Below are positions 1 through 64,000 of a stretch of DNA of 64,000 nt, piece after piece; position 1 is the first letter of the stretch, and each line of letters starts with the position of its first letter. The notes beneath the pieces were generated by a model. That model saw only the letters and a program-made list of their open reading frames with translations. It was not told the DNA's origin and made no database searches. Location of the stretch: positions 1 to 64,000 of the forward strand of contig KZ538034.1 of assembly GCA_000934665.2 (NCBI GenBank), given 5' to 3'. The position numbers and the translations under genes were made by a program. Origin of the DNA: Catajapyx aquilonaris. Lineage: Eukaryota.

Positions 1-1246
1 CCCCCCCTCCTATACCCAGCTTCCCTTTCGGTGCATGACTGGTTGTGCGCTTCATCAACTCCTAAAATTGCCTTTCCTCTTCTCTCCGAACAGACTTCTC
101 CAACCTTTCTCGCGACCTCCTTATATCCTGGGTAAGCCTCTAAACGATTTATGGAAGACTTGGCTTTTTGGCAAGAACCGTATAACAAAAGTTGGTCAAC
201 TCCAAGCTGAACTGGAAAAATAATAAATGACATAATATTATGCCACCTACAAATAATGACAACATATTGTACGTATATAAGCAACATGAATAAGTACCGT
301 AAACATTCACATTTGTGGTTAATATATGAAGATAATTTCAGCTTATTTAAAAAACTCACTGTCATTTTGTTGGAGATTATTGATCCTACATTAACAAGGT
401 TTGCAATTTTTCTCTCCCTCCGAATTAGCGGGAAAATAGGCTTCGTAGACAGCACGGTAAAATTACAAGCATTGGTTCCCTTTGAAATATCACTCTTCTC
501 AACAATGCAACCTGCAGCATCCATTTTTTTTCCTGTACCTTAAGGCATTCCAGTATTTGCAAATGTCATCAGACATGATCATCACGTTGCAGGCTAAGTT
601 ATCCAGATATTAAGTAAAGTAATTAAAGTTGCCATTTCTTGTGCATCCCTTGTATTGTCTGCTTGGACCTTGAACTAGAGAGTATACGCACTAGAGCAAT
701 ATATAACATTACAGCAGCTAGCGTACTGTACAACCGCAACCTGTCCATCGTCGTCCCAGTGGGTCGTTCCCAGTCAGTGCCTTGACCATTATTTTCTCAC
801 CCTCTCCAGCCCCCTTTTGTTATGGTTTCTGGAAAATGTCCAGGGCCGATCTAGCTCTCCATAGTTGGAAGCACACATTTCTCCCGCCTCCATCTGGCTG
901 CCGACATTAATTAACTAAATCGCTCTTGCTTCCTGTCCCAAAGGGAATTGAAACGGGCTTTACAACAGATGACCACCATCACTTTTTGAAAAGGTACTGT
1001 ATACACTTCGATTATTACTAGTCCATTTATAGAGGGTCATGGCCCATGTTAGTGGTAATTAAGCAAAGCATCTTAATCTTTGCAAATGGAGATCTAAGTA
1101 ACACTTTGTCCCAATGAGATGGAAGACCCCTACTGTATTGTAGTACAGTACACTGCCCATGTTGACAACTTCACTTCAATGGTAAGCTTGTATATTGATG
1201 GCATTTTACAGAAAACGACAAATATGAATCAAATAAGATGTTACAG

Positions 1247-1502
1247 ATGATTTTTTTACAAACGCAACCGAGTGCGCATCCACACTCGCGCAAGTCCATT
1301 GTTCCGACAACAACGTTGCCACAGTGACTCCCCATGGGGACCAAATTCACACAGGTAGCCTCTAAGGTTCGTTCCGGAGCCCAGACCATTGGCAACATCG
1401 CAAAAGTCGGTCATATTGTTACTATACCCCCTCAAGCGTAGTGTTGGAAACAAATTGCGCAAACTGTGTTGCGCACTCGGTTGCGCTCATTTAAAAAATC
1501 AT
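1247..1502. mobile_element. MITE-like element with terminal inverted repeats
   Basis: atgatttttt...gcaaccgagtgcgca at the left end and tgcgcactcggttgc...aaaaaatcat at the right end; the same arm occurs at 36722-36812. Confidence 0.7.
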
Positions 1503-1582
1503 ATATTATTAGTAAGAGTGAATTCCTCGGATGGTTGACAGCCTATTTTTTTAAATGGAAATGGACGATTATATCTTCCCCT

Positions 1583-1665
1583 TTGGGTCAGGTAATTGAA
1601 CCCTGGTCCTCCGAGAGGTTAGAGACCTGCCGGAAAGACTAACTCTTAGGCCAACAAGGTGCCGG
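1583..1665 (-). mobile_element. Possible tRNA-derived SINE head (degenerate)
   Basis: The minus strand reads tggcctaagag ... ggttcaattacc, with Pol III A/B-box-like spacing; no convincing cloverleaf. Confidence 0.35.
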
Positions 1666-4600
1666 ATTTACTTGGCTTATAGGGAAAGGGACATTTTAGG
1701 CAGCATTCACTGGACAGGTGAGGAAATAGTAGATGTCCCTAAGGTGCAATTCAAGATTCAATTTCAGCAAGCCTTCAATCCCATCTTACAACTCTCTGGA
1801 GAAAAACGCTGTTTAGATTATTTGGAGTTCTGCTTTCTTTGCACGACGTCACGCAGAAAAAAAATATTCAGTATTCATTTTGCCATCATGTATCCTGCAC
1901 AACAACCCTGAAGCTATGAATGTACAATGCTGTCTGTATGTTCTGAATGTAAGTACGTATAGTGCCGGGCGATAATGATAATAATATAGGTTCTTCTACA
2001 AAGGAAGTCCTATTATTTTTAAATTATCACTGGAAAAAGATCAAAAGTATGTTTTTGCATGCAAATGGTGCATAGTGTAGCTACTGTATGCAAAGCTTTT
2101 TTTTGTAACTCTGAGTATGTTCTCTGCTATTTAGTATTTACGCATTTGCAGAATCTTCCAACTAAATAACAACCAGTCGTATATACGTATGTGCTTGAAA
2201 TCATTGGCATTTCTCTGTTAAGAGCAAGATAATGTTACTTATAATCAAATCGTGCACTTTCGTTTTCGAGCATTTTGAATAATTGATTGAAAGAAGGTGA
2301 TATTATAATTACATTAGTATGGCCATTTACATCATTTTGGACAAGCTGCTTAAATTTAAGACAAAACTAGCAGTTCTTCGCATGAAAGACGCTTGTTAAA
2401 CCTATAGAAGCGCCATCTGTGGTGGCACGACAATTTTCGCAGATGAAACACCAAACTTCATTTTAAAAACAAACAAATCCTAAATTTAGGGTATTTAAAC
2501 TTTTAAAATCAGTAGCACATAAGACATCGGTGTGCCCAGTACTCTCAGAAGTGTGGAAGTGTGTTAGGTAGTCCGGACAAACATACGCAGATATATACCG
2601 GCTGTATAAACTTTCACGTTTATAAGTATAGAGATAGAGTTACATGATCACAACTTGTGCTAATATACTTGTAACAATGTTATCGGTGTAAATACCCTCA
2701 TCTTATCACTTTTCGTAGATGAGGATCGACACGTGCTTCGAACCCTTTATTAGCAAACTCTCACTAGTTGCTATTTGGTCACGTATACCAAGAAGTGCAA
2801 ATACTCATGTGCATACATTGAACAGAACAGTGCAAGATAATCCGCATAATAATCCTCTTCTTTGATTCACACACAAACAAACCATATTCACTGACGCAAA
2901 AACGGGCACAATCGTTTAAAATTGGCTTTATTAATAAATATTATCAAAAAAAGTAGTGCTCTAATTCACTGCTGACTGAATAAAAAAAATCCGGCAACAC
3001 ATGTGAAATTACACGTTCAGTTTGCGTTGGCCATTGATTTTGGCTTCCCACCTACCACTTCCGTCGTCATAATCATTAACACCTCATTAACAGCGCGGAA
3101 GTTGGATGCCCGTTTCCTGGAATCGGAGTTGAATGGTGTCAACTAGGCTGCGCAGGATGGGTTGTTTTTTAGGTTTTTTTTAAAAAAAGGAAGTACGAGG
3201 GACACGTGGGCGCTTGTTCAGTAGAGGGGAAAGCGCAGATATTGTGCTTTTGATCAATGGGTGGGCCCACCCCTCGTTTTAGCAATCACACTCGCAATAA
3301 ATTCGTAGAAATGAGCCAGACTCACTGGGGCAGGCCACGGAGCCAAATTATTTCTGAATAGCGTGACTTGGGTACTTTTTCATGGTGGTTACTTTGTATG
3401 AACGAAATGCGAGCAATGAAAAACGCAGGGCGTTACACATATTTCAACGAGGCTCGTAGACACGAGGTTTTTTTTTTTTTTTCATTTAACAAACCCTACT
3501 AGTACGTGCATGTTTGATATTGATTCGGTTAAACTTGCAATTAAATTTTATTAGATGTAACAGGCAGATTCCGAGCCAAAGAAATGTATCAGTGTCTCCT
3601 TACAATATTATGACATTGATGTCCTAAATAAAAATATTTCTGTAAAAATTCTTTGAACACAAAATGACTGTGCAGAGTAGAAAGTGATCATCGAATAATG
3701 CAATCGGAAGCGTAGGTAACACGTAGGTGTTGGCTCTTTTTTATATATCAAGTGAGTCAATATTGTGATGCTCTCATTTTTCTGATCATGCTAAGAGTCG
3801 ATTCAATTATAAAATTCCTAGAGATATTAATCATTTGATCAATAAAATTGCAAGCAAAGGGGTAGGCGGGATTATTTCCCACCGAGTCCATTTTTTTTTG
3901 GTTGGAACCGTTTCTATTTTTAACCACGTTATCACCACAGTCTGCATCGTCTGCATTATCATCATCCACATACTGCATCCTGTCATTTTCCTCCCACGAA
4001 TCCTATGCAGTCACACACACTTGCTATTATGGATTATGGCAGCATTAATAATTGTAAGTGCTTCTAAACAGGTAAACACACGATGCGGAAAGTAATCACC
4101 GGCAGAACATTTATAAAAGATTCACATGTAGATACACACGCTGGTGATAAAGCAATAAAAAATGTCCGCATGCAACGAGCAGCAGTATATATATATAGGT
4201 CACAATGGCTGTGTCTATCTCACTTGCAAAGCTCCTCTGTAGGCTACCTTATTTCATGAAAAAATCATTTTTTGAAATGAACTCCTATTATCGAAATTAT
4301 TAGGTTGGATTCCTTGCTTTCCCTGAATACGAATCGATAACCTTGAAGTCTCTTCAACCACTTTTCTGTCTTGGTACAATTTGGAACCAAATACGACATT
4401 TAGCCTACGTACTTCAGTATTTAAGATTCGGTAATACAAAAAATTGAAGCTCGGTTTGAGAAGCTTGTCACAGAACTACGAAAGAACATAGGAACATCCT
4501 AGTAAATGATGATTTATTTTTTTAAAGCACATGTAAGTGTAGAAAATGCATTTATGGTTAACATAATAGGAAACACTTCTTAGCTATAAGTTATGCAATA

Positions 4601-7600
4601 GCTAAATTTGAATCTTTCTGGTGAAGTTGTGTGGGGATTAAAATAATATTGCACCGGATTTGGAACCATCAGTAGTGGCACCGTGGCACCATCTCTAAGA
4701 TATTACCATGTGCAATTTCGCACTTTCATTTATTCCCCCCTTCCAGCTTTAATTTCAAGGGTGGATAACATTCCTGGTATGTATCCACCCGCTTTACACC
4801 CTTGTATATGCCTACACCAACGCGCCTAGGCGTAAAATTAAGTACCCAATTCCCTCATTGTCGCTCAAAAGGTGTCGAAATTAACTGCCTAGTGCTGGAA
4901 CTGTTTTTGCGACTTTCTATTTTACGGACCTTGAGGCAACAAATTGTTCAACAAAATAATGCATTTATATGCAAGGAATATTTTGTACATGTACAGTATT
5001 AAGCATAAGATACCAATCTTTCACCTTATTACAGTAAATATGTACAATTCAATGTGATACTGTACAGAGTAACGAGGACAGTTTATATAAAACAGAAAAG
5101 TAGCATGCGATGCGCCATTTTTTACAAGGCAGGTAACGCATAGGATGTAACCTGATTACCCCATAAGTCCACCCATCTGAAATAAGGAAGAGAAAAAAAA
5201 TCGAAATTTAGCATATAGACAAGATGTAGCAAGAGTGGACTTTCCCCCTGGATCCGCATTGGCCAGTTCACTTAACTATATTTCCAGAATCCGGCAAATT
5301 ACAGCTCCGCACGAAAAAAAAAAAAAAAAATCGCCCACGTCCTTCTAGGAATAAACTGTGATCCACCAGACGTCATAAGGAATATTAAGACTGATGATGT
5401 GACATCGTCAGGCTTTATCGAAAGGCTGAATATAGCTGACAATCTCAAGCACTTTTTGCAGTATCTAATTAACCCAAGACATTGCAAGATATTGATTATA
5501 CGGGGATCCCCCTTCCCAAAAATACAAAACACAGCATGACTCGTTCATGGCGATGTAACCTAAATAATCGCTTTAATAAGTATCAAATTTTATTTAATAT
5601 GTACGTATTTTGTTGTTCCAATTGCGCCCAACCAAACTGTTTGCTGGGGTAAACAATCCATACTGAACTCTGGACATAAAAGCACTGCTCTCTATATGCA
5701 AAACTTTTCAAGTGGAATTAATCAAAACTTTAATGATTTTCACGAACTTATTTTAAATGCTACATTGTTGCGAATTTAGTTGAATCTACAAAAAATAATA
5801 TCAGCTGATAATCATAACCCGCAGAGCCCGCAGAGAGTGCTTATCGCTGATGATGCAGCCGACCTGTCATATCTCTCATTCATGTGCAATAGGTGCGATC
5901 TGATGAGCTTACTAAGTTGACAGATGCGGACTTGATCATTATCGGATAATTCTCCAATTTGCGTTGCGACCACTATGGCAGTCTTTTTTTTAAACCCCGA
6001 AATGTTGCATTAGGTCAGTTATGTGACCAAAAATAGAATGAAAAATGTGCAATCTGATCGGAGGAGTGTGTACTTTGCATGATAACTACCTCAGGGAGAA
6101 GCATAGTTTCATATGTATATATACATTACTTTCCGAAGAGTAATATCCACCCACTCTAGATATGTTGCTAAAGGGAAGTACAGTTGACCTAGAGGAAATT
6201 GACCACATCCATTATGTCCAACAAAGTATGAAATATCTGCCTTTTGGTTGAATCAACTAAAGTTGCATCTGTACAAATTGACATAAAATTGTGAAACTCC
6301 ATTTACAACTGTACAACACACATTACTTATAAACCACATAAAATTCCGTGCGGTACATATACATGCAAATGAATCATTTTAAATAAATACGCCAAATTAC
6401 ATGCCTCGCTCTATATGAAAAGCACTTAACATGTTGCACATTTGCTATATGTATGCAAACTGGACTCACATGAGTTCAAAAAGAGTTTATACGTGTAGCT
6501 GATCCATTTGCCAATGTGCGACCCACATCATGCGCCAGGTAATTTGGCTGACAGGCAATAAATTTAGAGAGAGAGAGAGAGCCGCTTATCTGAATATACA
6601 GTACCAGCATAAAGAGGGTTCTACGTATAGAGACGGAAGGGGTTGGAGCGTTTGAAATCGGTGCGTTTGGAGAAATGAACTTCCGTGTCTGGATCAGACA
6701 AGTTCCATTGTGCCTTTCTATAGGTGTCCCTAACTCCAAATGATATCACGACAAACCTATACCTCTAGGCACACCCATGAGTTTTTTTAAAAACTCTTTA
6801 ATGATCGTACAAAGAGACTTGGACGTGTCGAGCCCCGAATAGCAATGTCGGCTTCTCTTTGGAACTTGTCGTGATCTGGGTGCATCGGCATGAGTATAGT
6901 AGACTGTTTCGATTTAATACGTGAGTTGTCAAAGGTTAGTTTCAGAAAAGAAAGAGGTGCTGCCATGTATAGAGTGAAGAGCGTGAGACTTTTTTTGTTG
7001 AGGAATGCGCTGCAGTGCATACTGACAATCAGTAGATTTCAGAGGACATGTGGGCGAAAGTTACACGTGCAATTCTCTGTAAGATTTTAATCTGTCAAAC
7101 ATATGCATCAAAATATTATTTATATACGCATACACATCACTCGAAATCAAGCAATTTCCGTGATTGATTATAATATGAATGTAACATCCGCCCACACTTC
7201 CACTGCAGTACATGTTAAGGTAATATGCTGCAAAAGATTAAATATTCTGCGATTGATATGAAATTTAAAGCATACTTACGAACAATTTGCAGGAGGTACT
7301 CGGATTGGAAAGGTTGAAGTGCACTTGTTCCTATAACTAAACCCTCTCTCTGCCTAATACTGATTAAAGATATTTTTTGTGTAGGCTATGACCTTATTTT
7401 TAAGCCATTTATTATAAGCCAATAATGTGAGTCTTAAGCGCTTATTTCAAGATGATTAGCGTCCAAATATGTAAGGGTTCCTTTAGAACAGCGGTTCTTA
7501 ACGTGGGGTGCGAGCATGGGTGCCGGATGTACCATACAATAATTTCCGGGCCCGTACCATGTACACCATAATGGTATTACACACATAATTTCACCACAAA

Positions 7601-8733
7601 TGTGTGACCTTGAACCCAAGAAAAATTTCGCCTGCGATAGGGGGTGCGACAAGGTCGTCCAACTGTCTTCAAAGGGGTGCGGAGGCTCTTAATAAGTTGG
7701 TTCCCATCAACGTGTATTGATTTTAGCACAGATTATTATTATCAGCTACTCTCTTGAATGTATCATTCTTACAACTTTCCTCATTTTAAATGAATAGTTA
7801 CTAACCAGTAGGACGGTGATACAGCACTATTCATGTAAGAAAAAAAATATTGTCTTGATTTGATGCCATTAATGCCTTGATTTTGAATATGAAGAACGAT
7901 TACTTTCATTGCAAATTTGTTATACTCTACATATTTGTTATTTTGTCTTAGCAGGAGCATTTCTTGGATAATAAATCTCATATACAAAGTGTCTGGATGG
8001 ACATTTATTTCTCTTTATAAATGTTCACATGTAAAAGTGAAACCTCATTAAATATTACAAGCAGTTTCCGATGCAATGAATAATGTGTCGTATACACAGC
8101 ATGACTCTTTTATCAACACCTTGTATTGAACTACGTGACAATGTTGGACTAACATTTGCATCATGCCTTTCAAGAACTGCTGGAGAAGATTTTCCGAAAG
8201 CTGCGTCACGTCTTTTACTATTGCTGGAAAACCTACAACGTCCTGTAGAAAGGAGTCTTTTATATTTTATTGAGGAAAGCCACAAGTCTTGACATTTATA
8301 TAGAAAAAGGAATCCTCCACCCCGACGTGTCTTACCAAGAAAGGAAAAAATCTTTCCATGGAACATGTTGTAAACAGGGGGGTTGGATGTGGGCCGCCCA
8401 AATTGCTCTTATTCCTGGAAAAAGCAGTGGGTTGAGCGAGAGAGAGATAGGGGGAGCCCCCTCTAGGCTGAGTCCAACCCAACTCAGCCATTGGTTGGCG
8501 CCAAAATGACATCATGTCCACAGGGGAGGGTGGGCGGGAGGTCGGATGTCTTTTTAAAATGTTGGCAACGAGCATCCTCTTCGTCAGGAAAGAGCAGCCA
8601 GGGCGGACAGAAGGGCTGGTGGGGCCTTTTCAAGTGGATGGCATAGGAAGAGCCCACCCTCCCTCCAAATCTTAACCCATCCAATTCTATACCCACAAAA
8701 AAACCTTCGTCTTGTTCCTGTATAGCTGAAGAG

Positions 8734-11700
8734 ATGTCCGGGATCAGGTCTCCTTTGCTAAGTGTTGTTCTCTTGGTGCATCTCCACAACCGAATCTTTT
8801 TGGCCTGTTCCATGCCTCTGGGAGGCTCACACCACGATGGTGAGTTGCCATTTTTCATCGATTTCAATAATAGAAAACAGTATAGATTTGAAAGCTAGCT
8901 TCAGATAAAATATTACTAATATTTCATGATTTTAAGTTGAACTAGGCCATAGCATGTGACACTCTTAATAATGTGACCGTAGCTTGATGAGTAATACGGG
9001 ATTAAACTGCTTTCAATTTCTAGTGTCGTAGTTTGCAAAAGTTCACCATAATTTCCAGCGGTTTGGATTCATTATTTTGTATGCAATGTTTTTTCGCTGT
9101 CGGATTTTTCCGTGCATGTTGTACTAGGATCAATTGCATAAATAGGATTTGGCAATTAATCTGATGTAGGCTTATACAAAACACTCATAATTGACGTTTG
9201 AATATGCCAAAACCACGGCATTACAGTTTACTAATGCATAAAAATGTGCCATTTCCTCTTTCCTATGATTTATCAATCAATAGCTTTCAATCGATAATAA
9301 TTGAGTGAAGTTGGAAACGCTCAAATGATCCCAAAAAAAGCTTGAACGAAGTGCACCTGCACGATATTATCTTCAGTCACTGACTTGGCCTTCCTTCGAG
9401 TAAGGTCACTGGCGTACTGTAGCTTACTTCATATAATATGTTGGTAAGAATGCTACTTAACTGTATATCTTTTTCAAATAAGTTTTTAATAGCCATATTA
9501 GTGTTCCTGTACAGTATAGGACTCTACAGGTGGTGGAAATATAACCTTTGTTATATTAACCTGCTTTCAATATTAGCCACATGGCTGTGTGACTGCCAAA
9601 GATTCCCATGTTAAAAACCAGCAGCCTTCCTATCCGACAGTATATAGTATCCATTATTATATACAGCTGAGTATTCTCTTGAGTGCAGTAGGGTGGCTGC
9701 CATAAACTTAAATTACTGCATGTATATCCACGACGAATGTATGAAGATGGGTCAGGCGTAATAATGATGTGCAGAAAGTAATATCGCTGTTTTACATCAG
9801 AATTAACGAACAGTGAATTAATCTCTTTGATGACCACTTAGGGCTCTAAAATGATTAGTGTTAATACAAGCAGTATTTAGCTTCCACACATTGCACACAA
9901 CACATCACGTTGTAACATGTGCAATATGGCAAATCAACATACTCTGCACGTCTACCTATTGTCCGTGTTAACATTAGGGCTTTTTTTTGCATACGATCCA
10001 CTGGAAAAAAGGTGAGTTACTGATGCATCTCTTTTGTGCTATCCAATCCTATGGGTATTTGCTGGAGCGTTGAGAGATGGACTATTTTATTCTCTGTCAA
10101 TTTCCTGTTCACTGACGAGTACTGTATACAGTGGCTATGCTTCATGGATCCAAATAGTGACTGACAGGGTAAGTAGACTCGACCGCAAAAGATTCTTTTC
10201 ACGCTACCTGAAGCAACGTGAGGCTATTTTTGATAATACAGCGAAACTTTCATGTAAAAGTGTACGAACTTGGGACTCCAATTATTCGGAGACATGTTAA
10301 AATATTTTTTATATATTGCCGATCAACGTAGCTTTCTGCATTCATTTACTTCATTTTAGGAAAGTGAAACGTTGAATGGTTTATTTCCTGACTGATATGC
10401 AACCTCACCCGAGACATACAGGGAGTATAACCAATAGGCGCAAAAATAAACGTAAACACGACATAAAATGAAACGCAATATTACTGAACCTATTTCAACG
10501 ACTAAACCCCAGGAATTGTAATGTTATGATGTTCTTAAGTAATCAGTTCTGTCGGAAAGAAATGTTTCATATTATTATAGCAGAAGATCTTAAACATTTC
10601 ACTTCTTTAGCTCTGCTTTTCGTCAGGATGAAAAACTACACAAAGCATGAAACACGCGTAGTAGAAGTATAACCTTGCACTTGTCCTACATTGTGAGAAA
10701 CACCGTTGCAAAGTTACTTAATTAAATCGCATATGCCGCCATCCCTGGTATTTTTCTCCGTAATAATATTAGAAAAGGTTACAATCGCAATGGGACAAGA
10801 CAGTCTTGATATGAAAAAAAAACTTAATAAAGATGACAAAAATAGCCGTGTGTTTAAAGTCAAGTTGGAATTATAATAAGGTTATAATGCGGAGCACCAA
10901 CAACAAGTTCCATTCATTTTCTTGAGATAATCATGTTAGCAAGAAGGAGTACAGCAGTTTTAAAATGTAAATAACTGGCTGTACTAACAGGTCGTACACA
11001 TTATGTCACTATATATGTAGGTTGGCCCAGATATTAATTTCTCGTCACTATAACCCTCCAGCATTATTTCTGAGGTCCTGCGTTCAATCTGGAATCGTGC
11101 ACAGAATTTTCCCTGCGGATAGGTTTGGATGGGATTTCTGCTGTCTTTGCGTGAATTTCCTTTGGGTACTTCCACTACCCTTTCACCAGCAAATTACATC
11201 AGATACAGGGATTAAAACGAAAATCCTTAAGGTGGCCCCAGAACATGCCGTATGACCAAATTTACATAATCATCATTAATATCATCTCCATATTCGTCAT
11301 CATTAGATTTTATATTACTGTATAAACGTTCAGCAGATAGTCAATTCGTTCCCGGAAGAATAAATTGTCACCCGATGCTATTGTGTCTTTTTCCGAGAAA
11401 TCAGGCAGCGGGTCAACAGCATCGAAAATCCATTCCCGTGACCAATTCCAGGACACTCCAGAAAGTGGTGGGTCAAATTACTGGTAGAATCAGTGAGTGG
11501 CCTATGTACAATCCTCATAGACCATTGGGGCTCATGTTATTCCCATTTCATCGGTGCCTTGTCACTTTGCGGCCAAAAAAAAGGGGGAAGGTAGTCTTCT
11601 AACTGCCCTCATGGGTCCCAAACATCACGCAAATGACCCTTGAGCCCTGGAGACCACTGTCTTATTTCTTGCTTGTTCACTCGTATAGATTTGTAAGGCG

Positions 11701-14700
11701 GAGGAAGGCATTGCCCCAATGATTGCCTGTTGCTGGGTATTGGTCTGAATGTATAGGTTTCTTCGTCTTATCTTTCTTATTCTCTCCATCGGATGTTTGT
11801 CCCACCTGATAGTATCTCACACGACCTGAGGGTGGCAGGAGTGTGCAGAGGGAGTATACGCCATCTATTCGTGAAGAATAACACTACGTGGTAAATCGGC
11901 GGGCCATCTTGATTGAAATTGTTTGATTGTCACTGTCATGCTGATTACAGGTTTTGCCAAATTTTGGCTCACTAGTAGGCTACACTCACATTGCGAGACC
12001 TCCAGAAAAAATTACATTTGCAACTCATAATTGTGTTACATTTTGAACTTTGGTTGGTACATTAGTTTTTTTAATTAAATGCTGACATGGTGTTACAACT
12101 GCAGTATGATACGACCTTACAACAGGCCGGCTGTGTTAATTCCTCCTCATATCATCGACCCGTGGCTAATACAATTATACCTGAGAGTGCCGTACACAAC
12201 GTAGCCTCTACTGTGCATCATGGAGTGCACTAACGTAACTATAGCATGATGCCCAGATGAGGAAACCATACCCTGCTGCCCTTTATCTTTACACGATTAT
12301 ACGATCGTATACATATAGTATGTGAATCAGAACTAAAAGAACGAAGAAGTATGTTTGCATATCCAGATTATTCATGAGTCTTGATGTCTTACGAGAAAAG
12401 CTCCAGCAAAATATTTCTTAAAAATACTTTTTCCAATATTATTATCGGAAAGACTTACTGATATCACAGTCTTGTTTAAGCAAAAAAGCCATTGCAATTA
12501 TTGGAAAGAGCTTGTCGTAGCGTCACGTACGGGGTAAGGGGAAGCTATCTCTTCCAGCTTGAGTTACAGGAAAACAGCGAGTAAAATGAGCCCACTTTAC
12601 TCGTTAGAACCATATAATTATGGCTAGGTTCTCTCTACTTCCATTGTGGAACGCTCATTAATCATGTCGTTATAATATTATTATAGAAAGTATTTCTCCA
12701 ATGACATAAGTGCATTACAAGAAATGTAATAGCAATTAAAGCCACGCCGGTTAATCATAGACCTGGCTCTTAATGTGTCTTGTCAATCACTGTGAGACGT
12801 TGCTGGAATTCACGAACAAAGCCTCTGTACTGAAAAGACGTCGAGATTGTTCGTCTCTAATACGACATCCCACTCTGCTCTTAATCAAGGCGAGAAACAT
12901 TTCGTGTGCCTTAAAATATTATTGCACAGCATGACACACGACTAGCACGTGTTTTTTAATTATTATTGTTGTTGTTGTACCCCGTGCTAGGCCCCTGGGC
13001 CATCTTAGGGGAGCGGAAAGCCACCAAATGAACTAGTGAATCTAAACAGTGACTTAAGCTGGCTGATTGCTACTTGATTCAACAATTACTTTACAGTTTA
13101 CAGTATAGCCTACTATGAGGTGCACAAAAAAATGAACTATAAAACGAACTGCTGTTGGCATTGTTTAATTAAAGCTTCCAATAAATCAATAAGAAACCTG
13201 TCAGATGCAGTGTGCAGTAGAAGGTGCATCGGACCTCAGGAGTCCTGACACCTATCGCTACGGGAGTCTCGAGTTGTTTCTGAGTGCTACTTCCCATCTC
13301 TTTCTTTAAAAAAATAAAATAAAAGTTAAGAAAGATCAAAAGCGTATACAGGTTTTTCCCACCAACACTTTTTGGAGCCTCATAAAAGCACAATAATACT
13401 ATACTCGTATAGGTGTGAAAAACAACTCCTTTCCACTTTCATGGACAATTGGACTGGAATTGTTTCCCCGGCCTCTCACCCTTATGATTTAGGCAGCTTT
13501 GAGTCCAGACATACAAGGCAACTTGGCTTTATGATCCATTAAGCCAATTCCGAAGCAGTTAAAAAGGGGTTGACAGCGGGTTAAGCCTTTTCGGAATGCA
13601 GCCCCCCAGAGTGGAGGGACCGAAACTCATTCCTCATGTCATTTTCTCTCCTAAAAATCCGCTTTGACTCCCTCAAAATTATTCTGCTCCAGGGAGCTTT
13701 TAAAAAATGACCGGAAGCAGGGATTCACTGCTGTCATTTTATGACTAAGATTAAGGGGGATGTTTGGGAAAGGTGACACCCTCCAAGGGTGAAATGTGTC
13801 GCATATATGATTCGCATTATAGTGTAATCGGGATTATAAGCACGCCAAATAGAGCATCTCAAATAAAACCAGGGCAGACATCCAACCTCGTTTGCATTTG
13901 AATTGCAGAGTCGTTAATGACGTAAAAAATTGCAGCAATGTCATTCTGACTTTCTGTCAAGAAATGCGTCGCATTTTTTCCGTCGCAGCTACAAAGGGCA
14001 CTAACTATGAATAGTCAGTGTTTTTATTACTCAATTATTCGTTCGGCTTGAAAATATCATTGTAAGTTTAAGATGAATGCCTGAATGACGTCAAAGGTAC
14101 ACTAACACATCCTGCTGCAGCCTAATAATACATCCTGATGCAAGTAGGAAGTCCGAGTATTACGAGGTATTCAGGACAGGACATTGTTAGCATGAATACT
14201 TCGTTCATATTTTTTGACCTTCGCTCGATATGCGCCCTTTTAGTCGAGGTGCTCCATCGCTCACTGGCCCTAACTTACTTTGCTACTCTGTATATTGGAA
14301 GGCCACTTCAGTCTCCAGTAGGAAGTTCTGTAAGCCAGCTACATTGTGCTATGAGGGATAAGGAAACTCGAAACTGTCTGAAGTGTACTTAGTGGAACCA
14401 CTTGTTTCACTGCCTATTGTTTCCAATCCAACATGCAGAAACTATCTTCTCCGATCATTGATTCACAAAGGGTCAATAACTCATTTCACTTTGAAAAATG
14501 TCCCTCATTTCTAATTACACTTGCATGAGGCAGAATGGAGAACCTCAATATCTTGATGCTAATGTAGAGGTCTAATACAGATTTATTATTGGGTCATTCA
14601 GTTAGGTAAGTGGGACGAGATTGCTTTTTGGCGTGCTAATAAATTTTACCTTGTATATACCGTACTTTACTAAATGCAATATGTTAATTAGAGAACTAAA

Positions 14701-17700
14701 AAAAACAGGCTCATGATTATCAGACATTTCCCAATTATTTGAGAGGATTTGGTTAAATCTTATTTCGTGCTCATTCGGGGATCACAAGAGGAAGGTGCAT
14801 GACCGAAAAGTGAGCAAATTAATCGAAAGCTTAGTAAAGGCTATAACCTCTTACAGACTATATATCCGTCAAAATGATATTTTCGACAACAAGATTCTGA
14901 TTAAAAGTTTATACAATGATGCGAATTATAAGACAGTTAAACACTTTTCGCCTTAGACATATTTACACTGGCATAAACCAGTACAGAGCATTTTGTAAGC
15001 TACATCGATAATTTCGGGCTATATGCACAGTAAAACAGACAATGTCTATAAAATGCTCACGAAAGCCGTACAATGAATCGGTCTCGTCCTATATCCGTAG
15101 GACATTTTATGCAACAGGTTGCCACCATGTGCTGCCAATTTATTCCACTCGCGCTGAAGCCCCGGGGTGAAGAGTGTTGCTCCAGGTCAGAAACGACGTG
15201 ATTTTTATGCCAAATTACCCCCATTTCTGCTTTTTGAAAAATAAGTTCCGCAGTTCGTCCGATTGGAGAATTTATTGGAGATGAAATCAATTGCTGGGCT
15301 ACATAATGAAGTTCTGTGCGATGTATTTTGTGAGACTCTGCACATAAAGTGCTGTTATTTCCAATCAAAAATTATTAAATGTCATAAGTGATTGACATCG
15401 ATATGCAGTGTAGAGCAATGTACAAAGCGTTACTTGCGCTGAATCCGGATTCATGTCAGCAGTCAATGTAATGTGGTATACCACCTGCCTGTGTGTATAT
15501 CATTGGTGGTTTAGACCGTTTTCACAGTTATCAGTAAATGTCATTTTTCCCAATCAGAAAGAGACGAAAAAAATGAACAACCCTATTCAGCCAGTAATTG
15601 TTCACATAAGTAATGATTGCCATTATTATTTCAACCATAATCATACTGTGTACATGTCTGCATGAAAGGAAGCAACTGTGTACATATTTCGACTATCACT
15701 CTTTGCCCACGTTTCCTGTTCAGTTCAGACGTAATTAAAGCCTATTGTTGTCGACATGTCAGTAATTAAGCATAATTGCCTTCCGGGATTCTTTAAATTA
15801 TTAGTCAAAAAATGTTGTCAGTTCATTAGTTAAAAGGCTACACACCCATGGGTGGACGAGATTTTGTTGAGGTGACAAGGAAACAAGGGCGTGGGTGGAA
15901 AGGTATGTCAGCAGGTGGGGAAAGGGTGTAATAGAATGCGTGGGAGGATGATGGGGGGAGGGGGGGTTAAATTGCGAGGGCGGCCAGAAGGGTCAATGTG
16001 ACTAATGACCTGTGTCATGTACCTGAACCTCCGCATCATTGGCCAGGGTAATTTGGCGGTTCATGTAATCCAGCGCCAGAAGCAATTACAATAATGCGTA
16101 AAATGTTTGATCAGAAAGCGACGAGTAATAATTACGCTACCTTTTTAAAAATTGCGTGCATATTGTTGCTAATAATACTTGTTTCCGTTACGCGGTGATT
16201 ACCCTTGGGATACTTGCTACATGCTGCCAAGTGTTGTAAGTGCGGATCGGACTTTGCTGTTGCCCTCTGCTCTCGCCCTCAATTAACAAGTCTATTAGAG
16301 CATAGTAATTCATCGTACCGGAACAATATCCATTTTGGGTAGCAATTTTGTCGGCCTGCGTATAAATTACTCCAGCTTCTGGATTCACTGCTCGAAAATT
16401 GAACCTTAACTCATTTAATACAGCCCGTCTGCAGCACATGGGCAATGGACTATGTTGTTGACGATTTTGGATTGACGCCTGTGTAGAAATGATCGCCTAT
16501 CGTTAAATTGTAGGCGGAATTGTGTGCGACTATTAAAAGTGTCAGTCTGACAGATGATTATAATAAAATTCGTCGCGGAATCTGCTGGTCCTTTATACTG
16601 CTATTTTTATGTTTAAAAAATAACCATGTGCTTCCATAAATCGATGGATAGGTCGTTCACTCTTTGACATTCTATTTATGCCCATCCCAACAGACGGAGA
16701 GCTATAAAAGACTTCTTCTCTCAGACGTGTTTACTAGCCAGCCAATTTGACAATATGATACCATTTTTCCCCTAGTAGCCTATTTTTTGAAGCAGAGACC
16801 TTGTCATGCTTCAGTATTCTTTCGCTGATAAACACTTCAGACGAGCTTTTGTGGCAAGTATTTTTGGACTATACGGAAGATGTTATGTAACCAGTTTTTC
16901 TATAGTAGGCCTAATAGAAGACAAACATCAACAATAATTAACAAGAAAGTTATAGCAAAGAGCTATCAATTACTGCATCAAATGAGTTTATAGTATGTAC
17001 TGATTGTACAGTATAATTGTTATGTACGTACTCTAAAGAGCACACATTTACAAAATAACGGTCGAATATGTAAGACATGTCCGGTGTGCTAAAAACATTG
17101 ACAAAATTGTCGTGAACAGCCGTAATGAGCTTTCGAGTCAGGTACCGCCTACATACGCGACTCTGCGTTAAAAACACCTTCCTTGAAAATGTATAAAGCG
17201 AGTGAAGCAATAAACGAACTCTTTCCTGTTTACGCCGGCCATCATAATGACCACGCAGGAAGTTTTAGTACCTGTGTCATGCCAGCCCGAATTGACGCAG
17301 GCCGTCATAATATGTCACTAAACTTTGTCGCATAAAAATCTATTGGTTTTATTCGCGACACTCCACCGTTTATCCTGACTATTCAGGGCAATCCTGCATC
17401 TCTCAATTGTGCAACGGGAGGTCTAACAGCCAGGATAACAAACTTTCTGGCCGGACGTTGACGAAGTGGCCAACGAACGTTATTGTGGCTTAGCCACAGC
17501 GATCACACCCATTCAGACACGCTCTCTGAACTGCCCTCCGCGCCTCCACCCCGACTTCGTCGCGTAGGAAAGATCAGCCCGACAGACCTTTTAGTAAGCT
17601 CCCCTGGGTGGTTAGTCAATCGGAAATCCCCCCCACAAGACGAAGCCCTTCGCTTGAATAACTTGTCTTCTACCCACTACCAGAATCCATGAAAGAGATG

Positions 17701-20700
17701 GTCCCAGCATCCCGGTTCCGGAGTCGACTGATCCCACGAGCAGCTCCGTGGTTTGAAGGCATTGACGAGCGAGGCGGCGGCGGAGGAGTTGTGGGACTGA
17801 CTGGAAGGAAGGTGGACGACGAACCTGACAGAAGTGTTGAGGATGAGGATGATCTGGTTCCACTGGTGGCCGGGGGTTCCCTTCCCCTGATGATGCATCC
17901 ACTGGTGGCCATCAGGGGATCCATGACCCGCAGAAGTCCGCTACAGAATCACGACACAGCATCCCAATTCCTTGGCCTCGGTAAGAAGCCTGCCTCGGAT
18001 GAAGCTCGCTACACGCCCTTTGTTAGCGTAGGTGCGTAGTTCACACGCCTTTTCTTCTTAAACAACAACAGCTGCCCACACAACACACTACATGACCTTT
18101 TGTCAGTCGCATCGCAGTTCAGTTTTCTCAAAGGTGGCCGTAATATGACTTCTTTTTTTAAAAAACCATGAACTCAGGGATAGAATATATTCTGGGCTGC
18201 AATGCTGAAGGACTACTTTACTTGTGTTTTTTTCCCCTGTTTATCGCTTGCCTGAACTTGCCTGGTATGCAACTGCCATGCAATTTTGCCAACATACCTC
18301 AAAGCATGGCTTAGTTGTTTTCCTCGTTTCACAACATACACACATTTATATACTGAACAGGTAGCCCTGAACATCACCACGTTTACTAATTACACTGTGC
18401 TCCATCCCACAAATAATGTTTTTGAGGATTTGAAGCACCTCGTAATTGCCGACATGGATCGAGTTTCAATAGGTTATCTCAATGCTTGCGTGGGTTTACT
18501 CAGGATTCTACCGTTTCCTCCCACTCTTAAAATACACTCTCTCGATGAAGTAGGAATAAGTAAATGTCCAGAAAGAATTATACAGCACAATATTCACTGA
18601 AAGGGTCCCGAAACCGGCGAAAATGTCGTACCTCACACTTAATTTTCCCATTTGCAACACCTGACCAACATATTAATCAACCTGCACTAAGGTCCAAACT
18701 ACTGGATTCAATTAACGACCTCATATTAACGTAAAGGAGTCATTGTTCTGCTTGAGTTCACTGATTTTGTTCAAGAACGGAGAGGTAAATATTACAGTAG
18801 TCTACTCGTTAATACCTGACTGCAATAAGAGGCGAATAACAGAAAAATTCAATGAACGATATGCTTAAATTTTTGGCAGCTATTTCATTCGCAATTTTGA
18901 ATTAATTGCATGTAAATGTATGCGTCGACTGCCACGGAACTTTAGGAAAACATTCCGTAAATACCACTGCATGTTGATTAAAATTGTCATAACACCTCAT
19001 CACGTAGTCCCAATTATGTCAAGCAACAGGACAATATTAATTATTATTCGAATGCTGTTTGCGATGTCTTGACACAAATTTTTAAAGTCGAAGCAAGAGT
19101 CGAAGTGCTCCAAATAATATTGACAATATTTCCAGCCGGCTAATGCGCTTGTAATTGGCGAATTTATCCGTTCGACATGCCAAAAAAGGCACAAGCATGC
19201 TTTAGGGAAAAAGTAAATCAGATAATTATAAGTGAAAGCGAAGGGGAATTCTACACACCTATCGGGGCTTTTGTTCTTGCTCCGCATTTCCCTTCATTAG
19301 TCTGCCTGTGTCCCATGACAAAAGGCGGCACATTATGCAGTACTAACGTGATTAGCACATCGGCCAAATCGGCCCCGCCTCTCGTCTGTCACTCTTTCCT
19401 TTACTTGTGCACTCCATTCTTCTTACCAACCACTTCATGCAATTTTATAACGTCAAAAGGGCCGATATAAAGCTTCTCACTGAAAGAGCATGCGCTATTT
19501 CTTTTTTTTATAAATGGAGAGTGAAAAAATGCAGGAGGCGTAGACAGTTACAGTCAATGGCCGAATGGTCAGATGTAAGTGATGGCTTCTCATAAAGTCA
19601 TCATCTTCGCTGAAGGAGGAAGAGATGCAGTTTAATGCTCAGGGAAACACTTTTTATGATATGTTGGGAGTCAACGATCTAATAAAAAAGTGACTTTATC
19701 TTTCTGAAGTGATCAGACCTGAAATACTATAATTTTTTTAGCGACAACAAAAAATGTTTTATGAGGTACTGACTGCGTACTGACAGCTCTTTAATATGGA
19801 CTGCGCATATCGTTCTCCTAATAGGCTATCCGTCTAATGTTTGTCCGACCTGATAGTATCGCTATCTCTCGCACGACCCGAGGGTGGCGGGAGTATGCAG
19901 AAGGCGTGTGCGCCATCTACTCGTGAAGCATAGTACTAGGTGGTAAATCGGAGGGCCAGTTGTTTGATTGTCACAATCATTATACTTTTTTTGCCAAATT
20001 TTGGCGACGGGTTCACTAGTACACTCATAAGTCATAACTGCCTGCTTTTACAATAATCACAACTCAAAAGTGCAACAGCAATGTTATAGGTCGTATCAGT
20101 ATAATTACCATTATAAATTACTTTTTACAAACTGCAGGAGCTTTGAGCAATGTCCGTCAGTTCTTCGATGATCTCCGCGCGAATATCGACAGCATGGAAA
20201 GCACAAGAAACAACCAATTAGATCACCAGGAAGACTCTCCCATTCACTTGCCACCTGAGCCCATTGGGTACCCGGAAGGTAAGGCCATTTGTTTCTTATT
20301 AACATTATTATTATTTTATTTAAACAGCGATATTCACTGTGTGTGTGCTGTGAGTTGTAGATTATTCCAGGTTGAAAGCGCCGAGGAAAGGAGAGAACCC
20401 ATTTCTAGTGTTTATTGTCCGCTCGCCCCTCCGACCAAGTTTTCGCCTACCATGCAAACTCCATGCAACATGACTCTGTGTAAATGTGACAATAAAACAT
20501 GTAGTTTTCATGCAATCGATTACAGAATCAAAGGGTAATATTGCCACGGAAAAGTACTGCGATTCTGTCTTATAAGATTTCAACATTTTTTGATCTCTAG
20601 TTAATGCTACCTAAGCCTATGTATATGAGCTCAGGTTAAAGTATGTTCTCGTCAGTTTCCAAAGAGTACGTTACGAAAATTTTCTGCTTACAGTAAGGTT

Positions 20701-21888
20701 GTAATCTCTCTCAGGGGTTCATATATTTATCATGCTCACCAGTTGTAATTTCTCACGAAATCCTGTGTAGATTAGGACCCATGTACAGTATATGGATAGG
20801 CCACGAATATGTCTGTTGCGGATGATGAAGCAGGTGCACATTGAGTTCTCCCGTTTTCTTTTGAAGTAGGCCTATCGAAAATATGCGAAGTATTTCTGCC
20901 GAGATTTCTGATGCACCACCAGTAGATTAATATTTACTGTACTTTACGTCCACATTGAAGCATAGAGAACTAACTTGTTAGAGTGATCATTATCAACTCT
21001 GCACTTTTAAGTGGTAAAGCAATATTTTAAAATGCTCTTCACTTGTCCTTTTTAAAATCAATTATTTAGTTATTAAATAATTGTTTAATAAAATGAAAGG
21101 CAGCAGTAAACTTCAGCACCACCAGTCCACAGTGCATGTGAAAATGTTATCATGCTTACTTTATCACTCATTAAATCATTGCACTACCGTAATTCTTTGC
21201 ACACCTTCCAACACCTTTGATTCAAGTATTGAGTGTAACAATTATCGCTGAAAAAAATTTCAATCGGCTCCAATTAGTAAGCGCAGCGTTGAATCACAGG
21301 CAAAGCGAAGGAACAAAAACGGAAGAAGCAAATAATAATAAAAAAAAGGCACGTCAGTCTCCAATATAGTGAAGCCCAACTGGTTGGAGTTTCGTATACA
21401 CTTCAAGCGTCAGCGAAATAATTGATCAGCTTCCTTTAGTGCTTGACCTAGTTCCTATACGAAGCTTCAAATCACACGGGCTTCCATCGTGTAAGAATGG
21501 AAGCACCACTTAGTGCTCAATAGCAGGAAATAAGGCGTCAATATAGACGTCCCTAAAATAAACCCAATATTCCGACATTAAAAAAATACCCAAAAAATGC
21601 TGAAATAATAATATTGCATTGAGTGTTTACTTGTTTACTCCATGAACAATATGTCGTTATTTTGTCATATATAATAATTGCTTTTCAATTTGACAATAAA
21701 CGTAGCCTCTCCCCTGTACATGTGAACCATTCTGTCCAACAGTTGAGAGCTCTCCAAAGTACTACGAGGGCGGAGGTCACCGTCTTTCGCACAACCTGCG
21801 CAGCTTCGTGGCCATGGGCGAACCCGGAGAGGTACGCAGGACCAACAGCTACGACCCTTCCTGGCTTTGGACCGGTCTCGGCCGATAA
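8734..21888 (+). CDS. Putative neuropeptide precursor (~229 aa, secreted); exons 8734-8839, 17684-17980, 20138-20278, 21743-21888; possible extra upstream coding exon 4029-4053 spliced to acceptor 8726
   Basis: All junctions are GT-AG and phase 1, giving a stop-free ORF. It has a signal-peptide-like N-terminus (MSGIRSPLLSVVLLVHLHNRIFLACS), internal GRK and RR sites, and a C-terminus EVRRTNSYDPSWLWTGLGR*. AATAAA lies at 21913-21918. Confidence 0.75.
11793..11990 (+). repeat. Interspersed repeat, copy 1
   Basis: atgtttgtccc/gacctgatagtatc...gagggtggc...cgccatcta...cgtgaag...tggtaaatcgg...ttgccaaattttggc is shared with 19837-20028. Confidence 0.85.
19837..20028 (+). repeat. Interspersed repeat, copy 2
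   Basis: Direct, diverged copy of 11793-11990; a short fragment also occurs near 36862-36889. Confidence 0.85.
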
Positions 21889-22692
21889 ATCCAGGATCCA
21901 CAATATTTACAAAATAAATAAAACATCATTAAATAATTTAAAGAAATAATCGTGTACCACTGTACTTTTCCTCTTGTGGTCCCCAATCATCGTAATGTTG
22001 TACCTTTTTGTCCGATCCTGACTTTTTACCCGCGCGAATATTATGCATGTCACGGAATGCTTCTTTTTTTGGTGATTCTGTCACCTGCTCTGTGTTCACA
22101 TGGCCAAAAAAAACAGTAGTTTATTACGACGAAAACTTGGAGGGGAAGGAAGAGAGAGGGTATACATCAATATTTGTTCAATGCAGTGTCCTCTATAGAC
22201 TTAATAAAACTGTGCGCTTCTTCTCTTTAAGCACGTTTTGAGTTCTTCATTGCCACCTGATTGTCAATCACTTCCTTTTTGGGGCATCTTCCGAGGTTCT
22301 TTTTGTCTGCCTCTCAATACGGATTATAACTTCTAATAAAACACTGGAGCTATTTCCAAACTTCAGCAGGATCTGCATAGAATCAGTGGAACTATCCGCA
22401 GTCTTTTTATATAATTATGAAAATACGCGGTAAGTATAGAGGGCGATAATGCGATTATTTCCTTCCGCTAATTTTTGCACACAGTGAAAGTGTTCGTGTG
22501 GCATTGAATTTCTACAAAAATAACTGCTGCTTAAGGTTACAGTGTTTTCTCAAAGAATGAGACGGGCTAAAAATGGTTTAAAGATTGCAACAGCCTCTTG
22601 TGTTTCAAGGTGAGTGTAACTAGGGCTTCAGAACTTAAGGGAGCTTTAAAAAATGTAAAAGCAAAAACCTTCAGTGAAAAAAGGGTAGGCTG

Positions 22693-23100
22693 TAGTAAGA
22701 CCTCCGTGGAGGAATGAAAGGACTGAAACAAGACAGGCGCACGTAACACCTTTTGATTTAAGCTGTAACCATATAGGTCTTATACTCAAGCAATTTCCAA
22801 TTGACAGCTCATGAAGTCTCCTTTCTGAAAACAATGGATGGAATTTTCCTCGTACTACTAAGTTATACTTCTAACTTAGCAGTACCATTGTAGTGATATG
22901 ATACTGCTAAGTTAGCAATAACTATAGTACGACGAAAATTCCAGCCATTAATTTTTCATGAGCCACTCCATATAAGTGTTTGCTGAAATATTCGGAACTT
23001 CAATATTAAGCACATTGAATTTCTATACGATTGGTGTGAATTTATTGCCATAAAACATTTATTATGCCATGTTTCAGTACTTTCATTCCGCCACTTAGAT
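22693..23100. mobile_element. MITE-family copy (same arms as 38267-38851) with an inner palindrome at ~22832-22950
   Basis: Arm tagtaagacctccg...gaaacaagacaggcgcacgtaa at 22693-22782, partial inverted arm at 23071-23094, and inner inverted repeat ggaattttcctcgtacta...tagtacgacgaaaattcc. Confidence 0.7.
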
Positions 23101-23932
23101 CTTCCTACACTGGATGTTTTTCACTGAAGGGAATATTTTTGCTCTTATTTAAGTTCTTTTTAAAAATCCTTTCGCTATCAGCTATACCGCAATCACCTAG
23201 TTTTTCGATTACACGTACGCTGAAGATAAGAACAAGATATTTTACAAATAATGACAGCTATAAACTCCCAAACTTATTTAATTTTGCGAAATGCGACGAT
23301 TTCAGCAAATTCGTCTGGCACGTTTCTTAAGGTATATATTCCGCATACTGTAACATAATTTGATTAATTTCATAATTAAATCAGCTTAAGAGTTGGCTTG
23401 TAATACCTGGCGATGGCGATATGGCAGGTAGCGAAGTATGGTTAATAGTATGCCTACTGTACAGTTGAATCTGGACAAAACAGACTTCCAGAAACCGTGG
23501 AAAAAAGTCTGTTATAGCCAAGTCGTCACTTTTGCAACAAAAACATAGATTTCTGCTTTACATAATTATATGGCTGTAATACGCACTACTACATACCGAT
23601 TAATGAAATGGGTCAAAAATGCAATATTATCTCACCCAAAAATTATGCGGGACCTAAATATCCGCAATTCTCTTCTGCCGTCTCCTTTTCGCTAATGTTA
23701 TACCTGGAAAACTATATTTTCCCACCGAGGGGCCAAGAAATGGTCGGTTATACCCGTGAAATGAAATTAAGTCTGTTAATCAGGAGTAAAATACACAGGG
23801 CCTTATATGAAAGCATGCCACGACCGGTCTTTATAACCAAAAGTATTTTGCAGAAGTTAAACATTTTTTAAATGCCATTAAGAAGTTACATTTTCCTGGT
23901 GGTAAAGTTTTAAAATGCGACAAAAAGATATA

Positions 23933-24083
23933 CCGTATTTGATGGCCCAAATGATACCCTAAAATGGCTCAAAAATCGCCCCTCGCTTTATATGCGAAAA
24001 TACATTCAAGGCGTTTAAAAAAAATACTGAATATGATCTACTGAAATGGGGGTGCTCCTTATACAGTATGCCGTCAAATACGG
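23933..24083. mobile_element. Tc1/mariner/pogo-type MITE
   Basis: TIR ccgtatttgatggc / gccgtcaaatacgg flanked by TA on both sides. Confidence 0.75.
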
Positions 24084-24612
24084 TAATTACGTATTTTTGA
24101 TAACCAATGCTTTATCTGTTAAATATTCGTAGATAATAAACAAGTTGATCAGGTTAGGTATAGAGGCGTGTATACGTCAAAGGCCGAAATATTGAGATTA
24201 CAACCAGTAACTTGTATTTATACTATCCGACGCATATATTTCCTATCAATACTTTTTTAATCGGGATAAAAAAGGGCATTAAAAATCAATCCAGAGAAAT
24301 TTCCATATACTGAATAGCAAAAAGGCAGCACAAAATAGTCCTGCAATGGGATCAAGAAATACTTTAGTAATTGCCTATACATGGTATTACATGCATTGTA
24401 ATACTTTGGCACAAATGGATTCAACAACTTTTTTAAACATTCAGGTGACTTTATAGATGTGACTTGAGCTCATTTCAAATCCGGCGGCCCTAGGATAGCA
24501 TCGATGCATGACTATCAGTATTTCTGATGTAAAATTTGGCAACCCTGCGTTTGGACTCTTGGAGCACCAGCTGCAGGAGCCAGAGTTCGATCAGCGTGAG
24601 GCTGCACCAGAA

Positions 24613-25624
24613 ATGGCGTCTGGAGCCATCAAAAGGGTGAGAATATCTTAAGGAGCATATTATTAACCTAGAGGGGAGGGCCACATTACAGAGTACTTAT
24701 GGAACGCAGCACACCAGTCTAGTAAACATTGGTGCAAATGGTGCAGCATTCTATTTCAGCGTAATGGGTCATGTTGATGTGTTCATTGAACTTGCATAAT
24801 TTCTTCTTCCTTAGACCACTGGCCTGACGGGCCTGCTGGTGTCTCGCAACCCGCACCATACACTGGGGGTCCTCTACGGTAAGATCCTCAGGGCCCTGCA
24901 GAAGATGCCACAGGATGCTGCTTACAGGAAGCACACGGAGCAGGTGGTGCAGGATAGGTTCACTGTCGTCAAGTCGGTAAGGCCCGTTATTAGAATTTTA
25001 TGGGCCGGTTGCACCAAGCGCGGTACATGATAAACCCGCGGTTCTCTCGGAAATCATATACCGCGCTCGGTGCAACCGGCCCTAAGGCAGTTTCGATTAT
25101 CAATGTGAAAATTGGTCCATCTGATAATTAATACTGGTTGCAAGAAATATTTTATGCCAAAAAAGGGTGTGTAAAGAAGCAAGAATTTAGTGGCTTGCTG
25201 CAGTGAACACGTGGCCACTTACCAACTGGCCACAGCAACTGACCACTTGTGGAAATACACAAGATTGAATAAGAGAGTGGCCAGTGGCCACATGTCAATG
25301 CTCTCATTCAATCCTGTGTATTTCCAAAAGTGGTCATTTGTTGTGGCCATGTGTAAACCGGGCCTTACAGGGACAAACTTTACGCAGATGTTAAACAGTG
25401 TGGGAATTGACGTGCCTTTGTCATTTACGCTCTACAATGTTGTTGCCCCATTTCAGGAGCCGAACGTGGCCAAGCTGGAAGAGAAGATAGGTTGCGGCCA
25501 AGCAGAAGAGCTGATAGTCCAGGCCGAGAACGAGCTGATCCTGGCGCGAAAAATGCTGGCCTGGAAACCATGGGAGCCACTGGTCAAGGAGCCACCTCCA
25601 AACCAGTGGAAGTGGCCCATCTGA
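24613..25624 (+). CDS. NDUFA5: NADH:ubiquinone oxidoreductase subunit A5 (B13); exons 24613-24636, 24815-24976, 25457-25624
   Basis: Spliced protein [51 protein letters not shown]...[43 protein letters not shown] matches the NDUFA5 family; canonical splice sites. Confidence 0.96.
25002..25082. mobile_element. Short palindromic MITE (PIF/Harbinger-like ends) in NDUFA5 intron 2
   Basis: gggccggttgcaccaagcgcggtacatgat / atcatataccgcgctcggtgcaaccggccc, followed by TAA. Confidence 0.7.
25227..25350. repeat. Imperfect palindrome (MITE remnant) in NDUFA5 intron 2
   Basis: tggccacagcaactgaccacttgtggaaatacacaagattgaat / attcaatcctgtgtatttccaaaagtggtcatttgttgtggcca. Confidence 0.7.
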
Positions 25625-25783
25625 AGCGCCAATTCTTTAAATCGAGTCATGTTTAGTACTGTGTACAAAATTGTGTAGAAAAAATCAAGCAATACATTGT
25701 TCCAACCCATTAATTTCATAATACAATTTATTTACCGCTATAACAGTGCCCTGGAGTTTTAGGGTGGAATTTTAACCCCAGTG

Positions 25784-26010
25784 CTAGTTCCTGCTAGCCG
25801 CGAGGAGGCGGGCATATGGAGGTGGCGCTGTATGACGTACCGGATACGGTGGAGGACAAACGGCGTACTGCATTACCTGGATACGCTGTTGCGAGTTGGA
25901 TTTCATGGGCTTACAATGCACCTCACACGTTCGCAGGGAAGCCTGACAAACAGGATGAAATAGTTCAGAGCGCTGTTCAGCGCATTGACGCCTGATATTG
26001 AGGTCGCCAT
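25784..26010 (-). CDS. Candidate small spliced ORF (58 aa, two PPPY motifs) between NDUFA5 and NDUFB6; exons 26010-25927, 25876-25784
   Basis: 50-nt GT-AG intron, GC-richer sequence, minus-strand AATAAA at 25732-25727; no homology recognised. Confidence 0.25.
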
Positions 26011-26398
26011 ATTGGCACTCCTACATCACGTGACACTAATACTGACCTCTGATTGGCTACTCGGGGACTACGAGCTCAAAGATGGCCGAAATTTGAAAAT
26101 GCTCGTTTACTTTCCGTCTCTGTTGAAGCCTTGCATGAAGCTCCCCAGTCTTCGCGCTGTATTTAATTGCACTGAGCCATGTTGCAGGGAATAAAAATGG
26201 GTGCTACCAGGCGTGAGCGGCATTATAACTAGTGAATAGAACGAGAACCGTATTAGAACGCTAGAGAGAAGTGTCGAAAGTGGCCGCTAGTTGGCAGCAC
26301 CGCTCAGCTGGGAACAGCTGACGATCGACGTTCCATCAGGCTTTTTGGGAAGAAGAACATTTTCGTCTGATCTTTTTCCTTCAGGACGAGTTGAGAGG

Positions 26399-27001
26399 AT
26401 GGCTTCAGACACGGGAGGAGTGAAGCCCTTCCCGATCCAGGGCCGCATGGTCCGGGAGAGGGAGAGGACGGCCGGGATGACGGAGGGGGAGAGGGCCTGG
26501 AGGGCACAGTGGGTCAAGGACCAGGTGCTCTCACCAAACGAGCCCAGGCCCATGACCCAGGAGTTCTACAGGGCCAGGTACAACCCGATCAGGAGGGCCT
26601 ACAGGGCACCCTTAGACTACATGTTCACAGCACTCAAGCCCGTGATGGTAAGCACAATCAGTACGGCCAGTTGAAATCGTACAGTACACATACCCGTAAC
26701 GCAGGGTGAGAGGGCTGTTGCGGCTCGTTGGTGGACCGGAAAGGTGCTGATGATCATGACTGGGGCGTACCTTGTGACGTACTACGCCAAGTACAGCATG
26801 AATGTGAGTATTATCCACCAGTATCTTGCAAACGCTTCATAATTGCCCTCGCAGGACTGGACTCGCCGAGGTGGCTGGTATGCACGAGTGAGCCGCTCTG
26901 CTGTCGTCCCGGGGGATGAGGGCTACCCCAAGGTGTCCGACCGAAGCGATCCTTCCGACTACGCCGATAGGGGATTCAAGAGCTCCATCTTGTGCAAGTA
27001 G
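26399..27001 (+). CDS. NDUFB6: NADH:ubiquinone oxidoreductase subunit B6 (B17); exons 26399-26647, 26705-26803, 26855-27001
   Basis: MASDTGGVKPFPIQGRMVRERER...ERAWRAQWVKDQVLSPNEP...YNPIRRAYRAPLD, then one TM segment and DWTRRGGW...DYADRGFK; arthropod-type NDUFB6. Confidence 0.92.
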
Positions 27002-27091
27002 ACTTGACACGGAAACAAACCAGTTGTAGTAAGAAATACTGTTTTATTGTACAGCCAGTAAACACACAAATGTTGAAAAGTTTTAACTGTC

Positions 27092-28338
27092 TCAACTCTT
27101 GGCTTTCTTCTCCTTGATAGCAATCACATATCTTTGAGCCACTTTCAGGGGCGGAGAATACCCATCCGCGTATGACGGGTCCTCAAACAAAACCTCGTAC
27201 TCGTCACTACCATTTGCAGGCAGGACATTTATCACTGCTTTGTAGAAACAAGTCGTCTGCGGATACAGCGCCATAACTGAAAACAAAATTGTTGTTATTA
27301 GATTCAATGCATGGGCCCATAATTGGACGGTTATGCAATAATGAGTCAACCCATATAAGAACAGTATTGTTGTGAGAATAAGGGCTTTGAATGTCACGCC
27401 TGTGAAATTAATTCAGTGTCCTTTCCGGTCAATTATGACGTAAGTATGCATATTTAACTGAAGTACAATCCTTTGGGCTTCACTTAATTTTGACATTTTT
27501 TGTGGGTTGACACATTATTGCATAACACTGTCCAATTAGAGCCTGTTGTATCAGGTCATGGAAATTGCAGCAATTAGCTCACCCATAGTTCCTTTCTTAA
27601 AAAGTGCTTCGGGCTCTGTCTCCGGATTGGCCCTCATGAGCGGAAGTGGAACTACTCGCCTCCGACTCAGGACGTGCCTGTCTTTCTGCTCCTCATCTAT
27701 GTCGTCTACCTCATACTTGTTGCTGGTGGCATTGAACTGCACCACTTCAGCCAAGATCCAGTTCTCATCCCCTTCTGGCCCCTTCACAAGAGCGGCCACC
27801 ATGTCTCCGACCCGAGCTACATATGAAGGCTCAGCTGGGACAGCCCCACAGAGCGGCGGAGGTGGCTCCTCTCCGTCCTTGCCCCCCACCCACAGAGGGA
27901 GCGTCTGGGCAGAGATCTGCAGCATCTTCATCAGTTGCCCTCGACGTATGGTCTCCTTGTTGCCTGCATGTCGAGCCTGGATGCGACGCTCATTACGAAT
28001 GTTGCGGATCTCGTATATTTTGGACAGAGCGCAACGGATGAGCTCTTCTTCCTGTTCCGAGTCGGCTATGGCTGCTGTGTACAAACTCTTCAGCTTTTGC
28101 TATGGGAGAATATTAACAGCAACATTAAATTACATGTTAATGCGGTAAACGCTATCCCGGCAACCTTGAAATAAGGCGAGACCCTATCCTCCTGCTGCAC
28201 ACGCTCATGCACCTTAGCAATGTTGCTGAGGTTGTGCTCATTGCGGCTACGCTCCTCCTGTATCTGCTGTATAGTGGTGTACAGAGCCCTTAGGCGCTCC
28301 TGCACCTGCGCAGCTGCACCTTCCCCAGTGAACGGCAT
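27092..28338 (-). CDS. SGF29: SAGA-associated factor 29 (coiled coil + tandem Tudor); exons 28338-28165, 28099-27583, 27276-27092
   Basis: Motifs ISAQTLPLWVG, PPPLCGAVPAE, ENWILAEVV, YEVDDIDEE, VMALYPQTTCFYKA, FEDPSYADGYSPPLKVAQRYV; junctions in frame. Confidence 0.96.
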
Positions 28339-28340
28339 TG

Positions 28341-28562
28341 CTAGTGATGATGGCTACCGTCCCCAGTCTCAGGGTGGACAGGCACTGCAAATGGTGGAAG
28401 TCCAGTGGGTGGGATGCAGAGCAATCTGGCAGACAGGGCAGTTCCAGCAGCCAGGACATGCACCCAAGTGATCAGAACCACAGCAGTCAGCACTGTATTG
28501 ACCACCAGTTGGATTGACTTGCGCTGGCTCAGACGTAATTCCAGGCGAAACGGAGCAAACAT
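28341..28562 (-). CDS. Candidate 73-aa upstream ORF with a hydrophobic segment in the SGF29 5' leader
   Basis: The ATG is the first codon after the acceptor ttgcag (upstream donor gtgagt at 29067). The TAG ends 2 nt before the SGF29 ATG. No homology recognised. Confidence 0.35.
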   Translation of the reverse strand: MFAPFRLELRLSQRKSIQLVVNTVLTAVVLITWVHVLAAGTALSARLLCIPPTGLPPFAVPVHPETGDGSHHH

Positions 28563-28729
28563 CTGCAACAGTCATAATTTGAAATGACACATGCTGTACA
28601 CATCATGTGTTATTATTATTATTGTCATTATTACGGTCCATGGAATATGTAAGACCCTACCGTATGTATGCATAAACTATCATAATGGTATTTAGACTTC
28701 TAAAAAAAGTGTGGGTTTTGAGGTAAGCC

Positions 28730-28830
28730 ATCAATGTGCCAAGTTTCAGCAGTCTCCGTAGTCTGAAAGTGTGTTAGGTAGGCAGGACATACAAACATAC
28801 ATACAAACTTCATGCTTTATACACAAGATT
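28730..28830 (-). repeat. Helitron-like terminal fragment; related fragment at ~2540-2635
   Basis: Shared aagtgtgttaggtag..ggaca..acatac...aaactt..ca.g.ttat...agat pattern, resembling the end of the 61359-61660 element. Confidence 0.5.
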
Positions 28831-29069
28831 AATGTATGCAACATATGTCAGTGGGATTTTAAAAAAATTAAAATCAAACCGGTTCAATTTTCCTAATATT
28901 AATCTTGCTTCATTACATTATTAATAACTTCACATGCGCAGACTTGTGATTGAATGAAGTGTCTGCAAGTGTCGCAATCAAGTGAGGCAATTCAGGCATC
29001 ATTCCATGGGCAATTCCACACTCGGTACTTTCACCCACATTATTTACAATTAAATGTACTCACTCACCT

Positions 29070-29564
29070 GTAGCAAAACCAATGAGAAAATTAGTCTTTT
29101 TATTTCTTTTCGAATGTCTCGGAAAAGTTTTCGACCCAGAAGTCGACCAAAATGGCGAACGCAATGGTGCCAACATGTATTGATAAAAAAATACTTGCAA
29201 TAAAATTACATTAAAATGTCAGTAAAATTATGGCGTGAATAAATATGAGGTTCCTAAACAAATGTTAATTCATTGAATATATTAGAGAAGTTGTGTCCCA
29301 TTCGGTCCAATCACAAGAGACGTTCGATTGCAACTGGCACGTTTAAACAGCGCGTTGGCACCACTGATGGCCGTCCATCTTTGGTTGAGTTCAACATGGC
29401 GACTTGAAGAGGCCGAAGAAACAAGTGTTTTGGTCAGTTTTCATCCGTTTTCAGGCCCCGTTGACCCCTCGCCCGGCTGCAGGGTTGCACTTAGGACACG
29501 GCTGGACTACTGCAGTGAGCAGGTAGAACCATTCAAGTGAGCAGAGCCGTGTGGAAGGAGAAGG
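29070..29564. promoter_or_regulatory. Probable bidirectional promoter and 5' leaders of SGF29 (-) and RBM17 (+)
   Basis: Divergent genes: SGF29 leader donor at 29067 and RBM17 ATG at 29565; aaaatggcg (YY1-like) at ~29149. Confidence 0.55.
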
Positions 29565-31468
29565 ATGTCCCTGTACGATGACATTATCGACACGGCGAAG
29601 GAGAAGCCGGACCAGATCGCAGGATGGTCCTCAGGTATCAAGCTGCTTCAGTCGCAGCTGCAGCTCAAGAAAGCGGCCATGACACAGGTTAATTAATTAA
29701 TTAATAAAATATTAATAGTTATATTATGACAAGCAAACCAAGGCATGCTGTGTACGGTTGCAAATTATTAACATTTCTGCAACATTTCAGCCTCGCAGAG
29801 ATCAGGCACGGAAGCAAGCTGCAGTGCTACCCCCAGTGATTGACCTGAAGTCACGCAAGGATGATGACGAGTCCGGGTCCTCGGGCAGCAGCGCTTTTAT
29901 CTTCCCGCAGACGTCAAAAGAAGCAGTGCCTTCTCTTGTTCCGACTGTTGCAGTCATTCCTGCTACCGCCGTGTCCAGTAGTAGCAGCAGCAAGCTAAGC
30001 AGCAACTTCATGGCAGGAGGGGATCCCGACTGGCATTGGGAATTGGAGTATGATCCACTCTGGCCTAATGACTATGAGAAAGCGATAAAGGACCTGAAAG
30101 ATGTGAAGGACAAAGAGAAGGAAAAGGAAGAGGAAGAGAGGAGGAGGAAGTATAAGGAGGAGCGGGACAGGAGAACTAGGGAGAGGTACGAGGAAGATCG
30201 CAGGAAGAATGGGTTTGGCGGGAGGAAGGAGAGCGATGAGGAAGACAACGAGGAGGATCCGGAGAAGGAAGACGACGACGATAGGCCCAAGAGGGCGGGT
30301 ACGATCTTCTCTATTAATATACCAATTCATGTTATGTATTTGCCGGCATATAAGACACACCTGCATTTCAGTAGATCATATTCAGGAAAAAAAGCTGTAA
30401 ACCGCATTGACATGTGAGTGATTTGATCAGCGATTTCAACGCTGAGTGATGAATCTAATTGTTTGGGCTCCAATCAATTGTTACCTTCGCCCCAAACAAT
30501 TGGATTCATCGCTCAGCAATGACATCCCTGATCAAAACGCTCATGTAAATGCGGCTTTAATTGCACTTTCGCATGTAAGACATATGGCGATTTTTGGGGG
30601 GGAAAAGTCTGTCTTACATGCCGTCAAATACATCAAAAGAGTTGATGTTAGCAACATGTTTACCCCCATTTTTTTGCAGGAGGTGGTGCAGCGATTGCTC
30701 CACCAGCATCCCTTCAAGAACCCCCTATGCAAGATAGTCCTAAATCAGCATCACCGTTTGCACCAGAAGTGTCTGGACCTGGACTCTCAGTCGCTGCCAA
30801 AATTATGGCCAAGTATGGCTTCAAGGTTAGTCGTAACGTGTGGGTCACTTGAGCGTACATTCAATCTGTAATTTGCCGTTACCAGGAGGGTCAAGGTCTG
30901 GGGAAGCAGGAGCAAGGGATAGCCACCGCCCTCCAAGTGGAGAAGACCAGCAAGCGAGGAGGGAGAATTATCAGCGAGAAGGATATAATGCCACCTCCGC
31001 CGCCGCCACCTGTCGGTTCGGTTCCGAAACCGGAACCAACCATCACTGAAATGATGAAGAATCCATCTAAAGTCGTGTTGCTCAGGGTCAGTTCTCTGAT
31101 GCTCGTGCATAGTTGCACACTAATTTAAATGCATTACAGAATATGGTGGGTCCCGGAGAGGTAGATGAAGAACTTGAGCCCGAAGTAAAGGATGAGTGCC
31201 AGACCAAGTACGGAGAAGTCAACCGGGTAGTTATCTTTGAGCGGCCGGACACAGTCGCTGAGGAAGCTGTCAGAATATTCGTTGAGTTCAGGAGGATCGA
31301 GTCGGCCATCAAAGGTTAGTTTAAATCGTTTTGTTGAGACTCCATGAATGAAAGTCTCGTTGCATTTCAGCTGTGGTTGACCTAAACGGGCGCTTCTTTG
31401 GAGGAAGGCAAGTCCGAGCTGGATTTTACGAGGTGGAGAGATTTCAAAGACTGGACTTGTTGGATTGA
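29565..31468 (+). CDS. RBM17: Splicing factor 45 (G-patch + UHM/RRM); exons 29565-29687, 29791-30298, 30680-30825, 30886-31086, 31140-31314, 31371-31468
   Basis: MSLYDD...GWSSGIKLLQSQLQLKKA; EYDPLWPNDYEK; G-patch SVAAKIMAKYGFKEGQGLGKQEQG; UHM KVVLLRNMVGPGEVDEELEPEVKDEC...AVVDLNGRFFGGR. Confidence 0.96.
30404..30552. mobile_element. Palindromic MITE family 'gagcgatttgatcagcgat' in RBM17 intron 2
   Basis: Inverted arms; related to 35451-35530 and to 48340-48601 / 50420-50535. Confidence 0.7.
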
Positions 31469-32995
31469 TTAGTTCAAAAATGTGATGTCTGTGTTCTCGA
31501 CACTTACCGCATGCTGAAAAGCATAACTCATTCCCTCTCACTGTGCAGTGCTTTCCAGCTATGGATTTTGGGACATCAGCATGTGCTGCTAAGCCGTGTG
31601 AGTGAAAAAGGAAAACGTGTTGTGCTGCAATAAAAAAGTTTTTTACATACCTCGTCAGTATGAAGTGATAGTTAGCTCCCTACGGATTATGCTATACAAA
31701 TTTCTGGGCACTGAAACAAGAGGGTACGTGAGGCCTCCGTTTGAAAAGTGATACATTTCAGTGTAATCTAATGAATATAATCAGGAAGAAATTTATTTTT
31801 CACCATAATGCTCATACAGAGGGCTATTAGTGGAGAAAATGTGGACTGTGCTGCCTTCAGATTTCAGCACAGGAACTTAATAAATTACAGTGCGATGCAT
31901 TACACAAAAATTTAAACCAAAATAATGAACCACATCATCATGCCAACAGGTACATAGATCTTCCTCTCTCGCATAATAATGGCCATCTTTTTTTTTCAAA
32001 AATAGACAAGCCTATCATTTTCAAAATTAAATATTTGTCCCATCTCATCACTGCAATGACAACAACTGCTTCTCAGCAACAACAGTCTGAAAGCCCTCTC
32101 TTAAGTATGTTCTACAGGTGATCAAAATTTACTGTTTAACGAGTGTTCAATTACTATTTTTACTCCCTTTCAACCAGGACGGCAGGTCCATTCCAAGAAT
32201 ACAGTATTACTCTTACACGGCAAATATTTGCACAGCTTTATGTACATTCCAAATATATCTTAACCTTACTTAAAATTACATTATTGGGCAGTGTTAAACC
32301 AATTTACAAAAATGAGAGACAATGCTTTGGTATACAATTCCACATTTGAAAAAACATAACTTTCTTTCACTTGCAGCAAATTGTGCTGCAAGAGTTCCTT
32401 TTACTGCACATGATTATTATCGGTGGGTAAGACAGCTTCTTCATGATCCATTCCATACTCAAATAACACTAGCAAAATGTAACGAATTTCAGCCAGTCGG
32501 AGTCGGTAACATTAAGGCCTTATACTCGGATGAAACACTTGTGCGTTGCTGCGAGCAATCTTTTGCGTCATTCACATGTGTTTGATTGGAATCGACCGTA
32601 TTAGAGCAGCCGTACTGCTTGGTGGATTCAAATCTAAAGTCACTGACAGTGAGTATCGCAAAAGACCTAACACTATTAAGCAAGTGTGTTTCAACCTTTC
32701 GCAAGGAACAGACCTTAAAAATTTTACAGGTTGCTTTTGGGAAAACGAAGCTCTGTTGTACGTCTGTGTATTCCTTATTATAAGCAGAACTTTCTGTGTT
32801 GCATGCCTAAACCATAGGAGTAAATTACATTCGAAACAAAATGCATGCTCATCGAACATTAAATTTTGATTCATTAGCCTAATCACGGGAGTTTCTACAA
32901 TAGCTGTACAATAATAGTAATACTACAGCTTAGTTAGTTCTATATATTCCTACCACTCACACTAATAGTGTCTGGAGCCTATTTATTAATTACTA

Positions 32996-33166
32996 CAGTT
33001 GAACCTGCCTGAAACGGAGTCATTATTCTCCCCAAAAAATTTATACTGAAAAGGTTTCAGCCAAATGCTACATACACCGATAATTATCCACTTCAATAGA
33101 CCAACCTAAAGTTTCAAAGTGGGGAAGTTTCTGCTTTATCCATCGTTTGTTAGACAGATTTCACTG
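32996..33166. mobile_element. Tc1/pogo-like MITE remnant
   Basis: TA-cagttgaacctgcctgaaacg ... cgtttgttagacagatttcactg imperfect TIRs; a similar end occurs at ~23462. Confidence 0.5.
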
Positions 33167-33665
33167 TGGTAGAAAAAAAACTAACCCATAAGTCTTTTTG
33201 AAAATTTGATATTTTACATTGAAAGACATTATTAATCTGTGTGTAAATATAAATGCCTATGTATCCACTGGACTGATGTCATCTAACTTGATTCACACCT
33301 AATAAATTACAGAATCAGACACACTAGAATATTTGAAAATGGTAGCTGCCGAAAGTACTCATACGTAACTGTCCACACTAGTAATGCGGTATGAAAAAGT
33401 CCCTACTTATATTTTGTAATTAGGGATGACTGATTGTGCTTGACAAGACATTTTAAAAATTTGGCACGCTGATTTCATCTGAACTTTGGTGACTGCTGAT
33501 TACATCAAAGGGGTAGGTACGTAAAATGACATGGCCCGCAAGACTTTCCGTCCAGGCCTTCGTATGAAATTGATTGTTTCAACTACCCACATTCACTTGA
33601 CATGTGACATGATTGTTTGACTATTATTACTTTCCCTAACAATAGTAACGTGGCGCTCTGAGGTT

Positions 33666-33760
33666 CATCCATAAAGTATGTCATGCTGTGCCAGGTGATG
33701 TCTGCGTGACATGGGGCAGAAAGAAGTCAAACTGTGCAGTATGACATACTTTATGGACTG
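33666..33760. mobile_element. Short TIR element
   Basis: tccataaagtatgtcat / atgacatactttatgga inverted ends. Confidence 0.65.
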
Positions 33761-34725
33761 TATAATTTCATTACAATTTCTCCCAAACTACTAGTACATC
33801 TCGACTGAATTTAATTTCATTTGCACACGATGTTATCGATTGAAGACTGGCCTAATTGGGTTTATCAGTTAGTATTGCTTTTATTCCCATCTAGAAAGAC
33901 ATGGTAACATGCCTCAACCTGAACCAATGAAGTATTCACATATTATAGTGTGCAATTAATACAGCTCCCCATCTGAACCCTCCACCCAGTTCATGGCCTA
34001 GCTTGCCCTTCTCCTTAAATGTAGCGAGACTAATAGTCTTCCGAGAAATAGTATTGTGCATATGAAAATCACCTGCCATCACCTTAGCCAAATCGAAGCC
34101 AGTGGCTACAGCTGCAAATTCCAGGATTCGTCTTGTGTCATCAACACAGGCGACCGTCCCTGCTATAAAGTAGGTGTCTCCCCAAATGTACAGTAGATGT
34201 GTATTCACTAGAATGAAACCCCCCTAGTACTCTACTTGTACTTTTAATATGTACTAAATTATCAAGGGAGACTTGATGTGAATCAACACTAATTTTGGAG
34301 CCACTGATAGCGTATCTCCAGATCTTATTGAAATATTGGAACAAGTACTGCAGAATTACTGCTAGTTTCTCTATTGCTCAGTTAGAACCTTAGAACAACA
34401 ATTCTTTATTCTGTTCTAACACTCAAACTGTAATAAAATGGAAGAGTTCATCATTAATTAATTAGTAATAATACAGTAGTAGCAATATGATTGATACCTG
34501 CTCGTACTAGTCTTTCAACTCCTACGCATCACGATCATAAGTTCACTGGTCGCTAGAAAGCAGCTGATATCTGTAAAATACACTTCTAACCAACTACTGT
34601 TACACTTCTTGTCTCTTCAGTGCTAACATGGAACAGGACTAAGGGCAAGCTTGGTCATTGCTCACAGTCTGTCGAAGGGGATCCCTTTTTTGTACTCGTC
34701 AGTAAATGCAACATAAACAGCCCTA

Positions 34726-35906
34726 TCAGTCTTTCATCCTAATGAATTCTTCCCTGAGAGGACTGGGAAGATCATAGTATACGTCCTCTAAGGGAAAGGC
34801 AGCCCTGATAAGACGCAGCTCATCCAAGCCCACCTTGTCCCCTTCTGAACTAAACACGAGCAGGGTCGTGCCTGGGAGGGCCCTCAGGAGGTCCCTTAAC
34901 TCTGGAAGTGACTCTGCCGCCATGCAGGCTCTTACCGGGAACATTACCGGCTGGTCTCCTCCACCCTCGTCATCCCCACTCCGGAAGCCCCCAACTACCT
35001 CCACCATCTGGGATACCATCGCTTGCGTGTACTTGGGCGTACCCTCTTTACCCACGCAAGAAGTGGTCCAGCCCAGGGACAGTATAGTCCACGGGAAACT
35101 CTGGCTGCACAGCCTCAGAAAAGTAGTTGCATCGACAGGCAGTTGATTGCCACGAACGCCTTCAAGTATGTCCGCATTCAGCAAAATGGGGACGGTGATC
35201 TGCGCCTCAAATATGTGAAGTACGCTCAGAGCAGGCTGGAGCACCTCAGTTGATTTAAAGTCCAGCTTGATGCCCTTATCGTACTGGAGAGCCTGTGCCA
35301 GGAAGTCATGAAGCGGAAGATCGCTCTCAGTTTCAGGTGGGTGGGCCATAATGGGCTGACGTGCCGTGCTTCTCGGTTTGCTCAAGCTCACATCCCCTTC
35401 CAGTACCATCACATCAGGAGCTGTAGAAAACAACAGTCTGTGACCCAAAGCATATGTGAGCGATTTGATCAGCGATGTACATTGCTGAGCGAATTGGTCT
35501 CATCACTGCACATCGCTCACCTGTAAACGCAGATTAAATCAATTTCTTAACTGAAACGTGCGAAGAGTATGTACATTTGAGAGCAGCGATTAGCCTCTCC
35601 CTGTTGTTGACGGCATGAGCCCACAGAACCTTCCTCCCATCATTTTCAGCAGACGGGAAGAAATCCAGCAGCGACTTGCTCTCCATCACGCTTTTTGACG
35701 GCCCCAACCGCTGGTACCGCTCGTAATCTCCATCCAGAGCCAGGTCCTCCGTAGCCGCATCAACTAGCAAAAAGTGAACTCGCATAATGTGTGTTCCCAA
35801 AATAAATCATGACATATGGAGAGGAGGAGTACTCACTGTACCAGAAGACAACGAGGGCAGTGACCACGATGACGCAGAGCAAGGTTAGGATGAGCTTCTC
35901 GTCCAT
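34726..35906 (-). CDS. FAM151: FAM151/menorin-like (DUF2181) protein with N-terminal TM anchor; exons 35906-35837, 35763-35575, 35420-34726
   Basis: MDEKLILTLLCVIVVTALVVFWY TM segment; family motifs WAHAVN, LEGDV, PIMAHPP, KGIKLDFKS, LNADIL, LSLGWTT, FPVRA, YYDLP; in-frame stop upstream of the ATG. Confidence 0.9.
35451..35530. mobile_element. Palindromic MITE family copy in FAM151 intron 2
   Basis: gtgagcgatttgatcagcgatg...catcgctcac; same family as 30404-30552. Confidence 0.65.
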
Positions 35907-36721
35907 GGCCCTGCGTCTGCCCCCGGCCCTTCCAGCCCTGCCTAGTCACAGGACCATCCGACCTATCGAAGCCGGTCCAGACATTTCCAGAGAGAAATGA
36001 TTCCAGCAGGGCTCCAGCAGGTGATGGATCAGCTCCAGGGTTGGATGCTGCAGCCCTCTATGTTCAGGCCAGGCGGGTTCAAGCTGGGGGCAAATTAAAC
36101 CGGAATTAATCAAATCATTGCTATTTGGATGTTAATTACAATTTGTGTTCATTAATTGTGTGGTTTTTAATTAGCAATCGGAATGTTCGGCATAATGGCG
36201 GGCATGAAATCGCTGCTATGAATCGCAGCTCTTTGTGCCAAACCATCAGGAGCCAAATTGGCTGGACGTGACTCTGTCCCTACACCGCCTATATGCGCAC
36301 CCACATTCACGCAGTTGTCCTGCCAACAACGGTTAATAAGGAGGATTGTGTTTCTCCCGTGACCTCGAGAACTTTGCCGGCGGTTGTTATTCGCGTCTAT
36401 ATATACTCGTCCAGGTAGCACGCGAATATCCAGGAAATATCCCAGAGACGCCCATGTGGATAGAGCGGGGATATCCTGTGGATATATATCACATACATCC
36501 ACAATGCTCATCTGGAACGAATTGCCTTAGCAACGTCGCAAATAAATGCTACTGTAGCCATATCAAGAGCTGGCCATATCTTGGCCATATCAATAAGAGG
36601 CCATATTAATTGTTTCTCCCTCAAGCAGTCATAAACGTAGCGTTGGAAATATGATTGCACCAGTACACCCACGAACTACTGAAAAGCAGCTCGCACCATG
36701 CAGCTATTAATACCGCTATTA

Positions 36722-36787
36722 AACCGAGTGCGCACCACAGTTCGCGCAGCTAAATGCAGCTGCGCGAACTGTGGTGCGCACTCGGTT
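36722..36787. repeat. Perfect 30-bp-stem hairpin
   Basis: aaccgagtgcgcaccacagttcgcgcagct-aaatgc-agctgcgcgaactgtggtgcgcactcggtt. Confidence 0.95.
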
Positions 36788-36891
36788 GCACTAGTTTTTT
36801 ACAGAAATCATCTGATATAGTGCCCCATCGTACTATACGTCCACGTAGGGGCCGGGCAGTGTTGCCAAATTTTGGTAACAGGTTCACTACT

Positions 36892-37064
36892 GTTTTGGGA
36901 GGTGGCTTATGTGGCAACCATAATTAGCCCCGCCCCCTGCTGAAAGTTTTTTGTATGGAATTTAGAACGATTGGTACCAATGGTTCTAAATTCCATACAA
37001 AATACTCAGCAGGGGGCGGGGCTTATTATGGTTGCCAAGGACATCACAAGCCACCTCCCAAAAC
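36892..37064. repeat. ~170-bp near-perfect palindrome centred on ggtacc (36973-36978)
   Basis: gttttgggaggtggctt...gccccgccccctgctga...tttgtatggaatttagaac / gttctaaattccatacaaa...tcagcagggggcggggc...aagccacctcccaaaac. Confidence 0.92.
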
Positions 37065-37610
37065 CCAATAAGTTAGCTTGCCCCTGTAGCTTATAGTAAC
37101 AGCTCTTTGGTAACAACTCCCAGCTTAGTAGCTAATCGCGGTTGCTGTTTCCAACTCGCGTTTGATCTCTATCGCTTTCAGTGCCTTTATCCAAGAGGAG
37201 GGCAGAAACAGCGTCGCGTCCGGCCATATTGGGTGATTTTGCGTCCATGTGGCGAAAGAGATGTAATGGCGATGGTCGCGTTTCCAGTTTCCTCTCTGCT
37301 TCTGCCCACCGCTGCCAGTCGCCGGTTCTCCTGGGACAGGATCTACACACGTTGGACCGACTGCGGCCGGAAGAGACAGGGTGTGCAGCGCTGATTTAGG
37401 TGAGGACAAGGTGTTGTGTAATGTCTGTTCATAATAAGTGGGGCTGGCTGGGTGGTGGCCATGACTTGTTGCGACTTGTTCTAGGGAGATCTGGAGTTTT
37501 CGTCTTTTCAAAAAAGATTGACACTTACTAGATGTGGCCAAGCAGCACTAATATATGCATGGCATAGTTACGCTCCTTTTTGTTACCTTCCAGTAATCCA
37601 AAAAAAAAAA

Positions 37611-40600
37611 ATGGATTTTGGAGATCCCTTCAAGTTGATCCCCCAGTCCATAATGAAGAGTCCGACATTCCGTGGCTCGGAAATGAAGAGGGTGGCAAAC
37701 AGCCCTCGAGTGACTTTCCAGCCTCCTGCGCACATTGCTGAAGTGTTGCAGGATTATTACGATGGGAAGGCGGGACAGTACAACCAGCTTCTCAGCTTCA
37801 TTGCTGACACAGACATTGCAGACCAATTGCTAAGCCAGTGGTTGGTTGAATTGCAAGCAAACCTGCACCTTTTGGACAGGAAGGCAGAAGCATTCATTCA
37901 GTCACTTTTGGTAAGTGGCCAACGCTTCAGGGAGAGCTTGGCCTGTATATTGATGCGAATTTTTCTTTTTTTATTTAATTCAACAGAAGCTTCAATGGGC
38001 CAGTCGTTCCCGCCAGTTAAAGAAGCAGTTCAGGCACTTCATCTTCAGCCTGCTCTCTGCTCACAACTACTACACCAAGGCAGTATTGCGCTTCATACTG
38101 ACCAGCTTTGCACCAAGTAAGGAAAAGTTACAAATCCAATTAAATTACCACTTCATTCTTCATCCATGTAAAACACAAAGAGGTGTGATATTGTATTTTG
38201 TGATTGATTGCTCTGATAGCATAAGGCCCTGTGTATTTTTACTCCTGATATAACAGCCTAAAAGGTTAGTAAGACCTCCGCGGCGGCATGAAAGTACTGA
38301 AACAAGGCAGGCGCACGTAAGACCTTCACCAATTGATTTAAGCTGTACCATAGGTCTTACTCAAACAATTCTAAAGTATTGTGCCGAATGGCTCGCAAAA
38401 ATTACTACTGCAAACTAGGCAGGGTTTTGAAAAGAAAAAGAAACTGAACCCATCCTCGCAGACTTGGAAATTCTCTCCTGAAAATGCAGAATTAAGTTGA
38501 AAAAGACTGTTAAAGTTTCACCAATTTACGTTTACATGTGAAAAATTAAACATTACAGTGAATCTAAAAGAGGTTGCAATTGTGCATAAATGTTTCATGG
38601 CAATAAATTCGCAAGAATCGTATAGAAATTCAATACGCTTAATATTGACGTTCCTAATTTCAATAATTTCAGAAAACGCACTTATATGGAGTGGCTCATG
38701 GAAAATTAATCTTTTCAGAAAGGAGACTTTACGAGCAGTAAATTGGAAATAGCTTATGTAGGACCTATGGTACAGCTTAAATCAATTGGTGAAGGTCTTA
38801 CGTGCGCCTGCCTTGTTTCAATACTTTCATTCCGCCACGGAGGTATTACTACCCTTTTTTTTCACTCAAGGGAATGTTTTTTCTCTTATTGGATTTAAGA
38901 TGGGTTGAGAATTAAATTACTTACAGTGCATATTTGTTTCATAACTAGATTCGAAGAATGATGTGCCAGTCATACCTGGAAGTCCGAGTGAAGAAGAGGT
39001 CGTGATATTTACCTACTGCCATCAACTACTGAGCACTGTCCTTTCATTGGTGCCTATGTGAGTAGATATTTTAAAGTCTCTATTACATTCTTATGTATCT
39101 GATGAGATATTCCGTGGGAAGTAGAGAATTCCTAGCATTTTGTCTGTGTGAATGTGTAGGAAATCTTTCTAAAATTTGTTTCTCTGTTATACAATATAAG
39201 ACAATGCAAGTAAGATGGGTAATGTGTGTTATGTAACTAAAACTCTTTTTATTACATTTGCAGGACAGACAAGCTTCTGGACACAAGCCTTTCAGATTGC
39301 TTCCCATACATAACTAAGCCTACACATCAACAGGCCTGCTACGTCATTAATTTATTACACTTATCATCCTACGTACAACATAAAAAGCAGTTCATTTTGA
39401 CACTGATTTTGTCTAGGTAAGTGACTTTGAAAGTTCCACCAATTAAGGTAGAAATGAATTTAATTGCAAGTCATAAAAGTGATGAGTTATTGGTTTTAAA
39501 AGGTTGACGTGTGATTTAAACATGCTTATGGCGCTAAAATTTAGTTACTTTCGATTTTAATTGTGCCGATTCTTCGATATTAATTTCAATGTCTTGAAAC
39601 ACAGGCTCACCAAAATGGACGCCAGTGTCTTGCGTGAAGATTTGGAAGAGCTGGACGACTGGGATGAAGAAATGGAAGAAGAGAAAGATTATTTCTCAAG
39701 TGGTGTGGATGACATGGACATAACTACATCCAGTGAATATAACTTTGTACGACCCAGTCTTTTACAAGTTCGTCCCATGGGTCACGTGATGGCTGACAAA
39801 CTTGATGTTCTGTTAACCATCCTGATGGAATACATTTATCGTGATTGTCACAGCAAGTCGGGAGAGTTGGACTGGGAAGCCACGAAGAAGTTATACAGGG
39901 AAATTTGGGTGGGATTCGAGACAGTTGTGCTATGCAACCATGCACTCTCACATGTGCAGTTTGTAATGCTGTACATTTGCAGCTTCAAATCAATGTTGTA
40001 TGAAAACTTTCTTGCTTCCGTATGGAGGAAAGTTTGTACCATTTCTATGCAGACTGTACTTCGGCAGAATGCCGCTGTGTATTTGGGAGGGTTTTTGGCA
40101 AGGGCTGAATATGTCCCCTTGTGCCTAGTGCAACATTACATGCAGGAAATGGCTCGATGGGCACATGCTTACGTAAGGGCTAGTCAGAGGGACGTGACAG
40201 ATGGCCTACAGAAGCACCCTGTGTTTTACTCAGTATGCCAAAGCCTCTTCTATTTGGTTGTGTTTTTCGAATCAGACCTGCTTAGTGATGTAATTGTCGA
40301 AGATGAAATCCCGAAAAAGAACGTCCGCAGAAAAGAAGACCTAGAGGATGACATCCAGGAAGATAAGAAAGGTGAGCTGAAAACGAAGCTAGCTGGATTG
40401 GTATGCACTGTAATACAATCAGTCAGTCAAATCTGTTAGTCACTTTTCTGATATCCGTTGCAGGTCGCAGATTTTGCACTTGTATGTCTAACGGTTGTGT
40501 TATGGTTCCCGTCTAGGTCTGGTGTTTCTCCAAAGCCTGGAACTGAACAAGTTGCTGACCAGCCACCTGAACCCAATGGCAGTGTGTCCTGATGAAGTGC

Positions 40601-40968
40601 TGGGGAGCTTAATTCGGATGGTCCACACCTACCAACTGGCATACTGCTTCTCAGTGATGCAATACAATGGTCGGAATTGGCTTCCTGTCACCACAGCGAC
40701 AGGCAAACCTAAGCTTGACTCAAAGCTCAAGCCCTACTTTCCCTTCGATCCCTGCTTGCTTCAACGCTGCAGCCAAGTTATCACGCCCATATACAGACAG
40801 TATAGGGAAAAGGGGGATTGTGATCTGTCTCCATCAGAATTCAGTGAGCCAAGACGTGAGAAAGAAGACGACGATTACTTGGAAATGGGGAAAACGCCCA
40901 AATTGTGTGATTTGGTGGCAATGGGGACATCTCCACCCCTTTTGTTTGAAGGAGGCAGTAGTAAATAA
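37611..40968 (+). CDS. RRN3: RNA polymerase I initiation factor RRN3/TIF-IA; exons 37611-37910, 37987-38116, 38949-39057, 39264-39416, 39605-40371, 40517-40968
   Basis: CFPY, RLTKMDAS, ADKLDVLL, SHVQFVMLYICS, RQNAAVYLGGFLARA, HPVFYSVCQSLFY, KKGLVFLQSL...LNPM, YFPFDPCLL; junction phases consistent. Confidence 0.92.
38267..38851. mobile_element. Foldback/MITE with ~94-bp inverted arms in RRN3 intron 2
   Basis: Arm 38267-38360 is the near-exact reverse complement of 38758-38851. Confidence 0.88.
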
Positions 40969-41368
40969 ATCACCACCGAATAACCTGTCTTCTGATTCCC
41001 AAGCGTACCCATGATTGTTCTTAGCACAACTGCTGGATGTTCATCTGTTACGTAAGGCAGAAAAGAAGAGGATGAATTGTGTTAAGGTTTGGTTTGCATT
41101 CGTGAAAAATAATTACTGAGGCAGTCAGATTTTTCCTACATCTAAAGTTGATAGTTTTTATCAACTTAGAAGCGTTTCAAGTCATGGCTGCCAAAATGAA
41201 CTTCCGATATATCTGCTAAATAATAATGAGAACACTGATAATAATGGTATATGGAAGTCACCTCCTTTTACATCTTAATTTACTTCTTTTTACCAGTCCC
41301 CTGCTTTCGACAAAAGTTCCATCGAGTTTTGGTAAGGTTGTTGCAACAAGTCCGAGCAAATTCACACG

Positions 41369-41640
41369 TCAGCTTTTTAATCATAACTTTTGTTCAGATT
41401 TCATTGGGTATTTAAAGCATGACAGAAATTTTCTTTTTTGGATTACAAGACAAAATATTCATTACATATAATATGTAACATACAATTGAACAATAATTTG
41501 ATCCTGAAGTACACAAGCTGACACAACATGTCAACTTTTTAATCATAACTTTTGTTGTCTGATTTTCACTGGATAATTAAAGCATGACAGATATCTTTTC
41601 TGGATACAATACAAAATATTAATTACACATTTGTAACACA
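41369..41640 (+). repeat. Tandem duplication of a ~160-bp unit; the second copy is interrupted by a MITE
   Basis: ctttttaatcataacttt...aaagcatgacaga...acaaaatatt...tgtaaca occurs at ~41373 and ~41535; the second copy resumes at 42013 (tacagttgaacaataa). Confidence 0.8.
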
Positions 41641-42012
41641 GGACGGGTGTTCATTAAGTTTTAAGCCCAACTGTTAATGAAGAGAGATATACACTTGGTT
41701 ATTTAATTTTTGAAAGTAGTTCCCTTGGATGTCCATCCTATTTTTTCATTGTTTCTCCAGCTTCTCTATCCCCTTGAAAAAAATTCAGCATCAAATATTT
41801 GATCACAGCGTGCTCCTCCAAACTGCCCATGGTAGAAACTTACTGCACTTTGCACCACAACTGATTTTTTTCTGCCCCGTATTTGACTCCGATCTGAATG
41901 ATGCAGTATGCTGTGGTCCTTGTAAGAGTGGTACTATGTGGTGTACAATAATCTACTTCCCGGAATTAGCACTCCTTCATTGTTGGGCTTAGAACTTAAT
42001 GAACACCCATCG
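41641..42012. mobile_element. Tc1/mariner-type MITE
   Basis: TIR gggtgttcattaagttttaagcccaac / gttgggcttagaacttaatgaacaccc; inserted at the TA of the duplicated unit. Confidence 0.85.
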
Positions 42013-42879
42013 TACAGTTGAACAATAACTTCTGGAAGTTCCCTACACAAACAAACATGACCGAGCCAACAATGCATTACCTCGTAGAGAACAATACAGA
42101 ACAGCGAAACAGTCTCATAACGACATGGAATTAAGTTTGGTAACATCTGGAATCTTATGTTTGGAGGGAGGGGTGGGGGAAAGNTGTTGATCTAGTGAGA
42201 TCTTCACTTATTCCACACATTTTACAAGAAATTCAAATGAAAGTCAAGTACCTGGGACATTCCTTTCCCCAAAACTGAGCTGCCGTAGCAATGTGCATGA
42301 CAGTCTCAGTTTTATGGTACAATCACATCAATGACAAAGTAACATAAATAGGGAATATCTGAACTGAATAATGATGACGACGACAATAATAATGACAATG
42401 TCACAACATGAAAATCTTTACATTTTGGAACAAATACTTACACTGACATAATATCCTCTGCCAGTGTTTTGCCAACCAGGCCAGTTTCATGCATGCTTGT
42501 GACACACATTATATCTTCTCTTAGTAGTTTACTCACTCCTGTCATGGCCTATTTACTATTCAAAAGAAATGTTTGTTTCCTGTGTAGCACTGAGCAGATC
42601 AGTTCACTTTCGCAGGTAAAATGTTTTGCACACTTCATACACCAGAAGTTGAACAATTCACCCTTACAAACAACAACGTTATCAAGTTGCCAATCACAAA
42701 TTTGCATGACTCGTGGTTTCATGAATGATTTCCTCAATCACCCACGGTGGTCGTTTCATGCAAACTTGCAACTTGGCAACCAACCCTTGTTCATGTTGCA
42801 GTCATATCTTACAGAAACCTTGTCACACTCACACAATGAGAACACTGCAGTTCTGGCTCAGCCCCATGCTTTCTTTAAT

Positions 42880-44091
42880 TTACCTCTTACGTGCACAACG
42901 AATCACAAGCTTGGGTTGCAACTGAGCTATTCGAGACAGATCTGGAGGTGCAAGCTCAAGCCCAGGACATTGAATGGCATCTAGTCGACGCAGTTTGGAG
43001 CACTTGGAAACAATCTCCACGAGGGACTCCAGACTGATGTTTGGGCAGCAGCTGAGATCCAGGTGGGTCAGCAGAGGGCAACCTGTGGCAATGGAACGCA
43101 GGCAGACCTGATCCAGACTGTGGGAGTTGAAGAGATTGATACGCTCCAGCTGACCAATAGTTGTGCAGGTAAATAGCTTGCGGAAGGTCACAGTGGTGGT
43201 GGCCTTTGTGCTTGTCAGTGACAGGACATGGAGGTCGCTCATCTGACACAATGCGTTGAAAAGGGTATCATCATTCATGTATGATATGCCCGACAGATGT
43301 AGCTCCTTCAGTCTCGGGCAGTGCTTCAGGTATGCCAGCTGGGTCATACGTTGCAGCATTGAGGTGTTCAACTTCAGCAGGTGACCACCTGCACTCTTCA
43401 ACAGCAACGTAACCCCACCTATGCTCGATGCATGATGTATAAAGACTTCTGTTAGCTTCGGATATGACCTCTTCAGAGATCTGTTTGCTCCCCTTGATGG
43501 GTTAATGCGGTTAAGTACAAGTTTCTCAATATTAGAGCCTGAAAATGTATCCACCAGATCTCGGCTCTTCTCCGGGATTTCAGACCCTTTCATGGTAACT
43601 TCCTTCAGCTTGCGACATCTTGACACAAGCCGGTCCAGCGTTTCACGCCGGCCTATGGTCACCTCATACAACTCCAGTGTCTCCAAGGACGGGCATAATG
43701 CGCTCAGGATATTATCCGTACCTGCTTCCATATGCTTCAGCCTAAACTTCCGCAGCTGGGTCATCTTGGTGAAGAACTCGGCCATATGCGCGGCATCAAT
43801 CTTCCTTCCGTCTAGCCTCACATCCCTCCAGAAGCTCGCATCCTCCGACAGCTCCCGCCAAGACTTACACACCAGCGCCGCAGTAGTCATCCGCTCATGC
43901 CGAGTCAGATATGAAAATATCCGCAATTTCATTTCCTTCGGCAGTGTGAAGAAGAGGTCACCCTGCAAAGCAAAAGGTATGTCAAAAAAATGTCAAAAAA
44001 TCTTTTTCCTTGCGAACCCCACCTGCGGCTTGGGAGGAACAGGCTGCTCCATCTCCTCACATTCCATCTTCATCCTCTTGGCAGCTTCCAT
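42880..44091 (-). CDS. F-box/LRR (FBXL-type) protein, paralog A; exons 44091-44023, 43962-42880
   Basis: F-box LPKEMKLRIFSYL...AALVCKSWRELSEDASFW followed by Cys-containing LRRs (CPLLTHLDLSCCPNI). Confidence 0.9.
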
Positions 44092-44648
44092 GTTGAACAC
44101 CAGCCGACGTACTACAACAGCACCCAACCAGTATGCCAAATAGGCCGCTAACCCTTTTTTATATAAAAAAACAAAAATCCAAATTACTCTGTACACACCA
44201 CGCAATTAAAAAGCCTTGTTCTTACCCAAATAAACTCCCTGCAAGACAATCTCCGCCGATTCCAAAAATTCGAACAAATCTGACATCAACACCATCAGCA
44301 GCGACATCAGCAGCCATTAAGCTCCACTAGTTCCACACAATCCCACCAGACGCCGCAGCACTCGCCTCATTAATTTTTAATCCCCCAACATTTTTCACTA
44401 TTATCTACACCTAAAATTAAACAATTAATCGCACATTAAAATCCGTTCCATTTGAGTTTAACTATTCTTGACGTCACAACTTGTAACAGTTATAACAGCT
44501 ATCGAGGGGGGAGATAACGGCTATCAATGGAATAACGGCTGAATCGGGCTGAAGCCTTCTGAAGGACAGACGGCGTCGTTCTGTGACTGAATTTGGGCAG
44601 TCTGAACAAGTCTGAAGGCCCGATTGTCACTGGTGGTGTCGCAAGAAA
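44092..44648. promoter_or_regulatory. Probable bidirectional promoter of the F-box/LRR pair
   Basis: 557 bp between the divergent ATGs; TGACGTCA at 44469 and four TAAC(A/G)G repeats at 44484-44540. Confidence 0.55.
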
Positions 44649-45901
44649 ATGGCTGAAGCGTCAGGAGAAGCAGTGGAAGGAGCTGGTGCTCAGGAACAGG
44701 TAGAACAGCATTAGAATCATCATCAAAAAAATAGAACAACACTAAAGGACTGTTCTAAACTGTATATTAAAAATGGATGGTCTCAAATCTAAGCTGTAGA
44801 TGTTCTTTTCAGGATGGAGATTTGTTCTCGGCGCTTCCGAAGGAGATGAAGCTGCGTATCTTAACGTGTTTGACACATAATGAGCTGCTGAAGACGGTTG
44901 CGTTGGTGTGTAAGGGTTGGAGGGAGCTGTCGGAGGATGCGGGTCTGTGGCATGTGGTGAGGTTGAATGGAGAGAGGGTGAGCTGGGAGAGGGCGGTAGA
45001 TGTGTTTACTAGGAGGACGCAGGTGAAGAAGTTGAGGCTCCAGAATATGCAGGAGGGAGTGGACGATGTGCTGGATGCGGTTGGAACGTGCGTTGAGAAG
45101 CTGGAGCTGTATGACATTACATTAGAGAGGTCAAATACGCTTGGGAATCTGGTGCGGAGGAACACTAATCTGCGGGAGGTGGTGTTCAGGTCGATGGAAA
45201 CGCCTGAAGACAACGAGAACATAATCGACATTCTGAACAACTCGAAGGTTGAGATGTTCAGGGTGTATCGGAGCAGCTCAGCCTTGCCTGCGGATGTAAC
45301 TCTTATAAGGAACTACCCTAACCTGAAAGAGATTTGTATATATCCGCCAACAGGCCTGAGTGGCATCCGAGCATTGTTGGCGAGTACCTCTAATCAGCTG
45401 CGGAAGTTGATTGTTCCTGTCACTGAAGAGCCTAGCATACTGTCTGTATTGGGCCTGTGCCGACAACTGGAGGAGCTTCAGTTCACAGGGTTGCCGAAAT
45501 TGACTGATGTGAACTTGCTGAACAAAGCGGTGTCACAACTCCACAATCTGCGCTACCTCTCGGTAACATGCGCCCTGACAGCTGCTTCTTTGCGCAGGTT
45601 CCTGTCCCTCCCTTCCCTTTCGAAGCTGCAGAAACTCAACCTCTTCAATTCGCACTACATGGACAAAGCTTGCCTGAGTGCAGTTGCACAAAACTGCCGT
45701 CTACTAACACATCTGGATCTCAGCTGTTGTCCCAATGTCACGGTTGAATCTCTATTGGAAATCATCACTTTCTGTAAGAGGCTCCGTACCATGGATGCCA
45801 TCAGGTGCCCAGGGCTGGAACTGACGCAAGCCAACCTGGCTGATATTGCTGAACTGAACTCTGGACTTGTCATTCGCTGTGCAAGGAAGAGAGGGAACTG
45901 A
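44649..45901 (+). CDS. F-box/LRR (FBXL-type) protein, paralog B; exons 44649-44699, 44813-45901
   Basis: F-box LPKEMKLRILTCL...VALVCKGWRELSEDAGLW plus LRRs (CRLLTHLDLSCCPNV); phase-0 intron just before the F-box, as in paralog A. Confidence 0.9.
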
Positions 45902-47910
45902 AGACTTTGTTCCTAAATGGTCATTCTCGTTACTGATGATCAAAAACATGTTGCGCGCCCTGTGTAATGATTACAACGTTTGTTAGTTGGAATATTCTCC
46001 CAATGCGATAAACTTTTGATTTGACTTTTTCTTCGACTTTTGTAACTTCTGTGTAATGATTACAGTAAAAGACTTGTGACTGGCTAATCTGTATCCTCTT
46101 ATTAGGTAACAATATATTGTAATAATTACAACTGTTACTTGATAAGAGGTCAGTAGGGTTAGCCAGATCTTCTTCCAAGCAAGTTTTTGAAATATTTCCA
46201 TTCCGTGTGTTCAAGTTGCTTCTGAAGCTTGCTTGGTAAAAAGAAATTGAAGGGAAACCATTTCTGTGTCTCTCTTGATTCTACGTTATTTGTTGGACTG
46301 ATGCAGATGAATATAAGAATAAGGAAAGAATATTACAGAATAGAGAATTAAGGAAGATTAAAGTTGTAATGTCCACTGTGAATATTATTTGGCAGCGGAG
46401 GAGGAATGGCGAGGTGGCACCAGTCACTATAGATTATTATCTATGCAGGATTTAGGAATTTGATAACATAACAGGCAGATCATCTACCAGCAAAACTTGA
46501 ATGTAAACTGCAGTATTATGGTGCTGTCCTGGGGCTGTGTTTGTTGTTGCCATCAACAGCTTGTATACCATATCGGGACCTGTTTGTATGTCTGCCTCCA
46601 GTGTGTCCATTGCTGAATCCTGCTATGGCAAGATACCAGCAGTGTACCGTCACAAAGCAAATGTGTGTGTATGTAGTAATCTGGTAGTTAAACAAAGTCA
46701 CTTCCCAGAATACTGTGTCACCTTTACGTGAGCCAAACATGTGATAGCATTTGATTCCCCCAGTTTGTAAAATATTAAAAAAAATAAAGACATCTTTTGT
46801 ACCATTCCTTGTAATGGTCTTCAATATATAATGTATTGAAAACCATTACATAAGGAAGGAGAGGACACAAAAGTCATCTTAATTAATAAACATGTCATGT
46901 TTCTACATATGTGTAATGTTGTTTACATTATTTGTCATACTTTCCAGTTTCAGGCACCTGATTTCCTAATGTTCCCCCTATTCATCGAGCTGCTCCAATA
47001 TTTAGGCAAGTTTCACTGGGCCAATGGGCAATATTATTCCAATCCGTAAACAAAATTAAATTCATGGCTGACTTCTAATTGTCTGCAGAATGTTAGTACA
47101 TCCAAGAGCTCTTGGTACATCTGTAATTGCTGCCCTCCATAAGCGCACCATGCGGTCAGGTAAGAAGTGTTTCAGGCACGTAAAGTACCGGTAGCTAAAA
47201 GACAACCCCCGGCATAATTCTGCGTAACTGGTAGTAATCATATAGTTACTTATAATTCACTAACTATGGTTACGATTAAATTTAAATTAAAAATTGACCA
47301 CCCCCAGAGTTTCTTTTCGGGAAAATCCTAACTTTCGATTGTTGTCTGCAATTGTTGCCATGACAATTCTGGTTATAACCGAGGTTCAAAATTTTAACCA
47401 AGTCGGTGAAACCCCCACCTTAGATTAACGGCTGGTTAATATTACTTCGTAAAAACCGGGCATCCGTTGCCTACTGCCTGTGCAGTTTGCATCGCAGACG
47501 CCGGCAAAATGGAACGAAAAAAAATAGTAAGAAATAAATAGTTTAATTGCTGTCATTAATTTTTCTGTTTAATTTGATGCGAAATAAGTACGTGTCTGAA
47601 GCGCATCGGGCGTGGACAAGTACCGCTGTAGGACTCCAGGGAGTAGGCCTCCTTTGGGTTTTCTGTAGTGCTGCAGTTAATCTTTGCAGTTTTGCAGAAG
47701 TAGTGTACTTTTAATGTATGTGTTTGTTGAGTACATGATGTGTTTGGATGTGTAGTAATTACGTGTGTGTTATTCCAGAGCGAGTGCTGGTTGCACGGGC
47801 ACAGTGCACACCTTCCCATGTAGCGATGGACACAGTCCGCTGCCCATTGCACCGCCCGAGACACCTATGGGCTGAATAGCATTGCGTCCAATCCGAGTGA
47901 GGCTGATGAG

Positions 47911-50900
47911 ATGGAGCTGACGGCTTTCAACGTGGAGAAGGCCGTCAGACAGTTTTACTCTGAGAGCTGCGGGATACAGTCGGAGCTGCACCAGTGGCTC
48001 ACCGCAGCGCAGGTCTCCCCGCAAGCATGGGTCTTCGCATGGGAGCTGTTGCAGGGGCATAAGGTCCGCAGATGTGTGAACTATATTCTGAGACATTGCA
48101 GCCACTTAACATCTTGTTTGTCTTAGGATTTCGAAGTCCAGTTTTTCGCTGCGGGAGCTCTGTATGTGAAGGTGTTGAGATTCTGGCATGAGGTCCCGGC
48201 TGATCAGTACGGGGTGCTGAAGAAGAAGCTGCTGGAATGTGTGGTTGCTTACTCAGGAGGACCAAAAGTTGTGCTCACGAGGCTTTGCACTGCTGTGAGT
48301 AGAGATAATTTGCTACGGATTAAAAGGACACATGAAGCTACGTTTATACTTGAGCGATTTGACGAGCGAAGTCTTCACCGAGCAGTCACATCGCTAAGTA
48401 ACCAAAATAACCAGTATTGTTTGAGGCGAAAATATATTGCTATTTTCACCTCAAACAATATTGGTTACTTCGCTTGGTGAAGACTTCACTTGTCAAATCA
48501 CTCGAGGTGCGTTTACATGTAAGCGATTTCATGAGCAAAGTCTTCGCCGAGGGATAACATTTCTGAGTAACCCAAGTAACCAATATCGTATGAGGTAAAA
48601 GCAAAGAGTTCTGCTACATTGATTAGGTACACCATGTCAGCTGGTAGAGTTCTTAAATCAGGCTTTCTCGTGATGTGTGGCTTGAATATTGTAACACAAT
48701 ACTGGTGAAAATTCATTGTCAGTCAAAGTCACTTGTCTATTTACAGAACACGTTTGGCGCACAAAATATTTTTATAGTTGGCAAATCTCACAAGTCCACT
48801 CTTCAGATTTTGCGGAAATGTGAAGAAAACACCATGAATAGTACCACTGGCATAAATGGCATAGATGAGGTGCAATACAAGTATATTAAGTACAATACAA
48901 TATTAAAATAAAATCGAAGAACGTCTAACAAGTATAGCAGAGTAGGCCTAGAATGAAAATAATATATTTCAGATAACATCTTTTATTACAAGTACACAAA
49001 GTGTCAACTTCATATTACTAACATTCTCATCACAGAAACTACGGAACCATCACTCTTTCATAATTATTGAATGAAGTAATAGATTCAGGGACATGTCCGA
49101 GCAGGATGCCGAAAGCAGTTCCTCAGCCCTCTCTGCGATGTAATTTTTCTTTCTTAGTGTCACCAATAGGTCTCGCATTGTCGCGATTTTCCTATCTCTT
49201 CTTCGCAGTTTTTGCTGGAGAGATTTTATCTTTCGCAGCATTGTTCTCTTTGTTGGTGACAATTCCTGACTGCAGCTGGGTGTAGCCGGACATTCAGTGG
49301 GGCACTGGTCACCACTTGCGGCTTCAGATGTTTGTATGCTTTCAATGGCATCATCTAGATTCTTTCCAGTAAGTTTGCGTGCTTTCTAAAAAGAAATGTG
49401 CAATGGAAGAATTCATGAACAAGGATGTCATGCAGGTGCATTAACGTGATTCCCAATTCTTAATTGGACTGGCTGCAAATCTCACAAATTGGTTACATAA
49501 AAGATCCCAGTTCCTAAAATGAAAGGTACAAGAAGAGAAAGCAGCAAATTGCAATTTAAGCTCGTTGATATGTATTACAGTGGCCTACATTTCCTGTACT
49601 GCGTATTCAGGTCATACTACAGGGTCACTCTAAAGCCAGGATACGTAGGTCATTGGATTGTATTGTTCGTTTCCAGTTGTTCCAACTCAAGCGCCAAGTG
49701 TACCAACTCATCCTTTACTGACTGTCAACAATCTGGTAGTTGGCACAACTGAAAACCAACAATTCAATGCAATTACCTATGTATCCTGACTTTAGAGTCC
49801 TGTATAATTATTATGCATTTGACCAAAGTTCAGTACCTGTTGTGAAGGTTGTTCGTGCTTATCATCGCTAGTGTAGTGTCTCTTAGCTGGAGGTATCGGG
49901 AATCCCTGCTTCGGCTGAAGATGTGTGGGGAAATTATTGAAGATGGTGGGAAGGGCATTGTTTTTCAGGAGGCGAATGTTAGAATTAGGCCGGAACTGAT
50001 AAGAATCTTCGGAAAAGTGTAAACTGCATAGCCTAGTGTGCTTCGTGGGCTGGAACTTATCCCTCTGTAAGCTGACTGTCCACTTTTCAAGCAGGTCTTT
50101 TTTGTTCAAGGGGAAACTGCAATTTTTAATGACACTTAGTTTCACAAAATTAAATTTTTGGCATTTTAAAATTATTTACATGACATTTATTACCTGTGCA
50201 AAGACACCGATGAGCCCTTTTCCGCCCTGGATTTGCACCCGAAGACGCAGCAGTGGTTTGGCATGGTCCTCTTGAGTTCTGAGCCGTAGTTCTGAGTCTA
50301 AACATTCTGACAGTTGTCTAGCAACTGGGACAACAATATTACCCAAGTAAAGATGGCGGCAAAGGGGAAATGATAGGGAGTTGTCTCTCTAGTTACTATA
50401 CTGTATACTAAACTCTTTGGGTGAAAGTAACAAATTATTTTCGCCTCAAACGATACTGGTTACTCGGGTTACTCAGCGGTGTTATCGCTCGGCAATTACA
50501 TCGCTTGATCAAATCACTCACATATAAACACACCTTCACATGTAAACTCGGCTTGGTGGTGAGGTGTAGCGGTTGAGCTTTCACCAACTTGCATGTCTCA
50601 AATTGAAATAATCTAGATGGGTTATCTCCGTTTGTCTAGGTTTTTAAGTCCTGCTGTTTCCTGCCGCAATTAAAATCCATCAGCTTCGCTCTATTGAATA
50701 AAAATGAGAAACTTCATCAAATGATGAGAGGTTATTTTATTGTTCATTTTAAGCATTGAGCCAGGTACTATCATGAACAAAATGATGGAGATATTCTGTC
50801 AGAGAAAGATCAAGCGTTCCCTGAAATAATGGGAGTTATTGTCAGTGGGACGCTGCCACACATTAAACAACGTCACTCCTCAATATTCATGGCTTTTGTT

Positions 50901-53900
50901 GCGCTGATTCTTCCAATTAACCAAACCTGCAGGCAGTCATATCTCTCTATTTGCATGCTATGCTACATATATTCACGTAATAACTCCTGTCGCTGTTAAT
51001 ATGCACATTTTTAATTGTAATTTTCTCTGGCAACTCTTTTCCAGCTATCAGTATATATTCTTCACACCATCCCGGAGCACTGGGCCAATGCAGTAGGAGA
51101 AATCATTGACATTTTTTTGTCCCAGCAGTCCACCCAGGTACCTCATCAGAGGACCCTACTTGTTTTGCTGGAAATCCTCACGGTCATACCGGAAGAGGTG
51201 AGGTTGCCCTTTCCTGCTAGTGATTAATTGACTAATTCCAAGAACTTAGTTCCAGACGATGCACCTTGCACAGGGCCAGAGAGGTGTGGTGCGCAACGAG
51301 CTCCAGCGCAGCCTTCCCCAAGTGATGGGCCTACTCATGCAAGTGTTGGGGAACCAGGGTGAACCCGGGGACGGGCAGGGGTCTGGGGACGTAGAGGGGA
51401 AGGGTGGCGCCTCCTCAGAGGCCATTCAGAGGGCCACCCACTGTGTGTCCGCCTGGGTCCAGTTTGGTATCCCTCTCCCTGACACTGAGGGACTGGCCCT
51501 GCAGCTCCTCCGTGTGGTGCAGACACGAGAGTGTGCTTGCGAGGCTGCCCTAGAAGCCCTGACACACCTGGTCACACAGCCAGACTCGCACAAGTTTCCC
51601 GCTTCACTGCTCAGGCTTTTGCACCACATCTTGCAGCTGCAGCCATTTCTACAGTGTGCTTTAGCACAAGGAGTGCTGGTATGACCATACAGTTTTATTT
51701 TATCACAATGCATGTGACAGTTTGTCAGACCTCACTTAGCACTAGTTGAAGTTATTTCCTAATTGTGATGTAATGAAAGAAATTTATTTTAGGATGTGGC
51801 CACATCTCTCTATGCATTGTACCTAGCATTTGCGGAGAGTCACTCCAGACTTCTCCTGGAGTCTGTCTTGGAGGAAAGCCAGAACAAGGAGAATGTCTTA
51901 CGTCTCATCCAGATTATTCTTCAGTGTAGCAGTACCCCAGGGTATTATCCTAGTGAGGAGAGCTGCAGCGTCTTAGCATTTGGATTCTGGTATATCCTGC
52001 AGGTTAGTATTCTTCTGCTTGCTGCATTCTAACGTTTTCTAGCTGATTATATTTTTAATTAGGACGACATCATCACATCTGATTCTGAAAAGTACAGAAG
52101 CTACATAAGTCTCATGTCATCAGTGTATCGTATGCTGGTGGATGTGATGCTGAAGAAGTCACAATACCCTCCAGCTGATGCGGACTGGTCCAGTGATGAC
52201 AGGGAGACTTTTCGATGCTACAGGCAGGATGTAGCTGATACAATGGTGAGGACTGCTTGTATATGAAAATCCCAAGCTTCACATAAAGATAAAATGATAA
52301 ATGCCTGACGTGAATTAGAGTACCTCAATAGGAGTTGCATTAATTCCCCTTCGTTGGTTCTCAGACATATTCGTACAGCATCTTGAAAGAGGATATGCTG
52401 GCCTTCCTGCTTCAGCGCCTGGAAGAAGCAGTGTCTACATGCTTAGAGGACAACAGAAGGTGGCAGCCCTTGGAGGCCTGTATCCATGCATTTCACTCCC
52501 TGGCAGAGAGTATTGGTACTGAGGAAATGATCTACCTCCCCAAGTTTATGGCCACTCTGCCCACTATTCCTTACAACAACAATTTGCAAGTTATCACGTC
52601 CACACTAGACACTATAGGTACAATCAACTTCTCCAAATTGCCAATTTTATGCTAGTATTCGCAATTGCATAGCCGTTGAAGCATGATTCTTTTAACTGGA
52701 GCATTGTGTTGAAAAGCTCCTGTGAATGTAATGATGCATTTATCGCCAAATGTGATTATTCGAGAGATAAGATTAGGCACCAGGTATTCGACTAACTCTA
52801 GTTAATCTTAATTTGAAAATAGCCTTGTTGTGACACCTAATTGGTGTACTGAATGTTGCACTGGTTATCATGGGGAAGTTTTTCATATCCATCTTTTGAA
52901 TTTCATCACCATCTTTTGAATTTCATCACAGGTGCATATGCAGAGTGGATTAACTGTCACCCGGAGGTCCTTCCCCACATGGTACCTTTGCTGGTGCTGG
53001 GACTGGCTAATCCAGACATGGCTCCTGCAGCTACAATGGCTCTCAAGGATCTCACAAGGGATTGTTGCCAGACCAGCATGAGGCCTTTTGCACAGCAAAT
53101 ACTCACTGCCAGCCAGGTAATACATCTGCTGGATTGAGGCTGTGTAAGGCATGTCTCAATGTTTTTTAAAAAAAACCATTGTTCTTTTGTAGCAAGCCCT
53201 AAGTGGAGGAACGCTCAAGTCAAATGAATGTGTCCGATTGATGTATCCAGTGGGAAAAGTGCTGTCCATGCTTCCGCACAAAGACATTATGGAGTACCTT
53301 AACCACATGCTGATGCCTCACATACGAGATGGGCTGCTCAATTTGGCAAGACAGGAAGTAAGTGAATATGATTGCATTGTTTGCAGTTTATGTCTGCAGG
53401 AAAACAAGTGTAAAGCCAAAGGATTTCCAATGTTCATTCCAGCCATCACCGACAGTGAAAGCTGGAATTCTTATCAGGCTCAAGATGGTGGCCATGTTGT
53501 TCACGACTTTGGATACAAAACCACGGGATGACTATGCTTTGGAAGATTCGGAAGTGCAGTCCCAGAAGCAACAAGTACAGGAAGGCAATGCGGAAGTGCA
53601 GCCTGTATTCCTTGTCTTGACAGAAATTATGACTGTTTTGCAATACTTGGGACAGACTTGGCACAACGATGGTAACGTAGTGGAGGTGAGCCTGGTAGCA
53701 TAAGCCATCATTGGGATAGATAATATTGGCCTTAAAATTTATTAATATACAACATTGTTATGCATCAATAGCTCGTACATTCTATTTGCAGTAGTTATGG
53801 CTTAATTCTGTCGTTTCTCTATCCGCAGGCTCTGTGTTCAATATTTAAGCAATCGATAGCCACACTACTGGATGACTGTGGTCCTCTGGTTCCTACCATG

Positions 53901-55429
53901 CTGTCTCTGCTGGTCAAGATGTATCAGCAGTACCCTCACCCTGCAATCATTGACTTAGCCAAACAGGTACAAATTGAATTCCCAATGAGCCAATAAATCT
54001 TGCAACAAGTAACAGTAAAGAGACTAGTACAGCAATAATTAGTGCCTTGCAGGCTTATATTTCCACCTTCTTAACTAGTTTACAAGGCATCATCAAGTAC
54101 TGTTTGTTAAAAGCTGCATTTTAGTGACTCAATGTCTAATAATTTTTATTCCCCTTGGAATCCATGTTTTACAATGGGGCAATTTGTGTACTGCAAGATT
54201 TTTAAAAGCTGAGAATTGATAACAAATACAGGAGTACTAATATCTAACATCCTTCCCACAGTTCATGGTAATGTTTGGACGAGATAACTCTTACTTTTTG
54301 ATCTTGGCCTCCCTTCTACTGGAACTCTGCAACACTACGCTGCATCTGTGCAATACAAATATGGCAGAGCATACAGATATTTTGGCCGCATTCTTTCAGA
54401 TGTTATCAGGCTTGATGAAGAAAAATCCAAATCTTCTGGCCAAAGTCAATGTAGATTCTCTCTTTCAATGTGGTAAGTATAGGCTGGCATTTGCAATTAA
54501 TTTTTTGCGAAAGTGATACAGCATTAAAAATGCACAAAAATAGTTACATGTACATGCTCTTGTATGTCCTTATTTCATTTTTTTTACCAGCCATATGTGC
54601 CTTGGGACTGAACGAAACACCAACAGTGAAGGCTGCCTCATCTTTTTTGGTCCATTTTATCACAAACATATCTGAAACACCTGAATTTGCAACTGTTGTG
54701 AGCAGGGAAGGAGAGGCCTTGGTGCTGCAGACACTTAGATGCATAGGTGAATATAATTAGTGAAAATAATTCCAATTAGAAAAAGTAGCCGAGTGATAAA
54801 AATGTTTTGTGACAATTTGTAGTGCAGCATGGTAAATGCTAATATAAATACGGTACACTGGATTGCACTTTAAAAACTGTTATTTTTTAAATTACAGGTG
54901 GAGAAAGTCCACGGGGTTTAATAGATCACATAGCAGATGTTTTACTAGCCCTGAACAAAAAGCATTGTGAAAACCTGAGTTTCTGGTTGAAGAAATCTCT
55001 GGCAGTCGAAGGCTTTCCATCTCCCCGAATTGGAAACCAGCAAAAGGATCATTTTGCTAGTCTTGTACTTCGGTAAGTCATCTAAATTGAGGATATTCTT
55101 GAAAGTGCCTGCAAACATTTTATGAGTTGCAAACTTCCCAAGCCTTACTTCAGAGAAATTTTAACGTATTAAAACATGACATGCTATATGTGAATGATGG
55201 CACCATGCCAGTTATTTATTGAACTATGAATCAAAGATTTTCAATCTCACTTGGCATAATTTTGTATTGATGTGTTTATTACTGTCAGTTTTAATAACAC
55301 CTCACTTTTTTCTATTTCAGTGAGAGGGCGAATAAACGAAAATTGCAAGATACTGTGAGGGAATTTACCTTACTATGCAGAGGACTGGTTGGATCTGAGT
55401 ATGCTGGACAGAGCTCACTCTATTTATGA
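47911..55429 (+). CDS. IPO13: Importin-13; 15 exons: 47911-48063, 48127-48294, 51045-51197, 51250-51678, 51793-52002, 52063-52245, 52365-52617, 52932-53116, 53193-53357, 53443-53685, 53829-53966, 54262-54472, 54591-54746, 54898-55072, 55321-55429
   Basis: HQWLTAAQVSPQAWVFAWELL, EVQFFAA, GPKVVLTRLC, LEILTVIPEEFQT, FGFWYILQDD, FRCYRQDVADT, ETPTVKAA, RERANKRKLQDTVREFTLLCRGL; all junctions GT-AG and in frame. Confidence 0.94.
48340..48601. mobile_element. Two adjacent palindromic MITE copies; the second is split by the THAP element and continues at 50420-50535
   Basis: 48340-48507 is self-complementary. 48506-48601 pairs with 50420-50535 (ctgagtaacccaagtaaccaatatcgt / acgatactggttactcgggttactcag). 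Confidence 0.8.
48602..50419 (-). mobile_element. Non-autonomous P-superfamily-like (THAP) DNA transposon in IPO13 intron 2
   Basis: Terminal inverted repeat CAAAGAGTT (48602-48610 / 50411-50419). Flanking 8-bp direct repeats ggtaaaag (48594-48601) and ggtgaaag (50420-50427). Contains a THAP gene and splits a palindromic MITE into two halves. Confidence 0.8.
49050..50264 (-). CDS. THAP zinc finger + coiled-coil protein (~228 aa), no transposase catalytic domain; exons 50264-50194, 50116-49837, 49385-49050
   Basis: MPNHCCVFGCKS...LHSFP...EKW...PTKHTRLCSLHF...LKNNALPTIF is a C2CH THAP domain with an AVPTIF-like box. The third exon joins in phase 0 and contains LRKIKSLQQKLRRRDRKIATMRDLL. Minus-strand AATAAA at 48987-48982. 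Confidence 0.8.
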
Positions 55430-58400
55430 GTAATTGAACAAGAGCAGCTGCTTTGCCTCTCAGGCTCATAAGCAAGTACTGTGCATAGGCTGTGATTCTT
55501 ATTTGTGATGTACACTTTGTAGTGTGAAATTTTTCGTAGCGGAATCAAGTCAGTGTGGTTCATATGGAATACTTGCGGTTCAAATGTTGGGACAGATGAA
55601 ACGTGTCAAATGCCATGAAGTACAACAGTATTAAAATGTCAGAATTCAAAAGCAGATAATGTTGAAAATTGATCCAACTTAACCCAGGCTAATTTATGAA
55701 CCTTGCTTTGAAAATCTGGTACAGAGTTACAGTGTAATTCAAGGTCGAGATTACCTGTTTAGTATTCTCTACTGCAGTTAGTGAAGTGAAATTTGACAAC
55801 CACAGATTTTTATTGTCCAGTTTTTGAAGTGTAAATATGAATTGAAGGTCTCAGAGGCTGAATGAATATGCGCCAATGGTTGACTCTCAGGTGAATATTT
55901 CTGAAACAAACTCAGACACAAATTGAATATGATAAGTTACGATGTAAATTGACTAAAAATTATGTGCATTGCAAGGAGTGAGAGTGGAGTAAGGAGGCAT
56001 GTGTGAGAATTCTAAGAATAAAACTGACATAATTCTAATTCATCAGTAGTGACGTGATCTTTTAAAAAAATTCCAGACATTGACACCTCAGAAAAAGTTA
56101 CCGTTTCATTAAATTCAGTGAAACGTTGAAGAATAAGAAAAGTAAGCTACGGAACAATTTGGACCAGTGTGGATTTCTCGTAATTGGGAATGCTTTTGTA
56201 ACCGATGACTAGCTTCATAATTATTTGCTAGCATTATTTTTGGTGAGATGAATACGTGCAAATAGTTTATTTCCATTTGACTGAAAACATGCAGTACAGG
56301 GTTTCATATCAAACGTATTTAGTGCAGTGTACCCTGAAGTGACCCATATGCTGTAGACTACTACTTTGAAGGCTGCTGAATTTCTTATTTACTTATTCCA
56401 AGTATGTTTCCAATGTGTAATGTGAGGAATTAGGAAATTTCTCAAGACGAATATGGCTCTTGTGAACCTATGTATAAGTTTTTCACAGTGCAGAAAACCT
56501 GAAACCCAAAGAAGTAATGAAAATAGTGCAACTTGACATTATATTATATTAAATTATAAGAAAACATGATTGCATTTGTTGCATGTACCATTAATGGTTT
56601 GGTATTTGTCAGGACTTAATAATTGTTACTCATGTCCCATCTGGATTGCATTTTTAGGATTCTCGTTTGCATGGTTGGTTGTTATGCGAACTAAGCCATC
56701 AGGTGAAGGTCAAGAAGATGAGAAGTTAGAGGAGAAAAATTAAGTATACGGTATAAAAATAAAAATTTAAGCAGATTATTTCAAAGAAGCCTTGGGTTAA
56801 GCTGCTAATTGTGACTTTCACATAAGTGAAAGTTGACATTTTGACACTTGCTCATTAAACAAGTTGGCTTGTGAGGGTGTATGTGAGTTACACTTGGGAA
56901 ATATACGTTACCGGTACTCTGATTACTTGAAGATGAGGAAATATTGAAAAGTTCCTAATACGACATGTAGCAATTTGTCCTCATACAATGCAATTTAATG
57001 CACTCTAGTCAATCCTTAAATCAACATAAAGCTGGCCTGTGACTATTATTTTTATTTATTTTTATGTCGTCACCTATGTTCTACAATACTAACTTAACCA
57101 CAGTACGTCTCAAGTCCCTTTTTTTCTAGTACCTGGCAACAGAACACAGAATCCACCGATCCATTTGCATAACATTATAAGGGTGATAGACCTTATATAG
57201 AAGGTCAATGAGATAAGGGTAGTCTGTTTTATTAATTCCATTATGTAATAGAAATTTGGCTGGTTATGCCATTAACTTGAGCGTCTGGGGCTCCTAACCT
57301 GACCACTTCATTCCGGTAGAGTAATATGCACATATTCATTTTATACGTATGGTAGCTAGATGTGATGTTGATCAAAGGACCCCAAAGAGTGACCTGTGAA
57401 TTTGAGATGCATAAATGTTTCTTGTGAAAATGTCATGTAAGTAGGCCACACGAAGCAATATGGCAGTCAATGATTAAAACATTTATAACTGATTTTCAGA
57501 ATATCTAACTTAATACCCATAAAAACCTAACTTACCACTGCGAATGTGTGATTAGTGGGAAAACTGTTGGATTTAAAACTTTCAGTGATTTCACTACTGA
57601 CTTACATTTTCTGGTACTAGTCAAATAGTCACATTTTGTAATTCTGAGGATGCTGTAATCTTCAGAGATGATGGGATACAATCTTGATTTTTCTGTCACC
57701 ACAATACATGATTCTGCACCTACTGTCGAAACTGCTGTGTTTTACTGATGTCCTATGCAGATCTTGCAGGAGTTGTAGTACACATTTGTCAGGAATACTA
57801 TCGTTGCCAACACCAACATGATGTTGATACAACTGTCTCATTTACAGTAGGTAAGTTAATGTGAAGGTGTGTATCACTTGTTGTTCCAATGGCAACCATT
57901 TTAAAACTTTAAGGTTACTTTTTGGTTACTATTTCATGGCTTTTGAGTTACTGCTGTTACTACAGTATTGTTCTTTGTGAAAATGAGTGGCAGCCACATG
58001 ACATAAAATGGTATCCATTGCATATACATTATCCCAATCCAGAGAGGAGCAAACTGGTGTTAACCATCTCTCTGCAAATGGCAATAATCCTGCAGCTTGT
58101 CATGTAATTTGCTTCAATTTTTGACAAACTGTTATTTTTGGCTGGAAAACTGCAATGTCGATGGGGTTACTCTGTAAACAATTTTGATTGCTCAAGGTTC
58201 TTTATTCCAGCACCACTGATAAACTTTCTTGAGAAATAAATGTGCTGCTAACAATGCTACTACATTATTACAGTTTTCAAAAAAATAATGAGGTATCAAT
58301 TTTAACATTCACTTATACTGAAGCACAGACTGTAGTTTGGAGTATTTCAGACAAATATGAACTGTGTCAATGGAAAGAAGGAACATTACATATGATTCAT

Positions 58401-60163
58401 TAGAGCATATATAACCTGGGAGTGATCACTGCTCATGAAGTATTGTACCTCTACTACAGGAATGACACTAACTAGTTAGACAGTTATTAGACATGCCAAT
58501 AGTATGGTACCTGGGTTTCTTTACTATTAATTTTGAAGAACTGTACTGGTTGAAGATGTGTGAAAAAATGCATACTCGTGGATGTGTGGTGGCATCAGCA
58601 ATAGTAGGGCCATTTTCAGACTGCATGTTGTGTATACGAACTTAATAATTAATGCCCAGCATTAGTGTGACACCAATTTGAGTGAAAGGAATTTTGGGTT
58701 TTGTACTCCTGCCATTTCAGACAACTGATGCACAAACTGGTGTTAATATGATGAATGGTGCAAGTTGTTCATAGAAGTGACAGCAACAACAATAACTTGC
58801 AACCAACTTGACCCACACATCTTATTATTTTTATCCCATTTGTGCATCTTTCTAGAGATGAAAACATCGTCAGGAATGGTTGAACCACCACACGTACACC
58901 ATCTCCATTTGTTACACATTACAGTCAGCCCCCTGCTAATCCATGGCCTTGTTTTTGGCTGTTTCAGTTACATGTGGTTTGAAAATATTCGTAATAATAC
59001 ACCTTCAAGTAGCTAATGGAATGCACCTTTATTAAGCTCTTTAAACTGGAATAGATATTAAGCTGCAGACTGAAATGTTCACAGGTTGAAGACCTGATGA
59101 GTTTTTTCCTTCATCATTCAGGCCCCCATCCTCATTCCTTGAATGATAAATTCTGGGTATGCGCCACAGTTTTTAGTTTTCAAATATCTTCAATAAACTG
59201 GCCTGAGGTACAGGTTTGCACTGATTTTCAACACTTGTAAATCTATGGAAGGAAATAAGTTACTGGTCGTTGCTCTATTGTGAGTTCAGGACTTTCTCAT
59301 TTATCCAGAATCTTATAAGTAGCCTGTGCAGTAGCTTTTGCTTTGTGGGAAACCAGGAGAAACTTACATTAACAGTACAATGAAATTACTGATATCATAG
59401 GAATGTTGTGAATTGATTGGTTTGGCATGTGATTAGTCCTTAGGTGATTTTATTTTTGTGTTGTATTACTTGCAAGGACTGTGTGTGATAAGTAACAATG
59501 TATTGCCATATAAATATGCATAAGCTACTTGTGGCATGAATTAACAGTGCAGAATGAACCATTATTTTGTGTTCTGGGGGTTTGATTGCTTAATTGACAT
59601 GGCTTCTAGCACTGCAAAAGCAAATAAGACTATGGTCACCTGAAGAGAACTCTTCTTGGAAGGTGCATGATTTGATGAGTTATATCACAAAAAATTCAGT
59701 TATGAAGTATTCATCTCAAAAGCACCTGCCATTCAGCTTGACAACCATGCATCATTATTTATGGGAACCATTTTATGTTGGTGACGTGTTTTTTTCAAAC
59801 CTGTGCAGTAATTATTATTGCAAGTGAGAAGAGCATTACTATACTGATTGTTATCGTTTACCATCAAGAAACCCAGGTCCTACAATAGGCCACCCTGAAT
59901 AGTCAAGCTTACTGGAGCTTACATCATGGTAACAATAGTTTCTTTGGAACCCTGACACTCGAGTTCAACTACTCCTTTACTTTATTGTCCGTGATGTGTA
60001 GTTTTCGTTGGCAGTCGGACTTCCATCTGCGACTTCTACGTCGTGTCTCTCTCTCTTCTCCGCTCCCACATTTTCATGCAAGTCCTTCACTCTCATAGTC
60101 TTGAGAAAATTGGAAGCACAGAGATAGGGTGGAGGACAAGCAGACACCAAACAACAGTCAGTC

Positions 60164-62876
60164 TTAATAGACCATTACTTCACAGAGCACTGCATTGTAT
60201 ATGGGCTTCCACCTATTGGGCACTCCATTGGCCTTAATGTACACATATCTGCCTCTAAGCGATTCTTGGCACTCAAAATGCAGCCGTGGCCTGAACAGAG
60301 CATTGTTCAGGCGTGACACTGAATCGCACTTGCTCTCATTCTGCAGCTGCATTGCTTCAAGACGTGGCTTCTGTGCCACATACACTGTCAGCTTGTCCAA
60401 GTTCAAAACGTAGTCACGATACGATGTCCTCTTGTCTGCAATGGAAGTCAAACCTACTTTCATATTGCATGCTTACAAGCATAAGCATATAAGTTAGGTA
60501 GTGATTGTACCTATTCAAACACATCAAAATTTTGACTGACAACTTGTGTATACACTGTCAGTGGAATTTTGTACAGGCAGGTGCTCAGAATTTAAAAAAA
60601 TAACTATTGATACCTAGAGTTAATCGTTAATGCAATGGGTTTTAATGGGTACATAACACTTCTTAGAATGTAATAAAATAATTTGCAATTGGCGTCTGGT
60701 GAAATTAACAATTGACAGGTTTTCTTTGCAATGCATCCACCTTGTTGAAATATTTTGAAATGCAATTTTTCCATACGAAAAGTTATAATAAATATTCTAC
60801 GTATTGTGAAGATGCTAAGGCATTTGTGGACAGCCCATTTTTTTTCCAAAGTATAAAAAATATGAATTATGTAGACATTACATTGCAATAATTGTCAAAT
60901 CATGATAGGAATATTACACAACATGCACTTCCTCACTTGTTAGTATTTCTGATCTCTGACCTTACATCTTCCAAAATAGTGAAATAGCTGTATCATATCC
61001 ATTTTCTTTCATTGCAATGTGACCTAGTAATACCTTGCCCTTCTCCTTGCCAGGTAAGGAGAATGACCCCATCAACTTGATGCCTGCGTCCCAGGTCCAC
61101 CATCCAAATGGGGTAGTCGACGTAGTAATTGTCCAAGTAAGCACAGTGAGGAAGTGCCGCCGAGTGGAGCCCATCCACTGCCAGTGACGAATGTCCATAC
61201 TGCCATTGCTTCCATGAGTGACGCTTGTCGTTCACCCATGTTTCATGCTGATATGCCAGGTTCTCCACTGAAAATAAGCTACTGTCAGTTGCATACTTTT
61301 ACAAGCATTCAAACATTGGCAGGTACTTGAACTCATGACAATAATATTTATTACAGCACTAGCAGGTTACCCGGCGTTGCCCGGGTATGTTGGGGTACTG
61401 GTAAAGATAGGGGTACTGTACATATATATTAGGAAGTTTGTTTGTTTGTAAAGTGTGCATACCATACACTCGAAACTCGATATGCTTTACACGGCCTTAT
61501 AAGTTGCAATAAGCCAAAGTTTGTCAATATCTGTGATGGATTACCTGCTTCGGTTATAGCGTATACTCGACGCAGATATACTGATTGGATGTGTAAAAAC
61601 ACTAAAAAGAGGAATGTGAATCCACACACCCACAAACAAACTTATTTATATAGATAAAGATGACTCTATTTTTTAGTCCATCATGGATTAAGTTGAAGTA
61701 GACACACACCGCAGTTTGAGAGCTCGTTAACTCGAAGGAATCCTGGTCCGCAGTCTCCCTTGTTGGGGCAACCCAGCACCCCAGCCCTCAAGGCAATGTT
61801 GTGGAACCAAGTGATTGGGTGGATACGGATATACCTGGCTACAAATGGTTGGTTCAGGTAATGCCTCCTTTCTGTATTCTTATCCATGTTGCCTCCAAAA
61901 ACCTTTGGGAAGGAATTCATACATTGTAGTAATTGTATTGTAATTGTAATTGTAGTCACCTCTTCCAGAAAATGTTTCAGCCAAACGTATCCTGACATTA
62001 GGCAACCATCAGCACTCTGTATAGGGAATAGTGCTGATGATCGATACATTTGGATAATTTCAACATTCTCTCTCACTAATTTGCCTATCGCCTTCTGTGT
62101 GAATCCTTTAGTTGGATTTACAGTACCTTAGGATCAAGATGGTTTCCATCTTTGTAGAAGTACCAGATCAATGTGTCGTTGCTGTAGGAGACAGTGTAGG
62201 AGGTCACCCACTGACGTCGACCAGAATCTCCCCTGCCTTTGGTCATAAGACCAGTGACCAGAACTGGAGGGCCCAAGTCAAACTGGAGCCACTGATGCCC
62301 TGTTTTGTAAACATCCACATTAATACAATCGACAGAAAATTATTGGCTACTATTATTGTCACTCATGATTGTTAAAAACATAAATCCAAATCAGATAACA
62401 TTCGCAATAATACAGTCGTCGGTATAAGTGGATCCCGTGTAATTTCTGGTGCGCCCTACTTGGCTCTGGAGAGCTTCATAGAGAGCGGTATTATGCCTCC
62501 CAAATCACTGCTCCCTCGCCACCATTTAATCCCAGCCTAATCCCCGTCCAAAGACTTGGCCCGCCTAAAGATATTCCCTTTGCACTAAGTCAACACCCCA
62601 ACTTAATCAAAAGTAAACCCGTCAGTTTGTCGCTCTTGCATTCTACATGAGCACCCCTCAGTCCCAATCCTTAAACGCATTTACTGCAAAATTCACGCGT
62701 ATTATTATTGTGTACTCAACGAATAATATGCTTACCATTGACGTGTCTTGCACACCATGCTCGGTGCGAATAAATGTAAGCATCTTCAGGCTGGCAGGAA
62801 TTTCGACGAACCCATGCTGGATGACTACTTGCGCTAATCTTGGCATTTGGAGGGATGCTCAGCAGCTCATTACACT
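60164..62876 (-). CDS. Discoidin (F5/8 type C) + F-type lectin-like domain protein, 5'-incomplete; exons 62876-62736, 62299-62127, 61902-61710, 61267-61034, 60435-60164
   Basis: F5/8C: CNELL...ISASS...AWCA...QWLQFDLG...TKGRGD...WVTSYTVSYS...PFVARYIRIHP...GVLGC. Then an FTP-like domain: ENLAY...SLAVDG...CA...WMVDLG...RGRYVYI...LCEVMVY*. Start codon not located. Confidence 0.85.
61359..61660 (-). mobile_element. Non-autonomous Helitron in an intron of the lectin gene
   Basis: Minus strand: A|TCtttatctatataaata ... hairpin acccgggcaacgccgggt ... CTAG|T. This gives canonical TC/CTAG ends, a subterminal hairpin and an AT target. Confidence 0.8.
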
Positions 62877-64000
62877 CTGAAATCATGGGTACAAAAAAAA
62901 AGAAAAAGTAGTCCGGGATCGTCCATCATACGTACGTGACATTTTCACAAACATGAGAGATCAAATGTTGACATTCATTTCCTGTGCAAGCTATGCACGA
63001 ACTCCTCTTTTCCTCTCTTGAAAAAAAAAGTCAAGGGGTTATTTGTTTGTGTCAAAATTCTTTTAGATTGATGGTGGTATAGCCTTTGGTGCTAAGAGCT
63101 CAAAAATATATATCTTAAGGTAGAATTTATTAAGAAACATTGACTCATTTTAAAATAGTCTGGTGTCATTTGAACGCATATTTAACCAACGTTTCATGGA
63201 ACTTGTTTATCACCATTAACGTTAATCCATAAACTGTCATTAGGTTCTGGAGTAGACCACCTCCTGTAAGGTATAAAACTTTGAATTATACTCATCCCCG
63301 TCCCGAAAGTCCCTTATGCAACTTTTACAATGAATAATTTTTTTCATCGTATGCATATACATATCCCCTGGACCAAACTGTTAGGTTGGAACAGGTGCAG
63401 ATAATAGACGTAGCATGTGTTCACGATCGAAACCTGCTACGTTAAATCCCAGTTTATGGGATGCAAATGCTCGTAAAGAGCGATAAAATGTGGTCCGAGA
63501 CATTTCAAATATCAACAACTAGTCCTTNTCACCCCCTCCCTTCCCCCCCCCCCCCCCCCCAAAAAAAAGAGAAAAAAGCTGGAACCAAATTTACACACTT
63601 ACACATAAAAAGGTGTGTGTTAATATGCATTAGGTAGGCTTACATTTATGGGGCAACAACCCCCAACATTTAAATTTACATGCTACATTTTTTTTCTCTC
63701 CATGTAATAAAGAATGTGGGTCGATTATTTAGTATGTTTAATTATAAAACTCGGCAACCAAGAAGGACAAGAAACGAGTCAGGAAGATGAATCTCCCTGA
63801 TATTATCCTTTTACCCCCAAGTCGATAATCGACAAGTGATGCAGCGTAATAGATTGATGATATTGAGGTAGAAGGCGGGTGGTCCCATTAATACTTGATC
63901 CTATCCATCCCTTTTTTCTCGCCTTTACAAGCCAGGCCCGAATGTTAAACACAATATTGTATACCACACACACAAAAAAACAAGCTAATTGTGTTGGTAA

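Follow-up and report, generated by a model that had tools for sequence, protein, structure and literature searches.

A four-exon candidate gene for a family-unassigned, neuropeptide-like precursor in Catajapyx aquilonaris

In a 64,000-nucleotide stretch of Catajapyx aquilonaris DNA (contig KZ538034.1, positions 1 to 64,000; hereafter the window), we examined four forward-strand exons that join in phase 1 throughout. We estimate a probability of roughly 0.55 that they form a real protein-coding gene, from a lineage poorly represented in databases, whose 229-residue product is a secreted neuropeptide-like precursor. On the sequence, the model is a good candidate, short of a demonstrated new hormone: the gene is probably real and lineage-restricted, and its predicted product is family-unassigned.

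Structure of the gene model

The four segments, their boundaries, their translation and their in-phase splicing had been put forward in a first-pass annotation, together with an AATAAA downstream of the last exon, and all of these are present as described (Table 1). The spliced coding sequence is 690 nt long, comprising 229 codons and TAA. GT/AG splice sites flank all of the introns. The donors are, in order, ATG/GTGAGT, TCG/GTAAGA and AAG/GTAAGG (the slash marks the junction), and each acceptor is a CAG behind a pyrimidine-rich tract. The GC content is 0.50–0.60 in the exons, as compared to 0.37–0.40 in the introns. Downstream of an in-frame TAG (8644–8646), the start codon at 8734 is the earliest ATG in this frame. 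Within the window the exons are single-copy and non-repeat, while intron 1 carries one copy of a 92-nt interspersed repeat (11815–11906), and none of the plus-strand open reading frames (ORFs) inside intron 1 has a coding-like score. An ATTAAA is additionally found at 21928.

Table 1. Features of the candidate gene (positions in the window).
Feature	Position	Strand	Remarks
Upstream region, presumed 5′ UTR	8380..8733	+	GC-richer; direct reading
Coding exon 1, start codon, 35 codons + 1 base	8734..8839	+	signal-peptide-like N-terminus
Intron 1, 8844 nt, phase 1	8840..17683	+	
Coding exon 2, 297 nt	17684..17980	+	
Possible alternative exon 2 extension	17981..18031	+	second phase-1 donor TAG/GTGCGT, 7/9
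Coding exon 3, 141 nt	20138..20278	+	predicted helical stretch ALSNVRQFFDDLRANI, then acidic proline-rich spacer
Coding exon 4 and stop codon	21743..21888	+	TAA 21886–21888
AATAAA polyadenylation signal	21913..21918	+	25 nt past the stop

Coding evidence for exons 2 to 4

Codon usage was scored as log-odds, using 1914 codons from Pfam-backed ORFs elsewhere in the window, a small training set from the same window, and was compared with 205 non-overlapping control ORFs of at least 45 codons from both strands of positions 1–25000. The controls have a mean of −0.12 bits/codon (sd 0.11, maximum 0.201), and the training exons range from −0.043 to 0.324. Exon 2 scores 0.231 bits/codon, a value reached by none of the controls, and ranks first among the 223 ORFs in 1–25000; its frame is the best of the six. 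Exon 3, also in the best of its six frames, scores 0.193, which one control reaches. Exon 4 scores 0.233, reached by no control, in the second of its six frames, with frame +2 higher at 0.259. The pattern GC1>GC2<GC3 is present in all four exons of the model, as in seven of the eight known exons tabulated.

In an unguided exon-chain search of the plus strand of positions 1–25000, the top-scoring chain consists of exons 2-3-4 at per-exon penalties of 3, 5 and 8 bits alike; the penalty was applied because the penalty-free search over-fitted with many tiny exons. At a penalty of 8, the real chain scores 30.1 bits, against a mean of 11.0 (sd 4.0, maximum 20.1) for 40 block-shuffled sequences. At a penalty of 5, it scores 36.1 bits, barely above the best of the 40 shuffles (35.1). 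The best chain on the minus strand reaches 12.4 bits.

The splice sites point in the same direction. In their open frames, the acceptors of the model outrank all others, as does the exon 3 donor, which agrees with the consensus at 8/9 positions. The exon 2 acceptor (...ctacccactaccag/AA) has a pyrimidine fraction of 0.8, and the number of such acceptors expected in the 27 nt before the first ATG of the open frame is 0.023. This strong acceptor at 17684 implies that exon 2 is spliced to something upstream. The chain optimiser favours the alternative exon 2 donor at 18031. That exons 2 to 4 are coding, beyond what chance would give, is well supported.

Searches for relatives

Searching exon 2 against 1,835,955,588 representative proteins gave no match at E≤0.001, and exons 3 and 4 gave none among longer proteins. 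No Pfam family was detected in the product, and no Rfam match in the whole window. An Atlas search with exon 2 provided no lead (best score 0.79, recognition 1093). The literature searched for the peptide motifs of the product yielded nothing relevant, the string matches being to bean/Trichoderma proteomics, Fabry disease and tobacco proteases; a separate search on arthropod GLamide neuropeptides surfaced one xenacoelomorph preprint. A metagenome scan with exon 2 produced 463 pattern matches, one of which passed tblastn. We rejected this hit as a relative: it is a bacterial AhpC/TSA ORF, and the shared APWFEGIDE is a chance match. The earlier view that the product belongs to no classical arthropod neuropeptide family is thus in keeping with the searches, in which no homologue, Pfam family or published motif was found.

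The absence of homologues carries little information, because even the conserved neighbouring gene, FAM151B, finds nothing above 49% identity, the value of its nearest match (Ixodes 44%, Hyalella 36%, vertebrates about 34–41%). Elsewhere in the window, an NDUFB6-like ORF matches only the PDB chains 8esw and 8b9z, which we take to be Drosophila complex I, while NDUFA5 and RRN3 gave no discrimination between taxa.

These results bear on whether there is a gene at all, since GC-richer islands with chance open frames and splice-like sites could be chainable. No search returned a homologue, one of the 40 shuffles nearly equals the real chain at a penalty of 5, a different frame of exon 4 has a slightly better score, and the exons were originally picked by eye. 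However, the frame-specific codon scores of exons 2 to 4 exceed those of 204–205 of the 205 controls, and the unguided search recovers the chain and beats every shuffle at both penalties (5 and 8). Moreover, strong donors and acceptors lie exactly where the frame requires them, the last exon is closed by a stop codon and an AATAAA, and a missing homologue says little where FAM151B itself fares no better. We consider a chance assembly of this kind quite unlikely.

Exon 1 and the predicted signal peptide

The N-terminus encoded by exon 1 consists of an n-region, MSGIR, and an h-region, PLLSVVLLVHL, with an 11-residue hydrophobic core; its best nine-residue Kyte-Doolittle mean is 2.82. Applying the −3/−1 rule by hand places a putative cleavage site after Ala-Cys-Ser, at residue 26 (about 8811). 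After the h-region come His-Asn-Arg and a long c-region, a departure from the textbook signal peptide. The donor, ATG/GTGAGT, agrees at 8/9 positions, and phase-1 introns after signal-peptide exons are a regularity of secreted proteins. The codon score of 0.056 bits/codon, in the second of six frames, is reached by 9 of the 205 controls; the exon contributes 1.9 bits of coding score and is dispensable in the chain search.

Among the 137 upstream phase-1 ATG..GT segments, exon 1 is the only one with a donor of at least 7/9 and a hydrophobic core of at least 2.0. At least one such segment arises in 12 of 30 block-shuffled controls. Stricter thresholds (donor at least 8/9, core at least 2.8), which are post hoc as they are exon 1's own values, are reached in 2 of 100 shuffles. 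Across the window there are 46 signal-peptide-like candidates (both strands and all phases, including nested ATGs and real exons), and exon 1 is the best of the window for donor and hydrophobicity jointly.

The sequence in front of exon 1 is GC-richer, with a GC content of 0.433 in 8001–9000 versus 0.36–0.37 on the flanks. It contains an ATTGG (8490–8494), a CRE-like TGACATCA (8507–8514) and an A/T-rich, TATA-like run (8553–8559), from which we infer that 8380–8733 may be a promoter-like region. At 8725/8726, ttgttcctgtatag/C may act as an acceptor, to which a non-coding exon further upstream could be spliced.

It is conceivable that exons 2 to 4 are a real gene and exon 1 a chance resemblance, since signal-peptide-like exons are common by chance, as the shuffles and the window-wide count indicate. 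Translation would then start at ATG 17689 or 17698, any upstream exon would be non-coding, and the protein made would be small, acidic, mostly disordered and not secreted, with an Arg-Arg...Gly-Arg end that is coincidental. The low codon score of exon 1 fits this explanation, as does the chain optimiser, which at penalties of 5 or 8 starts at 17689 and skips exon 1. In contrast, ATG 17689 has a pyrimidine at −3, and exon 1 combines donor and hydrophobicity in a way seldom equalled in the shuffles, even allowing for the post hoc thresholds. Exon 1 also lies in a GC-richer island with promoter-like motifs, and no role is evident in a cytosolic protein for an Arg-Arg followed by a C-terminal Gly-Arg. 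We hold this explanation to be unlikely, though less so than the absence of any gene. Exon 1 as a signal-peptide exon is plausible, with weaker evidence than for exons 2 to 4.

Precursor layout and predicted processing

The product of the four-exon model has a single Cys (residue 25, inside the predicted signal peptide), acidic spacers and three dibasic sites. Exon 2 encodes Gly-Arg-Lys (17803–17811, residues 76–78), followed by an acidic spacer, and Arg-Arg (17929–17934, residues 118–119). In exon 4, Arg-Arg (21835–21840, residues 213–214) directly precedes the 13-mer TNSYDPSWLWTGL, which occupies 21841–21879 as originally proposed and has a calculated, acidic pI of 4.05. The 13-mer is followed by GGC CGA TAA, encoding Gly228-Arg229 (21880–21885) and the stop. 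Both a dibasic site before the peptide and a Gly-basic pair after it are therefore present. Arg-Arg, 13 residues and Gly-Arg-stop is how precursors with an amidated C-terminal peptide are normally laid out, and the convertase, carboxypeptidase and amidating-enzyme reading of this C-terminus offered in the first-pass annotation fits the sequence. The window contains no second copy of a WLWTGL-type C-terminal peptide.

We propose the following course of processing. Exon 1 would supply a signal peptide of about 26 residues, so that the protein enters the secretory pathway. A prohormone convertase would cut at Arg118-Arg119 and Arg213-Arg214, and possibly at Arg77-Lys78; Arg-Lys sites are seldom cleaved in insects. 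A carboxypeptidase would then take off the C-terminal Arg229, and peptidylglycine alpha-amidating monooxygenase would turn Gly228 into the amide. The predicted product is TNSYDPSWLWTGL-NH2, with a calculated [M+H]+ of 1538.7274, and the amidated peptide would act on a receptor. A second amidated product, ending in ...VVGLT-NH2, might arise at the Gly76 site; for one hypothetical form of it, which requires an N-terminal cut at a non-canonical site, the calculated mass is 2044.0247. Reading exon 2 through to 18031 in frame gives ...QFLGL-Gly-Lys-Lys, and a third amidated product, ending in ...QFLGL-NH2, might form with the alternative donor. The Gly-Lys gained in this way could simply reflect translation of the GGTAAG donor consensus.

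A secreted four-exon gene need not encode a neuropeptide. Gland, haemolymph and matrix proteins are examples of what the product might be instead, or its active part might be another segment; in either case the 13-mer would not be released or amidated as predicted. The processing is deduced from just three dibasic sites, the 93-residue middle segment with the predicted helix of exon 3 exceeds the usual spacer, and the acidic 13-mer matches no peptide motif in the literature searched. Against this, a single Cys, acidic spacers, Arg-Arg, a 13-mer and Gly-Arg-stop occur together here, a set of features far commoner among peptide precursors than among structural secreted proteins. Of the alternatives to a neuropeptide-like precursor considered here, we judge this one the least probable.

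Comparison with known peptide systems

Precursors of a single C-terminal amidated peptide are known, such as insect myosuppressin and CNMamide. The predicted precursor resembles this type in its signal-peptide-like N-terminus, acidic spacer, dibasic site, short peptide and terminal Gly-basic pair, as well as in having a small gene of several exons whose first intron is long. It differs in that no sequence similarity was found and in that the predicted peptide ends in ...WLWTGL-amide, an ending that appears to match no neuropeptide family that we can name or that we found in the literature. The allatostatin-A consensus is Y/F-X-F-G-L-amide, present in several paracopies, and the molluscan buccalins end in ...G-G-L-amide. 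The predicted peptide shares with them a C-terminal Gly-Leu-amide and an aromatic residue a few positions upstream. Unlike the consensus, it has Thr rather than Phe at −3 and occurs in one copy rather than many, and no homology was detected.

A relationship to precursors of the PaOGS36577 or Marmite type had also been tentatively suggested, and neither link is supported. Like Marmite (CG14075) and neuropeptide B/W, the candidate is a small precursor, predicted to be secreted, that has polybasic sites and a putative signal peptide. The Marmite family is defined by a conserved four-cysteine motif, the C-terminal "Marmite domain" (bioRxiv 10.1101/2022.12.12.520095). Whereas Marmite, NPB and NPW have four C-terminal cysteines, the single Cys of the product here is at residue 25. 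PaOGS36577, which is the same as fliktin and Pea-NPLP (Periplaneta neuropeptide-like precursor), is a functionally uncharacterised insect neuropeptide-like precursor that was described recently. The fliktin of the stink bug Picromerus lewisi, as displayed in part, is at least 642 letters long, as compared to 229 residues here, and has many dibasic sites. In the displayed part, inspected by eye and unaligned, no WLWTGL, NVRQFF or Gly-Arg end was seen.

A more far-reaching reading, which we advance tentatively and consider doubtful, albeit less so than any of the alternatives above, is that a previously undescribed family of arthropod neuropeptides, characterised by a C-terminal aromatic-X-Gly-Leu-amide, has its first member in this gene. 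Its ligand would be TNSYDPSWLWTGL-NH2, possibly with a splice-dependent second copy, QFLGL-NH2, and its receptor would still be an orphan.

Implications

Raw sequence may reveal small multi-exon precursors with introns of 1.5–9 kb that ORF tracks and homology miss. If the gene were not confirmed, it would serve as a warning that the eye can piece together convertase and amidation patterns with a hydrophobic exon that arose by chance. If it is real, it adds a candidate peptide hormone outside any assigned family, whose mass and three splice junctions can be tested, and it supplies receptor deorphanisation with a defined ligand; public databases contain hardly any proteins of the lineage to which it belongs. 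Should the reading as a new family also prove true, Catajapyx would possess a new peptidergic signalling system absent from the current neuropeptidome catalogues.

Gene model

We read the four-exon candidate gene as the precursor of a secreted, amidated neuropeptide-like product, with a probability of about 0.55. The four segments proposed in the first-pass annotation are found in the sequence exactly as described. Joined by coordinates, they give 690 nt (229 codons and a TAA stop), with all exon junctions in phase 1. The GC content is 0.50–0.60 in the exons, 0.37–0.40 in the introns, and 0.41 in the window. Downstream of an in-frame stop (8644–8646), the first ATG in frame is that at 8734, and an AATAAA lies at 21913, 25 nt 3′ of the stop codon. 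The first and last exons had been described as missing from the ORF track, which fits an ORF list cut at ≥110 codons, from which all but the frames surrounding exons 2 and 3 drop out. Within the window, the candidate exons are not repetitive and the gene has no paralogue. Introns 1 and 2 share a 92-nt direct repeat (85% identity), which is probably a short interspersed element.

Coordinates and properties of the features in the window
Feature	Position	Strand	Sites and remarks	Codon score (bits/codon)	Rank among six frames	Controls reaching score
Exon 1	8734–8839	+	donor ATG/GTGAGT	0.056	second (0.113 on opposite strand)	9/205
Exon 2	17684–17980	+	acceptor CAG after pyrimidine-rich tract; donor TCG/GTAAGA	0.231	best	0/205
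Second phase-1 donor	17981–18031	+	TAG/GTGCGT, 7/9; 51 nt beyond the donor at 17980
Exon 3	20138–20278	+	acceptor CAG after pyrimidine-rich tract; donor AAG/GTAAGG	0.193	best	1/205
Exon 4	21743–21888	+	acceptor CAG after pyrimidine-rich tract	0.233	second (0.259 in frame +2)	0/205
Direct repeat, intron 1 copy	11815–11906	+
Direct repeat, intron 2 copy	19867–19958	+
NDUFA5-like exon	25175–25624	+	complex I accessory subunit
NDUFB6-like exon	26291–26674	+	complex I accessory subunit
Signal-peptide-like segment	30011–29845	−	antisense to open frame 29719–30417 (+)
FAM151B/Menorin	34726–35499	−	one uninterrupted 257-codon open frame
F-box/LRR ORF	42880–43992	−	370 codons, intronless-looking
F-box/LRR ORF	44771–45901	+	376 codons, intronless-looking
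Exportin/importin-like ORFs	48127–48480, 51250–51684, 53193–53703	+
THAP-domain ORF	49792–50175	−	opposite strand, between exportin/importin-like exons

Coding signal and unguided exon chaining

A codon log-odds table was trained on 1914 codons from other, Pfam-supported ORFs of the window (SGF29, RRN3, two F-box genes, Menorin, an exportin-like exon, and THAP). As controls, we used the 205 of the 223 stop-to-stop ORFs of ≥45 codons, on both strands of positions 1–25000, that do not overlap the exons. These controls average −0.12 bits/codon (sd 0.11, maximum 0.201), while the training exons range from −0.043 to 0.324. The open frame with exon 2 has the top codon score of all 223. GC is lowest at the second codon position in all four exons, and likewise in seven of the eight known exons tabulated. 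Exons 2–4 are very probably coding.

An exon-chain optimiser, which joins first (ATG...GT), internal (YAG...GT), and last (YAG...stop) exons with frame and split codons checked, scores each chain as codon log-odds minus a fixed penalty per added exon; it over-fits when the penalty is removed. Whether the penalty is 3, 5, or 8 bits, the top plus-strand chain of positions 1–25000 contains 17684/17689–18031, 20138–20278, and 21743–21888, and looser site thresholds return the identical chain. At penalty 8, the real chain reaches 30.1 bits, against a mean of 11.0 (sd 4.0, maximum 20.1) in 40 block-shuffles preserving local GC, and the best minus-strand chain reaches 12.4 bits. At penalty 5 the margin is thin (36.1 bits against a shuffle maximum of 35.1). 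We consider it improbable that there is no gene here at all.

The recovered chain departs from the first annotation in the donor of exon 2 and, at two of the penalties, in its start. The optimiser favours the donor at 18031 (7/9) over that at 17980 (6/9), and at penalties 5 and 8 it begins at an ATG within exon 2, omitting exon 1 because this exon adds only 1.9 bits. Use of the donor at 18031 would bring QFLGL-Gly-Lys-Lys into frame and yield a further Gly-Leu-amide peptide, and alternative 5′ splice-site use could switch this second peptide on or off. The Gly-Lys of this motif may, on the other hand, simply be the GGTAAG donor consensus translated as codons.

Exon 1 and the putative signal peptide

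Among the 137 stop-free phase-1 ATG...GT segments of positions 1–17683, only exon 1 (donor 8/9, 9-residue hydrophobic mean 2.82) combines a donor of ≥7/9 with a mean of ≥2.0. This is weakened by the control, since block-shuffling this 17.7 kb 30 times produced one or more such segments on 12 occasions (mean 0.67), and the whole window holds 46, counting both strands, all phases, nested ATGs, and real exons. Thresholds set post hoc at exon 1's own values are passed by 2 of 100 shuffles. Two observations favour exon 1. The acceptor at 17684 is strong (CAG, pyrimidine fraction 0.8); only 0.023 such acceptors are expected in the 27 nt that separate the upstream stop from the open frame's first ATG, so splicing of exon 2 to an upstream segment is probable. 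In addition, a GC-richer island surrounds exon 1, which is preceded by ATTGG, TGACATCA, and an A/T-rich run; this upstream region is a putative promoter.

In the predicted N-terminus, a charged n-region is followed by an 11-residue hydrophobic core and an A-C-S site, and exon 1 is a plausible signal-peptide exon. The His-Asn-Arg behind the core is atypical for a signal peptide. The omission of exon 1 by the optimiser would suit a non-secreted product of exons 2–4; such a product appears unlikely, if less so than the absence of any gene.

Predicted processing

The product contains a single Cys (residue 25) and many Leu, Gly, Ser, Arg, and Pro residues; its pro-region has a calculated pI of 5.33. 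Canonical dibasic sites are present at Arg77-Lys78 (preceded by Gly76), Arg118-Arg119, and Arg213-Arg214, and the ORF ends in Gly228-Arg229. Amidation follows an established route through convertase, carboxypeptidase, and PAM. By this route, the precursor would release the C-terminal 13-mer TNSYDPSWLWTGL-NH2 (calculated [M+H]+ 1538.7274), and possibly a second product ending in VVGLT-NH2. We regard this processing scheme as plausible. Given the dibasic sites and the terminal Gly-Arg, we hold a secreted protein other than a neuropeptide to be the least probable reading.

Neighbouring genes

The animal genes in the window are SGF29, RRN3, FAM151B, NDUFA5-like, NDUFB6-like, F-box/LRR, and THAP, and their source is likely an arthropod. 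The NDUFA5-like and NDUFB6-like exons lie side by side. In the PDB the latter has no mammalian match; its only hits (E about 5e-21) are 8esw and 8b9z, chains of Drosophila complex I. The F-box/LRR ORFs lie head to head with some 780 nt between them; their sequences are clearly similar, and they resemble a pair of divergently transcribed paralogues. The THAP ORF is probably a transposon gene, domesticated or resident, within an intron. The minus-strand segment at 30011–29845 starts very much like a signal peptide, MKLLLSLLLLLL... (hydrophobic mean 3.29), and then has a donor of 7/9; it may be a further exon for a small secreted protein, or may have arisen by chance.

Relatives and known families

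A phmmer search with exon 2 against 1,835,955,588 representatives gave no match at E≤0.001. Against longer proteins, exons 4 and 3 had three and one word-sharing candidates, none of them scoring; Pfam gave no family for the three exons, and the Atlas no relative (best score 0.79, recognition 1093). The sole metagenome-scan match, a bacterial AhpC/TSA protein with nine residues in common by chance, was rejected. In article full text the peptide motifs returned only unrelated matches; precursor lists usually sit in supplements. The earlier judgement that no classical neuropeptide family can be assigned agrees with these protein, Pfam, and full-text motif searches, none of which matched one. The allatostatin-A consensus is Y/F-X-F-G-L-amide, whereas the 13-mer has Thr in place of Phe.

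Links to PaOGS36577 and Marmite had also been suggested. Three sources treat PaOGS36577, fliktin, and the Periplaneta neuropeptide-like precursor as one gene family (PMC12604039, PMC9552230, bioRxiv 10.1101/2023.02.05.527168). In a supplement to PMC10570428, the Picromerus lewisi member extends over at least 642 letters and carries many dibasic sites, and the part compared by eye contains no motif similar to those of the candidate product, which lends the first link no support. Marmite, as the family is defined in bioRxiv 10.1101/2022.12.12.520095 (section 9), has four C-terminal cysteines, in contrast to the one Cys here, which speaks against the second.

The absence of relatives is weak evidence, because the adjoining conserved FAM151B/Menorin ORF also tops out at 49% identity. 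Among its 450 matches with E≤1e-20, nothing exceeds 49% and there is no self-hit; the protein collection therefore lacks both this genome and any close relative of it. The best matches (49%) are unnamed transcript-derived proteins, a sign of how thinly the lineage has been sampled; the closest named match is from Ixodes (44%). On its sequence features, the candidate gene would represent a further precursor of the amidated neuropeptide kind, outside any family matched here.
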